Shown: positions 1-64,000 of the stretch, piece by piece | Layout of the letters: every line of letters begins with the position of its first letter | Numbering within the stretch: the first letter of the stretch is position 1 | Assembly: GCA_019752125.1 (NCBI GenBank) | Contig: JAIEMM010000002.1 | Location: forward strand, 3,062 to 67,061 | DNA length: 64,000 nt | Direction of reading: 5' to 3' | Source of the DNA: Patescibacteria group bacterium | GTDB lineage: Bacteria; Patescibacteriota; Minisyncoccia; Phycocordibacterales; SBAW01 | Program-made: the position numbers and the translations under genes | The notes under the pieces: generated by a model | The model's input: the letters and a program-made list of their open reading frames with translations, nothing else | Told to the model about the DNA's origin: nothing | The model's database searches: none

Positions 1-64
1 GATTCCACGTGAGTGGTTGAAACAATCCATGTATCGATGACCGTCTCTATGGGGCGGTCTTTTT

Positions 65-478
65 TTATCCGTAATATTTAAATGCGCGGTAGCCAAAAAG
101 GCAGACAAGGCAAAAAAGTGCACAGAGGAGCAAAATTACAACTGACGCAAATGCAGGATTAGTAATGTGTGCGAATAGCCACCAGCCAGCCACAAACCCA
201 AGTTGGGCACCAACTATGTCAGACAAGGAGTTTGTATAGGCTTCTGTACGTGAAAGACGCGTGATGCGTTCAAGTAATTCCCATCCGATACCAATAGAGA
301 AGGTCATCCAAAACGCAGACCCGTATTCCATAGGCATAAGGTATGTTACATACGCAATAAAGAAGCCCGAGATTACATGTGGCAGCGTCCAGAGGTCAGC
401 GTATCTTCCGCGCCACGTACTGCGACGATATAAAAATGGTCTGTGCATTGTTGTAGTATTATAAGCAGAAATGCGCAC
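65..478 (-). CDS. hypothetical polytopic membrane protein
   Basis: 137-aa ORF with several hydrophobic segments and no recognised motif. The start codon is uncertain. Confidence 0.35.
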   Translation of the reverse strand: MRISAYNTTTMHRPFLYRRSTWRGRYADLWTLPHVISGFFIAYVTYLMPMEYGSAFWMTFSIGIGWELLERITRLSRTEAYTNSLSDIVGAQLGFVAGWWLFAHITNPAFASVVILLLCALFCLVCLFGYRAFKYYG

Positions 479-1463
479 AAGGCGAAAAAGACAGCCAAAA
501 TTACTCTATCTCTTGGCAGGAATTGTTGGTGCTCTTATACTTTTGTTTTTTCTATTCCCAAGCATTGTTGTGTGGGAACAAACAAATCTCGGTATCCAAT
601 CACCCTTTCCTGTAAGCGTTGACCCTATTAAAAAGACCATACGACCGAACCCTTCAGCAGACCTACTATTCGCCGACCCAACATCAGCTGAAGCGGCTGC
701 CCTGAACGCGAAAGAAGTAGTTGCAGCTGTTGCTCGTGTTATTGCCTCCACTCCCCTCTACCAGTTTGCTGCAGTGGAAGCTGGTATACCAAACATTCTC
801 ACGATTAACCCCGGCCTTCGTAAAGAACAAGTTGCCGCACTTATTGGTAAACGCCTTGGATGGGACGCGGAAAAACAAAAACAATTTACACAGCTGCCAC
901 CAGTATCAACTGCCCAATTAGAGGAAGGCACTATTGCTCCAGGCGACTACTCAATCGCCGCAGGAGATTCTATCCTTGCAGTCCAAGAGCAGGTCCAACA
1001 ACGATTTGAAGATGAAGTACTTTCGCGCTACACACCAGCAGTACAAAAAGTTGTACCGCTTGAACAAGGGCTGACTATCGCATCCATTATTGAACGTGAG
1101 ACAAGTGACCCGAAAGAAATGCGTATCATATCGGGTGTTATATGGAACCGTTTGTTTAGTGGAATGAAACTACAGATGGATTCTACGTTGCAATATGCAA
1201 AGGCTACTGGCAAAGGGTCTTGGTGGCCGCAGGTTGTACCGCGCGACAAATACATTAAGTCTCCCTACAACACCTACCAAAACGAAGGACTGCCGCCAGG
1301 ACCAATTTCTGCACCAAGCACTGCCGCTGTACTTGCGGCACTCAACCCTATAAAAACCTCGTGTTTGTACTACTTCCACGATGACGATGGAGAAATCCAC
1401 TGCTCAGACACGTATGAAAAGCACGTTTCCGCGTTGAAGAAGTCTTACGGCCAAGGGCGATAA
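471..1463 (+). CDS. mltG: endolytic murein transglycosylase MltG (YceG family)
   Basis: N-terminal TM anchor, then the YceG-like C-terminal signature SPYNTYQNEGLPPGPISAP. Confidence 0.8.
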   Translation: MRTRRKRQPKLLYLLAGIVGALILLFFLFPSIVVWEQTNLGIQSPFPVSVDPIKKTIRPNPSADLLFADPTSAEAAALNAKEVVAAVARVIASTPLYQFAAVEAGIPNILTINPGLRKEQVAALIGKRLGWDAEKQKQFTQLPPVSTAQLEEGTIAPGDYSIAAGDSILAVQEQVQQRFEDEVLSRYTPAVQKVVPLEQGLTIASIIERETSDPKEMRIISGVIWNRLFSGMKLQMDSTLQYAKATGKGSWWPQVVPRDKYIKSPYNTYQNEGLPPGPISAPSTAAVLAALNPIKTSCLYYFHDDDGEIHCSDTYEKHVSALKKSYGQGR

Positions 1464-1478
1464 TGTATACTTCATAGT

Positions 1479-1697
1479 ATGGAATGGATCGTCATGGTTG
1501 CCACAATCCTGGTCGTCCTTCTTCTCTTTTTGGGGCTTTTCTTTATTTCATCTAGGGCCGTTACTATAGTAGAAGAAACGCGCGAAGAGATTGAGAAAGA
1601 ATCGCCTGAGGAATTAAAAAAGGAAGTGTCAGAAGCTGAAGAAGAAGTCATTAAAGCTGTTAAAGCTGAGGAGGACCAGTTTTATTCGCACGGATAA
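1479..1697 (+). CDS. small membrane protein with acidic C-terminal tail
   Basis: 72-aa ORF with an N-terminal TM segment followed by an E/K-rich tail. No homology recognised. Confidence 0.3.
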   Translation: MEWIVMVATILVVLLLFLGLFFISSRAVTIVEETREEIEKESPEELKKEVSEAEEEVIKAVKAEEDQFYSHG

Positions 1698-1715
1698 AAA
1701 GTAGAAGACCCGACA

Positions 1716-2258
1716 TTATTCATGCCGGGTCCTTTCGAACAGTTTCTTTGCAGCTTTTGCAATCTCTTCGGCGACGCCGAGGAAGTTCTTCATCAGGTCC
1801 CGATGATGGTTAATCGGGAGCACGATGTGTGTAGCCGCCTTGGAGTACGTGGTGCCCCAGGGAATGACTTCGTCGTACCGGCCGCTGGTCGAAAGGACCG
1901 GCGACTTGATCGGCACACACCAGTTGATGAGAGCAAAGATCCCGAAGAGAAAGTGGTGAGGAGCGTTGATGGTAACGACTTCCCGCACCGCACTCTTCTT
2001 GAACCTGCTCGCCGCAGCGAGGGCAATCATAGCGCCCATGCTGTGGCCAACAAAGATCACATCTTCGCCGGTATCATACATGGAGATGATTTCATTCCGG
2101 TAGTTCCACATTTTCCAGATCTGCCAGAAGTCGTACGAGCGACGTTCTGCGCAGAATGTTGCCCCTGGAAATTGTTCCTCGAACGCAGACCCGAAGTGTT
2201 TCCACACCGGGTCCATACCGTTGGAATCCTGGATCCCAACAAACCCGATGATCTTCAT
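1716..2258 (-). CDS. alpha/beta hydrolase (serine esterase/lipase-like)
   Basis: GHSMG nucleophile-elbow motif in a 180-aa ORF. GC is somewhat higher than in neighbouring genes. Confidence 0.55.
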   Translation of the reverse strand: MKIIGFVGIQDSNGMDPVWKHFGSAFEEQFPGATFCAERRSYDFWQIWKMWNYRNEIISMYDTGEDVIFVGHSMGAMIALAAASRFKKSAVREVVTINAPHHFLFGIFALINWCVPIKSPVLSTSGRYDEVIPWGTTYSKAATHIVLPINHHRDLMKNFLGVAEEIAKAAKKLFERTRHE

Positions 2259-2629
2259 GACCTGCTCCTAAGTTGATTGCTGTGAATGAACGTACCCCTG
2301 TATTATACAATACTAAATAGCTTTATGTCAAGTAACCCAAGGTACGAAAAAACGCCCTCCGCCAGCTGGCGGATGGGGCGCTATTTCCGGGATGATTATT
2401 TTGCCTTAGGAAGGATTTTAAACATCTTTGTGCCACAAACCGGGCAGACACCCGACATTGCGCGGCGGTCTCCACCGCCCTTGCCAGCGAATGAAACCTC
2501 CTTAGGGTCATTCATTTCCTGCTTAGCTTTGCACTTCACACAGTATGCGACTTCTGCCATTGAATATTCGTAAACTACTAAAAATCACTTGTGCCCTGTT
2601 CTTCCAGTATACCGTATATATAGAGGTGT

Positions 2630-3652
2630 CTAGCCCCTGTCCACGAAGGCCTGTTTCTGGGCAAATACCTCCGCAGAATGTTTCCATGAATAGGACTCTG
2701 CCTTCCTACGGCAGGCATCGGATGACACTTCAAGACATTTAAGCGCTGCGCTATGCAGGTCTGAACTCAGATAACCATCGCCCCCGTTTGTAATGATGTC
2801 TCGCGGCCCCATAACATCGTATGCAGCAACGGGGATACCGCACGCAAGCGCTTCTACTACTACAAGGCCGAATGTATCGGTTTTAGATGGAAATATCATG
2901 ACGTCCGACAATGAGAGCCACTGGACTAATTCCTCTCCACGCTTATATCCAGCGAAATACGCAACATCTCCGTACTTTGCTTCAAGCTCTCTGCGCATAG
3001 GCCCATCCCCTATGATCAACTTAGTGCCTGGTAAATCCAGATCAAAGAATGCCTGAGGATTTTTTTCTTCCGCCAGACGGCTAAAGTACGTGAACACCGG
3101 TTTTTGCAAATGAGGAAGATGGGTTGGTGTTGAAATTTTTCTGAATCGTTCAAGATCCACTCCAAACGGCCAGAATTCCACATGCTGGAACCCTTCCGCT
3201 TCGAGTGCCGCCTTAAGACTTGGAGTTGAAACAAGTGTTCGAGTAGCTGCTGCATGGAACCATCTGAGCCACGCGGTAATAATTGGAGTTACGAACGTTG
3301 AAATATAGACACCTAAATATAATTGAAGGTGCGTATGATAGGACGTAGTGAAAGGTATCTTTTGAGTAATGCAGTAGCGGCGTGCAGACAATCCTAGTGT
3401 CGCCTCAGTGGCAATATGGATAGCGTCTGGGTTGTATTCATGTAAAAGCCTGCGTAGATGTTTGCCTGGAAATAGTGCCAACGTTATCTCCGGATACAAC
3501 GGTAGCGGCATCTTGTGGCGGAATAGACCAGGATGCACAACGAGCACGTCAAAATTCTGGGCCTTCAGTTGCAAAACAATCTGCTCAAACACTGTCACAA
3601 CTCCGTTTACCTGAGGATGCCACGCGTCAGTTACAATCGCTATTTTTTTCAT
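2630..3652 (-). CDS. glycosyltransferase family 4 (GT-B, group 1)
   Basis: 340 aa; N-terminal MKKIAIVTDAWHPQVNGVV and C-terminal E(x7)E-type GT4 region. Confidence 0.75.
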   Translation of the reverse strand: MKKIAIVTDAWHPQVNGVVTVFEQIVLQLKAQNFDVLVVHPGLFRHKMPLPLYPEITLALFPGKHLRRLLHEYNPDAIHIATEATLGLSARRYCITQKIPFTTSYHTHLQLYLGVYISTFVTPIITAWLRWFHAAATRTLVSTPSLKAALEAEGFQHVEFWPFGVDLERFRKISTPTHLPHLQKPVFTYFSRLAEEKNPQAFFDLDLPGTKLIIGDGPMRRELEAKYGDVAYFAGYKRGEELVQWLSLSDVMIFPSKTDTFGLVVVEALACGIPVAAYDVMGPRDIITNGGDGYLSSDLHSAALKCLEVSSDACRRKAESYSWKHSAEVFAQKQAFVDRG

Positions 3653-4455
3653 ACAGTAGTCTTCACGAATGTACGAAGTATATCAATTATGTTCTGTGGA
3701 GCATTCAAGACCATTATATGGTTTCCCCCTTCTATTGTCTCAAGGCGCGCGCCTGGGATCTTCTCTTTCATCGCAACAGAATTTTCAATGCCGAATATGG
3801 TGTCTTTCGTTCCATGAATAAGAAGCGTCGGAAGTTGCAACTGCGAAAGAGTGTCCGTTGCATCAAGCTCATAAGATTGCCGTATGCAATAAAGATACGT
3901 ACGGAAACCGGTATTACAAATGTCTGTATACGAACGAGAAACATTCCAGTCGCCACTGTCGGGAAAACGCTCGTAGTCTACACGTCCGTGCTGTCTAAGT
4001 GAGAGCGGTAGATATGAGAGAACGGGAATGGGAGTAAGTAGCCAGCGCAGTATTTTTGTTGGTACGTGCCTCCCAACGCTATAGTCTCCACTTATAAGCA
4101 CCGCTCCTTTGAGTGTGTGTTGCCACTGTGCGAGATATGCCAATACAACCAGTGCGCCAAATGAATGTCCGACGAGCACATACGGATACTCTCCTATATG
4201 AGTAAGTAATAGATGAAGATCTTCTACAAAGTGCTTGAGATGATGGTCACTATAGTTTGGATAACGTTTGGAATTACCATGTCCACGCTGGTCATACGTC
4301 ACGATATTGATCTCATCTTTGAGCGCCTCTTCATACGCTTTCCACGCCGACGAGCTCCCTGAAACACCGTGCACAAAGACGAGTGTGGGGCGTCCAGGAA
4401 CAAGGTCATTGGTGCGATATACGATGCCGCGCTCTATAAAATAGTGATCCTTCAT
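3649..4455 (-). CDS. alpha/beta hydrolase fold protein
   Basis: HGxxG oxyanion segment LVFVHGVSGSS and nucleophile elbow GHSFGA. Overlaps the upstream GT4 gene by 4 nt, suggesting an operon. Confidence 0.65.
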   Translation of the reverse strand: MKDHYFIERGIVYRTNDLVPGRPTLVFVHGVSGSSSAWKAYEEALKDEINIVTYDQRGHGNSKRYPNYSDHHLKHFVEDLHLLLTHIGEYPYVLVGHSFGALVVLAYLAQWQHTLKGAVLISGDYSVGRHVPTKILRWLLTPIPVLSYLPLSLRQHGRVDYERFPDSGDWNVSRSYTDICNTGFRTYLYCIRQSYELDATDTLSQLQLPTLLIHGTKDTIFGIENSVAMKEKIPGARLETIEGGNHIMVLNAPQNIIDILRTFVKTTV

Positions 4456-4488
4456 GGGATATATACTCGTCCTGCTATACTAACAAAC

Positions 4489-5052
4489 GTGGCAGGATTA
4501 ATCGCTCTCCTTACAACCTACAAATACGTAATCATCTTCCCCCTTGGAATATTCGAGGGTCCGATTATAGCTGTTATCTGCGGATTTTTGGCCACTCTTG
4601 GAATAGTTGAGTGGTATTTTGCGTATGCCATTCTTGTGCTAGCAGACGCATTGGGCGACTGGTTCTATTATGGGCTTGGCCGCTTCGGCTCAACATATAT
4701 ACATCGTTGGGGCCACTATATAGGCCTCACGTCTGAACGTATACATAAGGCAGGTGCTTATTTTTCAAAGAATCATTTTAAAATGGTTGCCGCATCAAAA
4801 CTTATCCACGCCGGAGGCGTTGCGGGTATTGTTGCGGCAGGAACCACCAAACTTCCCTTCCTAAAATTTGCGGGACAATGTTTATTTATTTCGCTACTCC
4901 AAACCGGTATTCTTTTCTTGCTCGGCGTTTTCTTTGGCCATGCATACGACAAAATTGGCGAATACCTCAACTACTACGCTGCAGGAACTGCGTTTCTAGT
5001 ATTTCTAGGAATTACGTTCTTCGTGTTGCGTTGGCTCAAAAGCCGACCCTAG
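4489..5052 (+). CDS. DedA/SNARE-associated family membrane protein
   Basis: Conserved DedA core YKYVIIFPLGIFEGPIIAV plus multiple TM segments. The tracked ORF starts at 4369 but overlaps the convergent hydrolase gene; a GTG at 4489 is proposed as the start, without certainty. Confidence 0.5.
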   Translation: MAGLIALLTTYKYVIIFPLGIFEGPIIAVICGFLATLGIVEWYFAYAILVLADALGDWFYYGLGRFGSTYIHRWGHYIGLTSERIHKAGAYFSKNHFKMVAASKLIHAGGVAGIVAAGTTKLPFLKFAGQCLFISLLQTGILFLLGVFFGHAYDKIGEYLNYYAAGTAFLVFLGITFFVLRWLKSRP

Positions 5053-6054
5053 CAACCCTTCGTATATCGCTTTCATTTTGAGTGTCTGGGATTCCAGACT
5101 CTGGTCCTGTGCAAGCGCAAGGGCTCCTTGGATAAGTTTGTCTCGCAGTGCGCTGTCTTCAAGTATCCGTTTAAAGTGAAGTTGAAATTCCTCTTCTGTC
5201 TTTGCGATTAAACAATTTTGTTCATGGATAAGCCACCCTTCATACGCTGGCAGGTTGCGGACGAGGATAGGCAGGCCAACAGCGGCTGCTTCAAGGATGG
5301 CGATGCCTTGGTTTTCCTCGCGCGAGGGAAATACGAATATATCGATAGCGTTTAATGCTGCCAACACATCATCAACGAAACCTGTAAAGCGGACGTTGGA
5401 CGTATTGTTTTCTATAGGTGCCACGAGCGCCGGACTAAAGATTTTTCCAAACCAAAAAAACTGCACCTGAGGAAATGCTTTGCCGAGCGCCACTATCGTA
5501 TCTGCGCCCTTGCGCTGTGGCAAAAGCAACGCGACCGTGCCGGCCACAGTGCCCGTCATACCGAACTTCTTGCGGTAGTCTTCGCGGCGTACCGGGTCTT
5601 TATAAAATACCTTGGTATCAATTCCGTTAGTCTGAACCGTAACTTTTTCAGCTGGCACTCCACGTTTGACTATCGTATGTTTTGCATATTCGCTCGGAAC
5701 CAGAACAATGTCGCCCTTACTGTATGCTCTGATGAGATAACGCCACACCAAAGGCTTTAAAAACTGCAAAAATTGAAAGATGCGCACAGATTGAAATAGA
5801 TCTTCTGCAGAAACATGTGCCCAAATAACAACCTTCTTCCCTTCTCGTTTTGCTTTTCGAACCAGCGCCATGCTGGCAGGCCACGGGATATTTACTACGA
5901 GGATATCCCACGTCTCGTCTGGGTTGTCAGTATACGGAATCTGGAGCAAATCAAGAATCTTCTTTTGGTGCTCTATAGCAGCAATAAGGCCTCCGCGGAT
6001 CTTGTCGTCGCCGCCAAATGCCTTATAAAATTTGGCGTTTAAGCATATTTTCAT
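5005..6054 (-). CDS. glycosyltransferase family 4
   Basis: 349 aa; C-terminal EENQGIAILEAAAVGLPIL motif typical of GT4/group 1 enzymes. Confidence 0.75.
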   Translation of the reverse strand: MKICLNAKFYKAFGGDDKIRGGLIAAIEHQKKILDLLQIPYTDNPDETWDILVVNIPWPASMALVRKAKREGKKVVIWAHVSAEDLFQSVRIFQFLQFLKPLVWRYLIRAYSKGDIVLVPSEYAKHTIVKRGVPAEKVTVQTNGIDTKVFYKDPVRREDYRKKFGMTGTVAGTVALLLPQRKGADTIVALGKAFPQVQFFWFGKIFSPALVAPIENNTSNVRFTGFVDDVLAALNAIDIFVFPSREENQGIAILEAAAVGLPILVRNLPAYEGWLIHEQNCLIAKTEEEFQLHFKRILEDSALRDKLIQGALALAQDQSLESQTLKMKAIYEGLLGSAFEPTQHEERNS

Positions 6055-6096
6055 ATTGAAATCCTATCATGGCTGGAAAGCGTTATAGTTACATAT

Positions 6097-6750
6097 ATGG
6101 ACAAAATGCTTATGCAAAAATACCGTACGCTCTGGCAGCAGCCGCCCTTTAGAAACTCTCTTTGCCTTTCCATCCTCGCTGTTATGGCGGGGCTCGTAGT
6201 AAACAATTTTGCGATACGTTTTGCGACGGAAAGAATGAGTAATTCCGTAACGGACATTGTACTTTCAAACACACCCGCGCTCCCAGTAAATAACCTCTTT
6301 ATATACGGCACCTTCCTTGCCATCGCGGTGAGTATTATTGTGGCAGCACACTATCCACGCGAAATTCCTTTTGCACTAAACGCAACTGCCCTCTTTTTTA
6401 TTATCCGCTCTATATTTCTTTCTCTTACCCACTTTGCTCCGTTTACGTCCCATGTCGCTGACGACTTTGGCACAATAATCAATAATGCATTTTTTGGCGG
6501 AGACTTATTTTTCTCCGGCCACACGGGGCTCCCGTTTCTAGGAGCGCTCATGTTATGGCATGTTCCAACATTACGATACTTCTACCTTGGAATGTCGGTA
6601 TTTTTCGGTGCGTTGGTATTACTGGGGCATATTCATTATTCGATAGATGTTGCTTCAGCATTCTTTATTACCTACGGTATCTACCACATCGCTATCTGGC
6701 TGTTCCCAAAGAGCTATTCATGGTTCCGCGCTGAAGAAGCACGGATGTAA
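6097..6750 (+). CDS. PAP2-like (phosphatidic acid phosphatase type 2 superfamily) membrane protein
   Basis: Polytopic membrane protein with an SGH motif (FFSGHTG) and an HxxxD motif (GHIHYSIDV). The KxxxxxxRP motif is unclear. Confidence 0.4.
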   Translation: MDKMLMQKYRTLWQQPPFRNSLCLSILAVMAGLVVNNFAIRFATERMSNSVTDIVLSNTPALPVNNLFIYGTFLAIAVSIIVAAHYPREIPFALNATALFFIIRSIFLSLTHFAPFTSHVADDFGTIINNAFFGGDLFFSGHTGLPFLGALMLWHVPTLRYFYLGMSVFFGALVLLGHIHYSIDVASAFFITYGIYHIAIWLFPKSYSWFRAEEARM

Positions 6751-6752
6751 AC

Positions 6753-7124
6753 GTGTACTATACTGAGTGCATGGAAAAACTGGCTCACTACCATAAGGAA
6801 GAACGTCCGTGGGGCAATTTTGAACAATTTACATCTAATGAACTTTCGACAGTAAAACTTATTACGGTGCAAAGTGGTGAAGCGACAAGCCTGCAGACAC
6901 ACGAGCATCGTAGTGAATATTGGCGTATTGTATCTGGCAGTGGAACAGTGACCATAGGTTCCCAGGAATTGCCTGCAGAGACGGGGGCTGAATTTTATGT
7001 CGAAAAGAATGTGGCTCATCGACTCGCTGGGGGTTCTGGAGGACTGTGTGTTCTTGAAATATCCTTTGGGGTGTTTGATGAACAAGATATTACTCGAATT
7101 GAAGATATATACGGCAGAACATAA
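6753..7124 (+). CDS. cupin domain protein (mannose-6-phosphate isomerase type II C-terminal-like)
   Basis: 123 aa with a cupin_2-like G(x5)HxH(x3-4)E motif (LQTHEHRSEYWRIVSGSG). Confidence 0.5.
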   Translation: MYYTECMEKLAHYHKEERPWGNFEQFTSNELSTVKLITVQSGEATSLQTHEHRSEYWRIVSGSGTVTIGSQELPAETGAEFYVEKNVAHRLAGGSGGLCVLEISFGVFDEQDITRIEDIYGRT

Positions 7125-7129
7125 CAGAC

Positions 7130-7573
7130 ATGAAATATACAGATTTACTTAAAACAGAACGCCCTTGCCCTTTTGATAATCCCAAACAGGAGGACGTTGT
7201 GTCTGAAAATGAAACAGCATACCTTACGTATGCCCTTGCCGCATATCATATTGACCAATTGCTCGTAATACCGAAACGTCATGTTACCCATTTTGACGAT
7301 ATGACAGAGGCTGAACTAGCAGACTGCCATGCGCTCCAAAAACTCGGGTGGCATATACTACGAGAATTAGGCCATAGCGGAGTGAGTTTTCTGCTTCGCG
7401 AAGGAGAGTCGACCGGCAAAAGCATACCGCACCTACATTACAATTTGATGCCTGACACCAAACTCGGCTATATGGCTCCAGGAGCTAAAGAGGAACGCAA
7501 CGTGATGAACGCGGAAGAAGTTGCGGCTACTATGGCACGACTTAGAGACGGTTTGGCCAGACTCCCTCAATAA
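7130..7573 (+). CDS. HIT family nucleotide hydrolase/transferase
   Basis: HIT-like histidine triad variant IPHLHYNLMP at the C-terminus; size and layout of HIT proteins. Confidence 0.55.
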   Translation: MKYTDLLKTERPCPFDNPKQEDVVSENETAYLTYALAAYHIDQLLVIPKRHVTHFDDMTEAELADCHALQKLGWHILRELGHSGVSFLLREGESTGKSIPHLHYNLMPDTKLGYMAPGAKEERNVMNAEEVAATMARLRDGLARLPQ

Positions 7574-7574
7574 C

Positions 7575-8381
7575 ATGATCCCACGGGCAATTGCATTCGA
7601 CCTCGATGGTACGCTTGCTGAAAGTAAGCAGCCAATAACATCTGATATGGCTGAGTTGCTTTTGCAATTGATGAAGCCTGCGCAAGACCGTCCGATCGGT
7701 TCTTCCGAACCGCGGCCCGATCTTGCTGCGGCATCCGCGACAGTTGTGGGAGTTCTGTCAGGCGCTAGCTGGTCGCAGTTTCAATCACAATTCCTTTCCG
7801 CCTTCCCTGCCGGAACTGATTTTTCTAATCTCTATCTTTTCCCTGATAACGCAGCGCAGTGTTTTATATATAGAGACGGGGCCTGGCAGGAATCCTATAC
7901 TTTTGCTTTTTCACCTGCTGAAGTTGCCCAAATTACCGCGATACTCATCAATGAAGTTGAGGAAACGCATTTCCCACAACCTACTGAAACATGGGGAAAA
8001 CAGATAGAGAATCGCGGGGCTCAGATTTCATTCTCCCCACTCGGCCAGAACGCCCCACTTGAGGCAAAAAAGCAGTGGCGTGCAGAACATGATGCAGAAC
8101 GTGCCCATTTACGAGACATGTTAAGTGAAAAATTACCTGACTATTCAGTACGGACAGGCGGAGAAACCACTATAGATATCACCCGCCAAGGTATTACAAA
8201 AGGCTACGGGCTGCAGAAGCTCACAGAACTTACAGGCATTCCAGTGTCAGATATGGTGTATGTGGGAGACGCCTTGCAAGAAGGGGGCAATGATTACGTC
8301 GTCATGGAAACGGGGGTACAAACGCATCAAGTAAGCGGACCTCAAGATACGGCAGTTTTTATACAGCAATTAATTTCATAA
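7575..8381 (+). CDS. phosphomannomutase, eukaryotic-type PMM (HAD-IIB)
   Basis: HAD motif I FDLDGTL and C-terminal GDxxxxGGND motif (YVGDALQEGGNDYV); overall collinear with the PMM family. Carries an in-frame GC-rich palindromic insertion at 7692-7734. Start taken at ATG 7575; the tracked ORF starts at 7521 and would overlap the HIT gene. Confidence 0.6.
   Translation: MIPRAIAFDLDGTLAESKQPITSDMAELLLQLMKPAQDRPIGSSEPRPDLAAASATVVGVLSGASWSQFQSQFLSAFPAGTDFSNLYLFPDNAAQCFIYRDGAWQESYTFAFSPAEVAQITAILINEVEETHFPQPTETWGKQIENRGAQISFSPLGQNAPLEAKKQWRAEHDAERAHLRDMLSEKLPDYSVRTGGETTIDITRQGITKGYGLQKLTELTGIPVSDMVYVGDALQEGGNDYVVMETGVQTHQVSGPQDTAVFIQQLIS
7692..7734. repeat. CCGATCGGTTCT..CGAACCGCGGCC-family 43-nt element (copy 1), in-frame in phosphomannomutase
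   Basis: ccgatcggttcttccgaaccgcggcccgatcttgctgcggcat. Encodes the PAQDRPIGSSEPRPDLAAASA insertion, which the PMM family alignment lacks. Confidence 0.65.
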
Positions 8382-8382
8382 T

Positions 8383-8844
8383 ATGATGACCAGAACACAG
8401 TGGCTTTTGATTACCACTCCTATAGCAATTATCATTATTGGGCTTCTTGTATTGGTACTTTTACCAAATAAGCCTGCGCAGCGACCTTCTAGCCCTACCT
8501 ATGCGACAATCGACAACTTAATTGCTGTAGATGCCCCATTTAAAAACGCTACTGTTTCTTCCCCACTTGTTATCTCTGGCACAGCGCGCGGCACCTGGTA
8601 TTTTGAAGCATCTGCGCCGATAGAACTTCGTGACGCAAACGGAAAAGTAATTGCACAAGGCCACATAGATGCCAATCCGCCAGCTGGCGGAGATTGGATG
8701 ACGGAAGAGTTCGTCCCATTTAAGGCCACACTTACCTTCCCCAAGCAACCAGCGGGCTCAACTGGTACTTTGGTACTCCACAACGACAACCCATCTGGCG
8801 ATCCAGAGCGCCAAAAAGAGCTCGTCGTTCCGGTAAAGTTCTAG
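8383..8844 (+). CDS. Gmad2-like immunoglobulin-fold secreted/anchored protein
   Basis: N-terminal TM/signal, then a Gmad2-type pattern (SSPLVISGTARGTWYFEA ... GGDW ... VVPVKF). Confidence 0.5.
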   Translation: MMTRTQWLLITTPIAIIIIGLLVLVLLPNKPAQRPSSPTYATIDNLIAVDAPFKNATVSSPLVISGTARGTWYFEASAPIELRDANGKVIAQGHIDANPPAGGDWMTEEFVPFKATLTFPKQPAGSTGTLVLHNDNPSGDPERQKELVVPVKF

Positions 8845-8905
8845 AGTAGTGATTTTTTGATTTTCTCTTGTAATTTCTCAGCATTCACGTGCGTAAGCAT
8901 TCCTA

Positions 8906-8936
8906 AGTAGGACTGTAACCCACCATCTGAGCAAGG
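8906..8936. terminator. perfect 13-bp stem hairpin between convergent genes
   Basis: catctgagcaagg-actac-ccttgctcagatg. A second, weaker hairpin follows (agaccctctga ... tcagagggtc, about 8943-9012). Confidence 0.5.
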
Positions 8937-9060
8937 ACTACCCTTGCTCAGATGTGACAAAAGACCCTCTGATTCCTTGCCCGATTTTTAGTCGGACAAA
9001 GTTTCAGAGGGTCAAAGGGTCTCAAGTGCAAAGCCGAAGCTAAGTACCTGAGTGAAAGAA

Positions 9061-9663
9061 TCAGAGAGAGACGACTTGGTTGCCGCCGTCCCACCTGTCC
9101 GGGTGCCCGACAGAGCTGGCCTCGACGTTCCAGCCGCCGTCTTCGACGCTCCAGCAGGCGCTCACGGCCCACAGGATACCGCCGACATCGCGGATGTAGG
9201 CGATGTTGGCGCGGCCGTTGACGAGAAACGCGCCCTGCTCGCCCTTCCCCTGCTTCGACAGCAAGGAGAAGAACTGGCCCAGGGTGATCTCGTGGTTGTC
9301 CCCGAGCTCGGTGATGGTCGGCGCGTCGAGCGACGATTCCAGGAGCTTGTGGACTTTCAACTCGACGGCTTCCGAAACGCCCTCCTCCTTGCGAAGGAAG
9401 TTCTTCTTGAAGTTGTCGCCGAACCAGGCGATCCGAACCGCGGCCTTCTTGGTGTCGACCTTGAAGTGGTTGGCGGCCTTGAAGCTTTCGATCGCAGCGG
9501 CCGAGACGGTCGTCATGAGCTCAAGGAGCTTCTTGGGTTCCGTGGGCTCGATGGGAACGAGCTTGAGCTGGCCGGCGAGGTATTTCTCCACACCAACCAT
9601 ACCGCCCATCTTGTTGACCATCGCCTCGATCTGGCCGAGGTTGAGTTCACCGTATTTCATCAC
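9061..9663 (-). CDS. GC-rich ORFan protein, likely horizontally acquired
   Basis: 200-aa ORF in a patch of about 62% GC against about 48% background. SD ggaagga lies upstream of the ATG. The overlapping plus-strand ORF 9052-9714 has antisense-like composition. Confidence 0.5.
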   Translation of the reverse strand: MMKYGELNLGQIEAMVNKMGGMVGVEKYLAGQLKLVPIEPTEPKKLLELMTTVSAAAIESFKAANHFKVDTKKAAVRIAWFGDNFKKNFLRKEEGVSEAVELKVHKLLESSLDAPTITELGDNHEITLGQFFSLLSKQGKGEQGAFLVNGRANIAYIRDVGGILWAVSACWSVEDGGWNVEASSVGHPDRWDGGNQVVSL

Positions 9664-9728
9664 AGGCTCCTTCCCGGCTGCTTGCCGGTGGACTTCTCGC
9701 TTCCCGCGAGTTGAGGGGCATATGACGG

Positions 9729-9776
9729 GTTCGCCACAGCAGAAAAGGCTCTAGTAAGCGCTTTCTGCTGTGGCGA
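9729..9776. promoter_or_regulatory. perfect 16-bp inverted repeat upstream of the GC-rich ORFan
   Basis: ttcgccacagcagaaa (16-nt spacer) tttctgctgtggcgaa, about 65 nt upstream of the start at 9663. Could be an operator or a transcription terminator. Confidence 0.3.
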
Positions 9777-10077
9777 ATTACTGATTCTTAGTCAAAGAAC
9801 TGTGTTGGAGTAGTAACACATTTAATAGTAGGTTGTCAAAGTTTTCCTTATCTTGTAATTCAAATTATTTTTTATTTTCCCGGTGGGAGAAAAAGTTCAT
9901 TTTGGGGCAAAAATGAGGGTCAAAAAGTGTTGATTTTGCAACTTCTTCTAAGAAGCTGCGTTTTAGCTGTTGCTTTTTGCAAAAAAAGTTCTCGGATTGC
10001 TTATGCACACCGGTTTTTTACAGACTGCAGGAGTATAATGTATCTCCCAGCAATTTTATTAACTCAAAAAGCACCCT

Positions 10078-12981
10078 ATGGCAGTGACCCAAAAGATCAA
10101 GAAGCGCAACGGAGAGATCGTCGATTTCCATCCAGACAAAATCACCATAGCGGTGCAAAAAGCCTTCGCGGCGACGCTCGGCGACAGCCACGAAGCTGAC
10201 TCAAAAGACATCACTCGCGTTGTCGCTGAAAGTATTGATCTTCAGTACGGCAACACTGCCTTTATTCCAAGCGTCGAGGCAATCCAAGACCTTGTAGAAA
10301 CCGCACTTATGGTCCGCAACTATTTCTCAGTTGCGAAAAACTACATTATTTATCGGTACGAACACGATAAAGCGCGCCAGGAGAAGAAAGAAGAGATCGC
10401 AGAAAAGATAAATGAAAATTCTCTTCTTATCGTAAAGCGCGATGGCCGCCAAGAGCAGTTTAATGACAGCAAACTCCGCGCAACCCTTGTGCGCGCAGCC
10501 GAAGGGTATGAATCTATTCTTGACGCAGACTTAATCGTGGCAAAAGTTCGCCAGGAAATGTATGAGGGGATGAAAACAAAAGACATCCAGGACGTACTTA
10601 TTATGGTTACTCGCTCATTGATTGAACGCGATCCTGCGTATTCAAACATCGCCGCACGTCTGTTGCTCCAAACTATGTACCGAGAAGTGCTCGGCGATAT
10701 TGATTTCACCAACTTCGAAGCAGAGTACCGCGCTTCATTTGTAAAAGCGATTACTCGCGGTGTTGAAATCGGCCAGTTTGACCCCCGCATGATGGAATTT
10801 GATCTTAAGTCTTTGGCTGACGCTCTTATCCTTGAGCGCGATAATGATTTCAAGTATCTCGGTCTTCAAACTTTGCAGTCAAACTACCTTTCTAAGGAGC
10901 ACGGTAGCCGCAAACTTCTCGAGACTCCGCAGATTTTCTGGATGCGCGTTGCAATGGGCTGTGCGTTGGCAGAAAAAACTCAGGAAGAACGCAGCGCACA
11001 GGCGGTCGAATTCTACGAGATTATGTCGTCAATGTATTACACGCCATCATCTCCTACCCTCTACCACGCAGGGCTCAAACTTGCGCAACTTTCATCATGC
11101 TTCCTTTCAACTGTTCCTGACGATCTCCATTCAATCTTTAAAGAGTATTCAAACGGTGCGCAGTTGCTTAAATATGCGGGTGGCCTTGGTGTCGACTGGA
11201 CCCCTGTCCGCGCCACAGGCTCACTCGTAAAGGCAACTGGTGTTGAAAGCCAAGGCGTCATTCCATTCCTTAAGATCGCCAATGATGTCACCATTTCTAT
11301 CAACCGCTCTGGCCGCCGCCGTGGTGCTGCTGCTGTGTATCTCGAATATTGGCACGCAGATATAGAAGACTTTATAGAGCTCCGTAAGAACACCGGTGAC
11401 GAACGCCGCCGTGCTCATGACCTCAACACCGCAACATGGATTCCAGACCTCTTTATGAAGCGCCTTGCGGAAGACGGCTACTGGTCCCTCTTCTCCCCTT
11501 CAGATGTCCCTGATCTCCACGACCTCTACGGCCGCAAATTTGACGAAGCGTATATAAAATATGAGAAATTGGGCGAAGAAGGAAAACTCGGTATGTACCG
11601 CAAGATCCGCGCCGCTGACCTCTGGAAGAAGCACCTCACCATGCTCTTTGAGTCTGGCCACCCATGGGTTACCTGGAAAGACCCTTCCAACGTCCGCTCA
11701 CCTCAAGACCACGTCGGTGTTGTTCACTCCTCAAATCTCTGCACAGAAATTACGCTCAACACATCGGCAACGGAAACCGCAGTCTGCAACCTCGGCAGCA
11801 TCAACATGGCAAAATTTGTTGAAAACGGTACATTCAACCGCGAACAAGTAGCTCGAGTCATCCCAGTTGCGATGCGCATGCTCGACAATGTGATAGACGT
11901 TAACTTCTACCCTACTGAAGAAACAAAGCGTTCTAACATGCGCCACCGCCCAGTAGGTCTTGGACTCCGCGGTTTGCAAGATGCGCTCTACAAACTCAAT
12001 ATCAACTTCGACTCAGATGAAGCTGTGCGTTTCTCTGACGAGTCGATGGAAGCAATCGCGTACCATGCAATCCTCGCCTCTGCATTGCTCGCAAAAGAGC
12101 GCGGCACCTACGAAACATACAAGGGCAGCAAGTGGGACCGCGGCATTCTCCCACAAGACACGCTCGCTTTGCTTGAGCAGGAACGTGGAGTCAAGATCGA
12201 CGTACCTCGCCACGAAACACTTAATTGGCAGCTTGTGCGAGAAGCTGTTCGTACCTGGGGTATGCGCAACTCAAATACGATGGCGAACGCGCCAACAGCA
12301 TCAACTGCAAACATTGCCGGCTGCTACCCAACCATCGAACCTATCTACAAAAACCTCTACGTGAAGAGCAACATGGCAGGCGACTTTATGGTTGTAAACG
12401 AATTCCTTGTTGAAGACTTGAAGAGCGTAGGTCTGTGGAACGCTGACATGCTCGAGAAAATCAAATTCTACGACGGATCGATCCAGGACATCATGGAAAT
12501 ACCTCAAGCAATGCGCGAGAAGTATAAAGAAGCATTTGAAATTGAATCTCAGTGGCTTATCAAAGCCGCAGCCTACCGTGGCCGCTGGATAGATCAGTCA
12601 CAATCGCTCAACATCTTCTATGGCGGAACTTCAGGACGTGTACTTTCAGACATCTACCAATACGCATGGTCACTTGGCCTTAAGACTACCTACTACCTCC
12701 GCACATTGGGCGCATCTCGTGTTGAAAAGTCGACCGTTAACCTGGCAAAGTTCGGCGGCACCTCAAAACAAGATGCTGCAGGAGCAACATCTGGCGCAGT
12801 GCCGTCGGCAATGGTCGTAGAAGAAACTGTTACTACCACTACCACAGTAGAAGTCTTGTCGCAGGCCGCTCCAGTTCTATCCCCTATATCAGCTGGCATA
12901 CCTCAATTTTCAACAGAAAAGCCTGTAGTGCGTGGCAAAGTTGAAATACTAGGCGAGGTGTGCGAAAGTTGTTCGGCGTAA
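10078..12981 (+). CDS. nrdA: ribonucleotide reductase class I alpha subunit
   Basis: N-terminal ATP-cone, conserved SNLCTEI active-site segment and C-terminal Cys pair (CESCSA). Followed by nrdB. Confidence 0.85.
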   Translation: MAVTQKIKKRNGEIVDFHPDKITIAVQKAFAATLGDSHEADSKDITRVVAESIDLQYGNTAFIPSVEAIQDLVETALMVRNYFSVAKNYIIYRYEHDKARQEKKEEIAEKINENSLLIVKRDGRQEQFNDSKLRATLVRAAEGYESILDADLIVAKVRQEMYEGMKTKDIQDVLIMVTRSLIERDPAYSNIAARLLLQTMYREVLGDIDFTNFEAEYRASFVKAITRGVEIGQFDPRMMEFDLKSLADALILERDNDFKYLGLQTLQSNYLSKEHGSRKLLETPQIFWMRVAMGCALAEKTQEERSAQAVEFYEIMSSMYYTPSSPTLYHAGLKLAQLSSCFLSTVPDDLHSIFKEYSNGAQLLKYAGGLGVDWTPVRATGSLVKATGVESQGVIPFLKIANDVTISINRSGRRRGAAAVYLEYWHADIEDFIELRKNTGDERRRAHDLNTATWIPDLFMKRLAEDGYWSLFSPSDVPDLHDLYGRKFDEAYIKYEKLGEEGKLGMYRKIRAADLWKKHLTMLFESGHPWVTWKDPSNVRSPQDHVGVVHSSNLCTEITLNTSATETAVCNLGSINMAKFVENGTFNREQVARVIPVAMRMLDNVIDVNFYPTEETKRSNMRHRPVGLGLRGLQDALYKLNINFDSDEAVRFSDESMEAIAYHAILASALLAKERGTYETYKGSKWDRGILPQDTLALLEQERGVKIDVPRHETLNWQLVREAVRTWGMRNSNTMANAPTASTANIAGCYPTIEPIYKNLYVKSNMAGDFMVVNEFLVEDLKSVGLWNADMLEKIKFYDGSIQDIMEIPQAMREKYKEAFEIESQWLIKAAAYRGRWIDQSQSLNIFYGGTSGRVLSDIYQYAWSLGLKTTYYLRTLGASRVEKSTVNLAKFGGTSKQDAAGATSGAVPSAMVVEETVTTTTTVEVLSQAAPVLSPISAGIPQFSTEKPVVRGKVEILGEVCESCSA

Positions 12982-13031
12982 GCGAGGCTCACGATGCCCA
13001 GAAACAATTAAAAAGTTAATTGTAATGGAGT

Positions 13032-13325
13032 ATGGAAAACAAAGAACCTTCAAATCAGACCTTGCTCGAAAGTATTAATGAGCGCTTTAATATGGTTTTT
13101 CAGCGCCTGGAAAAGCAAGACGGTAAATTTGCTTTAATTTCTCACCAGCTTGGATCTTTACTACAAGGACAAGCGGCATTGGGAGAGCGAGTTGGAGCAA
13201 TAGATACCACACTCGAAGAAATCCAAGTAACACTAGGCGCTTTTGGAAAAGCTATCGATGCAGACGCACTGACATTAGTAGGACATCAAGAAAGAATTAC
13301 AAGATTAGAAGAAAAAACAGCATAA
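13032..13325 (+). CDS. small coiled-coil protein between nrdA and nrdB
   Basis: 97 aa with heptad-like Q/L/E-rich composition. No homology recognised. Confidence 0.3.
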   Translation: MENKEPSNQTLLESINERFNMVFQRLEKQDGKFALISHQLGSLLQGQAALGERVGAIDTTLEEIQVTLGAFGKAIDADALTLVGHQERITRLEEKTA

Positions 13326-13329
13326 TTGT

Positions 13330-14322
13330 ATGGGAATCATAAACGGCGGCAGCAACACAGATCCAAATAAAATACTTCCAATGAAGTATCAGTGGGCTCG
13401 TGTCCACTATAAAAAAGGCGTTGCAAACAACTGGGTACCTGAAGAGGTATCGATGCAGCAAGACGTCGAGCTTTGGAAAAAACCAGGTGCACTTTCTGAA
13501 GACGAGCGCCGCATGATTCTTTGGAACCTTGGCTTCTTTTCTACTGCAGAGTCTCTCACTGCAAACAACCTTGTACTCGCTATCTACCGCCATATCACCA
13601 ACCCTGAAGCGCGTCAGTACATCCTCCGCCAGGCATACGAAGAGGCAGTACACACGGACACATTCATTTACTGCTGCGACACGCTCGGCCTCAACCCAGA
13701 CGAGATATACAACATGTATGAGACCATTCCTGGTATCAAAGCAAAAGACGACTTCGTCGTAGAGATGACAAAGTCTGTATTTGACCCAAGCTTCACTACT
13801 GAAGGCAAAGAAAATATCCAGCGCTTCGTACACGACCTTGTTGGCTACTACGTCATCATGGAAGGTATCTTCTTCTACGCAGGTTTTGTCATGATGCTCT
13901 CAATGCTCCGCAAGAACCGCATGGTTGGTATTGGCGAGCAGTTCCAATTTATCCTTCGAGATGAATCGGTCCACCTTGCCTTCGGCGCTGACCTCATCAA
14001 CACCATCGTGCAGGAAAACCCAGACATCTGGACACCTGAATTTAAACAGAAACTTACTGACAACATCAAACGCGGTGTAGAGCTCGAAAAGAACTACGTC
14101 GACGAGTCTCTCCCTCGCGGCATCGTAGGCCTTGTACCTGCAACTGTTAAACAGTATGTCGAACACATCGCCGACCGCCGTCTTGAACGCATTGGTCTTG
14201 AACGCCAATACCACAAAGAAAATCCATTCCCATGGATGTCGGAAATCATAGACGTCGCTAAAGAGAAAAACTTCTTCGAAACTCGCGTCACAGAATACAA
14301 AACCGGCGAACTCGATTGGTAG
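13330..14322 (+). CDS. nrdB: ribonucleotide reductase class I beta subunit
   Basis: Di-iron ligand motifs EEAVHTDTF and RDESVHLAFG. Confidence 0.85.
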   Translation: MGIINGGSNTDPNKILPMKYQWARVHYKKGVANNWVPEEVSMQQDVELWKKPGALSEDERRMILWNLGFFSTAESLTANNLVLAIYRHITNPEARQYILRQAYEEAVHTDTFIYCCDTLGLNPDEIYNMYETIPGIKAKDDFVVEMTKSVFDPSFTTEGKENIQRFVHDLVGYYVIMEGIFFYAGFVMMLSMLRKNRMVGIGEQFQFILRDESVHLAFGADLINTIVQENPDIWTPEFKQKLTDNIKRGVELEKNYVDESLPRGIVGLVPATVKQYVEHIADRRLERIGLERQYHKENPFPWMSEIIDVAKEKNFFETRVTEYKTGELDW

Positions 14323-14344
14323 TTCAGAAAAACTTTATTCAAAT

Positions 14345-14539
14345 TTGAGTTCCTCCGAGAACCTTAGTGCGTATACTAAAATCTCTATGGAACAAAGAAT
14401 TATAAAAATTGAAACTCAACTTATACGTCACGAGTCGTTGCTTGAAAGCATAGCAGCAGCTGCACTCCGACTTGAAAAAGGTCAGGAGAGAATCGAAGGG
14501 ATGGTCCAGGGTTTGTATTTCAGAGACTTCCAGAGTTAG
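14345..14539 (+). CDS. small coiled-coil protein
   Basis: 64 aa with composition similar to the 13032 ORF. Speculative. Confidence 0.25.
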   Translation: MSSSENLSAYTKISMEQRIIKIETQLIRHESLLESIAAAALRLEKGQERIEGMVQGLYFRDFQS

Positions 14540-14545
14540 GATTTT

Positions 14546-15370
14546 CTATTTGAGGCTCTTTGAAGACTCGTATTCCCCTACTTTGGTGCGGAGGATGTGG
14601 AGTGCGAGAGCTGGAACGCCGAGGTCTTGACCCAAGCCATGGGCTATAGAACGCGCGTAGGTGCCCGAGGAGCAAGATATCTTGATAGTGGCGCAGGGGA
14701 ACTCACGCTCCTCTTTGTCGCTCTTATTGGGTAGAGCGCGCCTCCAGCCTTCCATTATTTCGTCTTGTCTAAAATCACCGTGCACTTTCTCTACAGATGT
14801 TTCTATGTAGGAAAGAAGCGCTGATTCTTTAATTTTATACAAACCCTCGAGTGAGATGTCGTATACGGTCACCGTTTTCTTTGGCAACACAAGCGCGCCT
14901 ATCGCGCCCTCTCGCGCCCACTGAAAAAGAGATTTGCCTTCCACAGTTTTGGACGAATATGGCGGATATTCCTGAGCAACATGTCCACGAAATTCGTTCA
15001 AACCTTTTTCTATAGCTTTTTTTGTAACCCCATCAGTGTCGCCGCTATTCATGATGCGACCAAGCGCATCATAGGTGTCTGTAGAAAATCCAAAGAGCAC
15101 ATCGAGCACGTACTCCTTACTCATATCTAAATATGCTTCACGCATTTTATTTGCAGAACCAACAAGTGTGAGCATAACGCCCTCGGCCATTGGGTCCAGC
15201 CTTCCTGCATAAGAAAGCACCTCTCGCTCATATTCAGGCCGCTGGGTACGTAGACGCTCTAACCTCTCAGCCGGCGTCTCCCCCATTTGTTTATAGAGAT
15301 TAAGCACTTTTCCGCCCACTGTTCGCGGTCGTACATCGGTGTCTTTCTTACGGTCGTCGTCTCGGGGCAT
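14546..15370 (-). CDS. truB: tRNA pseudouridine(55) synthase
   Basis: Catalytic motif SYAGRLDPMAEGVMLTLVG (GRLD aspartate). Start taken at MPRDDD to avoid overlap with hisS. Confidence 0.7.
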   Translation of the reverse strand: MPRDDDRKKDTDVRPRTVGGKVLNLYKQMGETPAERLERLRTQRPEYEREVLSYAGRLDPMAEGVMLTLVGSANKMREAYLDMSKEYVLDVLFGFSTDTYDALGRIMNSGDTDGVTKKAIEKGLNEFRGHVAQEYPPYSSKTVEGKSLFQWAREGAIGALVLPKKTVTVYDISLEGLYKIKESALLSYIETSVEKVHGDFRQDEIMEGWRRALPNKSDKEEREFPCATIKISCSSGTYARSIAHGLGQDLGVPALALHILRTKVGEYESSKSLK

Positions 15371-15416
15371 TTCTGTTACAATACAAGATATAAGCCGCAG
15401 GAGCAAAAAAGACTTC

Positions 15417-16658
15417 ATGAAGGACAAACTCTCTACCGAAAGCTACAAAGGTGTTCGCGATTTTTACCCAGAAGATCAGCAATTTTTAAATTATTTGCTT
15501 AGCACTTACCGCACTGTAGCAAAGAAATTTGGCTATGCAGAGTATCACGCATCTATACTTGAACCTGCGGAACTCTACAAAGCAAAGGGTGCAGACAATG
15601 AAGAGCTCATCAACGAGCAGACATATACATTTACTGACCGCGGCGGCCGCGAGGTCACACTACGCCCTGAGATGACTCCCACTGTCGCTCGCATGGTTGC
15701 TGCACGCCGACGTGACTTTGGCTTCCCACTACGTCTATTCTCGATCCCTAACGTTTTCCGCTACGAACGTCCACAGAGAGGCCGCTTGCGCGAACACTGG
15801 CAGCTTAACGTAGACATTTTTGGATCTGAATCGTTTGCTGCAGATGCTGAGATTATTCAAGTCTCATACGAAGTAATGAAAGCCTTTGGCGCTGAGGAAA
15901 CCGACTTTGTCATTAAAATTGGCAGCCGCGCCTTTATCAACGCACTCGCGCTTGAGATGAATTTAAGCGAAGAAGATGCAGCGAAACTCGTTGGGTTGCT
16001 CGACCGTAAAAACAAAATCGAGGCCTCAGAGTTTGATTCGGGTCTTGCAGAACTTGGCGTTCCTAAAGAAAAATTAGATCCTTCCAACGTACCTCAGGAC
16101 GTGCAAACTGTGTTGGATTTTCTTAGCTCGGTAGGTGTTGGGAACGCTGTCTTTGATCCATCTATCGTACGTGGCTTTGCATACTATACAGGCGTAGTTT
16201 TTGAAGTCTATGACACTCACAAAGACAACAACCGCGCACTCTTTGGTGGCGGTCGTTATGACAACCTCACCGGAATGTTTGATAATGAATCTGTAACAGG
16301 TGTTGGTTTTGGTATGGGCGATGTCACCATGCACGACTTTCTTGCAGTACGAAACATGCTCCCTACGTACCAAGCCCCAACACACGTATACCTCGCTGTA
16401 GCGGCAGAAACTGAAGTGGCCCACGCACTCTCTATCGCACAGGAGCTCCGTGCAGAAGGCGTAAACGTCGCTGTCGACTTCTCCGATAAAAAACTTGCGG
16501 ATCAGATCAAAAACGCTGCAAAAAATAAAGTTCCCCACCTCATTGTTATTGGCCAAGATGAAATAGCGTCTGGCAACTTCATGGTGCGTGACCTAGTAAA
16601 CGGACAAGAGACCCCTATGTCTCGCGCAGAACTTGCGTCATTCTTTCTCAACGACTAA
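15417..16658 (+). CDS. hisS: histidyl-tRNA synthetase
   Basis: Class II aaRS motifs (RPEMTP, FRYERPQRGRLREHWQ) and C-terminal anticodon-binding domain. SD aggag lies upstream of ATG 15417. Confidence 0.85.
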   Translation: MKDKLSTESYKGVRDFYPEDQQFLNYLLSTYRTVAKKFGYAEYHASILEPAELYKAKGADNEELINEQTYTFTDRGGREVTLRPEMTPTVARMVAARRRDFGFPLRLFSIPNVFRYERPQRGRLREHWQLNVDIFGSESFAADAEIIQVSYEVMKAFGAEETDFVIKIGSRAFINALALEMNLSEEDAAKLVGLLDRKNKIEASEFDSGLAELGVPKEKLDPSNVPQDVQTVLDFLSSVGVGNAVFDPSIVRGFAYYTGVVFEVYDTHKDNNRALFGGGRYDNLTGMFDNESVTGVGFGMGDVTMHDFLAVRNMLPTYQAPTHVYLAVAAETEVAHALSIAQELRAEGVNVAVDFSDKKLADQIKNAAKNKVPHLIVIGQDEIASGNFMVRDLVNGQETPMSRAELASFFLND

Positions 16659-16667
16659 CCTTGGGGT

Positions 16668-17240
16668 ATGAAAGTTGTCACGTTCGACATAGAAACAATT
16701 GGTGATTTCCGCGGCAATGGAGATTTTTCAAATCTTGAGATAACGGTTGTAGGAGTTCACGATTCAGAAACCAAGAAATATTCCAGCTTTCTTAGAGACG
16801 AGCTTTCTAATCTATGGCCGCTTCTGGAGCGCACAGACGTGCTTGTAGGCTACAATTCTGACCACTTCGATATTCCAATTCTTAACAAATATTACGTTGG
16901 CGACCTTACAAAAATCAAAAGCGTCGACCTGCTCAAAGAAATTCGAGGCGTACTAGGCCGCCGCTTAAAACTCGACAGCGTGGCAGAAGCTACGCTTGGT
17001 AAAGGTAAAATCAGCGACGGTCTTGCGGCCATGGATTGGTGGAAGAATGGCGAGTTTGAAAAAGTTCGTGAGTACTGCCTCGACGATGTTCGTATCACAC
17101 GCGAAATATACGACTATGCAAAGAAGCATAAGTCGCTCAAATACAAAGACTTTGATGGCCCTCGTGAAATCAAACTCGACCCTTCGGGCTGGGAAAAAAT
17201 CACCGAAACTGCAGCCATAAACCACACACTCCCTTTTTAA
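16668..17240 (+). CDS. DEDD-family 3'-5' exonuclease (RNase H-like fold)
   Basis: Exo I FDIET, Exo II YNSDHFDIPIL and Exo III YCLDDVRITREIY motifs. Confidence 0.55.
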   Translation: MKVVTFDIETIGDFRGNGDFSNLEITVVGVHDSETKKYSSFLRDELSNLWPLLERTDVLVGYNSDHFDIPILNKYYVGDLTKIKSVDLLKEIRGVLGRRLKLDSVAEATLGKGKISDGLAAMDWWKNGEFEKVREYCLDDVRITREIYDYAKKHKSLKYKDFDGPREIKLDPSGWEKITETAAINHTLPF

Positions 17241-17282
17241 AGGCGCCATGTTAGAATAGACACATAACCCTTATATAGCCAT

Positions 17283-17990
17283 ATGAAATCCCAATACGTA
17301 CTTCCAATTACCATTGTTGTTGCAGGAGTGCTTATCGCAGGCGCGATTTTTTTAGTAGGAAAAATGGCCGCACCAACAGGCACCGGGACAACGGGTAAGG
17401 TTACTGCTCGCCAGTATGACCCAGCGGTTGATTACATCGTAGGCAACCCAAACGCACAGGTAAAAGTAGTTGAATACGCAGACTTGGAATGCCCATACTG
17501 CAAGACATTCCAGACAACTATGCACCAGATCATGGACTACTACGGAGCATCCGGAAAAGTCGCATGGGTATACCGTCCGTTCCCCCTCGCACAGCTCCAC
17601 TCAAAGGCTCCTAAAGAGGCTGAGGCTGCAGAATGTGCTGGTGCCCAAGGCGGCGCTACGGCCTTCTATAAGTACATAGACGGCGTCTACGCGGTTACAC
17701 CAGGAGGGAACAATCTCGACTTGGCACAGCTGCCAGTTATCGCAGGCCAGATCGGTCTTAATGTTGAAACATTCAACCAGTGTCTCGCAAGTGGCAAGTT
17801 TACTCAGAAAATCCAGAGCAGCTACAATGAAGCTATCAAGCAAGGTGGCCAGGGCACACCGTTTATCTTGATCATGGTTGGCGACGAAGCAGTGACCCTC
17901 CAGGGCGCACAGCCGTACGACTCAATGCGCGCAGCAATTGACGCAGTCCTCGGTGGTACTCCAGGAACAGCGTCTACAACAGCTCAGTAG
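17283..17990 (+). CDS. DsbA-family thiol:disulfide oxidoreductase
   Basis: N-terminal TM anchor and thioredoxin-fold CxxC active site (ECPYCKTF). Confidence 0.65.
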   Translation: MKSQYVLPITIVVAGVLIAGAIFLVGKMAAPTGTGTTGKVTARQYDPAVDYIVGNPNAQVKVVEYADLECPYCKTFQTTMHQIMDYYGASGKVAWVYRPFPLAQLHSKAPKEAEAAECAGAQGGATAFYKYIDGVYAVTPGGNNLDLAQLPVIAGQIGLNVETFNQCLASGKFTQKIQSSYNEAIKQGGQGTPFILIMVGDEAVTLQGAQPYDSMRAAIDAVLGGTPGTASTTAQ

Positions 17991-18013
17991 TCAGTAGAAA
18001 AATAAAAAGAGAA

Positions 18014-18048
18014 ACCCGCCGGAGTCCGAAGACTGCGGCGGGTTTTTT
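18014..18048 (+). terminator. rho-independent terminator after the dsbA-like gene
   Basis: cccgccg-(14 nt)-cggcggg followed by a T6 run. Confidence 0.65.
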
Positions 18049-18074
18049 GATCCTTGCGGATCAGATGTGTTGGC

Positions 18075-18341
18075 TCAATCCAACCAGTGGTGCTTCTTCC
18101 ACAACAGCCAGCAGATGCCGAGGCCGGCGACGATGAAGAGTTGACCCACCATCAGTGCCTTGATGGAGTGTCGCGCACTCCATTCGACCCCTGGTTCGGT
18201 GAAGTAGCGCGTGATGAAGCCGGAATTTTCCAGCGCTGATTGGACGGCAACACCGCCAAGGACAATCAGTATCGCAGCGATGGCCGCAAAGGTGAGAAGA
18301 CCCATCACCTTCCAATCTTTCTTCGACAATCCTAAAACCAT
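18075..18341 (-). CDS. small two-TM membrane protein
   Basis: 88 aa from ATG 18341, preceded by SD gaggga; two hydrophobic helices. GC slightly above background. Confidence 0.35.
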   Translation of the reverse strand: MVLGLSKKDWKVMGLLTFAAIAAILIVLGGVAVQSALENSGFITRYFTEPGVEWSARHSIKALMVGQLFIVAGLGICWLLWKKHHWLD

Positions 18342-18418
18342 TTGAATCTCCCTCAAAGGACGTTTATCTCGCCTCGCATTATACCTCTAAATCGCCACTC
18401 TTGTCAAGAGTGGCCGGA

Positions 18419-19321
18419 TCACTCATCCGGCTTAAAATGCGCATCGTAGTCCTCTGGAGTTAGGTTGATGCGATATATATCAAACGAGTTCTCCCCTTCA
18501 AACATGTCGGAGGGGTTTGGTAAAAACGTTCCCATTCCAGATAGGATAACGAGCGTTGCAGTAGCGTCGCGGATAAGGCGGTTGAAGATAATGAATTCCT
18601 GCTTAAACGTGCGGAAATCTATAATGTACTTACGCAGTTGCGGTTTGCCGTCGGCGTTGCGAGACTTTTTACATTCAATAACAATAAACCGTCGCACTGG
18701 CTTATTGAAATTTTTCTTAACAGTGTAGTAGTTAAAAATCGCCTGCATTATAAAAAGTGTTTTCTGTGCGCCGTGGCTGCTAAACGTGTCGACAAATTTG
18801 TGGTCGATAATATCCACGCCCTTAGGGTCTACTGCAGACTGCACGACTAAGTCGGACACCGCTTTTATAGGTAGCGGTAGTCCTTCTACCTGCGCCATGC
18901 CAACATACTCCACTCCAAGCACTTTTTTATATTTGGGCGGCTTCTCCAAATAAAACCCGACAGCCTGGAGATATTCTCTCTCCATACTCTGCCGTTTTGC
19001 TTGTCGCGCGGACTTTGTCTTTGCGCGACCGAAGTTAATTTCAAAATCTGCGACGTTGCGTAAATTTTCCATGCCAAGAGCGGTTGCCCCCTCTTTATCG
19101 ATACCGCCGTAGTAATGTTGCATGGCTATATGAGCAGCGCGTCCCACTACAGACGAGGGGTTCGATGGCGCGTCATAGATTAACTCCACGTAGCGCTTAT
19201 ACCACGCGAGAGGATTCCTCAAATACGCCATCAAGGATGAATGGCTCCAGTGTTTGATTGGCAGTTCTGGCTGTTTTTGCTTCCGTTTCTTACCCTTTCC
19301 GGCCATGCCTTCAGTATACAA
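18419..19321 (-). CDS. PD-(D/E)XK nuclease, RecB-like/Cas4-like fold without the Cys cluster
   Basis: N-terminal HWSHSSLMAYLRNPLAWYKRY (RecB-family SxS helix), D in GVDIIDHKF and E-x-K in IVIECKK. Basic K-rich N-terminus. Confidence 0.5.
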   Translation of the reverse strand: MYTEGMAGKGKKRKQKQPELPIKHWSHSSLMAYLRNPLAWYKRYVELIYDAPSNPSSVVGRAAHIAMQHYYGGIDKEGATALGMENLRNVADFEINFGRAKTKSARQAKRQSMEREYLQAVGFYLEKPPKYKKVLGVEYVGMAQVEGLPLPIKAVSDLVVQSAVDPKGVDIIDHKFVDTFSSHGAQKTLFIMQAIFNYYTVKKNFNKPVRRFIVIECKKSRNADGKPQLRKYIIDFRTFKQEFIIFNRLIRDATATLVILSGMGTFLPNPSDMFEGENSFDIYRINLTPEDYDAHFKPDE

Positions 19322-19404
19322 AAATATAATGCGGGAGGTTTAGCCTCCCATATCAGAAAAGAAAAAGCCTCTCTGAGGGTGAGTCAGAGAGGGGTTTTAG
19401 GGAA

Positions 19405-19848
19405 TCAGAGAAACGGATGAGGCAGATCGAGCTCCGCGTACAGCAACTCCATGAACTCGCCGACCATCTTCGCCTCGTGCCACGGAAGCGCGCAAGGAGA
19501 GAATTTTTTGCCATGGCGCGCAAACCCATCCACCCACCCTTGGGTAAGACGGAGATCCATTCCCGTCTTCTCCTCGCAGATGATGAGCACTACCTCGGTC
19601 AACTCTCCATGCTGCCAGTCCGAAGCGTAGTAGATCTGCACGACCTCGTTGTTCAGAGAAGCACGGAAGGAGCCGGTCGAGGTTAAGGATTTGATTACCT
19701 CGAAATTCTTCCCCTCACCGAAGAGCCTGGGGAGCTCTTTGAAGTCGAGTGTCGGTTGCTCCAAGTAAGCCCCTAACGGCTTTTCGAGCCAAGAGAAAAG
19801 CGACGAGAACCACGCCCGGGTACCAATCTGTAGAGACTGTAGCGACAT
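19405..19848 (-). CDS. hypothetical protein (GC-rich ORFan)
   Basis: 148 aa starting MSLQSLQ, with SD gaagggagg 5 nt upstream. Elevated GC. Confidence 0.35.
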   Translation of the reverse strand: MSLQSLQIGTRAWFSSLFSWLEKPLGAYLEQPTLDFKELPRLFGEGKNFEVIKSLTSTGSFRASLNNEVVQIYYASDWQHGELTEVVLIICEEKTGMDLRLTQGWVDGFARHGKKFSPCALPWHEAKMVGEFMELLYAELDLPHPFL

Positions 19849-19956
19849 GGTCGCCTCCCTTCTACGCTGGTTAACGCATTGAACACCTACCAAAATCCTA
19901 CAACGAGAAGTTTTGTATGTCTAGGCTTCATAATTTAAAAGAAAAAAACTCCCCTG

Positions 19957-20496
19957 TCAGACAAGGGAGGTTTCGAAGGTGAGAACATAGGGCTTCAACC
20001 CCTTCGGTAGAGGCGACACTTCACGAAGACGCTCCATGAAAAACTCGAGCGCAAGCACTTCGTGTTCATTAACCCGATCAAGGGGAAGAACTGCCGGAGG
20101 GTCGGGGCGTTGCAGTTTTACCAAAACGCCGTCCTCGAACGTAATAAACAACCCCCTGTGCCACCTGCACTCAATCTGTACAGTTTCAACCAGACCGCGG
20201 CCGTTTTGCCAGGCAGCAGTATGTTCAATCCGTACGCGGTCATTGTACACATGGCTCTGGTTCCGGATGCCGCGTGGCCCAACAATGGTGCGCTCCACTT
20301 CAAATTTACTCAGATCAACTGAGGCAAGATCTTCAAGGTGGAGATTGGAAAAACCCCAGATGCGTCTCCAAACTACCTCGAGGCGATCACGTGCCCGGAG
20401 ACACTTGAGCCATAGCCACGCGACGATAATAGCGAGAACCATATGGTGGATGTACCAACGCTGGAAGCGATTATGTAGTGATTGTACAAGCGACAT
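19957..20496 (-). CDS. hypothetical membrane-anchored protein (GC-rich ORFan)
   Basis: 179 aa starting MSLVQSL, with SD aagggggc upstream and one N-terminal TM segment. Elevated GC. Confidence 0.35.
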   Translation of the reverse strand: MSLVQSLHNRFQRWYIHHMVLAIIVAWLWLKCLRARDRLEVVWRRIWGFSNLHLEDLASVDLSKFEVERTIVGPRGIRNQSHVYNDRVRIEHTAAWQNGRGLVETVQIECRWHRGLFITFEDGVLVKLQRPDPPAVLPLDRVNEHEVLALEFFMERLREVSPLPKGLKPYVLTFETSLV

Positions 20497-20576
20497 AGTC
20501 GCCCCCTTTCCGGCCATTTCTGGCCTAATTGATTCAAAGAACCTGCAAAAAGATTACAGGGTAAAACTAGTCCGGT

Positions 20577-21833
20577 CTAGTAGCTGCGGAGGCGCTTAGC
20601 CTTGTCGTGAGTGCGGATGCGCTCAAGGGCTTTTGCTTCAATCTGGCGAATGCGTTCGCGCGTAACGCCGAACTTCTTACCTACTTCTTCAAGTGTATGG
20701 TAGATGCCGTCTTCAAGGCCGTGGCGGAGTTTCAAAATTTCGCGCTCTTTTGGAGAAAGCTCGTCGAGGATCTCGTGGAGCTGGTCGCCCAAGATGCGGC
20801 GAGACACTTCCTGGTCTGGAGAAAGGATTTTGTCATCTTTAATAAAGTCGCCGAGTACTGACTTTCCGTCATCGTCATCTGAACCAACTGGGCTTTCAAG
20901 CGAGACAGTATCTTGGTCGATCTTTTCAATTTGGTAAATCTTATCTACATCGACACCCATTTCAAGTGCAATTTCTTCAGCAAGTGGGTCGCGGCCAAGG
21001 TCTTGTGCCAAGCGACGTGAGACTTGCTTGTATTTAGCGATAGTTTCAACCATGTGCACCGGAATGCGGATGGTGCGGCTTTGGTCGGCGAGGGCGCGTG
21101 TAATAGCCTGGCGGATCCACCAGGTGGCATACGTTGAGAATTTGTATCCCTTTGTATAGTCGAATTTATCTACGGCTTTAAAGAGGCCAAGGTTCCCTTC
21201 CTGAATAAGGTCCAAAAGTGTAAGGTCAGGAGAGCGGCCTACGTATTTCTTTGCAATAGAAACCACCAAACGGAGGTTTGCGCGAGCAAGCAAGTTACGA
21301 GCTTCGCCGTCCCCTTCTACAATGCGTTTCGCGTAGTCGCGCTCTTGCTGAGCATTAAGCAGCGGGTAGCGGCCGATTTCACGGAGATACATCTGGATAG
21401 AATCGTATGAAGAGTCGGAGCGAGAATAGCCTTTCTCAAGCGGCTCAGATTCAATCTCAAGCATGCCGCCCCCTTCGAGTACGTCGATGTGTGCGGTTGA
21501 GAATTTGTCGTACAACTCTTCAAGAAAATCGACATCGGTTTCGATATTTGGAAATACTTTCAGAATTTCATCATAGGTAACGAAGCCACGCTGACGACCG
21601 CTCGCCATCAACGTTTCTGCTTTTTTATTTTGGTCGTTCTGTTTTTTAGCAGCCGCAGGACTTACTTTGACTACCGCGGGCTTTACTTTCTTTGCAGGAG
21701 ATTTTTTAGGAGCAACCTTGGCGCGGCGTTTTGCTGCAGCAGCACGAAAATTCTTCGCTTTTACAATAACGCTTTTAGCACGCTTCGCTGCCTTCGCAGG
21801 TTTGCGTTTTACTGCCTTTTTAGTTTTCGCCAT
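20577..21833 (-). CDS. rpoD: RNA polymerase sigma-70 factor RpoD with a Lys/Ala-rich histone-H1-like N-terminal tail
   Basis: Regions 2-4 are conserved ([49 protein letters not shown]). The N-terminal ~70 aa are an AKKP repeat tract. Confidence 0.9.
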
Positions 21834-21860
21834 ATTTGAAAATAATATACCAGAAAAACC

Positions 21861-23633
21861 CTATTTGCGCAATTCCTGCTGGCGTTTTTTAAGCGTTGCC
21901 AGCTTCTGCATTAACATACCCTGAGCCTCAGGAAGCGCTGCGTAAAGTTCATCTCGAACTCGGGCCATTTCCTCATCTATAAGACCCCGCTCAAGAACCT
22001 CGAGCAATTCTGCCACAATAGCATTTTTGTCCTCTCCCAACGATTCAAACTCAAAACGAAACTTTTCTGCACCGTCGGCGAATGCGTGCTCGATGTGCTC
22101 TTTGCGAGAAGCTCCTAGTAATGTTTCTACACGTTGCTTAGTACTTTCGTCTGTATCATAAAATAGCAGCAACGCAGCGGTGCGCTCCAAAGAAGAAGGT
22201 TGGTTCCCTGTTTCTACTGCCGCAGGAGTATCGCCTTCGACTTCGTTTATAGACAATACCGGTCGCTTTATAACTTCTGCATGAATTGCCGCCTCAGGCA
22301 CGCGCAAACGTCCTGCAACCGTGCGAGTAAAATGCGCTTGTTCTATCTTGCTTTGAATGGCTGCGATAAGTGGAACAACCTGCGCTTCTACAAGTTTTGC
22401 GTAGGCACGTTCATCTCGTGCCTGAGGACGGAGTACGTCCAAGAAAAATTCTATCGAGGCTTTTGACGTGCGGATTGCCTGCTTTAGTGACTCTGAATCT
22501 TCTTTAGCAATATCTGCAGGATCTTTTCCATCTTTAAAATTTGGAATCTTTACATCAAAACCCATCTTGAGCGCCATCTGTGCACTCTTAAGGCCAGCAC
22601 GAATACCAGCCGCATCACCATCGAGCGCGAGTACAAGGCGTTTTGAATATCGCGAGAGAAGAGAGAGATGTTCTTCAGTAATTGCTGTACCAGAACTTGC
22701 GACAGCGAATGGAAGGCCGGACTGGTGGCTCATAATGACATCGAACTGTCCTTCTACGAGCAACACACAATCTGCCTTGCGGATAAAATTCTTTGCCTTA
22801 TCCAATCCATACAGCACGCGCGATTTTTTAAAGATCGGAGTTTCAGGACTGTTTACATATTTTGCCGGTTCAGCCCGCGGTTCCGGAGCCCGCAAAGTCC
22901 CTTCGGGACCGCGGGCCTGGGCTTTGCGGGCTTCGCCTTCCATCTCTTCAAAGAATCTGCCTGAAAACGCGATAACCTTCCCTCCCGCGTCAAACAGCGG
23001 GAACATAATGCGCCCACGAAATCGGTCATATATGCTATCGGGCGAGGTCCGACCTCCCCCATTAGTGGCGAGGTCGGACCTCGCTGGATTAACCGCAAGG
23101 CCTGCTTCAATAATTAAATCTTTGCTATATCCTTTTTTTATTAAATATTCAGAAAGGTCGCGCCAATGCGCTGGCGCATATCCTATTCTCCAACTCTCAA
23201 TAGTTTCGTCTGTGACTCCGCGCTTTTCTTTTAGATATTCCAAAACGTCTGACCTCTTTTTGAGTTCATCTTGAAAGAACGCAGTTGCATCTTCAGACAC
23301 ATCGCGCAGTTGTTCTTCTTTTTCCTTATCTTCTTGTCGTGGAACGTAGGTGTTCTTCAGCACCACACCTGCCTTTGTCGCGAGTTGCTGAAGCGCAGTT
23401 TTAAAATCTATATGTTCTATTTTTTCAACAAAGGTAAAGATGTCGCCCTTCTCGCCACATCCAAAACAAATGTAACTCCCACGCTCTGGTGAAATCATGA
23501 ATGACGGCGTTTTTTCTTTATGAAACGGACAGCGCGCACGCATATTCCTCCCCGCCCGTTCGAGTTTTACATACTCTCCCACCACATCCTGGATAGAAAG
23601 CTTGTCTTTTATCTCCTGTACCTGCGAGTCCAT
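21861..23633 (-). CDS. dnaG: DNA primase
   Basis: CHC2 zinc finger (CPFHKEKTPSFMISPERGSYICFGCGEKGD) and TOPRIM (LVEGQFDVI). Contains two in-frame palindromic insertions. dnaG-rpoD operon arrangement. Confidence 0.9.
   Translation of the reverse strand: MDSQVQEIKDKLSIQDVVGEYVKLERAGRNMRARCPFHKEKTPSFMISPERGSYICFGCGEKGDIFTFVEKIEHIDFKTALQQLATKAGVVLKNTYVPRQEDKEKEEQLRDVSEDATAFFQDELKKRSDVLEYLKEKRGVTDETIESWRIGYAPAHWRDLSEYLIKKGYSKDLIIEAGLAVNPARSDLATNGGGRTSPDSIYDRFRGRIMFPLFDAGGKVIAFSGRFFEEMEGEARKAQARGPEGTLRAPEPRAEPAKYVNSPETPIFKKSRVLYGLDKAKNFIRKADCVLLVEGQFDVIMSHQSGLPFAVASSGTAITEEHLSLLSRYSKRLVLALDGDAAGIRAGLKSAQMALKMGFDVKIPNFKDGKDPADIAKEDSESLKQAIRTSKASIEFFLDVLRPQARDERAYAKLVEAQVVPLIAAIQSKIEQAHFTRTVAGRLRVPEAAIHAEVIKRPVLSINEVEGDTPAAVETGNQPSSLERTAALLLFYDTDESTKQRVETLLGASRKEHIEHAFADGAEKFRFEFESLGEDKNAIVAELLEVLERGLIDEEMARVRDELYAALPEAQGMLMQKLATLKKRQQELRK
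22868..22935. repeat. GC-rich nested inverted-repeat element inserted in-frame in dnaG
   Basis: Arms gcccgcgg/ccgcgggc and gcccgcaaag/ctttgcgggc. Encodes a low-complexity insertion of about 25 aa (MEGEARKAQARGPEGTLRAPEPRAEPA) just before the conserved KYxNSPET primase motif. Confidence 0.6.
23042..23084. repeat. GGTCCGACC-family palindromic element (in-frame in dnaG)
   Basis: 15-nt arms gcgaggtccgacctc / gaggtcggacctcgc with a 13-nt spacer. Encodes ARSDLATNGGGRTSP within dnaG. Confidence 0.65.
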
Positions 23634-23675
23634 CGTGTGCCTATTCTAGCCGTTTTTTCGTCTTTGCGGAGGTAC

Positions 23676-23705
23676 TTGACAAAATATATTAGTATATTGT
23701 AGAAT
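23676..23705 (+). promoter_or_regulatory. consensus sigma70 promoter for the 52-aa GC-rich ORF
   Basis: TTGACA (23676-23681), 18-nt spacer, TAGAAT (23700-23705). An AGGAGG SD sits 5 nt before ATG 23733. Confidence 0.55.
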
Positions 23706-23732
23706 TCAGGCCGGACCTACAAGGAGGATCCG

Positions 23733-23891
23733 ATGTCGAAGCGAGAAGAACTCTTGGTGCAGGCCAGTGAGGCCGAGTCCAGCGCCAGGTCGCGTGCCAA
23801 GTATGATGATCACTCCGGCGCCGAGCAACTTCGGGCCACCGCCGCGCGGCTTCGCAAGGAAGCCGACGAATTGCCCAAGGAAGAATGGTGA
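23733..23891 (+). CDS. 52-aa GC-rich small protein (not in the ORF track)
   Basis: MSKREELLVQASEAESSARSRAKYDDHSGAEQLRATAARLRKEADELPKEEW. Perfect SD and consensus promoter; about 62% GC. The terminator hairpin at 23908-23951 is ggccgcgc...gcgcggcc plus a T-run. Confidence 0.45.
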   Translation: MSKREELLVQASEAESSARSRAKYDDHSGAEQLRATAARLRKEADELPKEEW

Positions 23892-23986
23892 TCTCCCAGG
23901 TACGAACAAGGCCGCGCAACCCAACTGGGAAGCGCGGCCTCAATCTTTTTATATTCTATATTTTACTTGTAGTGAACGCAGTCGAA

Positions 23987-30880
<6,894 letters not shown>

Positions 30881-31187
30881 GGGCTGATAAATGCACGTAG
30901 TACTAAATGCGAAAAAGTGGGCGCGTAAAACGCTCCCCCGCTTGGGCTTATTGCCGTTGCTCCTTCTTGGTCTATAACCTGACCACTATGTAAACTTGTT
31001 TTGAAACCAAGCCCTCAAAACTCATTCTACTCTTCTAGCTTTCGCCTCAGAGTGCCCCGCCTTGTTTCGTTAACCAGTATACCCCTCCCGTCGTTCACGT
31101 CAAGTTTATCTGCCGCTAGGCAGGCTCATGTGGGTAAAATAAAAGACCGCCCTACCCTGGAGGGGTAGAACGGTCGAGATTGAAGGG

Positions 31188-31412
31188 CTACTTGCCCACG
31201 CCGACCGCGGAAGGAGCCCCGAGAGGCTGCCAACCTTTTTCGGTCATCACCTGCAACGGGCCGGCTTCGACCACGGGCTTACCCTGACAGTGCGGATTCC
31301 GCGCACAGAGCTTGACCCCGAAGGCACCCCTCACCTTGAGAGAGCCGCAGCCACAGGATTCGCCCGACCGAGCCGGAGCCGGAGCCGCGATCAGATTGGT
31401 TCGCTTTGCCAT
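31188..31412 (-). CDS. 74-aa GC-rich Cys-containing small protein
   Basis: About 65% GC; motifs CGCGS...C...HCQG. Followed on the minus strand by a hairpin (ctaccc..gggtag) and a T-run near 31150-31185. Confidence 0.35.
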   Translation of the reverse strand: MAKRTNLIAAPAPARSGESCGCGSLKVRGAFGVKLCARNPHCQGKPVVEAGPLQVMTEKGWQPLGAPSAVGVGK

Positions 31413-31449
31413 TGTCTTGAACTCACTATTTTCTGGGTTGGAGAGTCGA

Positions 31450-31581
31450 TTACTTCTGGTTCATGCCCTTGGCAGACTTGTCCTGGGGCTGACTGCCCCA
31501 GAACTTGTCCTCCTTCACTCCCGACGAACACCCACCGTTGGGGACCTTTTGCATGCCCTTAGCAAATTTCGGCTTCGCCAT
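31450..31581 (-). CDS. 43-aa Lys-rich small protein (not in the ORF track)
   Basis: MAKPKFAKGMQKVPNGGCSSGVKEDKFWGSQPQDKSAKGMNQK. SD aaggga upstream; putative promoter TTGACT-17-TATGGT at about 31620-31650 (minus strand). Confidence 0.3.
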   Translation of the reverse strand: MAKPKFAKGMQKVPNGGCSSGVKEDKFWGSQPQDKSAKGMNQK

Positions 31582-31705
31582 TTTGAACGTTCCCTTGTTG
31601 GAAGAACAATCTATAGAAAATATGTAAGGTTTGGACCCTCACATAACGATGACCATACTCCTCATCAAATCTTCAGTCAACGGAAGTTATAAACCTTTCC
31701 CTCGA

Positions 31706-32422
31706 CTACGCTCGGGGCAAACCACTCTGGCGCTTGGTGCGTTGAGTATCTATATTTGCGTGATGGCCTGAAAGTAGGACCTTCGGCACGCGATATTCTT
31801 TCTTCTTGTGAGTGAATACTTCAGGGCGAGTGTAGACATCGTGGCTTGCAACACGTTCCTCTTCCAACGATTCAAACTTGCCTAAAACACCCTTAATCTG
31901 ACGTGCAGTCGAATCAATAATAGTAAGCGCTGGAACTTCCCCGCCGGTCAAAATATACGGACCGACTGAAATCTCTTCCGCTTTCAAAATCTTCTTTACG
32001 CGGGCATCAATCCCCTCGTATCTGCCGCACAAAATAATCACTTCTTTTTCTTTTGCGAGTTTCTTAGCGTATGCATTAGTAAACTCCTTCCCACCCGCCG
32101 AAGTGATAAGAATTTTTGGTCTTGCTTGTCTAGTCCCATATATGGGACTAGATTTCGATTTACCCGTTATTTTTTCTACTGCTTTGATGAACGGCCCTGC
32201 CTGCAGCACCATGCCCGGGCCGCCGCCGTACGCTTTGTCGTCTACTTTTTTATAAAACCACTCTTTTGTCCCGCGAACTCCCTTTGCAGGAGCGCTCACA
32301 AAATCACGCAGTTGGTACGCCTTAACGCTCAGAAGTTTGTTTTTCTGGGCACGCCCCAAAATAGACGCGCTTGTATACGCTTCAATAACCTCTGGGAAGA
32401 GTGTTACTACGTGAAATTTCAT
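31706..32422 (-). CDS. trmD: tRNA (guanine37-N1)-methyltransferase
   Basis: MKFHVVTLFPEVIEAY N-terminus and LCGRYEGIDARV SPOUT motif. Carries an in-frame palindromic insertion encoding SSPIYGTRQ at 32129-32152. Confidence 0.85.
   Translation of the reverse strand: MKFHVVTLFPEVIEAYTSASILGRAQKNKLLSVKAYQLRDFVSAPAKGVRGTKEWFYKKVDDKAYGGGPGMVLQAGPFIKAVEKITGKSKSSPIYGTRQARPKILITSAGGKEFTNAYAKKLAKEKEVIILCGRYEGIDARVKKILKAEEISVGPYILTGGEVPALTIIDSTARQIKGVLGKFESLEEERVASHDVYTRPEVFTHKKKEYRVPKVLLSGHHANIDTQRTKRQSGLPRA
32129..32152. repeat. AGTCCCATATATGGGACT-family perfect palindrome (in-frame in trmD)
   Basis: tctagtcccata|tatgggactaga, 24 nt. The same core occurs at 38893-38918 and 39378-39397. Confidence 0.7.
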
Positions 32423-32509
32423 AATTCGCACAATACCATAGTTTTATTGCATTCATAGGCTCGAATGCTATAGTGCGCGCAGTAGCACATCAACTGGAAA
32501 GGACATCGA

Positions 32510-33403
32510 ATGTGCATTCTGCGTGATGGAACTATGTGCATCCTTCTTTCGCGAGGCGAACAGTTGGCGCAGCACAATTTCGAGGAGCGTAAGGGGCCTT
32601 ACCCCAAAGCGCTCGCCGACCGCCTGCACGAGCAAGGAATCATGACTCGTGATGAACATCTACGGCAGAGTCTGCTCCGGCGAAAGGAGCATATCGAAAG
32701 GTATGCTCAGCAGGGGCCTAGACGCTTCTATCTGGGAATGGACTGTTCTGCTGAAGAGAATGCGTTCATTCATGGGAAGTCTCATGCCTTGCAGGCGGAT
32801 TTTTTCTTCCCGCGTGAACTGTGGGGCCCGATGTTTGAAGGTTTTACAGAACTCCGCAGACAACGCTTCCGCACCCACCTCACCAACTGGCATGGCACTG
32901 CGGAGCAGGCACTGTTTCTACTATCGTACCCCGAGTTCGAGAAATGGTTCGATGAATGTGTACCGAACGAAAAGGAACACGGCCGCAAGAAACGTATCCT
33001 AATCGACCGCGTACTTGCAAACACGAAACTGCTCACGAAAGTCACACAGACAGCTTCGACCCACACGCTGGGCATCATTGCTGAGCGGATGTTCTTCGAC
33101 CTTTCAAGCAACAACGTCACACTTTGGAACAGCGGCGTCCTTGCAATGATCGTCCAAGCGCTTCCGGAACAGCATCGACACCACTTTGAAAGGCTTGGCA
33201 GGATGCGCACCACGCTCCACGCCCTGCCCGAAAATGGTCCGTCGAAAATTTCTGCACACAGTAAGCGTCAAGCGATCAAGAAGCATGTCCGAATTTGCGC
33301 CTATCTGCTCCGAGGCAACCCCTCTATCGTGCGAGACGCTATCAAGCACATAGTTGATAGTCTGACTGCGTCGCAGACACACTCAACCGCGCTCGCCGCC
33401 TGA
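32510..33403 (+). CDS. hypothetical Arg/His-rich protein (GC-rich ORFan) inserted in the rpsP-trmD operon, opposite orientation
   Basis: 297 aa at about 55% GC. Own promoter TTGCAT-16-TATAGT around 32455-32485 and SD aaagga. Terminator hairpin aacgcc...ggcgtttttt at 33411-33446. Confidence 0.4.
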   Translation: MCILRDGTMCILLSRGEQLAQHNFEERKGPYPKALADRLHEQGIMTRDEHLRQSLLRRKEHIERYAQQGPRRFYLGMDCSAEENAFIHGKSHALQADFFFPRELWGPMFEGFTELRRQRFRTHLTNWHGTAEQALFLLSYPEFEKWFDECVPNEKEHGRKKRILIDRVLANTKLLTKVTQTASTHTLGIIAERMFFDLSSNNVTLWNSGVLAMIVQALPEQHRHHFERLGRMRTTLHALPENGPSKISAHSKRQAIKKHVRICAYLLRGNPSIVRDAIKHIVDSLTASQTHSTALAA

Positions 33404-33459
33404 ACAAACAACGCCCCGGAGTTATCCGAGGCGTTTTTTCTTTTTAGAAATTTGAGAGA

Positions 33460-33834
33460 TTAAAAATTACCCAAGCTGTCCATTGCTTCATCAATAGACT
33501 TCATCTGTGGAGTTGTAGGAGCTTCGTGAGTTCCATCCCAACCAGTGTTAGCGCTGCCGCCACCATGTTCTGCTGAACGCACGCCGCCTACTGGTTCGTT
33601 AATTTTCAAGTTAACGCGGGCGTTGTGCTTCATGCCGACAACGCGGAGAAGCGTGCGGATTGCCTTTGCGGTATTGCCCGAACGGCCGATGACTTTGCCC
33701 ATATCTTCTTGATTGAGATCAAGCATAAGGAGCACGCCCATCTCGTCTACGGTGCGAGTGATCTTAACGTCTTCCGGGTGGTCAACCAAACCCTTAACGA
33801 CAAACTCCAAAAACTCCTGATCTTTTTCTGTCAT
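33460..33834 (-). CDS. KH-domain RNA-binding protein (YlqC/UPF0109 family) with C-terminal extension
   Basis: GKVIGRSGNTAKAIRTLL KH motif; conserved position downstream of rpsP. C-terminal Gly/Thr-rich tail of about 40 aa. Confidence 0.7.
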   Translation of the reverse strand: MTEKDQEFLEFVVKGLVDHPEDVKITRTVDEMGVLLMLDLNQEDMGKVIGRSGNTAKAIRTLLRVVGMKHNARVNLKINEPVGGVRSAEHGGGSANTGWDGTHEAPTTPQMKSIDEAMDSLGNF

Positions 33835-33875
33835 CTCTGAATATTTAATTGTAGTAATTGAGCACTACCTGAAGT

Positions 33876-34271
33876 TTAGGCTTGTGGAGCTTCCTGCGCA
33901 ACTGAATTATCCTCAGGTGTCGTTTCTGTTGGAGCAGCGGCTTCTTCAACTACTGCAGCTGGTGCTGGAGTTTCTGCAGGGGCTTCGGCAACTGGAGCTG
34001 CTTTGAACGCTGGAAGAATGTTTATCTTCTTTGCGTCAATTATTTTTTGAGATACGAGGAGGTTGTGTACGGTGTCAGAAACTGTTGCGCCTTGTGACAT
34101 CCAGTGTTTGATGCGCTCTCCGTTAAGTTCAACACGGTTCATTTTCGGATTGTAAGAACCAACCATTTCGGTGTATTTACCTGGTTGTGGCTTGCGTTTG
34201 CTTTCAACGACAATAACCCGGTATGACGGGTCGTTCTTTCTTCCTACGCGGCTGAGTCTGATGGTCAACAT
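33876..34271 (-). CDS. rpsP: 30S ribosomal protein S16 with Ala/Pro/Glu-rich C-terminal extension
   Basis: MLTIRLSRVGRKNDPSYRVIVVES N-terminus. The tracked ORF extends 22 codons further upstream. Confidence 0.85.
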   Translation of the reverse strand: MLTIRLSRVGRKNDPSYRVIVVESKRKPQPGKYTEMVGSYNPKMNRVELNGERIKHWMSQGATVSDTVHNLLVSQKIIDAKKINILPAFKAAPVAEAPAETPAPAAVVEEAAAPTETTPEDNSVAQEAPQA

Positions 34272-34362
34272 ATGTTCTAAGTAAAATGCCCCTCGTGGGG
34301 ATGGCGATACTCTAGCAGGATGCTGGTAAAACGTCAATGAATGCGCTAGTATACGCTTATTA

Positions 34363-36333
34363 ATGCCTCCCGAACGACGTGTTTCGCCTAGTCAGGCGGA
34401 GAAAAAGACCATTTCAGGAATTGTGCAGGTAACCCGCAAAGGTGTGGGCTATATGCCCATATCTGCTGACGCTCCTAAGAAGAAATCTTCGGACGATATC
34501 GAGATATTTCCTGAAAAACTTAACGGTGCACTGAACGGCGACCACGTTGAAGTTGAACTACTTTCCGTCTTCCCCCGCCCTCGCGGCCGCGTTAAGAAAA
34601 TCGTACAGCGCGCGAAAACTCGTTTCGTATGCACCCTTCGAGTCGTCACAGGAAAACATGTTGCCGTCGCAGACGACATGCGCTTCCCTAAGCCCATCGA
34701 AATCGTAAATTCAAAAGAAGACAAGGAAGGCACGAAAGTTTTAGTCGAACTCACTTCATTCGATGGGGAGAAGGCTGTGGGTAAAATCGTAGAAGTGATA
34801 GGCGCTGCAGGAGAACATCGTGTCGAGATGAACGCCATCGTTCTTGAACACGGGTTTGAAACTCAGTTCCCTCCTGAAGTATTAGCGCAGGCACAGGATA
34901 TAGAAAAGAATCACGCAAAGATAATTGCAGGCGAAGCCGGGAAGCGCACAGACTTCCGCAACAAACTTACATTCACCATCGACCCTGTTGATGCAAAAGA
35001 CTTCGACGATGCACTTTCCATTGAACAAATCGATGCAGATACATACGAGATAGGCGTACATATTGCAGATGCATCATATTTCGTGCGTCCAGGCACAGCA
35101 CTCGACGACGAGGCTATAAAGCGCGGCACGAGCGTCTACTTGGTTGACGCGACTATTCCTATGCTTCCGCACGAGCTCTCTGGAAATGTATGCAGCTTGA
35201 AGGCAGATGAAGACAGACTCGCCTTCTCAGCAATCTTCAATATCACTACAAAAGGAGAAGTTCTTAGCCGCCGTTTTGAGAAAACTATCATTCGTTCCAA
35301 CAAGCGTTTTACCTACGAGCAAGCCCAGGAAATTTTGGACGGAAAAGTGTCTGCTCCAGAATATGCACCAGCTTTGAATACTCTCTGGTCTATCGCGCAG
35401 ATTCTCCGCAAAGAAAAAACTAACCGAGGCGCAATAGACTTTGGCGACAATGAGGTTCGCTTTACACTTGATGAGAACGGCACCCCTATTGGCGTTGTGC
35501 GCAAAGAGCGCATCGATACAAACCTTTTGATCGAAGAATTCATGCTTTTAGCAAACCGTGAAGTCGCAAAGTATGTCTCAAAACTTGCTGAGAAAAATCC
35601 TGAACATGGTTTCGTATTTTTGTACCGCATCCACGACGACCCTAAGCCCGACCGCATCGATGAACTCGCAACCTTCGTTCGCGCTATTGGATATGACTTT
35701 GGTCAAAATAAAAAGAAGCCAACAGCAAAAGATATTGCGAAGTTGTTGAAAGACATCGAGGGCACGCCTGAAGAACATCTTATCCGCACAGCAACGCTGC
35801 GCAGTATGGCGAAGGCAATTTACTCGACGCGCAACATCGGCCACTTCGGATTAGCGTTCGACTACTACACACACTTTACCTCTCCTATCCGCCGCTACCC
35901 GGACGTGCTTGTACACCGCATACTGGCATCCCACCTCGACGGGCACCCTATAACACGCAAAGAATATATATCTCTTGAAAAGATGTGCATTGCTGCGAGC
36001 GAACGCGAAGCGAAAGCGGTCTCTGCTGAACGCGACTCTATCCGCTACAAACAAGTTGAATATTTGAGCGCACGCATCGGACAGGAATTTGATGCAATAG
36101 TTTCCGGCGTCACAGACTGGGGTATGTACGTGGAAGATAAAGAAACTGCATCGGAAGGTCTCGTACGTATGCGCTCACTTGAAGGAGATTTCTTTGAACA
36201 TCGTCCAAAAGAATATGCGGTTGTTGGCCAGCGCACACAAAAAAAATACGCGCTCGGAGATTCCGTGCGCGTAAAACTTGTGGCTGCCGACTTAGCGGCT
36301 AGGACTGCGGACTTTGAGCTGGTCAGCGCCTGA
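34363..36333 (+). CDS. rnr: ribonuclease R / exoribonuclease II family
   Basis: RNB catalytic motifs (FTIDPVDAKDFDDALS, HFGLAFDYYTHFTSPIRRYPD) and C-terminal S1 domain. Confidence 0.85.
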   Translation: MPPERRVSPSQAEKKTISGIVQVTRKGVGYMPISADAPKKKSSDDIEIFPEKLNGALNGDHVEVELLSVFPRPRGRVKKIVQRAKTRFVCTLRVVTGKHVAVADDMRFPKPIEIVNSKEDKEGTKVLVELTSFDGEKAVGKIVEVIGAAGEHRVEMNAIVLEHGFETQFPPEVLAQAQDIEKNHAKIIAGEAGKRTDFRNKLTFTIDPVDAKDFDDALSIEQIDADTYEIGVHIADASYFVRPGTALDDEAIKRGTSVYLVDATIPMLPHELSGNVCSLKADEDRLAFSAIFNITTKGEVLSRRFEKTIIRSNKRFTYEQAQEILDGKVSAPEYAPALNTLWSIAQILRKEKTNRGAIDFGDNEVRFTLDENGTPIGVVRKERIDTNLLIEEFMLLANREVAKYVSKLAEKNPEHGFVFLYRIHDDPKPDRIDELATFVRAIGYDFGQNKKKPTAKDIAKLLKDIEGTPEEHLIRTATLRSMAKAIYSTRNIGHFGLAFDYYTHFTSPIRRYPDVLVHRILASHLDGHPITRKEYISLEKMCIAASEREAKAVSAERDSIRYKQVEYLSARIGQEFDAIVSGVTDWGMYVEDKETASEGLVRMRSLEGDFFEHRPKEYAVVGQRTQKKYALGDSVRVKLVAADLAARTADFELVSA

Positions 36334-36574
36334 TATCGTAACTCAGGCTGCCGCCATTGGTCGATGGGTCGCGAGAGATAAACCGATGTGGCTCGTGTGA
36401 AAGCTTGCACGATGCATAGAACACCGGCATCTTTGCCTCGGTCGGCAACTGACTTATGGCGCCGAATTCTCGGACACCGTTGATTCCGTGCCCTTGGCAG
36501 ATAACCCTACCATCTTGTTGCGAGAGGAGAAAAGCTCCGTCCGGGGTGTAGACTTCGACAATTCTAGCTTTCAT
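36323..36574 (-). CDS. small hypothetical protein downstream of smc
   Basis: 83 aa; SD aagggag 7 nt upstream of the ATG. The 3' end overlaps the convergent rnr gene. Confidence 0.3.
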   Translation of the reverse strand: MKARIVEVYTPDGAFLLSQQDGRVICQGHGINGVREFGAISQLPTEAKMPVFYASCKLSHEPHRFISRDPSTNGGSLSYDIRR

Positions 36575-36623
36575 TCGGAACGCTCCCTTGTGAACTCCTG
36601 AGTCCGACTATACACCCGATTTT

Positions 36624-38825
36624 TTATTTTGCTACTGCGAGAGCTTCTTCAAATTTGACGGAGAGAAGTTTAGAAACTCCGTCAGAGCCCATAGTGATGC
36701 CATAGAGAACGCCAGCGCGGGACATAGTTTCTCGGTTGTGGGTGATCAAAATAAGCTGAGATTTTTCTGCCAAGCTCTCGATCATGTCGCCATAGCGGCG
36801 TGAGTTTGCTTCGTCGAGCGCAGCTTCTGTTTCATCAAGAATAAGGAATGGCGGCGGGTTTACCTGCGACATTGCAAAGATAAGTGCGATAGATGTAAGC
36901 GCGCGTTCACCACCTGAAAGCATGTGGAGGCCTTTGATGCGCTTGTGTGGAAGCGAAATACTAATTTCAACCCCAGCTTCAACCTCTTCTTGTTCCTCAT
37001 CTTCTTCATTACCTGAAGTTTCTCTCACCAACTGGAGCGCCGCAGTACCACCCCCAAACATAAGTTTGAAGAAACGGTCGAATTCCGTATTTATTTTATT
37101 CACACCTTCTTCAAAACGCACCTGCAGAGTTTGTGTAAGTTCAACAATCAACTGATTCAACGACTCTGTTGAAGCCTCTAAATCCATAAGTTCACGTGCC
37201 AAAAACGCATCTCGGTCTGAAGTTTCCTGGTGCTCTTTGAGCACCTCTGAAGAATTGCCCGCGCCAAGCTCTTCGAGTCGGATTTTCATTCGCTCTAGTT
37301 TTCGTCTACGTTCTTCCTGAACCATGCGTGGTTCATCAGCTACAGCCGCATCCGACAAAAACTCTCCCGCTTCATCACGCAGTACATGTTCTGCGTATGC
37401 ACCAACTTCACGCCCGAGCAACATGGCAGCGTCACCCACCTCACGTTTAAATTGCTCTGTATCACGGCCAAGAATTTCTTCACGGGCGCGTAAGCGAGCC
37501 AGGGTTGTTTCCAATTCACTTCGGCGTGCCATCGCAGAAAAGAGTTCGCGCTCAGCTTCACGATTTGCATCTTTTTCATTCTCAATTTTTGAACGCAGTT
37601 CTTTTACCGCCACCTCAATACGCTCTTGTTCTGCGCGCAACACACTGAGCTCGTGTTCAAGCTGTTGCTTGCGATTCTTAAGATCTTCAAGCGAAAGCCC
37701 TGGCGCCTCTTCTTTGTGTTGAATACGGTTTAAAAATTCTTTTGCAAATGAAACAAGAGCCAAGAGACGCTGCTTGACCTGCTCGCCATCAAGAGAAAGT
37801 AAGTCCCCGAGCCCGCGCTCTATATGCTCTGCAAATTCACGTACCTGTATGCCTGGCACAGAATCCTGCACCGTCTTTGCGATACGCTCATGGGCCTGCA
37901 TCTCACCCTCAAGACGCCCAATGTCACGCACCAAAGACGCTTCATGGGCTGCAACTTTACGTCCCGCACTTTCAAGTTCCATCAATTCGGACGCACCGCT
38001 GTCTCCTTGCTTCTTTGCGACTTCGCTACGGAGATGTGAGATTAGGGTTTCAAGTTTTGTGTATTCTGCTACCGGTGGTTCTTTTTCTTCTGCAAGCATT
38101 CCGCCCGCAACGGTTAGGTATACATGTTCACGTTTAAAATATTCGAGATATTGCTCTACCGTATCGTGACGTAGTTTTTCTGACTGTTCGATCTTCTTTA
38201 CCTGATTCTGTAAAAAGCGTAAGTGTGGCGCAAGTTCACGACGTAGACTTTCTACCTCTCGCATGTTTTCCGCAGTCTTTTCTAACTTTTTCTCTGCCTC
38301 TTCTTTTTTATACAAATACGCAGTAAGACCGAGTGCGTCTTCAAGCATCTCGCGACGTTCACGCGACGTTGATGAAAGAATGCGGTCTGCTTCGCCCTGC
38401 GAAATAATATGGTGGCCGGACGCGCCAATATTTGCCTGGCTCAAAAGTTCTGAAATGTCACGCAGACGTACCTGGCTGCCGTTAAGCAAATAGTCGTTGC
38501 CGCCATCGCGATGCACAACACGCTCAAGTGTTACTTCATCAAAATCTACATTGAGCGCTCTGTCTGTGTTATCAAACGTGAGTTTAACCGATGCACGACC
38601 GCCACGAGGTACCGCGGCCGAGCCGTTCCAAATCATGTCTTCGCCGCGCTTGCCACGCATAGACTTCATCGACTGCTCGCCGAGCACAAAACGGAAGGAT
38701 TCTGCAATATTACTTTTGCCTGAACCATTAGGACCGACAATAGCCGTAATCGCAGAGGCAAATTGCAACTCCGTTTTTCGTGCAAACGACTTAAACCCCG
38801 CCAGTTCTATCGACTTCAACCGCAT
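36624..38825 (-). CDS. smc: SMC-family chromosome segregation ATPase (short, 733 aa)
   Basis: N-terminal Walker A head FKSFA...VGPNGSGKSNI...FVLGEQS, C-terminal signature LSGGERALTSIAL and Walker B LILDETEAALD. The coiled-coil middle is much shorter than canonical SMC. Confidence 0.75.
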   Translation of the reverse strand: MRLKSIELAGFKSFARKTELQFASAITAIVGPNGSGKSNIAESFRFVLGEQSMKSMRGKRGEDMIWNGSAAVPRGGRASVKLTFDNTDRALNVDFDEVTLERVVHRDGGNDYLLNGSQVRLRDISELLSQANIGASGHHIISQGEADRILSSTSRERREMLEDALGLTAYLYKKEEAEKKLEKTAENMREVESLRRELAPHLRFLQNQVKKIEQSEKLRHDTVEQYLEYFKREHVYLTVAGGMLAEEKEPPVAEYTKLETLISHLRSEVAKKQGDSGASELMELESAGRKVAAHEASLVRDIGRLEGEMQAHERIAKTVQDSVPGIQVREFAEHIERGLGDLLSLDGEQVKQRLLALVSFAKEFLNRIQHKEEAPGLSLEDLKNRKQQLEHELSVLRAEQERIEVAVKELRSKIENEKDANREAERELFSAMARRSELETTLARLRAREEILGRDTEQFKREVGDAAMLLGREVGAYAEHVLRDEAGEFLSDAAVADEPRMVQEERRRKLERMKIRLEELGAGNSSEVLKEHQETSDRDAFLARELMDLEASTESLNQLIVELTQTLQVRFEEGVNKINTEFDRFFKLMFGGGTAALQLVRETSGNEEDEEQEEVEAGVEISISLPHKRIKGLHMLSGGERALTSIALIFAMSQVNPPPFLILDETEAALDEANSRRYGDMIESLAEKSQLILITHNRETMSRAGVLYGITMGSDGVSKLLSVKFEEALAVAK

Positions 38826-38892
38826 TGGTTCTTATTGTAGCAAATAAATAAAGCTTTTCTCGCCACCAGTACAACTGGCACATATCGTTACT

Positions 38893-38918
38893 AAACAGTC
38901 CCATATATGGGACTGTTT
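38893..38918. repeat. AGTCCCATATATGGGACT-family perfect palindrome (26 nt) abutting the stop codon of the TrpR-like gene
   Basis: aaacagtcccatat|atgggactgttt. Lies between the smc start and the TrpR-like gene end. Confidence 0.7.
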
Positions 38919-39376
38919 TATTTCTTCGGTTTACGTTTAGTTGGTGGATATATTGGCAACGACTCACCTTTCGGAGCTGGAAGAAATAAGTAATACAAAG
39001 GATATTTTTTCTTCAATCTATATGCCAAACTCGTTGCATATAAACGCTTTTGTGTTCTCTTTTTTAACTCCTTTTCAATTCCAGTAATTACGTGCTCATA
39101 GCCAAATATCTGGTCGTCGAGCCATCTTTGAACTCGACTTACAGTTGTTTTCCCGACACGCATTCGTCTTTGAATTGCATCGTATGATTCTCCAGCAAGA
39201 AGAAGCCGAGCGATAATAATGCGTCTTCCAAGCATAATTCGTTCGCTCTGAGTTAAAAGTTCTTTTAGAAAGAGTTTTGTCACTTCCCTTCCTTTCAACA
39301 CACTCGTAGCCGTATACAATGTATCGAGTGTGACTATGATTTCCTGTTTTGTAAGATCGTCAATTTTTCGTTTCAT
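38918..39376 (-). CDS. TrpR-like YerC/YecD family DNA-binding protein
   Basis: KELLTQSERIMLGRRIIIARLLLAGESYDAIQRRMRVGKTTVSRVQRWL matches the Trp-repressor-like HTH (YerC/YecD). Basic C-terminal tail. The gene is bracketed by the same palindrome on both sides. Confidence 0.6.
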   Translation of the reverse strand: MKRKIDDLTKQEIIVTLDTLYTATSVLKGREVTKLFLKELLTQSERIMLGRRIIIARLLLAGESYDAIQRRMRVGKTTVSRVQRWLDDQIFGYEHVITGIEKELKKRTQKRLYATSLAYRLKKKYPLYYLFLPAPKGESLPIYPPTKRKPKK

Positions 39377-39377
39377 A

Positions 39378-39397
39378 CAGTCCCATATATGGGACTG
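39378..39397. repeat. AGTCCCATATATGGGACT-family perfect palindrome (20 nt) ending 1 nt before the TrpR-like gene start codon
   Basis: cagtcccata|tatgggactg immediately 5' of ATG (39376). Candidate autoregulatory operator or mobile palindromic element. Confidence 0.65.
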
Positions 39398-39523
39398 ATT
39401 GTACGCAGAAGGTGATGTGGGAGTTTTAAAGTAGTTGTAAGTTATTTCTGAACTAACAGATTACATTTACAGCAAAAGAAAAGGGCCGCAGTCTTGGCGT
39501 GTACTGCGGACCTAACGGGGATT

Positions 39524-39805
39524 CTACCCCTTCCACCCAAGCTGGGTCAGATTCCTGATCAAAGTGCCAGTAGGGGCGCACCGAACTTCAGGGCCGAAGA
39601 ACTCGAATGTACCGCCAGGGCGCTCGTCCGTATAGAGGACCTTGAACCGTCCGTCTTTCTGAACGAGCTCGATGGCAATCCAGCTGCCGCGCACATCCCA
39701 CTTCACATAGTAGCGATTGCCTTGGAACGGGCCCGTCCGGAAGCAACGCCCCGGCTCGATTTCATCGAAACTTTTAGTTTCCGGCTTCTTTACAGCCACT
39801 GCCAT
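39524..39805 (-). CDS. 93-aa GC-rich ORFan protein
   Basis: About 60% GC. SD aaaaggag 8 nt upstream of the ATG. Minus-strand terminator hairpin ggccgcagt...actgcggcc plus T-run at about 39478-39520. Confidence 0.4.
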   Translation of the reverse strand: MAVAVKKPETKSFDEIEPGRCFRTGPFQGNRYYVKWDVRGSWIAIELVQKDGRFKVLYTDERPGGTFEFFGPEVRCAPTGTLIRNLTQLGWKG

Positions 39806-39844
39806 GACAGTCTCCTTTTTGTGCTCGTCGAGATTACCGTACCA

Positions 39845-40537
39845 TTACCAACCCTTAGCGTCGAGGGCGGCGCGAGCTGCAGCTTGTTCCGCATCTTGTT
39901 TAGAACGGCCTTCGCCTTGAGCCAGCATTGCACTGCTTGCGTATACCCCAACAAGGAAGTGTTTATCGTGGTCTGGGCCAGTCTCTTTTATGACAGAGTA
40001 GTGTGGTGTCATTCCTTCATGCTCCTGCACTTTTTCTTGAAGCGTTGATTTTGCATCCTGCCATAGACGGTCTTTGATGATTATGTCCATCTTTGGGAAT
40101 ACGTGGTCGGTGATGAATTTTTTCGCTGCATCATACCCAAGGTCCAAATAAATGGCACCGACAACCGCCTCGAATGCATTTGCCAACAATATTTGTCGTG
40201 CACGACCAGTATCTTTTGCCTCTCCTTTTGAAAGCAAGAGATAGTCGTTCATCCCAATAGAGGCGGCAATATCTGAAAGCGTCACAGCATTTACCAGTGC
40301 CGCGCGATATGCAGTGAGGTCACCTTCGTGTTTGTCCGGATATGTCGTATAGAGAAAATGCGTTGACACAAGTTCAAGCACGGCGTCGCCTAAAAACTCG
40401 AGACGCTCATTGTGCCCCAAGTCATACCCTCGGTGTTCGTTTAAATACGAACGATGTGTAAAAGCCTGCCGGAGCAGATTTGCGTCATTAAATGTAAAAC
40501 CTATCTTTTCTTCGAATGACTGAAAGTCTTTGTCCAT
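39845..40537 (-). CDS. rnc: ribonuclease III
   Basis: RNase III signature ERLEFLGDAVLEL and C-terminal dsRBD. Confidence 0.85.
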   Translation of the reverse strand: MDKDFQSFEEKIGFTFNDANLLRQAFTHRSYLNEHRGYDLGHNERLEFLGDAVLELVSTHFLYTTYPDKHEGDLTAYRAALVNAVTLSDIAASIGMNDYLLLSKGEAKDTGRARQILLANAFEAVVGAIYLDLGYDAAKKFITDHVFPKMDIIIKDRLWQDAKSTLQEKVQEHEGMTPHYSVIKETGPDHDKHFLVGVYASSAMLAQGEGRSKQDAEQAAARAALDAKGW

Positions 40538-40546
40538 GTGTCTGTC

Positions 40547-41461
40547 TTATTTTTTTACTTGGTTTTGGATGGCTTGCAGCGCCTTCGTTATGAGGGGCAA
40601 CATATCATCATAAAAGTTCAGCTCGAGCGCATCCTGCATACGGAACCATCGAGCGTCGTCGAGGCCGCCAGTCTGTTTGAGCGATATCTCTCCGTACGGT
40701 GCTTCTGCAAGAAAGTATGTAACATGCTTGCGCTTCTTACCAGTCTTTGGGTCTGAGGCAACGTATTCGTTCTCGCCCACTTTTTCAATAAGCTTGATAT
40801 CAAGCCCCATCTCTTCTTTTATTTCGCGAATGGTTCCCTCTTCAACAGTTTCGTTGGCAAACTCGGGCTTATCGCCTATTTTGCCCTTAGAGAGAGTCCA
40901 GTGGCCAAATATATCGTGCACAAGCGCAAGATATATATCTCCTTGGTGTCGTCCAAATACGATAGCGCCACCTAGATGCTGAACGGGTAGTTCTGCATAC
41001 GGCACATCTTTTTTCTTTTTTGAAACTTCATCCTTACCCGGCTCGCCCAACTCTTTATAAACGGCACCGAGCACACCGTTGACAAACCTGCCGCTGTTTT
41101 CACCACCGAAGTTCTTTGCAAGTTCAATTGCTTCGTTGATAGCGACTTTTGCTGGCACCTTTTCACGGTCAGCAAATAAAAGTTCGTATAGACCTAGACG
41201 GAGTACGTTTCTGTCTACAAGTGCTATACGGTCGAGCGGCCATTCAGGGGCAGCTTTTTCAATCACTAAATCTAAATCGGCGCGGCGGTCTATAACACCC
41301 TGAAACAACTCCTCCATAAATGGAAGGTCGCCGGCGCCTGATGCAAATTCGCCTGCGTTTCTTTCAAGTGCCCCATCAAGAGCCTCTTTATTAGAATCAC
41401 GGAAATCCCATTCAAAGAGAGTTTGGAGGACGACTGATCGTGATAGATGTCTATTTGCCAT
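40547..41461 (-). CDS. nusB: NusB antitermination factor fused to a C-terminal Nudix hydrolase domain
   Basis: The N-terminal ~140 aa are NusB-like (MANRHLSRSVVLQTLFEWDF ...). The C-terminal ~150 aa carry a Nudix box GKIGDKPEFANETVEEGTIREIKEEMGL (Gx5Ex7REUxEExGU). Confidence 0.7.
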   Translation of the reverse strand: MANRHLSRSVVLQTLFEWDFRDSNKEALDGALERNAGEFASGAGDLPFMEELFQGVIDRRADLDLVIEKAAPEWPLDRIALVDRNVLRLGLYELLFADREKVPAKVAINEAIELAKNFGGENSGRFVNGVLGAVYKELGEPGKDEVSKKKKDVPYAELPVQHLGGAIVFGRHQGDIYLALVHDIFGHWTLSKGKIGDKPEFANETVEEGTIREIKEEMGLDIKLIEKVGENEYVASDPKTGKKRKHVTYFLAEAPYGEISLKQTGGLDDARWFRMQDALELNFYDDMLPLITKALQAIQNQVKK

Positions 41462-41536
41462 ATGTCTTCGCCAGCTGGCGAAAAAGAACTAACAAACCCG
41501 AACCGCCCAGAGATAGAACCAAGAGCCAGCCTAGAA

Positions 41537-41761
41537 TTACTTGCTTGCCTCGCTCTTGCTTCCAGCCTTTGCTGCCTTGCGTTTTGCCTTAGCGGCAACG
41601 TCGATGACAACACGTCCACGGTAGCGACCGCACTGTGCACATGCGCGGTGCGATACGCGAACAGCTCCACACTCGCATTTAGCGAGCGTCTTAGCTACAA
41701 GCGCATGGTGCGAACGGCGGTTTGCCGTGTGCGCGCGCGTATGTCTCATTCGGACTACCAT
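41537..41761 (-). CDS. rpmF: 50S ribosomal protein L32 with Lys/Ala-rich C-terminal tail
   Basis: MRHTRAHTANRRSHHAL plus a CxC...CxxC zinc ribbon (CECG...CAQCG). Exact start (M at 41761 or 41749) is uncertain. Confidence 0.75.
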   Translation of the reverse strand: MVVRMRHTRAHTANRRSHHALVAKTLAKCECGAVRVSHRACAQCGRYRGRVVIDVAAKAKRKAAKAGSKSEASK

Positions 41762-41783
41762 GCCGCTACCATACCAAATAAGG

Positions 41784-42383
41784 TCAAAAATGACAATACG
41801 TCCTTCTGTGTACTTCGGAGATTCCAACGCGCGCGATGATATCCCGATGTCTCTTCGTCCCGTAGCCTTTATGGATTTCGAATCCGTATTCTGGGTACTG
41901 TTTGCCCAACCTGCACATCAAACGATCTCTCGAAACTTTTGCAACAATGGAGGCTAGTGAAATAATTGGCTCTGTCGCGTCGCCTCTAATAATGGTTTGT
42001 TGACTATATTCTTCTGGCGCAGAAAGTAATCCATCGAGTAGCACGTGGACGCCTTTTGGTTTTGGAGCAAGAGAACGGACGCCGCTAAAAATTCCCTTTC
42101 TTACAACTTTAGTAATACCGATGTCATCGATCATCGTATGTGATCCGAAGCGCACGCAAAAATTTATAGTTCCTGCTTTCTTTAACTCAACAGCAATTTC
42201 ATACAACTCCTCCCTTTTCTTTTCAGTAAGTTGCTTTGAATCGTTGATTCCAGGGAAGGCTTTTTTGATATTAAAACCAACAGGGACTGAGACAATTCCT
42301 ACAGAAACTGGCCCCGCCAATGGCCCCCTGCCCGCTTCATCCACCCCAACAAGAATCTTTTTCACCTCTAGAGTATAATCCAA
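41784..42383 (-). CDS. rnhB: ribonuclease HII
   Basis: ILVGVDEAGRGPLAGPV catalytic N-terminus. Confidence 0.85.
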   Translation of the reverse strand: MDYTLEVKKILVGVDEAGRGPLAGPVSVGIVSVPVGFNIKKAFPGINDSKQLTEKKREELYEIAVELKKAGTINFCVRFGSHTMIDDIGITKVVRKGIFSGVRSLAPKPKGVHVLLDGLLSAPEEYSQQTIIRGDATEPIISLASIVAKVSRDRLMCRLGKQYPEYGFEIHKGYGTKRHRDIIARVGISEVHRRTYCHF

Positions 42384-42385
42384 AC

Positions 42386-45367
42386 ATGGCTGCGAAATTT
42401 ACCCACCTTCACGTCCATTCGCACTATTCTCTCCTTGGCGCACTGCCAAAAATCCCTGCCCTGGTTGCTATGGCAAAAGAGCGCGGACTCGAGACACTGG
42501 CCCTTACGGATATCAACAACCTCTACGGAGCGATTGAGTTTATAAAGGAATGTAAAAGCGCTGGTATTAAACCCATAGTTGGTGTTGATGTTGAACTTGA
42601 GACAAACGGACGTCTTATCCTGCTCGCAGAAAACGAGATGGGGTATAAAAATTTGCTTGCGCTTGTTACCGACTCATATTTTAGAGAGGCAGAAGGCTCG
42701 CCAGTCGTGACACATGAGATGCTGCGCGCACGTAAAGAAGGGATTATTGCCATTACGCCGCCTCGCCTTAAAGAGACGAAGGAGCTGCGAGAGATATTTG
42801 GTGCAGACAATTTATATACAGATGTAGCGCTCCATGAGATTTTCTATCTGAACCCGGAAGACCGTCGCGCATGGGAGACAATGCGAAAAATTGCACACAA
42901 CGACAACGCTGAGGGCAATAACGCATACCTTGAAGAGGAAGATTTCCACTTCCCTACCACTGCCGAAATGGAAGAGGAATTTTCAGAAGAACAGTTGGCA
43001 AAGACAATTGAAATTGCCGCACGCTGCAATCTTGAGCTTAAACTCGGCTCATGGGTATTCCCGGATATTCCTCTGCCAGAAGGCTCAACGTATGACCAAG
43101 AGCTTCGACGTTTGATTGAAGAAGGTTTACAGAAACTTGGGCTCGGCACTCCTGTCGTACGCGAACGCATAGAGTACGAATACAAAATTATTTGCGACAA
43201 AGGTTATTCTCCATACTTCCTTGTAGTGGCCGACCTTCTTAACTTCGCACGTACGAACGGCATTTTGACTACTATCCGCGGTTCGGTCGCAGGCTCGATG
43301 GTTACGTATGTCATCGGTATCACCAACGTGAACCCGCTTGAGTACAAACTGCCCTTTGAACGCTTTTTGAACCCGCAGCGTCCCAGCGCCCCCGATATCG
43401 ACATGGACTACGCCGACAACAGACGCGATGAAATGATCGATTACGTCCGCAGAAAATACGGCGAGGCCCATGTCGCACAAATTGGTACCTTCGGTACGAT
43501 GCTTGCGCGCGGCGTCGTCCGCGATGTTGCCCGTGCCTTGGGTTATCCATATGGACTTGGCGACCGTATCGCAAAAGAAATCCCCATGGGCAGCCAAGGC
43601 TTCCCCATGACCCTTGAACGCGCGCTCGTCGAGAATCCAGTTCTCGCAAAGATGTGTAAAGCAGACCCAGAAATGCAAGAAGTTATTGAGCTGGGTAAGA
43701 AACTTGAAGGATGCGCTCGACACATCTCCGTGCATGCTGCCGGCGTAGTTATTTCTCCGAAACCGCTTGTTGAATACACACCGCTCCAAAAAGATCCTAA
43801 GGGCGGCAAAATTATTACTCAATACGACATGTACTCAGTTGAAGAAGCCGGCTTGCTTAAATTCGACTTCCTCGGCATTCGAAACTTGGCAATTCTTGCG
43901 CACGCAGTGGAGCTTGTAGAAAAAATTACAGGTGAACGTGTCGAGATTGAACGTATTCCGGTTGATGACCAGAAAACATTCGAAATGCTTGCGCGCGGCG
44001 AGACAGAAGGAACCTTCCAGCTCAACGGCAGCGGCATGACACGCTACCTAAAAGAGCTCAAGCCAACGACAATCCATGACATCAACGCGATGGTGGCATT
44101 GTTCCGTCCAGGCCCGATGGAAACGATTCCTCAATATATTGAACGCAAACACAACCCGCATCTCGTCCACTATTTGGACCCTCGCATGAAAGATTATTTG
44201 GAGAACTCGCACGGCGTTATCGTATACCAGGATGACGTTCTTCTTACCTCTATTACGCTTGCGGGATATTCGTGGCTTGAAGCAGACACGCTCCGCAAGG
44301 CTATGGGTAAGAAAATCCCTGAAGTAATGGAGAAAGAAAAAGAAAAACTTCTTAAGGGCTTTGTAGAATATGGGAAACTCTCTCCTTCTCTTGCAGAAAG
44401 ACTGTGGAAGCTTATCGAGCCATTCGCCGCGTATGGTTTTAACAAAGCGCACGCTGCGAGCTATGGAAAAGTAGCGTATCAAACGGCGTACATGAAAGCG
44501 CACTACCCTGCGCCCTACATGGCCGCAGTACTTACGGCAGAGTCCGGCAACCTCGACACAATCTCTGTGATGGTTGCCGAATGTAAGCGTATGGGTATTG
44601 AAATTTTGCCACCCGACATTAACGAAAGTTTCGGCGACTTCACGGTGGTTACAAATGCAATTCGCTTCGGTCTCTATTCTATAAAAAACTTCGGGCAGGG
44701 CGTGGCAGATGCGATCATCGCAGAGCGGAAAGCAAACGGGGCATTCATTTCGCTTTCTGATTTCCTTACGCGCGTCAGCTCGACCAGCTTAAATAAAAAA
44801 GGTCTTGAGTCACTCATCCAGTGCGGCGCACTCGACTCGTTTGGCGAACGCGGGCAAATGCTCGCAAACTTAGAGCTCCTTCTGCAATACCACCGCGATG
44901 CAGGCACAGAGCAATCACAGGACTCTTTGTTTGCAGGGTTGGAGAGTAACAGCTCCGATATTCAACTAAAAGACGCTCCAGCTGCAACTACTCCAGAGCG
45001 TTTGGTGTGGGAAAAAGAACTATTGGGTCTCTACGTTTCTGGCCATCCACTAGACCAACATCGTGAAAAACTTTCCAAGCGCCCGATGACTATTGAACAA
45101 ATGAAACAGCGCATCATGCCTGGCATGACCGCAGTTGCAGCTGGCATGATAGAAGATGTCCGCACACTCCTGACACGCGGCGGCGACCAGATGGCATTTA
45201 TAAAAATCGCTGACTTCGATGGCTCTATCGAAGCAGTAGTATTCCCAAAAAGTTTCGAAGAGTACAAAACTATTCTCAAGCCCGATACCTGCATTGCCCT
45301 CAAGGGTCGTCTTTCAAACCGCAATGGCGAGCTTTCCATGGTTGCCGAGGCACTCAAAGCGCTGTAA
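42386..45367 (+). CDS. dnaE: DNA polymerase III alpha subunit
   Basis: PHP domain (HLHVHSHYSLL), polymerase core and OB-fold. Start taken at ATG 42386 (MAAKFTHLHVHS). Confidence 0.9.
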   Translation: MAAKFTHLHVHSHYSLLGALPKIPALVAMAKERGLETLALTDINNLYGAIEFIKECKSAGIKPIVGVDVELETNGRLILLAENEMGYKNLLALVTDSYFREAEGSPVVTHEMLRARKEGIIAITPPRLKETKELREIFGADNLYTDVALHEIFYLNPEDRRAWETMRKIAHNDNAEGNNAYLEEEDFHFPTTAEMEEEFSEEQLAKTIEIAARCNLELKLGSWVFPDIPLPEGSTYDQELRRLIEEGLQKLGLGTPVVRERIEYEYKIICDKGYSPYFLVVADLLNFARTNGILTTIRGSVAGSMVTYVIGITNVNPLEYKLPFERFLNPQRPSAPDIDMDYADNRRDEMIDYVRRKYGEAHVAQIGTFGTMLARGVVRDVARALGYPYGLGDRIAKEIPMGSQGFPMTLERALVENPVLAKMCKADPEMQEVIELGKKLEGCARHISVHAAGVVISPKPLVEYTPLQKDPKGGKIITQYDMYSVEEAGLLKFDFLGIRNLAILAHAVELVEKITGERVEIERIPVDDQKTFEMLARGETEGTFQLNGSGMTRYLKELKPTTIHDINAMVALFRPGPMETIPQYIERKHNPHLVHYLDPRMKDYLENSHGVIVYQDDVLLTSITLAGYSWLEADTLRKAMGKKIPEVMEKEKEKLLKGFVEYGKLSPSLAERLWKLIEPFAAYGFNKAHAASYGKVAYQTAYMKAHYPAPYMAAVLTAESGNLDTISVMVAECKRMGIEILPPDINESFGDFTVVTNAIRFGLYSIKNFGQGVADAIIAERKANGAFISLSDFLTRVSSTSLNKKGLESLIQCGALDSFGERGQMLANLELLLQYHRDAGTEQSQDSLFAGLESNSSDIQLKDAPAATTPERLVWEKELLGLYVSGHPLDQHREKLSKRPMTIEQMKQRIMPGMTAVAAGMIEDVRTLLTRGGDQMAFIKIADFDGSIEAVVFPKSFEEYKTILKPDTCIALKGRLSNRNGELSMVAEALKAL

Positions 45368-45379
45368 TCTTTGCTATAT

Positions 45380-46594
45380 ATGGAAGAACGCGACCACCGA
45401 ATCATTGGCAAGGAACTAGACCTGTTTACATTTTCTGACCTTGTCGGATCAGGTCTCCCACTTTGGACACCCAAAGGTACAACATTTAGAACTGAGCTGG
45501 ATACATTTATCTGGGAAATGCGCGAAGCGCGTGGATATGAACGCGTAACTATTCCCCACATTACAAAGCGCGACTTGTACGAAAAGTCGGGACATTGGGA
45601 CAAATTTGCTGAAGATCTTTTTAAGATCACATCACGCGAAGGTCGCGAATATGCGATGAAGCCGATGAACTGCCCGCACCATACGCAGATTTTTGACCGC
45701 CACCCTCACAGCTACCGTCAGATGCCGCAGCGCTATGCGGAAACTACAATGGTGTACCGCGATGAACAGTCGGGAGAACTCGGCGGCCTTACCCGCGTGC
45801 TTTCGATCACTCAAGATGACGCACACGTTTTCTGCCGTACAACTCAAGTACGCGAAGAATTCCTAAAGATCTGGGACATGGTGGATGAATTCTACAAAAA
45901 ATTCGGATTCACCTTGCGTGTCCGCCTTTCTTTCCGCGACCCAGCCGCACCTGAAAAATACATCGGCACTCCTGCTGTATGGGATGCTGCAGAAGCAGAG
46001 CTTCGCAGCCTCGCAGAAGAACGCGGCGCAGATACATTTGAAGGACCCGGCGAAGCTGCTCTGTACGGACCAAAGCTCGACTTTATGGCAAAGAACGCAG
46101 CGGGCCGCGAATGGCAAGTTGCAACTATCCAGCTCGACATGAACATTCCTGAACGCTTTGACCTCACCTGCATAAACGAAAAAGGAGAAAAAGAACGCAT
46201 CGTGATGATACACGCCGCTATCGCAGGTTCTCTTGAACGCTGCGCAGCAGTGCTTCTTGAACACTTTGATGGAAAACTTCCACTCTGGCTCTCGCCTGTA
46301 CAAGTTGCCATCCTTCCTGTTGGCGAAGGTCACCACGCATACGCAAAAGAAGTGTTTGCTCAGCTAAAAAGTGCTGGTATCCGCGCAGAACTTTCTATGG
46401 ACGAATCTCTCGGCAAGCGTATCCGTGGAACAAAAGAGCAGCGCGTTCCCTGCTTTATCGTTGTCGGTGACAAAGAAGTTGCTGAAGGCACGATAACGGT
46501 TGAGAACAACCGCAATGGTGACAAAGCTACTGTCTCAATTGCAGATTTTGTCGCGCCAACTCTCGAGCGCATCAAAGAACGCGCAAATATTTAA
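45380..46594 (+). CDS. thrS: threonyl-tRNA synthetase, catalytic plus anticodon-binding domains only (no N-terminal TGS/editing domains)
   Basis: Begins directly at the catalytic-core motif RDHRIIGKELDLF, with class II motifs (KPMNCPHH, FRDP). 404 aa against about 640 aa for canonical ThrRS. Confidence 0.8.
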   Translation: MEERDHRIIGKELDLFTFSDLVGSGLPLWTPKGTTFRTELDTFIWEMREARGYERVTIPHITKRDLYEKSGHWDKFAEDLFKITSREGREYAMKPMNCPHHTQIFDRHPHSYRQMPQRYAETTMVYRDEQSGELGGLTRVLSITQDDAHVFCRTTQVREEFLKIWDMVDEFYKKFGFTLRVRLSFRDPAAPEKYIGTPAVWDAAEAELRSLAEERGADTFEGPGEAALYGPKLDFMAKNAAGREWQVATIQLDMNIPERFDLTCINEKGEKERIVMIHAAIAGSLERCAAVLLEHFDGKLPLWLSPVQVAILPVGEGHHAYAKEVFAQLKSAGIRAELSMDESLGKRIRGTKEQRVPCFIVVGDKEVAEGTITVENNRNGDKATVSIADFVAPTLERIKERANI

Positions 46595-47510
46595 CGATAG
46601 AATTTTGAACCCGCTTCACTATCAATAGATAGGCTCCGAGCGCTGCCCATAAAAACAAGAACGCCCAGTACGCTATCGTCCCACCCATTCCAAGCTCAAG
46701 ACCTGTGTATGGTATTTGAGAAAGCGTAACAACAGGAGTAGGTAGTGGCACATACATCGGCGCTTCATATCTATAGTTATAGTGTGGACGATAATTGTTG
46801 TACGCAATATTATTTTGCAATAAGTTACAGGTTGGATACACACCGGCATATCCTTGCGGACATCCTGTCGCAAAACTGTACGAGCCGTTTTGATAGTTTG
46901 AATACGAGTTAGTGGTCGTATTTGTTGTGTTATACGAGCTGCTGTTCGTCGTGTTGTTGGTTGTGTTGCAACTGTTGTTTATACAGGAATTGTTAGTTGC
47001 TGTTGTTACCACAACACAGTTAGGAAACGTGCCGGTTGTGCCCGCAGGACAAAGGACTGGTGCAGGTGGAGGCACGGGAGGAGCGACCACAGGAGAAACT
47101 GAGCTTCCGCCTCCACCACCGCCTCCGCCCACACTGCCTCCCCCAACACCGCCGCTGCCGTCATCACCGCTTCCACCGCCACCAGCGTCGCCTCCGCCGC
47201 CACAGCATCCGCCGCCGCTGCCAGCGTCACCTCCACCGTCGCCCCCAGCACCGCCACCTGCGCCGCCATCACCTCCAGCGCCCCCGCCGCCATCGCCACC
47301 ACCATCGCCTCCTCCACCGCCATCTTGTGCGTGAACAATAGTCCCGTGGAAAAATGCGCTTCCAAGCCCATGGCCAGCAAAGTTAGTTACAAGCGCTGCA
47401 ATAAAAATAAAGCCGGTTGCCAATACAACTCCTCCGATAATCCGTAATAAATGCGACATATAGGTAATGATTTTATTAATAGTGTGCTGAATATTTGATG
47501 AGGTTTTCAT
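46572..47510 (-). CDS. Gly-rich secreted protein with C-terminal IPYTG sortase sorting signal
   Basis: Signal peptide ending VHAQD, then a long GGGD/GGGA low-complexity tract and an N/T/S/Y-rich region. C-terminus SQIPYTGLELG, hydrophobic helix, KRVQN. Confidence 0.6.
   Translation of the reverse strand: MKTSSNIQHTINKIITYMSHLLRIIGGVVLATGFIFIAALVTNFAGHGLGSAFFHGTIVHAQDGGGGGDGGGDGGGGAGGDGGAGGGAGGDGGGDAGSGGGCCGGGGDAGGGGSGDDGSGGVGGGSVGGGGGGGGSSVSPVVAPPVPPPAPVLCPAGTTGTFPNCVVVTTATNNSCINNSCNTTNNTTNSSSYNTTNTTTNSYSNYQNGSYSFATGCPQGYAGVYPTCNLLQNNIAYNNYRPHYNYRYEAPMYVPLPTPVVTLSQIPYTGLELGMGGTIAYWAFLFLWAALGAYLLIVKRVQNSIVKYLRVL
47040..47330. repeat. low-complexity GC-skewed (ggcgg)n coding repeat
   Basis: Encodes the poly-Gly/Asp/Ala tract of the IPYTG protein. 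Confidence 0.6.
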
Positions 47511-47534
47511 AAAAAATCGGAGGAGGCTTTCGCC

Positions 47535-48050
47535 TTACCCCCGATACTGCTTTGCTTTGAGCTGTGTACATCCCTGGTCGCACAGAACCAGGTCGAGAAT
47601 ACATTCTCGTGCGCCAAGTTTGATACACCAGTTGTTGCAGACTTCAGGACGGAAGATTGCATAGAAGCGCGCTTCCCCGCCTGTGTGGCGCTGTGCGGTG
47701 TACATCGTCATCCTTCGAGATGCATTGCCCCAGGCCGCAAGGTCGGATGGGTCCACGATAACGTTTGGTACCTGTTGAGTGGCGCCGAACATCATACGTG
47801 TCACCTGCCAGTTCTCGAAAACAAGAGACTGGGTCCCTTGATTTTGCTGGACCTTGCGGCGCAGCTCATCGGTGACATCCGGGTCTCGTGCAAAGAGATC
47901 CCCGAAGGCACGTAGTGCATCATCGAGCGTTCCTCTGTACGGATCGCCGCCAGGCTTACGCCAGTGGAAGAACCTATCGTCGGCCAGCACAGGGTTGAGC
48001 CCAAGCGTTGCAGCCGCCACACCCGCAAGGAGAAAATTACGTCGCCTCAT
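47535..48050 (-). CDS. secreted protein with twin-arginine (Tat) signal
   Basis: N-terminal MRRRNFLLAGVAAATLGL. About 57% GC. Last gene of a three-gene minus-strand unit. Confidence 0.45.
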   Translation of the reverse strand: MRRRNFLLAGVAAATLGLNPVLADDRFFHWRKPGGDPYRGTLDDALRAFGDLFARDPDVTDELRRKVQQNQGTQSLVFENWQVTRMMFGATQQVPNVIVDPSDLAAWGNASRRMTMYTAQRHTGGEARFYAIFRPEVCNNWCIKLGARECILDLVLCDQGCTQLKAKQYRG

Positions 48051-48052
48051 GG

Positions 48053-48763
48053 CTAGTTACTCCCATGAACAAAGTAGAAGAGCGAAGCTTTTTCTCCGTT
48101 TAGGATGCGCTGCTCAACGCGGCTAACGCCAGGGGTGTCGCTTGGCCTCGCAATCTGCGTGCTGGGTTTTCCAGCAAACCGTCCACGAATGATGGGCGCG
48201 TTGTACTTTGTTGGAATGTTCAACGCCACAGCAGGTGTAAACGAAAGATGTTTCCCTTCGCCGTCGACCAATTGCGTAAGTGGTGCACGAGGCAACACAA
48301 GCGCTACCTGACCATTCACCACCGGCCCACCTTGAGCCTTTCCATGAACCGAAGCGACCACCTTTGACCAACCAGGCACATCAGGCTGAACCGGAAACAT
48401 GCCGAGGCAGTATCCATTACCGATCAAGACTGGTAGATGCGAAGGTAAGCGTTTAGGGTTGACGTTCAGATGAAATGTCACTTCCATCGAACCGAAGTAC
48501 CGACCGACAGTTTTATAGAGCGTTTGCCCCGCCTCATTACCTTGCGCGGTGATGGCGCTATACGCACGCGCTCCATCGCCGACAACAAGAACATCGATGT
48601 GGAAATTTCTTGCCGCATCGTAATGAACGTCCTGGCCGGGTGTGCACACAGGAACTGGCGAGGATCCTTGGTCGGCAACAAACGAACTCCCTGCACCCGT
48701 GCCTGTAGAGACACACGCACCAAGCAAGAGCACTACGCACAATGACATCATGAGATTTCTCAT
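48053..48763 (-). CDS. putative lipoprotein
   Basis: Signal peptide with lipobox-like LLLGAC. About 57% GC. The next gene starts 3 nt downstream. Confidence 0.4.
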   Translation of the reverse strand: MRNLMMSLCVVLLLGACVSTGTGAGSSFVADQGSSPVPVCTPGQDVHYDAARNFHIDVLVVGDGARAYSAITAQGNEAGQTLYKTVGRYFGSMEVTFHLNVNPKRLPSHLPVLIGNGYCLGMFPVQPDVPGWSKVVASVHGKAQGGPVVNGQVALVLPRAPLTQLVDGEGKHLSFTPAVALNIPTKYNAPIIRGRFAGKPSTQIARPSDTPGVSRVEQRILNGEKASLFYFVHGSN

Positions 48764-48890
48764 GGTTTTTCCTTTCGTATGAAGATCTGACTGAAGACAT
48801 CATGACCTTTTATGTGTGAAGGACTGATGAGCGTATAGTGCAGGTAAGAAAAAGACCGTACCTCGCCGGGTGGCGAAATACGGTCTGTAG

Positions 48891-49367
48891 TTATTGGCGT
48901 TGCACTTTAGGCAACGAAGCTGGTCTATTCGGCAGATTGCCTGGCGAAGGGACCATGTCGATGACGTGGCTGCTGTTGGCGTAGGCGGCCATACGGTCGC
49001 GTGACATGACCCGCCCGGCATCATCGGTACACCATTCAAAGATGTGCCCTTTATTGAGCCAGTGTCCGCTGATGCAGAAGCGATCGTACGCCTCCTTCGT
49101 CTCGCTGTGTTGCAGATTAGCGGCATTGACCTGAACACCGTTCGCGTCGTAGATATTGAGTGTCACGACACCTGCCCTAGTCTGGTGGATGTTGTACCAC
49201 CGTGGATCAGGACAGTTGGTCGGCGTTCCCGGTTGCTGAAGATGCTTCAGACACGCCGGGTTTGTGGGGTTTGCCCCGCAATCTGCCTGCTGCGCACTGC
49301 TCACAGAAAAACTCAAGGCAAGCAGAAAGGCGGCAAGCGTTAGCACGAGAAACTTCTTACACATCAC
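48891..49367 (-). CDS. secreted Cys-containing protein
   Basis: Sec signal peptide (LALSFSVSSAQQ), six Cys. Elevated GC. Confidence 0.4.
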   Translation of the reverse strand: MMCKKFLVLTLAAFLLALSFSVSSAQQADCGANPTNPACLKHLQQPGTPTNCPDPRWYNIHQTRAGVVTLNIYDANGVQVNAANLQHSETKEAYDRFCISGHWLNKGHIFEWCTDDAGRVMSRDRMAAYANSSHVIDMVPSPGNLPNRPASLPKVQRQ

Positions 49368-49444
49368 AAGGTACTCCTTTTGGCTGCATCTTCCTTCACT
49401 CCACTACACGTGGATTGCGAAGACATAGCCGACCATCTCAAATA

Positions 49445-50083
49445 TTAATTAGAGACGATCGAATATGCCCCTACAAAATCTGCGGTGACAATGAACCGAT
49501 TACTTTTAGTTGAGAACGAATCGCACGTAACAAGCGTCAGGTGTTTTCCTTGAGGAGTTAGCTCAATAGAATCTTGGTTTGCATCCGCAACCTTTACTCC
49601 GACGACGCTGTATTGGTAATCAATATCCGATGAATACACGTGGATTATTTGTCCGGTCTTCAGTTTCTGAATATCATCGAATGCTTTATATGCTTGGTTA
49701 TGAACTACAGGTAGATAACTGCTGTGTCCAAACAAAAGCACTGTCCCATCAACACCAAGCTGTGCAGATGTTGGATAGCGGACCGAGCCTTTCAACAAGG
49801 CTTGGTCGAGCACCTCAACATCAGTCGAGACTGGATTGGCTATGGTTGCATCAAGACCAACATCTTTTGCAACCACACGCACAGGCATCTGAGGCGCCGA
49901 TACAGTCGCAGGATTTTCCTGAGTATCTGTTATTGGCCCATCTATAACCTGCGGATGTATAGGGTCAGGAGTTACACCAACACTGCGCAGAAAGACAAAC
50001 GTCAGAATGAATATAGCGATGAACGCAAGCGCAAATGCGCCTCGACGTTCACCAACTTCTCTAATTGCTCCTTTATGTGTCAT
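49445..50083 (-). CDS. sortase (transpeptidase)
   Basis: N-terminal TM anchor, catalytic His (LLFGHSS), TLVTC active-site Cys motif and conserved Arg (RFIVTADF). Confidence 0.7.
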   Translation of the reverse strand: MTHKGAIREVGERRGAFALAFIAIFILTFVFLRSVGVTPDPIHPQVIDGPITDTQENPATVSAPQMPVRVVAKDVGLDATIANPVSTDVEVLDQALLKGSVRYPTSAQLGVDGTVLLFGHSSYLPVVHNQAYKAFDDIQKLKTGQIIHVYSSDIDYQYSVVGVKVADANQDSIELTPQGKHLTLVTCDSFSTKSNRFIVTADFVGAYSIVSN

Positions 50084-50103
50084 AGCGTTTGTCGCCCAGA
50101 GTT

Positions 50104-51204
50104 TTATGCGCGTGCGCGGTTCTGGATCTGCGACATGATGAACGAGTCGATTGCGTCATGTCCGCGCTGAGCGTCAGAAACTTTCGCGGATGCCGGAGCA
50201 TATGTGAGAGCCTGCGCAACATCATCCGATCGGTTCTGTCGAACCGCGGCCTGATGTTGCTGCGGCATATGCGAAGCGTGCGACACTTCAAAGTTTTTCG
50301 CAGGTTCGGTAACTTTTTCACCGAAAAGGAAAGCCATGAATTTATTTTGCACACGCTTTACTACGATGAGGTACGCCGCAAAGAGGCACCAGAGTATAAG
50401 GAAGCCCCAGTATGCAAGTGTGCCCCAAAAACCAAGCTCAAGACCAGTATACGGGATTGATGAAAGGCTGATGTATGGGTTAGTCACACCCGAAGAAGTG
50501 ATGATGACTGGTGGTGTATATGGCTGTGAGTACGAATAACTTGGGTACGAGTAGCTTGGATATGAGTAGCTTGGATATGAGTACGACGGACTCGTATATG
50601 TAACTGTCGGAGAAGGATTTGTGATAATTGTGTTTGCAGTATTGCAGTTATTCGTGCCGACACAGTTGCTGTACGTGTATGTGTAGTTGCTGTTTGTATT
50701 TACATTGTTATAACCACCTCCGCCGTACGATGGGTATGAGTATCCGCCACCGTAGTACCCTCCGTATCCACCGCCTACTGAATAACTTGAACCGTAGAGG
50801 TAACTGTCAGAAGTGTAGGCGTAGCCTGTGTCTGGAGTATATGTATACCCATAGTCCGGAGTGTATGAGTAGCCAGAATCTACAGCATAGCTGTAACCAG
50901 CATCTGGTGTGTAGCTGAAAGAAGAGTCTGGAGTATAGCTGAAAGAAGAGTCTGGAGTATAGCTGTAGGAAGCGTCTGGAGTGTATGAGTAGCCCGAGTA
51001 GTCACAACAACCACCGTTATAACCGTAATCAAAGCTACCACTGTATCCACCACCATAGTCTGGAGTGTATGAGTAGTCACCTCCGTAGTCCTGAGCGTGA
51101 GCTGTGTGCACAAGGCCGAAAGAGAACGTCATTGCAAGTGCAAGTACGACGAAAGAGCCGAGCAAAGCAATGCTGAATGAATTGTCTTTATATGTTGCGT
51201 TCAT
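50104..51204 (-). CDS. Tyr/Ser/Thr/Pro/Asp-rich repeat surface protein with internal IPYTG sorting signal and an ~80-aa C-terminal tail
   Basis: Signal peptide ending AHAQD, then YSYTPD and SYSYP repeats. SSIPYTGLELG, a TM helix and KRVQN are followed by ~80 extra residues, which is unusual for sortase substrates. Confidence 0.6.
   Translation of the reverse strand: MNATYKDNSFSIALLGSFVVLALAMTFSFGLVHTAHAQDYGGDYSYTPDYGGGYSGSFDYGYNGGCCDYSGYSYTPDASYSYTPDSSFSYTPDSSFSYTPDAGYSYAVDSGYSYTPDYGYTYTPDTGYAYTSDSYLYGSSYSVGGGYGGYYGGGYSYPSYGGGGYNNVNTNSNYTYTYSNCVGTNNCNTANTIITNPSPTVTYTSPSYSYPSYSYPSYSYPSYSYSQPYTPPVIITSSGVTNPYISLSSIPYTGLELGFWGTLAYWGFLILWCLFAAYLIVVKRVQNKFMAFLFGEKVTEPAKNFEVSHASHMPQQHQAAVRQNRSDDVAQALTYAPASAKVSDAQRGHDAIDSFIMSQIQNRARA
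50226..50268. repeat. CCGATCGGTTCT..CGAACCGCGGCC-family 43-nt element (copy 2), in-frame in the surface-protein tail
   Basis: ccgatcggttctgtcgaaccgcggcctgatgttgctgcggcat. Matches the copy at 7692-7734 inside the PMM gene at 39 of 43 positions. Confidence 0.65.
50889..50990. repeat. tandem 24-nt coding repeats (agctgaaagaagagtctggagtat x2, plus a degenerate third)
   Basis: Seen directly; encodes the SFSYTPD repeats. A second short tandem (gagtagcttggatat x2) lies at about 50550-50579. Confidence 0.6.
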
Positions 51205-51363
51205 AATTCTTTCTTTTATTACTAATCGACCTTGTGCAGGTCATTTTATCCACAAACACCGGAGTGTTTATGGACAAGTGATGCGCACAAGTTACTAAAG
51301 AACGTTCTCTTTGTCTAAGGAGCAGGTGCCAAATCACACCTGCTCCTTGGAGTCGTCCGGCTG

Positions 51364-52140
51364 TTACCGGTCGACCTTAATCTCGGCCACGGTGGGTGCC
51401 TTGCCGAGCAAGTAGCCCGAGCTGTCGGCGATCGCGACGTTCTTGCCATCGCGATCGCGGACGATGTAGAGCTTTTGGCCGCTCTGGCAGTCCTTGAGCT
51501 CGGAGCCGATGGTGGCGAAGTTGAATTCCTTCAACCCGTTCATCTTCTGCTTGCTCTTCACGCCGACGCGGTGCTTGCCCTCGACCCCTGCCTTCTGGCA
51601 GTCGACGAGGGCGCCCTTGACCAGGAGTTCCGGACTCACATCGACTCCGGAGAACCTGGCGATGGCCGCCTCGACCTCGCCGATCGGAGCGTTCAGGACA
51701 TTGCTCTCGCTTCCCTCCTTGAAGGCGCCGGCCAGGGCCTCGATGCTCACGCCAGGCGTGAAAACACGAAACGGCTGGGCCGGAACCTGCACAGCAGGCG
51801 CCTGAGCGGCGACCTGCGGAGCCGGCACTGTCGGCCGCTGAGCAGCCTTGTCCAGTTCGTACTGCCGACGGAGCTCGTCCAGGTCGCCCTGGTTGAGCAC
51901 GACGGCCCCCGGCGCTGTTCCTGCAACCGGTACGAGGTTGGACACAGACGGAGCCGAGACCGTGGAGGTGGGCGCATCGTTGCGCTTGCACCATCCGGTA
52001 CCTGGAGTCGCCGGCTTTCCATCCGGCGTGCACCGATAGTGCTGCGGCGACGGAGCCGATCCGTAGAACTGAGCCTGTGCCGAAGTGGCGGCGAACAGGA
52101 ACGCAGTGGCCAAGACGGCCGAAACGATACGATTCAACAT
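51364..52140 (-). CDS. GC-rich secreted protein
   Basis: About 62% GC. Signal peptide (AATSAQAQF) and Pro/Ala-rich linker. A 12-bp stem hairpin (aaggagcaggtg...cacctgctcctt) lies downstream at about 51318-51351. Confidence 0.4.
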   Translation of the reverse strand: MLNRIVSAVLATAFLFAATSAQAQFYGSAPSPQHYRCTPDGKPATPGTGWCKRNDAPTSTVSAPSVSNLVPVAGTAPGAVVLNQGDLDELRRQYELDKAAQRPTVPAPQVAAQAPAVQVPAQPFRVFTPGVSIEALAGAFKEGSESNVLNAPIGEVEAAIARFSGVDVSPELLVKGALVDCQKAGVEGKHRVGVKSKQKMNGLKEFNFATIGSELKDCQSGQKLYIVRDRDGKNVAIADSSGYLLGKAPTVAEIKVDR

Positions 52141-52329
52141 GATAATAGGCCCTCCTTAGGCCAGATGAAGCTCGAGATTGAGCTGTTTCAAAGATTTCGC
52201 TTCACCCAAAGCTTCATAGAATATCCAGAGAGCTTTGGTACGATGTAGCTATTATAAATCTCATTACAACCTTTGTCAAGTCCAGCCAGTAACACAACAA
52301 AAAGCCTTACTTGACAAGTATTTTTAACT

Positions 52330-53481
52330 ATGGTAGTTTCCCAGCATATGACAGACACACATGCAGCAGATCAGCACACTGGGCATGAAGGCACAGTTTC
52401 ATTTAAAGACCGTGTACTCCGTGCGGTCGCTATTCTAGGCCTTATTGCCCTACTCCTCTTGGGTGCCTGGGGTATTATCCAAATCGCATTTACGTTGTAT
52501 GGGTTCCTTGGCAACACTGCTCCCACATCTCCAGCAACCGTCACTACAAAAACTGAGCAGATGGTTGTAACAGTTCCTGGAAACACCCAGTCTGGTACAC
52601 CATTCACTCTTTCATTCACTCACCTGTCTGCGCAGGCAGGCCAAAACGCATCAGGAAACTACGCGTATCAATTCTCATACTCGTGTGCAGATGGACTAAG
52701 CGTACAGGCGCCTCTTCCAACCGGTGGCACTCAGACAGTTGCATGCAACACTCCGTTTAACTACACAGGTGCATCCTCACAGGTTCAGCTCATCGCAACA
52801 CTAAGTGGATCCGCACCAGTAACCACCACCTTCACAGTTGCTGCAAAAAACTTGGCAACAGGTGCAATTACCGCAAATGCGAATGCAAATACTACAGTGA
52901 AGCCTATGCAGAAAGCGGCGACCCCTGCTGTGTCAAAACCCTCAACATCAAAACCAGGCACAACATACGTTCCTGCAAAAACTACAGCACGGACTTTGTA
53001 TGGCTCACCTGACCTTGCAGTAACGATGGGCAGCATCACAAACTCAGGAGGTCTCTACTCGGCACAGTTCACAGTCCAGAACGTCGGCACCAATGTCGCA
53101 CCATACGGATGGACGTTTAACGCGGCGCTTCCAACATCGCCTGTATATACATACCCATCAAACCCACAGCAAGCACTTAACCCTGGCGACAAGATCGTCT
53201 ACACATTGAGCTTCACCAAAGGACAGGCCGTGTACTCATACGGCGCGTCGTACGGATACGGAAATACTTCATACCAATATCCTTCTAACTGCGGCTACAC
53301 CGCCAACTACACATACAACGGCGTGTACAACTACCCTGGTGCTTCGTACACATGCAATATGAATAACTACTACAACGGTTACAACTACGGCACGAGCTAC
53401 GTAACTGTTACAGTTGATCCAAACAACTACGTATACGAAAGCTCAGAAGCCAACAACAGCGCGACTGCGACTGTGTACTAA
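52330..53481 (+). CDS. membrane-anchored CARDB-domain surface protein
   Basis: N-terminal TM, Thr/Ala-rich stalk, and a CARDB-like domain (PDLAVTMGSITNSGG...VQNVGTNVA...[24 protein letters not shown]). Confidence 0.55.
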   Translation: MVVSQHMTDTHAADQHTGHEGTVSFKDRVLRAVAILGLIALLLLGAWGIIQIAFTLYGFLGNTAPTSPATVTTKTEQMVVTVPGNTQSGTPFTLSFTHLSAQAGQNASGNYAYQFSYSCADGLSVQAPLPTGGTQTVACNTPFNYTGASSQVQLIATLSGSAPVTTTFTVAAKNLATGAITANANANTTVKPMQKAATPAVSKPSTSKPGTTYVPAKTTARTLYGSPDLAVTMGSITNSGGLYSAQFTVQNVGTNVAPYGWTFNAALPTSPVYTYPSNPQQALNPGDKIVYTLSFTKGQAVYSYGASYGYGNTSYQYPSNCGYTANYTYNGVYNYPGASYTCNMNNYYNGYNYGTSYVTVTVDPNNYVYESSEANNSATATVY

Positions 53482-55601
53482 ATATCGAGGTTTGCGTTGC
53501 GTGCGTTCGACTGGATGAATGACTTGCGCGACGGCACGTCCTCGCCCATCAAGATATCGAAAATGCGGTCTGCGTCTGCCGCGTCATCAACATTCACTTG
53601 CTTCAAGACGCGGTTTGCAGGGTTCATTGTTGTCTCCCAAAGTTCCTCTGGGTTCATTTCTCCAAGACCTTTGTAGCGTTGGATGCGGATCTTGTTCGAG
53701 CGTTTGCTGTTTGTCTCCGCAGGACTCTCTGCGTCGGTCTTCGGCTCCGCAGCCGAGTCCTGCTCCGACACTTCACCGGTGGTTACTTCATCATCACCTT
53801 CTGTCTCCACCTCCTCATTTCCTATGAGTTTATTTTTCTCTTCGTCAGAATAGACATAGTTCACCTGCTTTCCCTTCTGAATCTTGTATAGAGGCGGTTG
53901 TGCGATATATACAAAACCACCATCAACAATTGGGCGGAAATGGCGGAAGAGCAACGTCAAAAGAAGCGTGCGGATGTGTGCGCCGTCCACGTCGGCATCG
54001 GTTGCGATAATGATCTTGTGGTAGCGAAGTTTGCTGATATCGAAAGTTTCGCCAATAGCTGTACCAAGAGCCACAACCAAGTTTTTGATCTGTTCTGAGC
54101 CAAGCATCTTGTCGAGGCGTGCACGTTCAACGTTCAAGATTTTTCCGCGAAGCGGGAGAATAGCCTGCGTGCGGCGGTCGCGACCCATCTTTGCCGAGCC
54201 ACCTGCCGAGTCTCCTTCCACCACGAAGAGTTCTGATTCTGAAGCATCTTTGCTTTGGCAGTCTGCGAGCTTACCTGGCAGCGTCATGCCTTCAAGTGCA
54301 CCCTTGCGGAGCACTGAATCTTTTGCAGCCTTAGCAGCTTTGCGGGCCTTAAGAGCAAGAATAGATTTCTGCAAGATAGCGCGCGCATCGTCTGGATTTT
54401 CTTCCAAGAATTCGCTAAATGCATCTGCAAAGATATTTGCAACTGCACTCTGCGCTTCAACGCTGCCGAGCTTGCCCTTTGTCTGGCCTTCGAACTGAAT
54501 TTCGCGGAGCTTTACAGAAACCACTGCAGTAAGACCTTCAAGCACGTCATCACCTGTGAGGTTTTCCTCGCTTTCTTTCAATACATTATTTTTGCGGCCG
54601 TAGGCGTTGAGCGTACGTGTAAGCGCAGTCTTAAAGCCCGTGATATGTGTACCGCCTTCTGAGTTGTAGATGTTGTTCGCAAACGGGAATACGCGCGACG
54701 ACATGTCGTCTGCATACTGGAGGGCAATTTCAACAGCCACACTGTCTTCTTCTTTGCCACCTGCTGGAGTGTATTCCTTTTCAATATAGAAAATATTTTT
54801 GTGAACTGGCTTTTGGTAGCGGTTGTAGAACGAGATAAGCGAGCGCAACCCACCTTCAAAGTAAAAGGTTTGTGATGGGCAGTCGCCGAGCTCGTCTCGG
54901 ATAAACAATGCTTCACCTGGTTTTGGCAATTTTGCTTCGCTCTTTCGTGCATCAATGATGGTGATGCGGAGGCCCTTAACCAAGTACGCCTGTTCACGGA
55001 GGTGAGAGACGATTTTGTCGAAGTTGTATTCGATCCCAGCTGTAAAGATTGAAGGGTCTGCCTGGTATGCAGTAACTGTGCCGTGCAATTTTGATGAGCC
55101 GAGTCTTTTTACTGGAGCCTTTCTCTTGCCGAGCGCATACTCCTGCATGTGTACGCCGCCATCGCGGTGAACTTCTGCACGGAGGTAGGTTGAGAGTGCG
55201 TTAACTACCGATGCGCCCACGCCGTGGAGACCGCCAGATACTTTGTAGCCTTCGCCGCCGAATTTACCGCCGGCGTGAAGAGTCGACATGATAGTTTCAA
55301 GAGCTGAAACTTTTGTTGTCTTGTGAACGTCAACAGGAATACCGCGACCGTTATCGGCAACGCGGATAAACGGAGCTTCATCTTTTCCGCCCGGCAAGAT
55401 AACGACCTCAATGTCGTTAGCAAAACCACCCATGGCTTCGTCGCGTGAGTTGTCGAAGATTTCCCAGATAAGGTGGTGGAGACCATCGGGACCAGTGGTA
55501 CCGATGTACATGCCGGGACGGCGGCGTACTGCTTCCAACCCTTCAAGAACTGTAATCGACGATGCGTCGTAATTTGTTTTTTTAGTTTTATCAGCAGCCA
55601 T
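53478..55601 (-). CDS. gyrB: DNA gyrase subunit B
   Basis: GHKL ATPase ([18 protein letters not shown]), TOPRIM (EGDSAGGS) and C-terminal [20 protein letters not shown]. Acidic insertion near the C-terminus, encoded by nested palindromes at 53719-53763. Confidence 0.9.
53719..53763. repeat. nested inverted repeats in-frame in gyrB
   Basis: gcaggactc...gagtcctgc enclosing ctgcg...cgcag. Encodes part of the [20 protein letters not shown] insertion. Confidence 0.5.
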
Positions 55602-55694
55602 ATAAAAACAAAATCCCCGATTGGGCTATGCCTTTAGTATAGCAGAAAAGTGCTTGTGTTGAAAGGTAAAATGTTAAAAATCATCCTTAAAATA

Positions 55695-55722
55695 CTTGAC
55701 AAAATTACTGTTTGTACTATTA
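55695..55722 (+). promoter_or_regulatory. consensus sigma70 promoter for the GC-rich membrane ORF
   Basis: TTGACA (55695-55700), 16-nt spacer, TATTAT (55717-55722). SD aggag lies 6 nt before ATG 55793. Confidence 0.5.
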
Positions 55723-55792
55723 TCTCTTCCAGTTGTTTTGGTGCACCCGCACCGACCGTATTCCAGCGGATATTCTGGATAGGAGTCAGACA

Positions 55793-56092
55793 ATGCCTGT
55801 ACCGATACCTTTCCTGGGCGAGAAAAGCTTGCGAGCAAAGCGCGAGGAAATGGCCTTCAAGTGGCTCGCCATCGGCCTGTCGCTGCTCGTCGCAATCATC
55901 TTCCACTTCATGGTGGCCCAGCACTCGCCCCTGGACGACGTCCTGATCTACTTCTTCATGATGACGCTCTGCTACTTCGGCCGCGTTCTCCTGGAGGAGC
56001 ATCTGAAGCGTCGCGGGCACTTCTGCGCCGACGTCGCCATCCTCCTGAACCGGAGGCTGAACCTGTGGTTTAGCTGGCATCTGCCAGCGTGA
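55793..56092 (+). CDS. 99-aa GC-rich two-TM membrane protein
   Basis: About 62% GC ORF bracketed by the AT-rich promoter and a terminator (cgcccccgc...gcggggg plus T-run, 56107-56152). Confidence 0.4.
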   Translation: MPVPIPFLGEKSLRAKREEMAFKWLAIGLSLLVAIIFHFMVAQHSPLDDVLIYFFMMTLCYFGRVLLEEHLKRRGHFCADVAILLNRRLNLWFSWHLPA

Positions 56093-56147
56093 ACCGCCGT
56101 CCCCACTCGCCCCCGCAACCGAAAGGAAGCGGGGGTAAACTTTTTAT

Positions 56148-58025
56148 TTATCGGATTTCGAAGCCTTTTGCTTTTAGTGCCGAGTACACCTTTTCCATGG
56201 CAGTATTTGCTTCAGAATCTTCAAGGGTTTTGTCGAATGACTGGAAAATCAAGCGGAATGCGAGTGAAGTTTTGTCAGCTTTTTGGAAGCGGTCGAAGAG
56301 ACGAACGCTTTGAAGCATTCCGCCAGCTGGCGGATCCCCTGCTTCTTCCTCAATCATTTCTACGACCGCATTTTCATCAGTCCCCTCTGGAATCCAAAAG
56401 GCTACATCGCGAATAATGTACGGATATTTAGAAAATGGTTTGTATTGCTGTGCCCCAGAGATTGGGTAGCTTTCGTACTGACCAGGCACAGCCTCTGGCG
56501 CGTGCATCTCAAGCGGCTCTTCAACAGCCGGTTCTTTTTCTGTGACGATTCCGACCATCATTGCCTCCTTTCCGTCTTTCCAGACTGTTCCGATCTCAAA
56601 CAATTTTATTTCTTTGAGTCCAAGCAAATCTTTATTAGGGATATTTTTCTTAAGTGCATCGTTCAATCCCGAAATAAGGCTGGTGCGAAGATATGGTTTT
56701 ACTCCATCAACTTTGTTAAGTACTGTTCGCTCGCCTGTTTCCGCAAAGACACTGGTAAAGACTTCGGAGTAGCCCCCTGCCATCAATTCCTCACGCACTT
56801 TTTCTGCCACATAGAAGCCAACATTAACTTCCGGCTGTTTTGAAAATGGCGGAAGTTCTACTGGCAGGACTTTGTCGTAGCCAATGATGCGGCCAACTTC
56901 TTCAACAAGATCTTCTGCGATTACGAGGTCCAGGCGTTCAAATGGAGGTTGTACTTCAAATACTCCATCTTGTTCTTTATACGGGAGGCCCAAACGTTGA
57001 AATACATCGGCGATATCTGCACCGGTGAGAGATGTGCCAAGAATTTTATTTACTTGTTCGACCGTTACTGAAACGTATGTTTTCTGCTGAGGCGCTGGAT
57101 ACACATCAACCACTGAGACTACCTCCCCACCCATATTCATATCCGGACGCTGCATCAATTCGATCATTCCATTAATGCCGTGCATGCAAAGCTCCGGAGA
57201 AATAACCTGCTCAAAGCGCGACGACGCGTCGGTGCGCAGCTTGAGAGCTGCTGCGGTTTTGCGTGTTGTAACACCATCAAAGTTTGCTGACTCAACAATG
57301 ATATCTACGGTGTCCGTAGAAATACCTGACGGCATGCCACCTTTTACTCCAGCCAGACCTATAACCTCATTTGAGTCAGTAATAACAAGCATTGATTCTT
57401 TTAGATCATATTCTTTGCCATCAAGCGCAAGCATTTTTTCACCATTTTTCGCAGCACGAACCTCGATGGCGTAGCAAGGTCCGACCTTGCCGTCGCCTGA
57501 CAAGGTCGGACCTTGCCCAAGCTTCCTTGCATCGAAGGCATGAAGTGGCTGGCCGGTGTTAAACATGACAAAGTTTGTTGCATCTACAACGTTGTTGATA
57601 GAGCGCTGTCCTATTGCTTCCAGTCTTTCTTGCAGCCATTTTGGTGAAGGTCCGACCTTCACACCCTTAATGTGTGCAGCAATATAGCGTTTGCAGAGTG
57701 GCGTATTTAGAGCGACGGAAACAGTTGCTTCTCGAACGTCCCCTTGCTGGCCTGCAGCGAGAGAAGCAACTGTTTCCGAAGCGACAAAGGGATCGTGAGC
57801 GAAAGGTGTTTTTAAAATAGCTGAAAGCTCTTTTGCAATACCACGATGCGACAAACAATCGTGCCCACGGTTTGCTGTGATTTTTACATCAAGCACCTCA
57901 TCCCCACCTACTGTATCTACGCCATCTATTTCAAACGCATGAAATGTCAAAGCATCGGAAAGAGCTTCTGCCTTTGGCAGAGGAGCATCAAAGAATTTAT
58001 CGAGCCAGAGTTTTGAGACTTTCAT
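56148..58025 (-). CDS. pheT: phenylalanyl-tRNA synthetase beta subunit (short; lacks the N-terminal tRNA-binding domain)
   Basis: B3/B4 and B5 regions (ITANRGHDCLSHRGIAKEL, FDARKLGQGP). Contains two in-frame GGTCCGACC-family elements, at 57474-57516 and 57644-57662. Confidence 0.85.
   Translation of the reverse strand: MKVSKLWLDKFFDAPLPKAEALSDALTFHAFEIDGVDTVGGDEVLDVKITANRGHDCLSHRGIAKELSAILKTPFAHDPFVASETVASLAAGQQGDVREATVSVALNTPLCKRYIAAHIKGVKVGPSPKWLQERLEAIGQRSINNVVDATNFVMFNTGQPLHAFDARKLGQGPTLSGDGKVGPCYAIEVRAAKNGEKMLALDGKEYDLKESMLVITDSNEVIGLAGVKGGMPSGISTDTVDIIVESANFDGVTTRKTAAALKLRTDASSRFEQVISPELCMHGINGMIELMQRPDMNMGGEVVSVVDVYPAPQQKTYVSVTVEQVNKILGTSLTGADIADVFQRLGLPYKEQDGVFEVQPPFERLDLVIAEDLVEEVGRIIGYDKVLPVELPPFSKQPEVNVGFYVAEKVREELMAGGYSEVFTSVFAETGERTVLNKVDGVKPYLRTSLISGLNDALKKNIPNKDLLGLKEIKLFEIGTVWKDGKEAMMVGIVTEKEPAVEEPLEMHAPEAVPGQYESYPISGAQQYKPFSKYPYIIRDVAFWIPEGTDENAVVEMIEEEAGDPPAGGMLQSVRLFDRFQKADKTSLAFRLIFQSFDKTLEDSEANTAMEKVYSALKAKGFEIR
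57474..57516. repeat. GGTCCGACC-family palindromic element (in-frame in pheT)
   Basis: gcaaggtccgaccttg-(11 nt)-caaggtcggaccttgc. Encodes LGQGPTLSGDGKVGP. A smaller related palindrome, gtgaaggtccgaccttcac, lies at 57644-57662. Confidence 0.65.
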
Positions 58026-58027
58026 AA

Positions 58028-58792
58028 TTAGAATTGGTTGATGAAGCGGAGATCAGCTGAATGCATAAGTCGGATATCATCAATTGCCCAGCGGACGATT
58101 GCAAGACGGTCGAGGCCCATACCGAAGGCAAACCCACGATATTTTTGAGGGTCGAGGCCTGCGTTCTTGATTACATTCGGGTGCACCATGCCAGCGCCCA
58201 TCATTTCTATCCAACGGTCACGAAGTTTTTCCGGCGCAGTCTCGCCCACCAAACGCATATCAACTTCTACTGACGGTTCTGTAAACGGAAAGAAGCTTGG
58301 ACGAAAACGAACTTCAACATTTACACCTTTGAACAATTCTTTGAAGAAGCGCTCGAGTGTTCCCTTCAAGTTAGCGAGTGTGACATCTTCGCCAACAGCC
58401 AATCCTTCAATCTGAAAGAATTCTGCTTCGTGTGTCATGTCTGTTGCTTCGTTGCGGAAAACTTTTCCCGGCACGATGACGCGATACGGCGGCTGAATAC
58501 CTTTTTTAAGCTGTTCTTCCATGTAGCGAACCTGCACAGGCGAGGTGTGCGTGCGCATAACTGTCTCCGGCTCATCCTTCATGAAAAAGGTGTCTTGCAT
58601 GTCGCGAGCAGGGTGGTCTTTGGGCACATTAAGTGCATCAAAGTTGTACCATTCGCTTTCAACAAGCGGACCTGAGGCAAAGGCGAAACCCATCTCGGAG
58701 AAAATAGCGTTCGCCTCGCGGATAAGTGAAGAAATCGGGTGCATGTGCCCGCGCATTTCAGCCTTATTTTCAGGGTTTAATTCGCTTTTCAT
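58028..58792 (-). CDS. pheS: phenylalanyl-tRNA synthetase alpha subunit (catalytic core)
   Basis: HPISSLIREANAIFSEMGF, FRPSFFPFTEPSVEVD and C-terminal motif 3. Start taken at MKSELNPE. Confidence 0.85.
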   Translation of the reverse strand: MKSELNPENKAEMRGHMHPISSLIREANAIFSEMGFAFASGPLVESEWYNFDALNVPKDHPARDMQDTFFMKDEPETVMRTHTSPVQVRYMEEQLKKGIQPPYRVIVPGKVFRNEATDMTHEAEFFQIEGLAVGEDVTLANLKGTLERFFKELFKGVNVEVRFRPSFFPFTEPSVEVDMRLVGETAPEKLRDRWIEMMGAGMVHPNVIKNAGLDPQKYRGFAFGMGLDRLAIVRWAIDDIRLMHSADLRFINQF

Positions 58793-58821
58793 ACGGCTCA
58801 GTATACCGTATACTCTCAGAT

Positions 58822-60066
58822 ATGGATATTGGTACATCGGGCATTTACCTATGCCTGTTCCTCGCCGTCTATTTTGAGGTTTTTCTGCTTATCTCCTTCT
58901 TCGAAAAGCGCCCCACCAAGAAAACAAAGGCCTTGCCAGACCACTACCCAAGTGTGGCTATTTTGGTTCCCTGCTGGAACAAGGGCGACACCCTCGCTCC
59001 GACCATCCATTCTCTCCTTGCGATGGACTACCCGAAAGACAAACTCCAGATTGTCATCATCGACGACGGATCAACCGACAATACATTTGAGGCCGCACAG
59101 CAATTTGCGCACAATCCTCAAGTCTCAATCTTTCAAAAAGAAAACGAGGGTAGTAAATACTCGGCACTTAACTTCGGCCTTGAACATTCACAGAGCGACT
59201 TGGTCGGCTGCCTCGACGCCGACTCCTTCGTAGAAAAAGACGCACTCATTGAAATGGTGAAGGCCTTCAATGAAGATCCGACAATAATGGCAGCGGCGCC
59301 AGCAATGAAGGTCAATCGTCCAAAAAATTTCCTCGAACTTATGCAGTCGGTTGAATATACCTTTGGTATTTTCTATAAGAAAATGTTCGACAACATCAAC
59401 GCAATCTCCGTTCTTCCAGGACCTTTCTCAATTTACCGCCGCTCATTGTTTGCAATAGTCGGACCATTCCGCAAAGCACACCACACAGAAGATATGGAGA
59501 TGGCATTTCGCATACACGTAAATGGCCTCAAAATTGTGAACGTCCATACAGCCTTTGTTCATACCAATGTTCCTAAAACTGTTGGCGCACTTATCCGTCA
59601 ACGCACACGCTGGTCCCGTGGCTTTTTGGAGAACTCTCGCGATTACTCGTACGTGTACTTCAATAAAAAATATGGGAACTTCGGTATGTTGGCGCTGCCG
59701 CTTGGCCTTGCTGGGTTCGCAGCCGGCCTCTACACAGCAGGCTTCGCAGCGTGGCGCCTAAGCTCATACGTAGTTACCAAGGCATACAGTCTCTGGCTAA
59801 CACATGTGCCAATCTCCCTTTCACTTCCCCACCATCAGCCACAGTGGCTCTATATCATCGACACAAGCATGCTTTCTTTCCTCATTGTCTTTACCCTCGG
59901 TATGACATTTACCGCAATATTCATAGGACAGCGCATCTCAGGTACAAAACTCACCCTCATCTCCTTTGTCTCGTATTTCCTCTTGTACGGATTTGTCGCA
60001 CCTTTCTGGCTTGCGCGTGCAGGCTGGGATACTGTATTGTCCAAGGAACGCGGATGGCTCACATAG
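58822..60066 (+). CDS. processive family-2 glycosyltransferase (PgaC/IcaA/HAS/cellulose-synthase-like)
   Basis: DxD (IVIIDDGSTDNT, DADS), QRTRWSRG (QxxRW) and multiple C-terminal TM helices. Confidence 0.7.
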   Translation: MDIGTSGIYLCLFLAVYFEVFLLISFFEKRPTKKTKALPDHYPSVAILVPCWNKGDTLAPTIHSLLAMDYPKDKLQIVIIDDGSTDNTFEAAQQFAHNPQVSIFQKENEGSKYSALNFGLEHSQSDLVGCLDADSFVEKDALIEMVKAFNEDPTIMAAAPAMKVNRPKNFLELMQSVEYTFGIFYKKMFDNINAISVLPGPFSIYRRSLFAIVGPFRKAHHTEDMEMAFRIHVNGLKIVNVHTAFVHTNVPKTVGALIRQRTRWSRGFLENSRDYSYVYFNKKYGNFGMLALPLGLAGFAAGLYTAGFAAWRLSSYVVTKAYSLWLTHVPISLSLPHHQPQWLYIIDTSMLSFLIVFTLGMTFTAIFIGQRISGTKLTLISFVSYFLLYGFVAPFWLARAGWDTVLSKERGWLT

Positions 60067-60092
60067 CCTCGTTTATATATTAAATAGATATA

Positions 60093-60761
60093 ATGGCCTG
60101 GAAAAAATACTTACTTGCATTGGTTGTAACAGCACTAATCTTTACCACCGCCTTTTATGCCGCGTGGCGCTTTAACCAAGCCCGTATAGCGGACATTGCT
60201 GCAACGGAGCAAAGCATTTCTATAGACATTCTTTCTTCAGAAACCCAGTTTGACTTGCTCGGCAATCTCGACTGCAAGACTATCGAAGAGAACGACATCT
60301 TGTCTGACGAACTTAATTCCCTTGCGTCACGCCTTTCTGTTGCAGAACAAAATCTCGGTTCAGACAACAAGCAGGTTATGTTGCTTAAAAAGCAGTACTC
60401 GTTGCTCGAGATTAAAGACTACGTGCTACTTGAGCAGATCTCTAAAAAATGTAATCTGAAACCAGTTTATATCCTCTACTTCTATTCAAACGCTGGTGAC
60501 TGCACACAATGTGGTGAAGCAGGCCAGGTGCTCACCTACCTCCGCCAAACCTACCCAGGCCTCCGTGTATATTCCTTCGACTACAACCTCGACCTCTCAG
60601 CACTTAAGACGCTCGAATCGCTCAATAAAGTACATGGGCCATTGCCAGCCTATATCATCAACGGCCGCGCTCCAATCTTCGGCTTTAAGCCACTAGACGA
60701 ACTACAGAAGATCATGCCGGAGCTTAAAACTCTCGCTACCTCAACAAAGCCCTCAAACTAG
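60093..60761 (+). CDS. membrane-anchored protein with CxxC motif (thioredoxin-like?)
   Basis: N-terminal TM, coiled region and a CTQCGEAG motif. Lies directly downstream of the GT2 gene. Confidence 0.35.
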   Translation: MAWKKYLLALVVTALIFTTAFYAAWRFNQARIADIAATEQSISIDILSSETQFDLLGNLDCKTIEENDILSDELNSLASRLSVAEQNLGSDNKQVMLLKKQYSLLEIKDYVLLEQISKKCNLKPVYILYFYSNAGDCTQCGEAGQVLTYLRQTYPGLRVYSFDYNLDLSALKTLESLNKVHGPLPAYIINGRAPIFGFKPLDELQKIMPELKTLATSTKPSN

Positions 60762-60783
60762 GACTCTGCTTTAAAAACTTTCT

Positions 60784-60859
60784 TGGAGCCGCCTCCCAGA
60801 TTTGAACTGGGGACCTTCTCTTTACAAAAGAGTTGCTCTACCAACTGAGCTAAGGCGGC
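60784..60859 (-). tRNA. tRNA-Thr (anticodon UGU), CCA encoded
   Basis: Manual fold: acceptor GCCGCCT/AGGCGGC; D-arm GCTC-AGTTGGTA-GAGC; anticodon loop TT-TGT-AA; T-arm CCCAG-TTCAAAT-CTGGG; discriminator T then CCA. Confidence 0.8.
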
Positions 60860-60884
60860 GTATGGAACTAAGACTGCGACTGAA

Positions 60885-61313
60885 CTATATTCCTGTGTTT
60901 TCTACTTCCTCTTGAACTTTACCTGACTCTTTATCTTGCACAAGTTGACGCTTGTGTTCAGCTATCTCACGCAAGAAGGCTGAGGCTTCCTTACTGCTAC
61001 GAGGTCGTTCTGTAACGCCGCGTAGGTTGGCAAGCACACGCTCAAGCCCTTGCTCAGCCCACAACAGCGAATACGCTGCGCCACGGTGTACGAGGACTCG
61101 CCCCTCGCTCACCCCACGTCGCGCAAGCTGAGTTATAAGGTGCGGCAGGACACGTTCGATCCACACAAGAACACGGTGGGATACCTGTGACACATGGGGA
61201 CGGACCCCAGCGAGCACCATATTACCTGTTCGCAACTCCCAGCGTTTTATCGCTAACAAAGAAACAAGCCCTACAATTGAAATGCCTAGCAATACGGTGA
61301 AAAAAAGCACCAT
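60885..61313 (-). CDS. hypothetical membrane-anchored protein
   Basis: 142 aa with an N-terminal TM followed by a helical Arg/Leu-rich region. GC about 55%. Confidence 0.35.
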   Translation of the reverse strand: MVLFFTVLLGISIVGLVSLLAIKRWELRTGNMVLAGVRPHVSQVSHRVLVWIERVLPHLITQLARRGVSEGRVLVHRGAAYSLLWAEQGLERVLANLRGVTERPRSSKEASAFLREIAEHKRQLVQDKESGKVQEEVENTGI

Positions 61314-61328
61314 ACGTTTAGTCTAGCA

Positions 61329-61784
61329 TTAGTGAACTGCAAGACAACTGATCTTGCTGACCTCTACACGCTCACCAAACTTCTGCGTTGCACCTGCAAG
61401 CAGCTCTGCAATAGTTTTTGAAGGATCCTTGATAAAGGTCTCAGAGACGAGAGCCTCTACCGACTCACTACGCATTGCTGCTACATGCATGGCAATATCG
61501 CGTGCGAGAGCTTCAAATTCTGGGTTCTTTGAAACGAAGTCGGTTTCCGAGCAAAGCACCACCATAGCGCCAACCTGGCCCGCATTGTGGATGTATGAGA
61601 CAACTGTACCCGCGGCAAGCTCGCGGTCTGACTTCTTTGCAACCATAGCTGCTGAGCGCGTCTTAAGGACCTCCATGGCCTTTTCCATATCGCCATCTGC
61701 CTCCGTAAGAGCTTTTTTGCATTCCATAACTGAAATGCCTGTTTTGTCGCGCAATTCTTTTACTGCTTCAGTGGTTATTTCCAT
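61329..61784 (-). CDS. tsf: elongation factor Ts (short form)
   Basis: AVKELRDKTGISVMECKKALTEADGDMEKAMEVL N-terminal UBA-like region. Confidence 0.75.
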   Translation of the reverse strand: MEITTEAVKELRDKTGISVMECKKALTEADGDMEKAMEVLKTRSAAMVAKKSDRELAAGTVVSYIHNAGQVGAMVVLCSETDFVSKNPEFEALARDIAMHVAAMRSESVEALVSETFIKDPSKTIAELLAGATQKFGERVEVSKISCLAVH

Positions 61785-61815
61785 AGAGAACAAGCTTATT
61801 TAGTAAAAACGTAAA

Positions 61816-62541
61816 CTAGTTTGTCTGGGCTGCGAGCGACTCAGGGTTGGTAACTGTGCCAAGATTCTGTTCATAGGCTTTTGCTACTTCATCGAGGACG
61901 TACGAGATGACATGGAAAGAAGAGTCGTTCGCAGGAATTGGATATGTGACACCGCTCATATCGCAGTCTGTATTGAGAAGCGCGATAACAGGGATATTGA
62001 GTTGGATTGCTTCAGCAATTGCACCCTTCTCGTGCCCTGGGTCAATAACAAACATTGCATCAGGTATTTTGGTCATACCCTTCAAACCTCCAAACATGCG
62101 TTCAAGGTCTACGATGTTGCGGTCAATGAGCAAACGTTCGTGCTTTGTGAATTTGCTTAGTTCGCCTTTTTCGCGCTGGTCTGTCTGTTCTGACAAAAGA
62201 TTGAGGCGTTTTTTGATTTCAGAAAAGTTAGTGAGAGTACCGCCGATCCAGCGAGATGCCACGTACGGCAAATTGAGGCGCTCTGCTGCGCGCTTGAGCG
62301 GTTCGCGTGATTCTGCTTTACCACCGACAAAAAGGATGGTTTTGCGGCTTCCTGCGAGGCCTTTTACAACTTCGAGGGCTGCAGCAAGAGAGTCGGCGGT
62401 CTGCTCCAAGTCAAAGAGCTCAGTACCGCCTTTTGTACCGAAAATATAACGAGCCACCGAAGGATGGCGGCGGGATGGCGCATACCCGAAGTGGGCGCCA
62501 AGCTTGAACAAAGTGTCGATTATTGATTTATTTTCTTCCAT
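61816..62541 (-). CDS. rpsB: 30S ribosomal protein S2
   Basis: HFGYAPSRRHPSVARYIFG and LFVGGKAESREP motifs. Confidence 0.9.
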   Translation of the reverse strand: MEENKSIIDTLFKLGAHFGYAPSRRHPSVARYIFGTKGGTELFDLEQTADSLAAALEVVKGLAGSRKTILFVGGKAESREPLKRAAERLNLPYVASRWIGGTLTNFSEIKKRLNLLSEQTDQREKGELSKFTKHERLLIDRNIVDLERMFGGLKGMTKIPDAMFVIDPGHEKGAIAEAIQLNIPVIALLNTDCDMSGVTYPIPANDSSFHVISYVLDEVAKAYEQNLGTVTNPESLAAQTN

Positions 62542-62586
62542 AGAGACCCACGTAAATTAACATGTTGGGTGGTATTACGCAACTTC

Positions 62587-62635
62587 TGACCAAGGTCCGA
62601 CCTTGCCATCCTCTGGCAAGGTCGGACCTTGGTCA
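62587..62635. repeat. GGTCCGACC-family element: perfect 22-bp-stem hairpin in the prfA-rpsB intergenic region
   Basis: tgaccaaggtccgaccttgcca-tcctc-tggcaaggtcggaccttggtca. Overlaps the prfA stop codon by 3 nt. Confidence 0.7.
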
Positions 62636-63625
62636 TTCTTCCTCTCCAGTGTCACTAAAGTTCCCTTCTGCACCAGCCAGGGCATCCAAAATAGGGTCCA
62701 AGCCACCTTGGAAGATAATAGGCAGGTTGTGCCAGCTTTCCCTGAGGCGATGGTCTGTAATACGGTCCTGGAGGATGTTGTAGGTACGGATCTTTTCAGA
62801 TCGACTGCCTGTGCCTATCTGCTCCTTACGGTCAGCGGAGAGCTTCGATCGCGCTTTTTCTTCTTCATACTGCTCGAGCTTTGCGAGCAAGACCCCCATA
62901 GCTTTTTCACGGTTGCCGAGCTGGTTACGTTCTGATTGTGATCGTGCCTCAATACCTGTAGGTTTGTGCACGATACGCACCGCTGTTTCAACCTTGTTGA
63001 CGTTTTGCCCGCCTGCACCACCTGCGCGCGAGAATTCCATTTCTATGTCGCCAGGATTGATTTCGACTGTATGTTTTTTACGGATAGGAAGCATAGCAAC
63101 TGAAGCAGTCGAGGTGTGTACGCGGCCAGACTTTTCTGTAGCAGGAATGCGCTGGATGCGGTGCACGCCCGTCTCAAAACGCATACGTTTGTATACGCCC
63201 AGACCCTTAATTTCGAGAATGACCTCTTTATATCCACCCAAGTCTGTTTTAGATTCTGAGAGAATACGCACCTGCCACCCCCGCGCTTCCGCATATGCGC
63301 GATACATGTGCGAAAGTTCCTCGGCAAACAAGGCGGCCTCTTCGCCACCGGTACCTGCACGGATTTCCATTATGGCTTCGTTCGGAAACTCTTCCTCTTG
63401 CTTTTCCTTCTCGAGGATTTTTTCTATCTCTGCAATAAGTGCAGCCTTTTGGTCCTCAATGCGAGCAAGGTCATCCTTCGCGAGTTCACCTAAGTCCCCT
63501 GCCGCCAGCTCTTTTATCTCCGCCTCTTCTACAAGCAGGCGTTCAAGCTCGACTGCAAAATAGGCAGTTTTTGGATTCTCTTTGTATTTATCTATATCCA
63601 TATTCATTGCTGTAGCGAAAAACAC
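62633..63625 (-). CDS. prfA: peptide chain release factor 1
   Basis: GGQ motif ([25 protein letters not shown]) and a PAT tripeptide ([14 protein letters not shown]), consistent with the RF1 PxT motif. Confidence 0.75.
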
Positions 63626-63732
63626 CTATGTCTTTCGGGCACCGGAAATTGTTTGCTAACAATTTCCTATGTCTCGCGCCGGTTGCGCTCGACTAATTGC
63701 CCGATAGCCACAGGTGTTTAAAGCATGCGTCC

Positions 63733-63942
63733 TTATTTCTTCGCAGCTGCGCGACGTTGTTTGAATTTCTCCACGCGACCAGCAGTGTCGAGGATTTTCT
63801 CGTTACCAGTGTAGAACGGGTGGCACGCACTGCAGATTTCAACGCTTAGAGATTCTGATGTTGAGCCAACAGTAAAGGAATTGCCACATACGCACGTGAC
63901 TTTCGCCTCTGGGAAATACGTTGGGTGGGTTTCTGCTTTCAT
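63733..63942 (-). CDS. rpmE: 50S ribosomal protein L31
   Basis: [10 protein letters not shown]...CVCG...[27 protein letters not shown]. Confidence 0.8.
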
Positions 63943-64000
63943 GCGGATATATTAGCACACCAAAACCGAAAATCAAGGACATTGGGCCACGTAGCTTGGA

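Follow-up and report, generated by a model that had tools for sequence, protein, structure and literature searches.

Element copies and their host genes

The window (the whole 64,000-nt stretch of DNA analyzed) contains two copies of a short, GC-rich palindromic element, each within a different protein-coding gene. The first copy, W1, is 72 nt long (7674..7745, + strand) and lies in a gene for a HAD-IIB / PMM-like hydrolase (7575..8381, + strand; Pfam PMM, 1.1e-12), the product of which is identical to the NCBI entry 'HAD-IIB family hydrolase [Patescibacteria group bacterium]'. The hairpin of W1 spans 7676-7732 and is capped by the apical stem-loop CGGTTCttccGAACCG (7697-7712). W1 is read in sense, phase 0, as KPAQDRPIGSSEPRPDLAAASATV and constitutes residues 34-57 of the HAD protein, between a helix (residues 23-33) and a strand (57-61). 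The HAD protein, the one host protein modelled, has a mean AlphaFold pLDDT of 94, with the insert at ~58 and the rest above 90. The insert is modelled as a low-confidence surface loop or coil between helix 1 and strand 2, in agreement with the surface-loop location for which an earlier reading of the DNA, made from the letters alone (the sequence-only reading), had proposed a structure prediction.

That reading also held that the inserted segment KPAQDRPIGSSEPRPDLAAASAT has no counterpart in the PMM family. This is the case for 78 of 81 aligned homologues. The exceptions in the two alignments made (19 and 81 homologues) are P0002 and P0003, in the DNA of which (L001 and L002) the same element occupies the same loop in reverse orientation and is read as NVENAEAELSRGSSEPVEKFRAGS. 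The three element-filled HAD genes form no clade, and the nearest relatives of the latter two are empty (P0002-P0004, 75.8%; P0003-P0005, 78.2%).

The second copy, W2 (50208..50279, + strand; hairpin 50210-50266), is antisense to its host gene, which encodes a secreted repeat protein (50104..51204, - strand) with an IPYTG sorting motif, a TM segment and KR residues. As had been described from the sequence, W2 lies in the tail of a sortase substrate, downstream of the sortase-type cleavage motif, and a sortase gene (49445-50083, - strand; Sortase, 1.9e-17) adjoins the host gene. The peptide of W2 is MPQQHQAAVRQNRSDDVAQA, read within the host as ..SHMPQQHQAAVRQNRSDDVAQA.., and the C-terminus of the host protein, HDAIDSFIMSQIQNRARA, is conserved among orthologues. 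The tail is 78 aa long and holds nested elements; a paralogue (46572-47510, - strand) has the same sorting signal and a tail of just 11 aa.

W2, which has a different middle-stem subtype, sits reversed between the remnants of an older, gene-sense copy that it interrupts. The 5' 22 nt (GAACCTGCGAAAAACTTTGAAG; 50286..50307, - strand) and the 3' 22 nt (TGCTCCGGCATCCGCGAAAGTT; 50179..50200, - strand) of the older copy were recognized by alignment with the orthologous tail in L035. The orthologue of the host gene (L035/L019/L039) has one intact sense copy in its tail, with conserved flanks and a shared C-terminus (..HDAIDSFIMGQIQNRARA). The alignment shows that W2 lies within an earlier copy of its own family that faces the other way. 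The frame of the host gene is kept through the nested insertion to the conserved stop.

Unit, ends and hairpin structure

The repeat had been reported as two 43-mers (7692-7734 and 50226-50268) identical at 39 of 43 positions. Both are present at these positions, but 43 nt is too short for the unit. Comparison with 25 further copies sets the boundaries at 7674-7745 and 50208-50279, giving a unit of ~72 nt, or 24 codons; a repeat finder aligned 7675-7740 with 50209-50274 at 86% identity over 66 nt. Chance does not account for the repeat: the 43-mer with <=3 mismatches had no matches in 100 dinucleotide shuffles of the window and the core CGGTTC-N4-GAACCG occurs twice in the window where 0.12 occurrences are expected. 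Both copies are translated in frame without stops, as claimed. The 'different frames' attributed to them are, however, opposite coding strands, since W1 is sense and W2 antisense to its host.

The element begins with RAGCCTGCGCA and ends with GCTNCGGCATCCGCRACAKTT, and the 5' and 3' motifs are 54 nt apart in each canonical copy. The consensus is RAGCCTGCGCA-[middle stem]-CGGTTCT-N3-GAACCG-[middle stem']-CTGCTNCGGCATCCGCRACAKTT, ~72 nt in all. The hairpin arms, GCCTGCGCA and TGCTNCGGC, are imperfect inverted repeats, outside of which lies an asymmetric 13-nt 3' tail; the conserved unpaired part of this tail is ATCCGCRACAKTT.

The internal hairpin noticed from the sequence (cggttc-nnnn-gaaccg) is real, but forms merely the tip of a 24-bp imperfect hairpin, which folds at ~-34 kcal/mol on either strand (z of -2.2 to -3.2 for W1 and W2). 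The apical stem (CGGTTC/GAACCG) is conserved, whereas the middle stem is variable yet kept paired. W1 and W2, for example, differ in two compensated pairs of the middle stem (GCAAGAcCG/CGaTCTTGC vs GCAACATCA/TGATGTTGC). Over the 24 pairs in 26 copies, 90.7% of cells are paired, compared to 35-47% when the partners are slid, and changes on both sides were found in 10 of the 24 pairs (62 cells). None of 500 shuffles reached the observed covariation score. The covariation is located in the middle stem, which the search patterns (see below) left free; the pairs that the patterns fixed never vary and are uninformative on covariation either way. The element is asymmetric due to conserved bulges (T8, A24-T25 and T57) and its unpaired 3' tail.

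Among mismatches on the top strand, A.C (23 cases) outnumbers G.T (6 cases), making the bottom strand the stronger folder, as the fold predictions had also indicated. The bottom strand is the non-mRNA strand in most copies. This is a hint, weakened by the common ancestry of the copies, that the relevant hairpin may be one of DNA rather than of mRNA. A search of Rfam 15 gave no match over the element at E up to 10, and the sole above-threshold match in the window was a tRNA.

Distribution of the element

Pattern scans identified 25 copies beyond the two in the window, nearly all in Ca. Adlerbacteria / Paceibacterota assemblies. In total there are 27 copies at ~21 unrelated sites with unrelated flanks. 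The genome scan covered 185,579 species-representative genomes with the pattern GCCTGCGCA-N10-14-CGGTTC-N4-GAACCG and returned 15 loci, 13 with exactly 12-nt spacing. Twelve of these 13 are in four Ca. Adlerbacteria / Paceibacterota MAGs (<=6 per genome), and one is on a contig labelled Saccharibacteria. The metagenome scan, for which the opposite half of the element served as anchor (CGGTTCT-N3-GAACCG-N12-14-CTNCGGCA), provided 12 more true copies, all of which start with RAGCCTGCGCA, an end that is absent from the pattern. Conservation of the core and of one end is partly due to ascertainment, as the exact-match patterns fixed those parts, and some copies are orthologous, hence not phylogenetically independent. 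R1, a covariance model (CM) of the element for which E-values are rough, scores W1 at 88.3 bits and W2 at 84.0 bits.

The sequence-only reading had proposed a nucleotide-level repeat family in unrelated proteins, and the 27 copies at ~21 sites in several genomes bear this out. The similarity is not confined to two loci under a shared protein constraint, as ~21 sites, both strands and intergenic copies are involved.

No true copy was found in phage, plasmid and viral-contig collections. Two viral pattern matches and matches in Pseudomonas and Qipengyuania have the wrong spacing and were put down to chance or to terminators. With R1, the terminator from Pseudomonas, which the pattern had preselected, reached 28 bits, so weak CM scores, such as that of the gyrB palindrome described below, need caution. 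A profile of the doubled element peptide found none of 8000 candidates at E <= 1, and a protein search with a 127-aa tail of the W2 host returned no match, the query itself included. DNA-uptake sequences (DUS/USS) are roughly 10 nt long and occur about once per kb; the element, at 72 nt and approximately one per 30-90 kb, is unlike these and was set aside as a candidate for that function. We identified no convincing autonomous parent (end motifs 0.2-5 kb apart around a gene) in 342 kb examined, and no transposase among 30 window proteins scanned against Pfam. The flanks of the 27 copies showed neither a target-site duplication nor a target motif in common, although a very short duplication may have gone unseen in this comparison of filled sites.

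Reading frames and coding context

Genes hold 20 of the ~21 sites, and all 20 are stop-free in the frame of the host, with the downstream frame kept. Based on the open and conserved downstream frames, we infer that the inserts are translated as part of the host proteins. The exception is the prfA-rpsB spacer (L017/L022 and L028), where the element directly follows the prfA stop codon. Fifteen sites use frame +0, two use -1 and three use -2; +1, +2 and -0 are not used. The sense peptide, (K/E)PAQNFSIGSxEPRxxSASASAT, occurs in HAD, Gmad2, PheT, Dus-like, TopA-like and alpha/beta hydrolase proteins, in several secreted or hypothetical proteins, and in the orthologue of the W2 host. One antisense frame, giving ..DAEAELSRGSxEPxEKFCAG.., is used at two sites (HAD of L001/L002, and L005), and the other, giving ..MPxQ..AAVxQNRS..AQA, at three (W2, L010b and an RpiB-like protein in L018).

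Peptides from the three frames not in use would have net charges of +4.8, +2.2 (with 2.3 Cys) and +7.5. The copies also have more stop-free frames (mean 4.78 per copy) than dinucleotide shuffles (3.82) or random 72-mers of the window (2.95). As the unused frames are basic or Cys-rich and the copies are richer in open frames, the frame bias is best read as a survival filter rather than as a sign of protein-level origin.

Turnover and shared palindrome sites

We identified a deletion scar of the element in the Gmad2 gene that neighbors the HAD gene (8470..8493, + strand), where both element ends are left, the hairpin is deleted, and AAGCCTGCGCAG abuts CGACCTTCTAGC with CGACCT at the junction. 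In L001 and L002, the Gmad2 gene has full copies at the scar site, with differing middle-stem subtypes. Two other candidate scars (3446-3457 and 45982-46012) look like chance matches. Fragments also accompany intact copies: an inverted 3'-terminal fragment lies just 5' of the full copy in L021 and L028, a reverse-complement 5' end lies just 3' of the copy in L006, and L012 has a second, partial copy. The filled and empty orthologues, the Gmad2 deletion scar and the nested W2 indicate that the element turns over.

Some sites that hold the element in one genome hold another palindrome in a different genome. The prfA-rpsB spacer of the window (62587-62635) has a 22-bp perfect palindrome of the CAAGGTCCGACCTTG family, and L017 and L028 have a copy of the element in this spacer. 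Similarly, in pheT, between the segments encoding HDPF and TPLCKRY (window ~57722-57790), there is an unrelated palindrome with an 18-bp perfect stem, and L009 has the element there. In the HAD loop the orientation of the element varies between genomes. The middle-stem subtype tracks the genome and not the site. These patterns point to replacement, gene conversion or preferential insertion into existing hairpins as candidate processes. Simple random transposition does not predict the differing palindromes at identical sites (HAD loop, pheT and prfA-rpsB spacer).

Two further genes of the window, gyrB and dnaG, had been listed as carrying related palindromes. The gyrB palindrome (53709..53785, + strand; antisense to the gene and in frame) scores 26.8 bits with R1 (E 2e-4). 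Its ends resemble those of the element and its core, CTCTGCGTCGGTCTTCGGCTCCGCAGCCG, differs. Homologues (L011:2674-2751 and L027:670-747) have the same core in the same frame and share an ..EPKTDAE.. peptide. On these similarities the gyrB palindrome is probably a distant sister family of the element; the proposed relationship is supported only in this form. In dnaG, the palindromes at 22868-22935 and 23042-23084 are each inserted in frame within the catalytic domain of the primase. An in-frame palindromic insertion at 22868-22935 is thus upheld, but its kinship to the element is not (13.3 bits, E 0.76).

Origin and maintenance of the element

The element is probably a lineage-specific, non-autonomous mobile palindromic element, the surviving copies of which are in frame; the evidence for mobility is comparative. 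It has spread among Ca. Adlerbacteria (Patescibacteria) genomes, where most insertions land in genes because these genomes are nearly all coding. Surviving copies have a length divisible by three, bring no stop into the host frame, and encode a hydrophilic, near-neutral, cysteine-free peptide in a surface loop, linker or dispensable tail. The dispersal to unrelated sites and genomes, the upkeep of the hairpin, the in-frame survival with its filter on frames, and the presence/absence differences, decay and nesting of copies are shown by the comparisons above. An enzyme acting in trans may recognize the hairpin in its single-stranded DNA form, and new copies or gene-conversion tracts may favor pre-existing palindromes. 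Landing in such palindromes would explain why palindromes differ at shared sites.

Each palindrome could instead have arisen or been remodelled locally, by template-switch (fold-back) errors or gene conversion, in which case the 'family' would be a product of concerted evolution without transposition. The varying palindromes that related genomes hold at shared sites, a middle-stem subtype that goes with the genome, the nested and adjacent inverted fragments, and stem changes that are almost always compensated, as expected from arm-to-arm templating, are consistent with this. However, local genesis cannot yield one 72-nt sequence with asymmetric ends and bulges at ~21 unrelated sites, so some copying between sites is required, and arm-to-arm correction would erase the asymmetries at T8, AT 24-25 and T57 and the unpaired 3' tail; we regard local origin as unlikely. 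Slightly less probable is a cis-acting structured RNA in mRNAs (an RNase III or regulator site, or a stability hairpin) that is kept for regulation. Its strong covariation, conserved bulges and apical stem, its stable folds, and the intergenic copies right after the prfA stop codon are features that such an RNA could have. Yet the host genes are functionally unrelated, copies run both with and against transcription, some orthologues have the element and others lack it, scars of decay are present, and there is no Rfam match; the excess of A.C over G.T also means that the mRNA strand folds worse in most copies.

It is very improbable that the element is a protein-level module, a flexible PAQ..GS.EP..SASA linker that recombination or convergence has spread, the DNA likeness being secondary. 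One frame is used at 15 of ~21 sites, giving a recognizable peptide, but five sites use two antisense frames with unrelated peptides, other copies are in intergenic DNA, and the middle stem conserves nucleotide pairing and not the peptide, the reverse of synonymous sites varying under a fixed peptide. The prediction that the insert is disordered also argues against a module. It is hardly credible that the insert escapes translation through ribosome skipping or removal, like the 'byp' inserts of Magnusiomyces mitochondria or T4 gene 60. GC-rich hairpin inserts within essential genes do call this to mind, and analogous yeast mitochondrial inserts are bypassed (PMC5009743). Here, however, all 20 of 20 intragenic sites are stop-free with the downstream frame kept, the element length is divisible by three, and frames that give unfavorable peptides are absent. 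Bypass-type models are excluded by this consistent preservation of the host frame.

The mobile-element reading could be extended, although we consider this speculative and rather doubtful, to a superfamily of Patescibacteria hairpin elements with shared ends and interchangeable cores that re-occupy fixed palindrome sites via pre-existing hairpins or cruciforms. The gyrB-type and CAAGGTCCGACCTTG families and further site-specific palindromes are the other candidates for membership. If true, palindrome sites in essential genes would be continually re-occupied, inverted and remodelled, through a novel form of gene conversion or of single-stranded-DNA hairpin mobility. They would also be a standing source of new surface loops and C-terminal tails in ultra-small bacteria.

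Comparison with known systems

REP/BIME sequences are extragenic by definition and 20-40 nt long; they are associated with RAYT transposases, and other palindrome-associated elements derive from IS200/IS605. HUH Y1 transposases recognize an imperfect hairpin plus a short single-stranded flank on single-stranded DNA. The element resembles REP/RAYT and IS200/IS605 systems in its imperfect hairpin, conserved bulges and short conserved single-stranded flank, and shares with REP/RAYT clusters in alternating orientation and no evident target-site duplication. Unlike REP sequences, it is ~95% intragenic, is longer, and does not have the GTAG-type 5' tetranucleotide.

Bacterial MITEs that have been found within genes include ERIC, Correia/NEMIS and QMITE1 (PMC10969869). 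The element is similarly small, with inverted-repeat arms, many dispersed copies and in-frame ORF fusions, which occur occasionally in MITEs. However, classical MITEs have terminal inverted repeats that match a parent IS and are flanked by target-site duplications; no such parent was found for the element in the 342 kb examined and no such duplication around its copies, and in-frame intragenic residence is the rule for the element and the exception for MITEs. Mobile GC clusters, or 'byp' inserts, of yeast mitochondria disrupt the reading frame and are bypassed by the ribosome (PMC5009743). Both they and the element are GC-rich, short palindromic inserts that invade the coding genes of a compact genome, but the element keeps the frame intact and is evidently translated across its length.

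The closest parallel is with the Rickettsia palindromic elements (RPE), reportedly described by Ogata et al. in Science in 2000 and in Genome Res in 2002 and summarized in PMC10969869 and PMC1166351; the 2002 paper is said to have called in-frame palindromic repeats 'a unique but recurrent feature'. To our knowledge, in-frame translated palindromic repeats have so far been treated as a Rickettsia peculiarity. In both cases, short palindromic repeats without transposase coding capacity are dispersed in a reduced genome, where they lie in frame in unrelated housekeeping genes and add peptide segments compatible with the fold. Both also occur in non-coding DNA and as several coexisting related families. 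RPEs are by one account ~150 bp long, fall into ten families, and are often in frame in metabolic genes, with a predicted fold-compatible location (PMC10969869). Of the 728 RPEs of R. felis, 85 are inside ORFs (PMC1166351). By comparison, ~95% of the sites of the element are intragenic in this sample. The element is also shorter (~72 nt vs roughly 100-150 bp), uses three frames on both strands, and has copies that nest or replace one another at fixed sites. The host phylum is Patescibacteria rather than Alphaproteobacteria, and the likeness is functional, with no claim of sequence kinship.

As expected of an RPE-like protein-coding palindromic element, this one is dispersed, is inserted in frame where orthologues are empty, and has a fold-compatible location in the one host protein modelled. 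The literature search gave nothing relevant linking palindromic, MITE or RPE-type elements to CPR, Patescibacteria or Adlerbacteria. By analogy, the element is best read as a new family in a new phylum that parallels RPE. That a family of separate origin lives in the same way suggests that very compact, coding-dense genomes repeatedly give rise to 'selfish DNA inside proteins'. R1 and the 72-nt consensus provide a searchable model for unexplained inserts of 20-25 residues in CPR (Candidate Phyla Radiation) proteins, including the essential PheT, TopA, GyrB, DnaG and Dus, and the element is relevant to homology modelling, phylogenetic markers and MAG quality assessment. The shared sites with differing palindromes and the nested copies offer a tractable way into the mechanism by which such elements, RPEs included, move.

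Other palindromes in coding and intergenic sequence

A second palindromic family, of the form CAAGGTCCGACCTTG..loop..CAAGGTCGGACCTTG, occurs in the window, with stems of 17-22 bp and z values of -5.5 to -11. Copies lie in frame within two essential genes, dnaG (23042-23084) and pheT (57474-57516), and another is in the prfA-rpsB spacer (62587-62635). The pheT copy accounts for ~13 extra residues (GQGPTLSGDGKVG) that are absent from the orthologue at L009, a locus from another genome. The ends of this family bear a faint likeness to those of the 72-nt hairpin-forming element (AAGCtTGgGCAAG ... CTTGCTaCGcCATC), but the score against the covariance model of that element is not significant (E 0.16).

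The dnaG gene, which is on the minus strand, also contains a nested GC-rich palindrome (22868-22935; -48 kcal/mol, z -4.8). Its in-frame translation, ..EGEARKAQARGPEGTLRAPEPRAEP.., falls within the primase catalytic domain. The sequence-only reading had described this palindrome and considered it related to the 43-nt repeat; the palindrome is confirmed, but its similarity to the 72-nt family is not significant.

A further in-frame palindrome, with a perfect 18-bp stem (GGAAACAGTTGCTTCTC / GAGAAGCAACTGTTTCC), is found at ~57722-57790 (minus strand), at pheT codons ~80-103. Its position is exactly that of the 72-nt element copy in the L009 pheT orthologue, and on its left it is flanked by GCTTCGGAAACAGTT, which resembles the element's 3' end minus CATCCGC.

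Two shorter motifs are each present three times in the window. The perfect 16-nt mini-palindrome TCCGCCAGCTGGCGGA (2355-2373, 8673-8691 and 56316-56334) is in frame in Gmad2 and pheT, where it encodes PPAGG, a peptide missing from the orthologues at L001 (likewise from another genome) and L009. It may represent a third, very short family of intragenic palindromes. The AT-centred palindrome ACAGTCCCATATATGGGACTGT (32130-32153, 38893-38918 and 39377-39400), two intergenic copies of which bracket a small gene (38918-39376), has the look of an operator or a terminator-type site, not of a coding insert.

Variants and possible scars of the 72-nt element

In some type-A copies from other genomes (L002:1260-1292, L011:2610-2640 and L027, identical in sequence), a second small hairpin (GCACCTGCCCGTCCGGCAGGCGGGTCC) takes the place of the usual 3' tail, suggesting composite or variant 3' ends. 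In the HAD protein alignment (A1), the closest element-free homologues (P0004-P0006) have ~3 fewer loop residues than more distant homologues (QL-P-LVAV versus QLMESAVVAV). This gap could be a scar of element excision or deletion.

Genomic setting

The sortase and its substrate genes are flanked by blocks of raised GC content (47000-49400 and 51300-52150; 0.53-0.58 versus ~0.48). None of the ORFs in these blocks matches a Pfam family; a Tat-like signal (MRRRNFLLAGVAAATLG) is present in one of them. The blocks may represent either acquired DNA or a surface-protein island that evolves fast. The tail of the sortase-substrate-like protein (50104-51204, minus strand) had no match, itself included, in a collection of 5.8 billion proteins, although this collection includes the HAD protein, a neighbour in the same NCBI genome; the 50104-51204 gene may be unannotated or differently called in the public record.

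A single 2297-codon ORF (23987-30880, minus strand) encodes all RpoB domains followed by all RpoC domains, with Pfam Rpb2 domains at residues 30-1058 and Rpb1 domains at 1077-2173. The ORF is an rpoB-rpoC gene fusion.

Follow-up and report, generated by a model that had tools for sequence, protein, structure and literature searches.

What does a short, GC-rich stretch of DNA between dnaG and the fused rpoB-rpoC gene of a Patescibacteria group bacterium encode, and how did it come to lie there? The annotation of small proteins is badly incomplete, and for most proteins of the Candidate Phyla Radiation no function is known. An initial annotation of the window, by which we mean the whole stretch of 64,000 nucleotides analysed here, had described the segment as a self-contained, inserted-looking expression cassette for an unannotated 52-residue ORFan, helical, charged and possibly antitoxin-like. 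In the following, we examine this proposal mainly by comparison with related genomes.

A complete expression unit between dnaG and rpoBC

A promoter, a Shine-Dalgarno sequence, a GC-rich ORF of 52 codons and a hairpin followed by a T-run are indeed all present at the positions initially assigned to them (Table 1). The unit is flanked by dnaG, with rpoD downstream of it in the window, and by rpoBC; in relatives, too, Rpb2 and Rpb1 domains are found within one product, of 2286 aa. As had been noticed, the surroundings are richer in AT, with a GC content of 0.36 in the left and 0.28 in the right flank versus 0.61 in the payload, the genome mean being 49%. The two promoter hexamers, 18 nt apart, match the consensus at 11 of 12 positions and form the top promoter-like site within 22000-26000. 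A generic scan for promoter motifs found no enrichment over shuffled sequence; the significance of the promoter thus derives from its conservation among relatives and not from motif count. The terminator, T1, has an outer stem of 9 bp, in which the arm AGGCCGCGC (23909-23917) pairs with the arm GCGCGGCCT (23932-23940), and an inner 4-bp stem, CCCA/TGGG; the hairpin is followed by CAATCTTTTTAT, with the T-run at 23944-23950. T1 was missed by our terminator scan only because its loop exceeds 8 nt. It probably also meets read-through from rpoBC on the opposite strand.

Table 1. Features of the dnaG-rpoBC junction in the window
Feature	Position	Strand	Remarks
dnaG	21861-23633	−	left edge of the slot; divergent from the small gene; Pfam Zn_ribbon_DnaG, DNAG_N, Toprim
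Conserved promoter block	23634-23683	+	from just upstream of the dnaG start to the -35 hexamer plus 2 nt; contains GCGGAGGTACTTGACAAA
-35 hexamer TTGACA	23676-23681	+	kept unchanged in every relative with an occupied slot
-10 hexamer TAGAAT	23700-23705	+	18-nt spacer after TTGACA
Putative 5' UTR	23712-23732	+	start site inferred from sequence
Shine-Dalgarno AGGAGG	23722-23727	+	5 nt ahead of the ATG at 23733
Coding sequence	23733-23891	+	52 codons plus TGA (23889-23891); encodes MSKREELLVQASEAESSARSRAKYDDHSGAEQLRATAARLRKEADELPKEEW; GC 0.616
Intrinsic terminator T1	23909-23950	+	GC stem, inner stem, T-run
Fused rpoB-rpoC	23987-30880	−	single ORF of 2297 aa; right edge of the slot; convergent with the small gene
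Tryptic peptides of the 52-aa protein			EELLVQASEAESSAR, YDDHSGAEQLR

The ORF had been called unannotated, which is not the case: an identical sequence, from a Patescibacteria group bacterium, is deposited in GenBank as MBY0472699.1, 'hypothetical protein K2Q00_00215'. This record gives no function, family or context. Four of the six frames are open across the GC-rich stretch, the other three with lengths of 84, 72 and 95 aa. As an open frame says little at 62% GC, and as the promoter scan was unenriched, the case for a gene rests on cross-genome comparison. A search for repeats and target-site duplications around the cassette returned only chance-level 10-11-mers, and no paralogue of the gene was found elsewhere in the window or in the loci fetched from relatives.

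A family of three small proteins

We searched 1.84 billion proteins (cluster representatives, called proteins only) exhaustively with phmmer and obtained, besides the query (P0001), only two homologues: P0002, with 53 aa, 57% identity and an E value of 8e-8, and P0003, with 51 aa, 59% identity and an E value of 2.5e-6. The ORFan label initially given to the gene can thus not be kept. The three sequences can be aligned over their full length; a single residue is gapped next to the initiator Met, and the C termini differ in length by 2 residues. Invariant in this alignment are 22 columns, including E15, S17, A18, R19, R21, K23, Y24, D26, G29, A30, Q32, L33, R34, A37, R39, L40, R41, A44 and L47, and all three proteins share the motif E-x-S-A-R-x-R-x-K-Y-x-D-x-x-G-A-x-Q-L-R...A-x-R-L-R..A..L. 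A word-indexed protein search with the peptide returned the query alone, an alignment-based repeat nothing beyond the three members. No match was obtained when phage and plasmid collections were searched with the peptide by tblastn, or when the family alignment was used to scan IMG/VR by pattern and tblastn.

All three genes stand alone, each with its own TTGAC(A/T) promoter element, -10 region, GGAGG-type Shine-Dalgarno sequence and hairpin terminator; in the homologues, the promoter spacer measures 16-18 nt, and GGAGG or GAAGGAG lies 5-7 nt before the ATG. As to a source in high-GC Actinobacteria, against which the initial annotation had proposed a search, the relatives found among called proteins occur in Patescibacteria-type contexts only. 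One of the three family members sits on a contig of 568 nt. The gene for P0002 is syntenic with the one in the window: in the loci L008-L010 it lies directly upstream of dnaG, in divergent orientation, between dnaG and rpoC. At L008 the next gene encodes a PaaX_M protein and has start signals of its own; at L011 the gene for P0002 adjoins a short, cut gene. Judged by these alignments and by the substitution pattern described below, the 52-aa protein belongs to a tiny, previously undescribed family with three known members of 51-53 aa, which is under purifying selection.

Different occupants behind a conserved promoter

To see how the junction looks in other genomes, we located relatives via DnaG and fetched their contigs (Table 2). 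At least eight different slot states are found across twelve related loci. In a rough neighbour-joining tree of DnaG, the window groups beside L016, and five differing states occur within the closest clade of six genomes. Membrane peptides occupy the slot in four relatives; they are mutually unrelated, with maximum Kyte-Doolittle values of 2.5-2.9. None of the relatives' payloads, membrane peptides included, has a copy elsewhere in the window or in the fetched loci. At the DNA level, the payloads show no similarity to one another among close relatives (local-alignment z of -1.6 to 2.4); comparison of the window with the distant L008 gives a z of 14.

Table 2. State of the dnaG-rpoBC slot in relatives, by identity of DnaG to that of the window
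Locus	DnaG identity	Slot
L002	84%	59-aa membrane peptide
L016	83%	67-aa membrane protein
L013	81%	47-aa membrane peptide and a second cassette with a soluble 78-aa protein
L001/L003 (Ca. Adlerbacteria)	78%	empty; gap of 59-75 nt that contains one hairpin
L014	78%	empty
L015	71%	78-aa membrane protein
JGI 3300050046	70%	42-aa gene (without DNA)
L017, L019	70%	empty
L018	68%	empty
L020	61%	231-aa protein
L008-L010	52%	homologue P0002, then PaaX_M gene

The promoter, by comparison, is retained. The 50-nt block that extends from the dnaG start to TTGACAAA is identical to L016 at 47 and to L013 at 48 of its 50 positions (94-96%), with just 60% (L016) and 77% (L013) identity at the adjacent third-codon positions of dnaG. 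The string GTACTTGACA recurs in L002, L015 and L020, and ACACTTGACA is found in L008. In the relatives, the -10 hexamer is TATAAT or TACAAT (in L008, TGTAAT) and follows the -35 element after a spacer of 17-18 nt whose sequence has diverged; L020 has only a weak TTAAAA. T1 is homologous to the terminator of L016 and to that of the first cassette in L013. Its outer stem is conserved and its inner stem co-varies, with CCCT/AGGG and TCC/GGA besides the CCCA/TGGG of the window. The terminator of L002 is shared with the second L013 cassette and differs from T1. Both the promoter block and T1 are unique within the window, unlike a mobile element with conserved ends. These comparisons identify the 52-aa gene as accessory cargo in a hypervariable slot with a retained, ancient divergent promoter. 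That the cassette looks self-contained and inserted, as first described, is borne out by close relatives in which the junction is empty (59-75 nt) or carries another gene.

Evidence for a protein product

The nucleotide differences among the homologues are patterned by codon. In the three pairs, positions 1/2/3 differ at 20/13/30, 17/18/39 and 19/19/35 sites, and 16-22 identical residues per pair are encoded by differing codons. Nei-Gojobori estimates yield a pN of 0.30-0.38 versus a pS of 0.74-0.91, with pS saturated. Of the reading frames, +0 alone is open in each of the three homologues, and the GC content at the three codon positions (0.66/0.47/0.70) follows a coding-type pattern. The antisense ORFs at 23689-23943, which the initial annotation had raised as a competitor, and at 23706-23924 are unconserved: in the homologues, their frames are interrupted by stops and show an identity of 12-38%. 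The antisense frame with shared wobble positions, which could therefore mimic conservation, contains a stop in the window. On this sequence evidence, the cassette is very probably a protein-coding gene under purifying selection, and the combination of a coding gene with its variable-slot context is quite probable as well.

Could the transcript instead act as a structured or antisense small RNA with an incidental ORF, or as a dual-function RNA? Such a strongly transcribed plus-strand RNA, convergent to rpoBC and antisense to read-through from rpoBC into dnaG, would tune the expression of dnaG and rpoD. It is in keeping with this idea that close relatives conserve the promoter and the terminator and not the ORF, and that the minus strand has only UUGUUCGU after the T1 hairpin, so that rpoBC read-through across the cassette is plausible. 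The folding z-score, also cited in its favour, is mildly negative, at -2.3 on the plus strand; however, the opposite strand comes close to it with -2.0, and the minimum free energy structure contains the strong terminator stem. At gathering threshold, Rfam 15 matches only a tRNA-Thr in the whole window, and in the cassette region the search returned nothing except terminator look-alikes even at E <= 10. For the three homologues, RNAalifold gives a consensus of -23 kcal/mol with a penalising covariation term of +1.56 and many broken pairs, and hence no supported structure. Codon-level conservation is present where covariation support for a structured RNA is not: the substitutions are codon-patterned, and the proteins align with almost no gaps. 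Those relatives whose slot is empty, moreover, do without such an RNA. Together, these points make a purely RNA-based role very unlikely. Some added interference by the convergent promoter is conceivable.

Composition and origin of the gene

The coding gene differs in composition from its host. Its GC3 is 37/53, or 0.70, versus 0.473 +/- 0.045 in 30 host genes (binomial P = 8e-4), and its synonymous-codon score is -0.25, with host genes ranging from -0.02 to +0.24. The lineage of L008, which holds the syntenic homologue, is GC-rich (0.585 for the locus, 0.616 for dnaG); the third homologue lies in DNA of 48% GC and has a GC3 of 0.44. The foreign composition, the GC-rich L008 lineage and the patchy distribution together favour import over vertical descent with independent replacements, and the copy in the window would probably have come by recombination from a wider Patescibacteria pool. 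Vertical inheritance with many independent replacements is a conceivable alternative. The small payloads of close relatives are also GC3-rich (0.68-0.84), so that the composition may be characteristic of the slot or the gene pool and need not point to a particular donor. One might speculate, for example, that gene conversion with a bias towards GC, at a hot spot of recombination, has raised the GC3.

A predicted helical hairpin and its possible role

With the three-sequence alignment as input, AlphaFold2 predicts two antiparallel helices, comprising residues 3-23 and 27-46 and joined by a tight turn at Y24-D26, with a mean pLDDT of 92.8. In helix 2, A30, L33, A37, L40, A44 and L47 would form a 3-4 heptad pattern, which in helix 1 would be met by a core of L7, A11, A/C14 and A18, amounting to an Ala/Leu zipper as in small helical hairpins. 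Conservation peaks at the tip of the hairpin (S17-A18-R19, R21, K23-Y24, D26, G29-A30, Q32-L33-R34) and extends along one flank of helix 2 (R39, R41); the termini of the family proteins are variable yet acidic. The peptide had initially been characterised as helical and charged, without a hydrophobic segment, in agreement with the soluble hairpin predicted here: it contains 10 Lys and Arg and 12 Asp and Glu residues, and the maximum of its Kyte-Doolittle profile over 19 residues is -0.65.

Searches of Pfam, NCBIfam, PADLOC and PHROGs gave no significant family match; in PADLOC-DB 2.0, which covers anti-phage defence, the best match had an E value of 0.057 and concerned one member only. A profile search of the PDB returned coiled-coil noise (E > 0.1) and no sequence relative, Foldseek against PDB and BFVD only generic helical hairpins (E > 0.2), and a literature search nothing relevant. 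From the conserved residues and the model, one may tentatively picture a soluble cytoplasmic adaptor whose Arg/Lys/Tyr tip binds nucleic acid or an acidic protein surface. Overall, the tip is not strongly basic, since D25, D26 and E31 offset R19, R21, K23 and R34. The modelled hairpin may also dimerise into a four-helix bundle.

A predicted coiled-coil hairpin adjoining RNA polymerase genes brings Gre/DksA-type factors to mind, which combine a long coiled coil, whose tip is acidic and of the DxxDxA type, with an RNA polymerase-docking domain of globular or zinc-finger type. The 52-aa protein does not fit this class: its helices comprise 20 residues, it has no second domain in its total of 52 aa, its tip reads K-Y-(D/G)-D-x-x-G-A, and there is no Pfam match. 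Similar in general architecture is Rop/Rom, the ColE1 repressor of primer (PF01815; 63 aa), a small antiparallel helix-loop-helix hairpin with alternating Ala and Leu in its a/d core, which as a dimeric four-helix bundle binds kissing complexes of RNA; for the 52-aa protein, this likeness concerns a predicted fold only. None of the three members matched Rop in Pfam, even at E <= 10, and where Foldseek did list a repacked variant of Rop, the match did not rise above noise (E 6.2-7.4, probability 0.10-0.13). Furthermore, the 52-aa gene lies on the chromosome in Patescibacteria, and a tblastn search of plasmids returned no homologue.

Comparison with toxin-antitoxin modules and other variable loci

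The proposed antitoxin-like nature of the peptide belongs to a broader idea, by which the gene would be one half of a toxin-antitoxin or addiction-like module, perhaps acting in trans against the membrane peptides in the slot of relatives. Small hydrophobic peptides, similar in size and shape to type I toxins or small membrane proteins, do occupy the slot in four relatives, and a patchy, strain-specific distribution is typical of conflict genes. The gene itself, however, is monocistronic, with no partner ORF adjoining it in the window; at L008 its sole neighbour is the PaaX_M gene. The window contains neither a paralogue nor the membrane peptides of the relatives, no match to an antitoxin, toxin or defence family was obtained, and the scan found no antisense promoter. 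A type II antitoxin was rejected for want of a co-operonic toxin partner and of an antitoxin domain (RHH, HTH, Phd/YefM and similar). Nor is the protein a type I toxin or small membrane protein, because it has no membrane segment, its Kyte-Doolittle maximum of -0.65 standing against the 2.5-2.9 of the relatives' occupants. We give the module only a slim chance, and nothing found here supports the antitoxin-like label; to call the protein regulatory, as was also first proposed, is a guess.

Type I toxin and small-protein loci that vary between strains are known from enterobacteria (Ibs/Sib, Ldr/Rdl, Zor/Orz and similar). Like these, the junction described here has, between core genes, small independent genes each equipped with a promoter and a terminator, whose presence or identity differs among close relatives, and several of its occupants are small hydrophobic peptides. 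In contrast, the occupant in the window is hydrophilic and has no detectable antisense partner. A further difference is that in the dnaG-rpoBC slot unrelated ORFs are framed by a promoter block and a terminator that they have in common, an arrangement that, to our knowledge, has not been described for the enterobacterial loci.

The slot loosely resembles integron cassette arrays, with their fixed upstream expression platform, exchangeable promoter-proximal ORFs and a 3' hairpin per unit. Here, however, each payload brings its own -10 region and Shine-Dalgarno sequence, and T1 behaves like an ordinary intrinsic terminator with a GC stem, a T-run and a variable loop. An attC-like reading of T1 was rejected since the loop motif is not conserved: the sole RYYYAAC-like string, in the T1 loop of the window, is absent from L016 and L013.

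Discussion

Our comparison indicates that a compositional oddity of 52 codons between dnaG and rpoBC is a selected gene with a confidently predicted fold. The data already contradict the reading of the segment as spurious, functionless open GC-rich foreign DNA with chance promoter and Shine-Dalgarno motifs, for which one could cite the four open frames, the unenriched promoter scan and a codon usage unlike that of the host: it is extremely improbable, given significant full-length homologues with the same start, stop and length, one of them syntenic, evident purifying selection and a promoter conserved across seven lineages.

As we picture its working, a sigma-70-type promoter would start an mRNA of about 240 nt near position 23712, the canonical Shine-Dalgarno sequence would drive synthesis of the soluble 52-residue protein, and the T1 hairpin would terminate the transcript. 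The protein is predicted to fold into the antiparallel two-helix hairpin with its Ala/Leu heptad core and may act in the cytoplasm, on a macromolecular partner contacted via the tip. At the level of the genome, the gene is one of a series of accessory cargoes in the hypervariable slot, where the ORF is swapped and the promoter, together with the terminator in the closest relatives, is kept.

One could go further and regard the junction as a dedicated 'hot-swap' slot, in which the divergent promoter (GTACTTGACA...) and the terminator of the closest relatives serve both as expression platform and as recombination arms, for the exchange of unrelated small ORFs from a GC3-rich, pan-lineage pool. 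We consider this unlikely; if true, the slot would correspond to an integron that works without an integrase and provides each strain with small proteins of its own, and in the 52-aa hairpin protein we would see an old and conserved allele from the pool.

Taken alone, the 52-aa gene is an ordinary, uncharacterised accessory small protein gene; the slot, with its conserved promoter and variable cargo, is the more notable finding. A single junction between essential genes has assumed at least eight states in twelve loci with its promoter almost unchanged. The three-member seed alignment can be used to find more members of the family. The slot also suggests a natural insertion site, with promoter and terminator ready-made, if these organisms become genetically tractable, and the locus offers a convenient marker for the gain and loss of strain-specific small genes in ultra-small symbionts that depend on recombination.

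Organization of the dnaG region

In the window, rpoB and rpoC form a single uninterrupted ORF of 2297 aa, and in a relative (JGI 3300050046) the Rpb2 and Rpb1 domain sets likewise reside in one 2286-aa product; a literature search returned nothing specific on rpoB-rpoC fusion in CPR. The fused gene is followed on the same strand by dnaG and rpoD, in this order. On the dnaG strand, a TAGAAT hexamer precedes the dnaG ATG by 9 nt. At this same distance, TAGAAT or TAAAAT is kept in most relatives, including most of those with an empty dnaG-rpoBC junction (among them L001, L014 and L019), and has diverged in the relatives L017, L018 and L020. Behind the conserved hexamer, no SD for dnaG is visible in the junctions compared. 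The hexamer may represent a -10 element, which would yield a nearly leaderless dnaG mRNA.

After rpoD, the window carries two Pfam-less genes of 186 and 162 aa that are paralogues of each other, belong to a fast-evolving family and have single-copy relatives in loci L013 and L001. Identity between the pair and the single copies is 25-43%, compared to about 85% for the adjoining next gene, a PDDEXK_1 nuclease.

Related loci

In L008, which encodes the 53-aa family member P0002, the PaaX_M gene located 3' of the P0002 homologue is bracketed on both sides by a direct repeat, suggesting that this gene is itself an inserted unit. In L012, a 50-aa ORF (MKQICTSCGKK...EEEEDEEDAIPEMGDEEL) that combines a CxxC...CxxC arrangement with a highly acidic tail precedes the third family member, on a contig too short for judging linkage. 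The taxonomic label of a further locus, L002 (CAYGIN010000023.1, 'uncultured Candidatus Saccharibacteria'), looks doubtful, since the DnaG encoded there shares 86% identity with its counterpart in a Ca. Adlerbacteria MAG and 84% with the one in the window.

GC-rich accessory genes

Features of the window and of related loci
Feature	Location	Strand	Source	Remark
Fused rpoBC	23987-30880	-	window	
186/162-aa pair	19405-20517	-	window	
Single-copy relative of pair	5556-6116		L013	
Single-copy relative of pair	7228-7584		L001	
Direct repeat, ~22 nt	3778-3800 and 4347-4369		L008	ATGCTATAGGATAA(A/G)TTA(G/A)GTA; brackets PaaX_M gene
50-aa ORF	42-194		L012	
312-aa protein	46572-47510	-	window	membrane-anchored
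Pfam-less gene	51364-52140	-	window	
Pfam-less gene	18075-18356	-	window	
Pfam-less gene	39524-39805	-	window	
Pfam-less gene	47535-48050	-	window	
Pfam-less gene	48891-49367	-	window	
Pfam-less gene	19405-19893	-	window	
Pfam-less gene	19957-20517	-	window	
TAGAAT	23641-23646	-	window	upstream of dnaG
GC-rich 'ORF'	9052-9714	+	window	Asp/Glu/Leu/Val/Arg-rich translation, no SD
GC-rich 'ORF'	1722-2276	+	window	Asp/Glu/Leu/Val/Arg-rich translation, no SD
GC-rich 'ORF'	31312-31692	+	window	Asp/Glu/Leu/Val/Arg-rich translation, no SD

Besides the 52-aa gene, the window contains numerous Pfam-less genes, the pair after rpoD among them, most equipped with their own SD and terminator. Pairs of TTGACA and TATAAT hexamers belong to a secreted-looking protein of 258 aa (TTGACA-17-TATAAT, 52251-52279) and to a 93-aa protein with two TM segments (TTGACA-18-TATAAT, 18378-18407). 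The top short-range GC peak (47002-47400) is caused by a Gly/Asp/Ala/Ser-rich tract of about 90 residues in the 312-aa protein, which is succeeded by an Asn/Thr/Ser-rich region. Three plus-strand 'ORFs' should be left out of any count of GC-rich ORFans, as their composition and missing SD give them the appearance of antisense shadows; the real genes are probably encoded on the opposite strand. For most of the Pfam-less genes, GC3 amounts to 0.59-0.80, versus 0.47 for the host; core genes in this genome are systematically GC-poorer than accessory genes.

Follow-up and report, generated by a model that had tools for sequence, protein, structure and literature searches.

Gene order around trmD

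The window, i.e., the whole 64,000-nucleotide stretch of DNA that was analysed, comes, judging from its sequence, from a member of the Paceibacteria (CPR) akin to Candidatus Adlerbacteria, and the loci nearest to it in the locus comparison were those of Candidatus Adlerbacteria MAGs. On its minus strand, Pfam assignments placed rpsP, a KH gene and trmD in the canonical order and in the same orientation. The rpsP gene (bS16; 33876..34337) matched Ribosomal_S16 from residue 30 onward (E=7.5e-18); its listed ORF opens with a TTG, and direct reading of the sequence suggested that the true start is likely the ATG at 34271 (MLTIRLSR...). It is followed by the gene for a KhpA-like KH protein with a Gly-rich C-terminal extension (33460..33834; KH_KhpA-B, E=1.5e-21), which is 81-99% identical among Adlerbacteria-clade loci, and then by trmD, for the tRNA m1G37 methyltransferase (ORF 31706..32431; tRNA_m1G_MT, E=2e-33), whose conserved start is the ATG at 32422 (MKFHVV...), in a start context common to all relatives. 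Between the KH gene and trmD lies a plus-strand ORF of 297 aa, orf297 (32510..33403), and beyond trmD, again on the minus strand, are two mini-ORFs of 43 aa (ORF43 or ORF-A, 31450..31581) and 74 aa (ORF74 or ORF-B, 31188..31412). The layout described in the original prediction was therefore borne out by both coordinates and Pfam matches. Further downstream on the minus strand is a single ORF of 2297 aa for a fused rpoB-rpoC (23987..30880), a fusion that has been noted in Candidatus Adlerbacteria (PMC11515920). The rpoBC homologue of one relative, L100, carries both the Rpb2 and the Rpb1 Pfam domains.

The canonical operon has the order rpsP-rimM-trmD-rplS in E. coli and rpsP-khpA-rimM-trmD-rplS in Firmicutes, and the mini-ORFs were originally taken to occupy an emptied rplS/rimM slot. 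That neither gene is within the 64-kb window, a point first checked only by eye, was upheld by tblastn with positive controls. E. coli and B. subtilis RplS queries gave a best match of E=2.6 in the window and none in any Paceibacteria locus, and scored 1e-30 to 1e-39 in the positive controls, the outgroup loci L058 and L093 (labelled Actinomycetes). The RimM of L058, verified as TIGR02273 (E=6.3e-35), gave at best E=0.6 in the window, at a position inside trmD, and an E. coli RimM query was also without a match. The slot itself did not survive comparison: among 103 loci, ~90 of them from Paceibacteria, rplS and rimM adjoin trmD solely in L058 and L093, and rimM is almost absent from CPR according to a 2025 paper (PMC12641178). 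In the explanation favoured here, Paceibacteria would have lost rimM and would carry rplS elsewhere in the genome.

In most of the ~90 Paceibacteria loci the usual order, probably also the ancestral one of the class, is a divergent RNase R gene followed by rpsP-KH-trmD-rpoB(C). The KH gene abuts trmD in most of them (spacer 13-250 nt), trmD in turn abuts rpoB in many of the loci with abutting KH-trmD (spacer 136-290 nt), and in many Paceibacteria the KH|trmD and trmD|rpoB slots are occupied by unrelated inserts. The apparent anomaly has therefore gone, i.e., what looked like a gutted ribosomal operon is the ordinary Paceibacteria gene order together with a rimM loss already known for CPR.

A cassette between trmD and rpoBC

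Directly after the trmD stop codon, scanning of the minus strand found a promoter-like site, TTGACT-17-TATGGT (31652..31680), and beyond the mini-ORFs an intrinsic terminator (31145..31175; -23.7 kcal/mol, z=-5.8) in which a 13-bp stem is followed by UUUUAUUUU. Both had been foreseen from the sequence, and both are conserved in relatives. Promoter-like sites were no more numerous than expected by chance (2 observed versus 2.2 expected in shuffles), and it is the conservation of the cassette promoter in relatives, not the site count, that supports it: a promoter block of ~30 nt is near-invariant in the window, L001, L002, L003, L063, L100, L101, L102 and L103. The terminator is at the matching position in all relatives. 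Between these signals, on the same strand, is a 5' stem-loop (31621..31645; -11.2 kcal/mol, z=-3.4) with a GUCCAAA loop and then a U-rich tract, which is retained with base changes in L065, L002 and L101, while other loci have a different 5' UTR. SD-like motifs precede the ATGs of both ORFs (AGGGA in the case of ORF-A), and the start context of ORF-B is conserved.

For the cassette comparison there were ~10 distinct genomes, and the Adlerbacteria loci formed three subclades by trmD, KH and RpoB identity. The cassette recurred in all three, at 10 distinct loci besides the window, and had the same layout in L001/L066, L002, L003/L067, L063, L065, L100, L101, L102 and L103. Since L068 has no cassette, and in L103 (one genome) the place of ORF-B is taken by a protein that lacks Cys, the cassette is dispensable. 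In the explanation that we favour, and that taken as a whole is probably correct, positions 31145-31680 of the minus strand would be a separate, clade-conserved transcription unit, transcribed from a sigma-70-type promoter through the 5' stem-loop, ORF-A and ORF-B to the strong intrinsic terminator, and set between trmD and the promoter of rpoBC.

The rpoBC promoter, TTGACG-16-TATACT (31076..31103, minus strand; 10/12 matches by scan), is conserved in nine relatives. It is followed on that strand by a conserved 5' leader of ~190 nt (30881..31075), with 89-91% nucleotide identity to L001 and L002, in which alignment and RNAalifold revealed two hairpins, one at 30998-31021 and the other, which is invariant, terminator-like and followed by a U-run, at 30909-30937. 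The leader motif was found in 11 of the 103 loci, all of them in the Adlerbacteria clade, and it had no Rfam match.

Mosaic content and its origin

The contents of the slot are more variable than its borders. ORF-A of the window, a basic peptide of type 1 (MAKPKFAKGM.KVP...), has homologues in L065, L002, L003 and L063, and is one of three unrelated ORF-A types, each of which is conserved as a protein: type 1 is shared by clades I and II, type 2 by I and III, and type 3 by II and III. In L064 the ORF-A end of the cassette is missing. ORF-B has a basic N-terminal tail and a four-Cys signature, C20-x-C22 ... C36-x5-C42, in which C20, C22 and C42 never vary, while C36 is kept within the subtype; indels are in frame. 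The Cys pattern is shared by a family comprising P0001-P0005, P0010-P0012 and the L002 protein. Searches of 5.8 billion clusters and 1.84 billion representatives yielded only eight members, and each of the seven that could be traced to a contig was at the trmD-rpoBC locus. ORF74 of the window is the most divergent member, at 19-36% pairwise identity to the others, with L100 and L101 as its nearest subtype, and tblastn with it found nothing significant. In its composition, the pair was said to be Lys/Cys-rich. ORF43 is rich in Lys (21%) and has one Cys, whereas ORF74, with 4 Cys, is Gly/Ala/Pro-rich.

A second variable module sits at the KH|trmD junction. Its gene, orf297, encodes a predicted all-alpha protein that ends in -LAA and that matches, at 100% identity across 97% of its length, the NCBI hypothetical protein K2Q00_00235 (Patescibacteria group bacterium). 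Described at the outset as a GC-rich, Arg/His-rich ORFan, it does have 9% Arg and 6% His, but its GC is only 53.8% and it is no orphan, since five homologues were found; identity to homologues is 34-43%. The N-terminal 60 residues are highly conserved (pN 0.11-0.21 in the N-terminal part, 0.23-0.55 in the remainder, with pS saturated). There was no match to orf297 in Pfam, NCBIfam, PHROGs or PADLOC, a Foldseek search of the PDB with its AF2 model (pLDDT 63.4) gave nothing below E=0.6, and no relatives were found in viral contigs. The gene has the same site and orientation in the window, L100, L101, L102 and L103, and is absent from L001, L002, L003 and L063, where the KH|trmD junction is 13-14 nt. 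Between the convergent KH gene and orf297, the terminator scan identified a GC-rich hairpin (33410..33435), a probable bidirectional terminator, and an equivalent hairpin is in the same place in L100, L101, L102 and L103. On the other side is a putative divergent promoter region (32432..32509), in which a TATAGT-like motif (32466-32476) faces orf297 and TATGGTATTGTGC (32420-32440) is just upstream of the trmD ATG; both motifs are kept in 5/5 occupied sites and missing from empty sites. The module would bring with it a terminator and a divergent promoter pair, one promoter of which would re-supply trmD.

Neither module follows the backbone phylogeny. Only some genomes of each subclade have orf297, and its tree conflicts with the backbone, e.g., L101 and L102 are 64% identical across clades, while the window and L102 are 39% identical within one clade. 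Likewise, ORF-A and the 5' UTR each come in three types and ORF-B in several subtypes, all patchily distributed over the subclades. Such mosaic cassette content is consistent with exchange via the conserved flanks through homologous recombination, and also with a long-lived polymorphism. Together with a sustained high GC3, it offers a small but clean system in which to study how reduced genomes of uncultured bacteria recombine.

A two-gene unit that has a promoter of its own, evolves fast, occurs patchily and in interchangeable types, and can be dispensed with, as in L068, might also be a selfish or conflict module, i.e., a toxin-antitoxin-like or defence pair at a recombination hotspot. This is unlikely, given that no PADLOC, PHROGs, Pfam or NCBIfam family was matched, that the cassette is nearly universal in the clade and not sporadic, and that orf297 has no viral relatives. 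In addition, a first gene of 38-43 aa is small compared with known type II toxin-antitoxin partners. A defence or phage origin was rejected as well: PADLOC gave no match at E up to 1, PHROGs gave chance-level matches only, and the scan of viral contigs for orf297 was empty.

The original prediction offered another origin, in which GC-rich genes of foreign descent entered a core ribosomal operon, and composition speaks for it. The GC of ORF74 is 64.9%, in agreement with the ~65% ascribed to both mini-ORFs, but that of ORF43 is 55.3%; the figure is 55% for 31150-31700 and 0.61 for 31145-31460, against a window average of 49%. GC3 is 0.72 in ORF74 and 0.77 in ORF43, compared with 0.39-0.53 in neighbouring genes. 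Further points in its favour are the unrelated inserts that many Paceibacteria carry at KH|trmD and trmD|rpoB and the lack of orf297 in sister genomes whose KH proteins are 95-99% identical. Both modules have indeed been added, in this lineage, to a backbone that runs uninterrupted elsewhere, and to that extent the prediction stands. A recent or foreign origin of the cassette does not, and we regard a recent horizontal insertion as very unlikely. Each of the three Adlerbacteria subclades has the cassette in the same place, behind the same promoter and with its terminator at the same position; absence from close relatives applies to the orf297 module only. Synonymous sites have diverged strongly between members, yet GC3 is high in every one (0.58-0.85), so the composition is maintained and is not the fading signature of an import. 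Outside this locus and clade, neither family was found, whether in 5.8 billion clusters (ORF-B and orf297), 1.84 billion representatives (ORF-B) or viral contigs (orf297). There were no mobility genes, and repeats or target-site duplications around either module were short and at chance level only. The prediction had set against itself the case of small ORFs conserved across the whole lineage at normal GC: this holds by half, as the lineage does keep them at this site, but their GC is not normal. Their lasting high GC3 is not accounted for by the cassette model.

Coding status, function and resemblance to known systems

A structured non-coding RNA in which the ORFs are incidental would also be GC-rich, as is typical of structured RNAs, and the minus strand does fold better than shuffles (z=-3.1 over 511 nt). 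Moreover, a stop-free stretch of at least 74 codons was present in 86% of shuffles of the mini-ORF segment, so that ORF length is no evidence here, and the antisense -1 frame is open in 5/11 loci. Only the sense frame, however, is open in all 11. Across subclades the nucleotides cannot be aligned, yet the loci retain the Cys pattern, the start codons and the SD-like sites, and the first slot holds three unrelated sequences that are each conserved as protein. Substitutions are biased to third positions (differences at codon positions 1/2/3 of 2/0/9 for ORF-A type 2, 16/18/46 for ORF-A type 3, and 7/8/16 for ORF-B in L003 versus L063). The dN/dS of ORF-B is 0.26-0.64; the pN/pS of ORF-A is 0.37-0.97, the highest value being the nearly neutral one for the window versus L065. 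No Rfam family was matched even at E up to 10: a search of 30800-31800 and the equivalent spacers of relatives against Rfam 15 gave chance-level hits only (ar7 E=7.5, VqmR E=1.3). For these reasons, an RNA with incidental ORFs is likewise very unlikely. Specific candidates for the GC-rich patch (RNase P, tmRNA, SRP, 6S and riboswitches) were rejected, since neither ARAGORN nor Rfam, whether at the gathering score or with E relaxed to 10, found any of them in the window or its relatives. Antisense ORFs of 126 and 90 aa on the plus strand were rejected as genes because no antisense frame is open in all loci; their tblastn matches merely mirror the nucleotide conservation of ORF-A and the promoter region.

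The idea that ORF-A and ORF-B replace bL19 and/or RimM, which has on its side that the mini-ORFs lie where rplS does in most bacteria and that their products are small, with ORF-A and the N-terminal tail of ORF-B basic like many ribosomal proteins, is extremely improbable: trmD-rpoB adjacency (spacers 136-290 nt) without any cassette is common in other Paceibacteria, so no cassette is required to compensate; rplS is unlinked throughout the class; the less conserved (10-90%) ribosomal proteins of CPR are uL1 and bL9 only, with bL30 cited as absent across all CPR lineages (PMC12641178); ORF-A and ORF-B differ in type between genomes and change much more rapidly than core ribosomal proteins should; and no cassette protein matched Ribosomal_L19, in Pfam or NCBIfam, or any ribosomal protein. 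ORF-A type 3 (80 aa) was considered as a degenerate bL19 and rejected (no Pfam match; BLASTP against B. subtilis RplS, E=23), and ORF-A types as ribosomal micro-proteins were rejected after PDB searches that were empty or at chance level.

In the explanation that we favour, which, as said for the transcription unit, is probable as a whole, ORF-A and ORF-B would be genuine, fast-evolving protein-coding genes under relaxed purifying selection, and ORF-B would belong to a clade-restricted family of four-Cys zinc ribbons predicted to bind zinc. AF2 modelled ORF74 with short strands (25-28, 34-36) and beta-hairpins around the Cys pairs, but at low confidence (mean pLDDT 52.6), and the zinc-ribbon fold consequently rests on the Cys pattern. 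Such a clade-restricted pair of small proteins is of a kind that is labelled hypothetical or possibly missed by annotation pipelines. ORF-B has a basic tail and always lies just ahead of the rpoBC promoter and leader, and on these grounds we tentatively suggest that it may be a small zinc-dependent nucleic-acid or RNA-polymerase binder, an accessory factor of the gene-expression machinery, although we would not expect this to prove correct. More speculatively, and with little likelihood, the trmD-rpoBC spacer might be a fixed and strongly conserved expression slot into which lineages swap small genes by recombination, and the constant member, ORF-B, might act on the fused beta-beta' RNA polymerase as an accessory subunit or a regulator peculiar to the lineage, e.g., via the conserved terminator-like element of the rpoBC leader 200 nt downstream. 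Were either cassette protein to bind RNA polymerase or ribosomes, the short list of gene-expression parts specific to CPR would be extended.

Among known zinc ribbons, those of TnpB/Cas12 (TNB) and of the TiaS C-terminus are similar to ORF-B in having two Cys knuckles, 12-16 residues apart, and the long forms of ORF-B carry a W/F-x-C-x-x-C-G second knuckle as they do. ORF-B differs in being free-standing (57-126 aa) and, in the window subtype, in its C-x-C and C-x5-C spacings. P0005 matched Zn_ribbon_TiaS (E=0.0011) and Cas12f1-like_TNB (E=0.012) in Pfam, all under curated cut-offs, TNB PF07282 scored 16.2 bits against a cut-off of 26.3, and there was no nuclease or RuvC domain. The best PDB sequence match of the long-form profile, the Cas-phi3 zinc ribbon, fell from E=0.0025 to E=0.2 with the full-family profile; it is therefore read as generic zinc-ribbon similarity, and a TnpB/Cas12 zinc-ribbon remnant was rejected. 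The long forms of ORF-B also bring to mind the actinobacterial RbpA, in that they are small, combine a zinc ribbon with a Lys/Pro-rich linker and a W-x-x-E-R-R motif, and are encoded beside RNA polymerase genes. An RbpA-like identity (PF13397) was nonetheless rejected: the Pfam match (E=0.46) was weak and under the cut-off, hhalign gave a probability of 1-11% against two RbpA sequences, and no RbpA chain appeared in PDB profile searches of ORF-B at E up to 10.

As for the locus, its closest parallels are well-known operons. Like the canonical trmD operon, the window has rpsP, a KH gene and trmD in canonical order and orientation; unlike it, and throughout Paceibacteria, the cluster is without rimM and rplS and has rpoB or rpoBC after trmD, and in the window it is further interrupted by a gene on the opposite strand. 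Similarly, a putative leader control of rpoBC in the window would resemble that of the E. coli rplKAJL-rpoBC operon with its leader and attenuator, since the polymerase gene is directly preceded by a long conserved leader that contains a terminator-like hairpin. The window differs in that its leader has no Rfam match and that rpoBC has a promoter of its own and is not preceded by rplJL.

Gene order around trmD in the window and in Paceibacteria

On the minus strand of the window, Pfam matches and the ORF listing placed rpsP (33876-34337; Ribosomal_S16, E=7.5e-18), a gene for a KhpA-type KH protein (33460-33834; E=1.5e-21), trmD (31706-32431; tRNA_m1G_MT, E=2e-33) and an rpoB-rpoC fusion, rpoBC, that is a single ORF of 2297 aa (23987-30880), with the RNase R gene (34363-36333) divergent from the rpsP-trmD cluster. 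The start of rpsP is likely at 34271 (MLTIRLSR) and not 34337, because the S16 domain begins only with residue 30 when the ORF is read as listed, and trmD probably starts at the conserved ATG at 32422 (MKFHVV), the mechanical GTG start at 32431 being too long. Two small ORFs occupy the space between trmD and rpoBC on the same strand: ORF43 in the first slot, ORF-A (31450-31581), and ORF74 in the second, ORF-B (31188-31412). Sequence scans identified a promoter-like TTGACT-17-TATGGT before them (31680-31652) and a terminator hairpin with a 13-bp stem after them (31175-31145; fold -23.7 kcal/mol, z=-5.8), both on the minus strand. The GC-richness ascribed to this pair in the original prediction is accurate for ORF74 (64.9%) and requires a small correction for ORF43 (55.3%), the window as a whole being 49% GC.

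This layout was as predicted, as was the absence of rplS and rimM from the window: RplS queries that hit outgroup loci at 1e-30 to 1e-39 found no match there, and neither did a verified RimM (TIGR02273). The original prediction, however, had read the small ORFs as occupants of an rplS/rimM slot, a reading that takes as its template the E. coli/Firmicutes operon, which the Paceibacteria lineage does not follow. A TrmD scan of species-representative genomes produced 62 loci, the closest of them from Candidatus Adlerbacteria MAGs and the remainder mostly from Paceibacteria (under the labels Nomurabacteria or Paceibacterota, and in many cases wrongly under Saccharibacteria), and a metagenome scan added 34 more. 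Mapping the window proteins onto these loci revealed a standard Paceibacteria order of RNase R (divergent), rpsP, KH, trmD and rpoB, with 13-250 nt between KH and trmD in most loci and 136-290 nt between trmD and rpoB in many. Only in L058 and L093, two loci labelled Actinomycetes and used as the outgroup, was trmD flanked by rplS and a true rimM. In a survey of 505 CPR genomes, rimM was nearly absent, uL1 and bL9 were the only patchily conserved (10-90%) ribosomal proteins, and bL30 was cited as absent from all CPR lineages (PMC12641178). Since a trmD with no rplS or rimM beside it is the norm for the class and rimM is nearly absent in CPR, there is no vacated slot, and non-orthologous displacement is not supported.

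Both the KH|trmD and trmD|rpoB junctions are insertion hotspots across Paceibacteria (L004-L099). Unrelated genes lie between KH and trmD in about a quarter of these loci, the inserts including, as judged by eye, a Nudix-like protein of 154-170 aa and a BipA/TypA-like GTPase block, and trmD and rpoB are separated by anything between 136 nt and 4.6 kb.

The orf297 module between KH and trmD

The operon is truly split at KH|trmD by an opposite-strand gene, as had been claimed. This plus-strand gene, orf297 (32510-33403; 297 aa, no Pfam match), matches, without a difference across 97% of its length, the NCBI hypothetical protein K2Q00_00235 ("Patescibacteria group bacterium"), and its homologues, at 34-43% identity, are all at the exact same site and in the same orientation (L100, L101, L102 and L103). 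In L001, L002, L003 and L063, the gene is absent and the junction is 13-14 nt. Three features are common to the occupied sites: KH is followed by a terminator hairpin, orf297 is faced by a TATAGT-like element, and a TATGGTATTGTGC element is located just ahead of the trmD ATG. The module thus appears to bring a replacement promoter for trmD. The N-terminal 60 residues of orf297 are nearly invariant (pN 0.11-0.21 vs saturated pS) and the remainder is fast-evolving. In four of the five homologues the protein ends in -LAA (window 33392-33403; L100, L102, L103), the C-terminal tripeptide of the ssrA degradation tag recognised by ClpXP, which hints that it may be proteolytically controlled. The orf297 tree conflicts with the backbone, i.e., the L101 and L102 proteins are 64% identical across subclades, and those of the window and L102 only 39% identical though in one subclade. 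An AF2 model was all-alpha (pLDDT 63.4), a Foldseek search of it on PDB returned nothing below E=0.6, and neither flanking repeats nor viral relatives of orf297 were found. The split is due to a clade-restricted variable module and not to an identifiable foreign gene.

A conserved but mosaic cassette ahead of rpoBC

Stop-free runs of at least 74 codons arose in 86% of shuffles of the mini-ORF segment, so the presence of the ORFs is by itself no evidence of genes. In the GC-rich part, the nucleotides are unalignable between subclades but the proteins are alignable. Pairwise dN/dS for ORF-B is 0.26-0.64, with indels in frame, and differences at codon positions 1/2/3 number 7/8/16 for ORF-B (L003 vs L063), 2/0/9 and 11/8/21 for ORF-A of type 2, and 16/18/46 for type 3. 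Only the sense frame, which the promoter and terminator orientation fits, stays open throughout the 11 loci, compared with 5 of 11 for the best antisense frame, and an Rfam search of the window and its relatives gave no match. From these comparisons we conclude that ORF-A and ORF-B are real genes on which purifying selection is relaxed; the conclusion is weak only for ORF-A of the window vs L065, with a pN/pS of 0.97, yet its first 22 residues are conserved. Within ORF43, a direct repeat (31462-31569, minus) encodes K-F-A-K-G-M and K-S-A-K-G-M, and a 15-bp inverted repeat (31475-31509) forms a strong hairpin.

The Adlerbacteria-level relatives (L001/L066, L002, L003/L067, L063, L065, L100, L101, L102, L103 and the partial L064) have a trmD-rpoBC spacer of ~780-1000 nt with a common anatomy. 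A nearly invariant promoter block of ~30 nt, directly behind the stop codon of trmD, leads into a 5' UTR and two small ORFs, of which one has an SD-like AGGGA and the other, downstream, lies in nearly all loci behind GAGGGA-like and AAGA(C/T)AATG contexts. A GC-rich terminator comes next, and then the rpoBC promoter (TTGACG-16-TATACT) with its ~190-nt leader. Grouped by how similar their TrmD, KH and RpoB are, the genomes fall into three subclades, I (window, L001, L002, L065, L102), II (L003, L063, L101) and III (L100, L103), and as the cassette is present in all three it is older than the divergence of the subclades. The cassette is missing from L068, the most distant of the relatives with an rpoBC leader, where the spacer holds a 97-aa opposite-strand ORF (4219-4512, minus) in its place; this marks the phylogenetic boundary of the cassette. 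In L064 (JBFOMI010032067.1, 1-2223), a contig of 61% GC, DoxX, polyketide-cyclase-like and Gly-zipper genes are joined to the end of an ORF-A-like sequence, to P0005, which is homologous to ORF-B, and to the rpoBC promoter and leader of Adlerbacteria, probably a chimeric assembly and otherwise a rearrangement.

The content of the cassette is mosaic. ORF-A comprises three unrelated types, MAKPKFAKGM... (type 1: window, L065, L002, L003, L063), MDRSRKS...RGKPIMTK... (type 2: L001, L100, L102) and an 80-aa protein (type 3: L101, L103). Every type is shared between two subclades, the 5' UTR, itself of three types, varies independently of the ORF-A type, and the ORF-B slot of L103 encodes a Cys-free 66-aa protein. 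Such a pattern suggests either that the conserved flanks have mediated exchange or that the polymorphism is old. In genomes of ~50% GC, in-frame GC3 is 0.58-0.85 in every cassette ORF (L001-L103 and the window) vs 0.39-0.53 in rpsP, trmD, KH, RNase R and rpoBC. As it is high despite heavily diverged synonymous sites, the bias is maintained and not the fading signature of an import; it could stem from selection for mRNA structure or from a recombination hotspot subject to GC-biased gene conversion. Conservation in all three subclades and maintained GC3 argue against a recent insertion of foreign genes; what survives of the original interpretation, with displacement also set aside, is that a core cluster has gained lineage-specific additions, one of which, orf297, occurs in only some of the genomes.

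In the loci compared, the rpoB-rpoC fusion, already mentioned for Candidatus Adlerbacteria (PMC11515920), occurred in members of the Adlerbacteria clade (L001, L003, L100) and in L010 (labelled Taylorbacteria), and rpoB was separate (1043-1073 aa) in about 35 other Paceibacteria loci. The rpoBC leader (30881-31075, minus) is 89-91% identical in nucleotides to those of L001 and L002, a conservation greater than that of the neighbouring proteins, and its motif is confined to the 11 Adlerbacteria-clade loci among the 103. It contains several variable hairpins, a hairpin with one compensatory UA-to-CG change (30998-31021) and an invariant GGGAGCG-UUUUA-CGCGCCC hairpin with a U-run (30909-30937), which lies ~30-45 nt upstream of the start codon and is a candidate attenuator; Rfam held no match for the leader. 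The Adlerbacteria MAG L003 also encodes a permuted two-piece tmRNA (699-1022, minus; Rfam alpha_tmRNA and tmRNA_permuted) ~7 kb upstream of trmD, and the window had no tmRNA match.

The ORF-B family and its zinc-ribbon likenesses

Only eight ORF-B family members emerged when 5.8 billion clusters were searched twice with a word index and 1.84 billion representatives once, exhaustively, with HMMER, and all seven that could be traced to contigs were at the trmD-rpoBC locus. A pair of Cys knuckles is invariant among the homologues: the window protein has C-G-C-G-x13-C-x5-C, with those of L100 (P0011) and L101 (P0010) the closest, elsewhere in the family the first knuckle is C-x-C or C-x4-C and the second C-x2-C, and the C-terminus of the long forms is W-[LM]-x-E-R-R-I-A-G. 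ORF-B is therefore described as a small basic-tailed, four-Cys predicted zinc-ribbon protein and ORF-A as a predicted small basic peptide; from composition and position, we propose that ORF-B may bind nucleic acid or RNA polymerase. The result is a tiny, unannotated, clade-specific predicted zinc-ribbon family in a conserved yet mosaic expression slot beside a fused RNA polymerase gene.

The AF2 model of ORF74 was of low confidence (pLDDT 52.6). Pfam, NCBIfam, PHROGs and PADLOC yielded no above-threshold family for the cassette proteins, and the three ORF-A types had no significant PDB or family match. A likeness of ORF-B to actinobacterial RbpA failed on testing. The sub-threshold matches of the ORF-B family were all zinc ribbons (TiaS, IBR, the Cas12f TNB domain and eL43), and its best PDB sequence match was the zinc ribbon of Cas-phi3, at E=0.0025, which weakened to E=0.2 once the profile of the full family was used.

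Follow-up and report, generated by a model that had tools for sequence, protein, structure and literature searches.

Structures of TrpR bound to its operator are available (1TRO and 1TRR). Nearer to the protein considered here is YerC of B. subtilis, which is HisR, the histidine repressor; its operators are 20-bp palindromes of the form cacTTTAnnnnnnTAAAgtg, with the layout ACT-N12-AGT, such a site is found upstream of about half of hisR genes, suggesting autoregulation, and the E. eligens protein of structure 3G1C has been treated as HisR (PMC9413887). The transcription factors of the CPR/Patescibacteria, by comparison, are almost unstudied. In this report, we describe a phylum-wide family of TrpR-like regulators from these bacteria, with a predicted operator for every member; a full-text literature search found no description of the family, of the flanking operators or of the site within trmD.

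The window, that is, the whole 64-kb stretch of DNA that was analysed, contains a gene for a TrpR-family regulator between smc and rnc, and the original prediction held that this gene is precisely bracketed by a perfect palindrome that recurs in-frame inside trmD (Table 1). The window has exactly three copies of the common 18-mer, AGTCCCATATATGGGACT (32132-32149, 38897-38914 and 39379-39396), and no further copy, not even a degenerate one, was found there at three or fewer mismatches. Because 100 dinucleotide-preserving shuffles of the window gave 0 matches, none would be expected by chance. The upstream copy does end 1 nt before the start codon, with base 39377 alone between it and the ATG (39376-39374). 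The downstream copy has the predicted position and its full 26 nt, but it does not begin 1 nt after the stop codon as had been stated: it overlaps the stop codon (38920-38918) by one base, and its 20-nt core lies 2 nt beyond. The in-frame position of the 24-nt third copy was confirmed, the host gene being identified as trmD by Pfam.

Table 1. Positions of the regulator gene, the three palindromes and neighbouring features in the 64-kb window
Feature	Position	Strand	Description
Upstream palindrome (candidate operator)	39378..39397	.	Perfect 20 nt, CAGTCCCATATATGGGACTG; 1 nt 5' of the regulator ATG
Downstream palindrome (candidate operator)	38893..38918	.	Perfect 26 nt, AAACAGTCCCATATATGGGACTGTTT; shares the last base of the stop codon
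Third palindrome, in-frame in trmD	32129..32152	.	Perfect 24 nt, TCTAGTCCCATATATGGGACTAGA; encodes SSPIYGTR in a TrmD surface loop
TrpR-family regulator gene (YerC/HisR-like HTH, C-terminal helical extension)	38918..39376	-	152 aa; Pfam PF01371
trmD, host gene of the third copy	ORF 31706..32431, likely start ATG at 32422	-	Pfam tRNA_m1G_MT, E=2e-33; P0121, exact 238-aa database match
smc, neighbour of the regulator	36624..38825	-	
rnc, neighbour of the regulator	39845..40537	-	
Candidate -10 hexamer TACAAT, directly 5' of the upstream palindrome	39398..39403	-	Read by eye (plus strand attgta); putative

The encoded protein is a member of the Pfam family Trp_repressor (44 bits against a cut-off of 27, E=2.3e-11, residues 17-96), and it scores below the cut-off of the curated NCBI model for YerC/YecD (TIGR02531; 33.2 against 42.2 bits). 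A sequence-profile search gave 3FRW (1e-10), 3KOR and 3G1C as the closest solved structures; judged by sequence, these three belong to the YerC/HisR branch, and TrpR proper is farther from the regulator. The AlphaFold2 model (pLDDT 79.7) is all-helical, with helices at residues 10-26, 30-36 and 43-60, the HTH helices at 65-72 and 76-88, and a C-terminal extension, conserved across the family, that consists of a long helix (93-115) and a short one (117-124). The top Foldseek matches of this model in the PDB were 3FRW, 2OZ9, 3KOR and 1TRO, and their weak E-values (0.085 and above) are to be expected because a monomer model was set against an intertwined dimer. Pfam, NCBIfam and the AlphaFold2 model gave TrpR and HTH models only, with no enzymatic domain or fold and specifically no nuclease, recombinase or HUH domain; together with the all-helical fold, this is what would be expected of a pure DNA binder. 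An exact look-up of the regulator protein gave no entry. Its homologues form 531 clusters, and every named one is annotated as Patescibacteria, Parcubacteria or Paceibacterota.

The bracketing of the gene is a property of the family in Paceibacteria and not of this genome alone. We scored 82 loci, namely 80 metagenome loci (from a profile of 32 homologues), the window and the reference locus L003. A perfect palindrome centred on ATATAT was present on at least one side of the gene in 72 of the 82 and on both sides in 58, and most of the other scored loci had copies with one or two mismatches or a variant centre. The 6-nt arms of the palindrome differ between lineages: 19 types were distinguished, among them ACTATG (the commonest), AGTCCC, AGTTCC, ACTTTC, ACTACG, ACTACC and GGATTG. 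Within a locus they agree, the upstream and downstream arms being identical in 41 of 47 non-redundant loci as against 9% for pairs taken across different loci, and in L065, which encodes two paralogues, each is flanked by a palindrome type of its own. The centre of the upstream palindrome ends 8-66 nt (mostly 11-18 nt) 5' of the ATG, and the downstream palindrome begins 0-48 nt past the stop codon. The downstream copy keeps to the end of the regulator gene, irrespective of the gene that follows: its distance from smc ranges from ~40 to ~840 nt, yet it lies 0-25 nt from the regulator stop in most loci, and a role as smc operator was rejected on this ground.

The original prediction had proposed a genome-wide search for the palindrome, with many copies at unrelated loci, together with a lack of binding, speaking for a mobile repeat. 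In 185,579 reference genomes, the 18-mer was located at 16 sites in 15 loci, with ~9 expected by chance; six of the sites are in CPR genomes, each of which holds one or two exact copies. At L003, two copies bracket a 63%-identical homologue located, as in the window, between rnc and smc; they lie 32 nt before the ATG and 12 nt past the stop codon, at spacings unlike those of the window, and these flanking copies are the only exact ones in that reference genome. A 75%-identical regulator in Candidatus Adlerbacteria (L011) is likewise bracketed, its upstream copy having one mismatch. The 18-mer also has non-CPR matches, in Actinomycetota, Chloroflexota and others; no relative of the window regulator was detected by tblastn at those that were fetched, nor was there an obvious lead among the ORFs next to them. 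For the family as a whole, the bracketing is ancestral and not a capture event.

Not only do the arms agree within a locus, they also covary with the recognition helix. In a set of 58 non-redundant proteins, all 17 with Lys or Arg at position 76 have G at arm position -5, compared with 1 of the 41 that have another residue there (Fisher p = 9e-14, without full correction for phylogeny), and all 30 with Asp77 have G at arm position -1, compared with 3 of the 28 that have another residue, again without full correction. When the first 139 protein positions were scanned without bias, residues 76 and 77 had the highest mutual information with bases -5 and -1. Aligned through HisR, these two residues correspond to Ile79 and Ala80 of TrpR, both of which are DNA-contact residues (PMC9413887). 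The pairing of Lys or Arg with guanine is chemically sensible, as is that of Asp with the cytosine opposite G at -1. On a neighbour-joining tree with the HTH segment masked, which is noisy because the protein is short, the Lys/Arg76 state changed at least eight times and the G(-5) state at least nine times, and the association was still near-perfect. The comparative data indicate that the protein and its putative operator have diversified together across Paceibacteria, and at least 19 operator types in combination with two recognition-helix residues provide a directly testable recognition code for the TrpR fold.

These observations make it highly probable, in our judgement, that the palindrome is the binding site of the protein encoded between its copies. 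It is most likely the protein's own operator because of the family-wide layout, the covariation with residues 76 and 77 and the HisR-like ACT-N12-AGT architecture. The first of the two explanations originally offered, that the palindrome serves this HTH protein as an operator for autoregulation and at a remote site, is strongly supported by comparative evidence, namely a conserved layout built from lineage-specific palindromes, the covariation and the architecture common with HisR. The full statement, which comprises a cognate operator, autorepression and functional second and third sites, asks for more, and we consider it moderately probable. We propose that a dimer reads both arms of the palindrome (A-G/C-T-N3, ATATAT, N3-A-C/G-T) with the N-terminus of the recognition helix, residues 76-81, and that the upstream copy probably mediates autorepression: bordering on or overlapping the core promoter and the start of the transcript, it would allow the protein to repress its own synthesis.

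The placement of putative promoters fits such autorepression. In the window, the TACAAT hexamer directly precedes the palindrome and the palindrome runs to 1 nt before the ATG, so that bound protein would cover the transcript start. The same hexamer also precedes the ATG of smc, in the window and in relatives; a consensus scan did not report TACAAT at 39398-39403. The distance from the upstream site to a -10-like element or to the ATG is ~25 nt or less in most loci. Relatives with the palindrome farther from the ATG have an extended -10-like element (TGnTAnnnT) between the two, and in those with the palindrome close to the ATG it overlaps the likely -10 region. Shine-Dalgarno sequences were not evident at the regulator loci. 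The downstream site, ~480 bp away, would belong with the upstream one and most plausibly cooperates with it: the C-terminal helices peculiar to the family might hold the two in a DNA loop, or the site might be a roadblock where the gene ends. The two centres are 448-574 bp apart, and their phasing on a 10.5-bp helical repeat is marginal (Rayleigh p ~0.04, uncorrected).

Perfect palindromes at both ends of a gene might also act at the level of RNA, as hairpins that form terminators or RNase III sites and insulate or trim the regulator mRNA, the link to the protein being incidental. Palindromes of 18-42 nt would fold stably as RNA, rnc is the neighbouring gene in this clade, some downstream copies are flanked by A-runs or T-runs (L025, L036, L069, L078 and L081), and a scan scored the downstream copy of the window as terminator-like, although on the plus strand, which is antisense to the genes. 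Only on this strand does the window have a T-run behind the hairpin, most downstream copies in relatives have no T-run, and an intrinsic terminator was rejected for this reason. Many loci have a -10-like element 3' of the upstream palindrome, which consequently would not be transcribed. At gathering thresholds, Rfam reported a tRNA only in the whole window, so the palindromes and the 447-nt spacer between rnc and the regulator gene match no known RNA family. Moreover, RNA hairpins give no reason for the arms to covary with residues 76 and 77. We regard RNA-level function as very improbable.

The copy in trmD is the most distant of the three sites and, in the proposed mechanism, would be a further binding site of the regulator within the rpsP-KH-trmD cluster, upstream of rpoBC and in the same direction. 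Compared with the 85%-identical TrmD of the close relative L096, the window TrmD contains an insertion of 11 residues (33 nt) that holds the palindrome and keeps the reading frame. It falls in a lysine-rich surface loop, bounded by GGGPGM and CGRYEG, whose length ranges from 49 to 81 aa among 120 close homologues. A regulon consisting of the regulator's own gene and an intragenic site in trmD would be an odd one for a repressor, and this counts against the operator reading.

Such a loop raises the alternative that the trmD copy is a neutral insertion at a permissive place and has no regulatory role, the flanking copies still being real operators; this we consider a genuine possibility, if a somewhat doubtful one. 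Besides the variation in loop length, it is favoured by the peptides ARSDLA, ARSNLA and SRRRLA found in the same loop elsewhere, which we read as translations of the unrelated palindrome family GCAAGGTCGGACCTTGC and which mark the loop as a permissive spot as well, by in-frame palindromes of other families in pheT and dnaG of the window, and by the lack of a site in trmD of the close relatives L096 and L105. Against neutrality stands the recurrence of the site: a palindrome-compatible hexapeptide xxIYxx (for example SPIYGT, SSIYGT, TMIYHS, TTIYRS, GLIYQS or DLIYQV) occupies the loop in 32 of the 120 homologues, with ~2 expected by chance in whole proteins. At the DNA level, the trmD sites are AGTTCCATATATGGAACT in L102, GTGGATTGATATATCAATCCAC in L103 and AGTGACTTGATATATCAAGTCACT in L104, all of types that flank regulator genes elsewhere, and the L103 sequence is the same as that of the downstream site of L066. 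Two contigs show a trmD site together with a regulator, the window with AGTCCC and L106 with AGTTCC, and in both the two types match. Without exception, the sites are read as ATA-TAT, also for types in which other frames are open. Finally, ~600 kb of related loci contain, outside trmD and the regulator flanks, a single remote ATATAT-centred site (intergenic, L104:18743) plus a few doubtful ones. Recurrence, type match, frame and specificity for trmD tend to favour the trmD copy as a selected, putative binding site in the rpsP-KH-trmD cluster, with the permissive nature of the loop as a caveat.

The second explanation originally offered was that the palindromes are a mobile family and that the regulator gene was captured between two of them as a mobilisable unit, which was to be checked by the synteny of the interval between smc and the regulator. 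The window, L003, L096, L105 and L106 have the gene with its flanking sites between rnc and smc; the unit is absent from L102-L104, in which the same 20-kb backbone has a rnc-smc gap of 10-236 nt with no regulator in it. Over 80 loci, the neighbours of the regulator are not conserved (233 ORFs in 138 clusters, the largest with 9 members), and the spacers around the unit contain unrelated ORFs in different genomes. A weaker form of mobility is borne out, in that genomes with a conserved backbone differ in whether they have the unit and that the trmD copy arrived as a 33-nt insertion. Capture by mobile palindromes was not upheld: copy number is very low (three in 64 kb, one or two exact copies per reference genome), there is no target-site duplication, the protein has no catalytic domain and the bracketing is ancestral.

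The sites themselves have features that a plain operator would not lead one to expect. Palindromy extends to at least 24 nt in 32 of 98 flanking sites (12 of 49 upstream and 20 of 49 downstream) and reaches 42 nt, with outer arms that are specific to each site; it goes beyond what a dimer should contact, and this argues against a plain operator. The same can be said of the insertion/deletion polymorphism of the unit and its unconserved neighbours, of the arrival of the trmD copy as an insertion, of the unrelated palindromes in-frame in pheT and dnaG and in the TrmD loop of other genomes, of the lack of degenerate sites in the 64 kb, and of the marginal helical phasing. In L024 and L064, one and the same asymmetric, one-mismatch site is found at both flanks, which suggests that one flank was copied from the other, as opposed to independent selection of the two.

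These features could point to a relocating cassette, made up of the gene and its two palindromes, with the palindromes as sites of recombination or of excision and integration; we consider this unlikely. It would be compatible with the presence and absence of the unit on the 20-kb backbone, the scattered neighbours, the unrelated spacer ORFs, the identical asymmetries in L024 and L064, the insertion in trmD, the sites being either perfect or absent with many extended to 24-42 nt, and the fact that essential genes of this genome carry other families of palindromes in-frame. The HTH protein might then be a site-recognition or accessory factor for a recombinase or repair enzyme of the host, and the solo copies, such as that in trmD, dispersed derivatives, in analogy to REPIN-RAYT systems or modules flanked by dif; this extension appears to us just as improbable. 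The same low probability attaches to a hitherto unrecognised, self-perpetuating unit that resembles REPIN-RAYT but is built on a non-catalytic HTH protein, which would maintain, homogenise and sometimes copy its own palindromes, with the unit moving and copies landing in-frame in the TrmD loop.

Against relocation stand the all-helical protein with none of the domains of a nuclease, a recombinase or a HUH enzyme, and the boundaries of the unit: in 47 non-redundant loci, there was no target-site duplication, and flank identity outside the core did not exceed that of permuted controls. The copies are very few, three in 64 kb, with the L003 reference genome having only the two flanking ones as exact copies. 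No relative of the regulator was found among 2.9 million viral contigs; the 18-mer had two matches in viral contigs, which we judged consistent with chance. The protein is 52-75% identical across the fetched metagenome loci and, at larger divergences, is about as conserved as the neighbouring housekeeping genes. Nor can the solo sites be simple excision scars, because a 0.5-kb cassette in trmD would be lethal.

Other kinds of element were considered and rejected. A classical transposon was set aside for the lack of target-site duplication, flank homology and relatives in viral contigs, and a toxin-antitoxin or other two-gene cassette because no relationship exists among the small spacer ORFs of the window, L097, L105 and L106. 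A dif/Xer-like site seems improbable as well, since the arms have no conserved ATAA/TTAT inner bases and covary with the HTH protein, not with a recombinase. The conserved operator-gene-operator layout, together with a recurrent putative operator in the TrmD loop that tracks the specificity of the regulator, is unusual in bacterial regulation, and it raises the question of whether we are looking at intragenic control of the trmD-rpoBC region or at a new, low-copy form of palindrome dispersal.

Among known systems, HisR and TrpR, which are amino-acid-responsive repressors, are the most similar to the regulator described here. All three belong to a common Pfam family, and the recognition-helix pattern x-x-T-I/V-x-R-V is found in the regulator as well. 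With HisR, the similarity includes the sites: the CPR palindromes have the same 20-bp layout, ACT/AGT-N12-AGT/ACT, with a lineage-specific consensus, and one CPR type, CACTTTCATATATGAAAGTG, is almost the HisR motif cacTTTAnnnnnnTAAAgtg. The differences are equally distinct. The regulator is 135-160 aa long with an extra C-terminal helix pair, whereas HisR and TrpR have ~100 aa, and it is below the curated YerC/YecD cut-off (33 versus 42 bits). Unlike the operators of HisR, which lie upstream of genes for histidine biosynthesis or transport, its sites in the 64-kb window are at its own gene and trmD and not at his or trp genes; almost all family members have a second putative operator directly 3' of the stop codon, the sites have ATATAT as an invariant centre, their arms fall into at least 19 types that covary with residues 76 and 77, and one putative operator is in-frame in trmD.

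Repressors with two or three operators a few hundred base pairs apart are familiar from lac (O1, O2 and O3), gal (OE and OI) and lambda (OL-OR around cI). The lac O2 operator in lacZ and gal OI in galE are intragenic, lac O3 lies at the end of the repressor gene, and LacI has an extra oligomerisation helix that allows looping. Our locus is similar in having several putative operators a few hundred base pairs apart, with one of them intragenic or at the end of the repressor gene. In contrast to these systems, the coding sequence of the repressor itself lies here between the two putative operators, looping and oligomerisation are hypothetical, and helical phasing is marginal.

Two systems of dispersed palindromes invite comparison. 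RAYTs are homologues of HUH Y1 transposases, and their REPs number tens to hundreds and lie mostly outside genes. Similar to the REPIN-RAYT system, a single-copy gene is flanked here by cognate, lineage-specific and covarying palindromes, with extra copies elsewhere; however, the regulator is a non-catalytic HTH protein with no HUH domain, and the copies number about three in place of tens to hundreds. The Rickettsia palindromic elements (RPE) are selfish elements of ~100-150 bp that are inserted in-frame in protein genes, occur in many copies and have no associated DNA-binding gene. The trmD copy is reminiscent of them: it is palindromic, is inserted in-frame into a surface loop of a conserved and essential protein, and is absent from a close orthologue. 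It differs in being only 33 nt long and in carrying the putative operator of a specific regulator.

The TrpR-family regulator gene recurs among related loci with flanking sites of several kinds. In L065, GGGGTATGATATATCATACCCC stands on both sides of a second, opposite-strand TrpR-like paralogue, and the palindrome used by that contig's first paralogue is ATTATGATATATCATAAT. Asymmetric sites, identical on the upstream and downstream flanks, accompany the regulator genes of L024 (ACTTTCATATATGGAAGT) and L064 (ACTTCCATATATGGTAGT), and in L092 the upstream flank carries the L064 hybrid site, the downstream flank a perfect ACTTCC site. The sites at L024, L064 and L092 could be intermediates in a switch of specificity, or evidence that one flank was copied from the other.

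Between rnc and smc, ORFs of 65-215 aa occupy the spacers on both sides of the regulator cassette, that is, the regulator gene with its two flanking palindromes. A comparison of these ORFs between the window and the loci L097, L105 and L106 revealed no relatedness among any of them, and the ORF in the window spacer (93 aa) has no Pfam match. The spacer region looks like a hypervariable insertion spot.

Further palindromes centred on ATATAT were observed away from the cassette. A perfect one, GACTGCCTTGATATATCAAGGCAGTC, lies after rpoBC in the relative L104, directly followed by an adjoining 30-nt palindrome of a different kind, and is the sole remote intergenic site of this type noticed in the 20-kb loci. 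The 18-mer, the window's own version, is also found in Actinomycetota and Acidimicrobiia MAGs (L002:4259, L012:24, L015:24, L006:4920 and L007:3411), where a second palindrome (CCTCGAGAWTTCTCGAGG CGGTT) precedes it; a tblastn search with the window protein as query found no relative near the 18-mer in these loci. Two contigs of one such MAG start 23 nt ahead of the 18-mer, a position resembling the boundary of a repeated element. The TrmD loop flanked by GGGPGM and CGRYEG, which holds the third palindrome copy in the window, contains ARSDLA, ARSNLA, SRRRLA and similar peptides in other Paceibacteria (P0145, P0173, P0175, P0191, P0209, P0219 and other homologues), which we read as translations of a palindrome of the unrelated GCAAGGTCGGACCTTGC type, and the single loop of P0122 and of P0239 holds two different ATATAT-type hexapeptides.

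Two gene fusions of the window, rpoB with rpoC in a single 2297-aa ORF and NusB with a NUDIX domain, also occur in its relatives L096 and L102-L106.

Two further palindrome families, distinct from the ATATAT type, occur in frame within conserved genes of the window. Palindromes of the TCCGCCAGCTGGCGGA family are translated as DPPAGG or NPPAGG, and hairpin pairs based on AAGGTCSGACCTT as GQGPTLSGDGKVGPC, KVGPS and NPARSDLATNGGGRTSPD. Both families also have intergenic copies, including TTCGCCAGCTGGCGAA, which precedes the nusB-NUDIX start by 5 nt, and a perfect hairpin with 22-nt arms (TGACCAAGGTCCGACCTTGCCA/TGGCAAGGTCGGACCTTGGTCA) that looks REPIN-like.

Coordinates of the spacers, palindromes and genes discussed
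Feature	Locus	Position	Strand	Host or setting
Spacer with ORFs	window	39398-39844		rnc-smc
Spacer with ORFs	L097	9622-9870		rnc-smc
Spacers with ORFs	L105	9379-9750, 10614-11261		rnc-smc
Spacers with ORFs	L106	9553-9891, 10531-10728		rnc-smc
Spacer ORF	window	39524..39805	(-)	
GGGGTATGATATATCATACCCC	L065	453-476, 984-1005		second paralogue
GACTGCCTTGATATATCAAGGCAGTC	L104	18743-18768		intergenic
rpoB-rpoC	window	23987-30880	(-)	
nusB-NUDIX	window	40547-41461	(-)	
In-frame palindromes	window	56319-56334, 57474-57516, 57648-57658		pheT, 56148..58025 (-)
In-frame palindrome	window	23037-23089		dnaG, 21861..23633 (-)
In-frame palindrome	window	8676-8691		Gmad2-domain ORF, 8383..8844 (+)
Intergenic copies	window	2358-2373, 41467-41482		
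Intergenic copy, 22-nt arms	window	62587-62635		
Y1_Tnp gene	L103	455-1096		between dnaE and rnhB

L103, a relative without the regulator cassette at rnc-smc, bears a Y1_Tnp gene of the IS200/RAYT type (PF01797), a candidate mobiliser of the REP-like GGTCSGACC palindromes.
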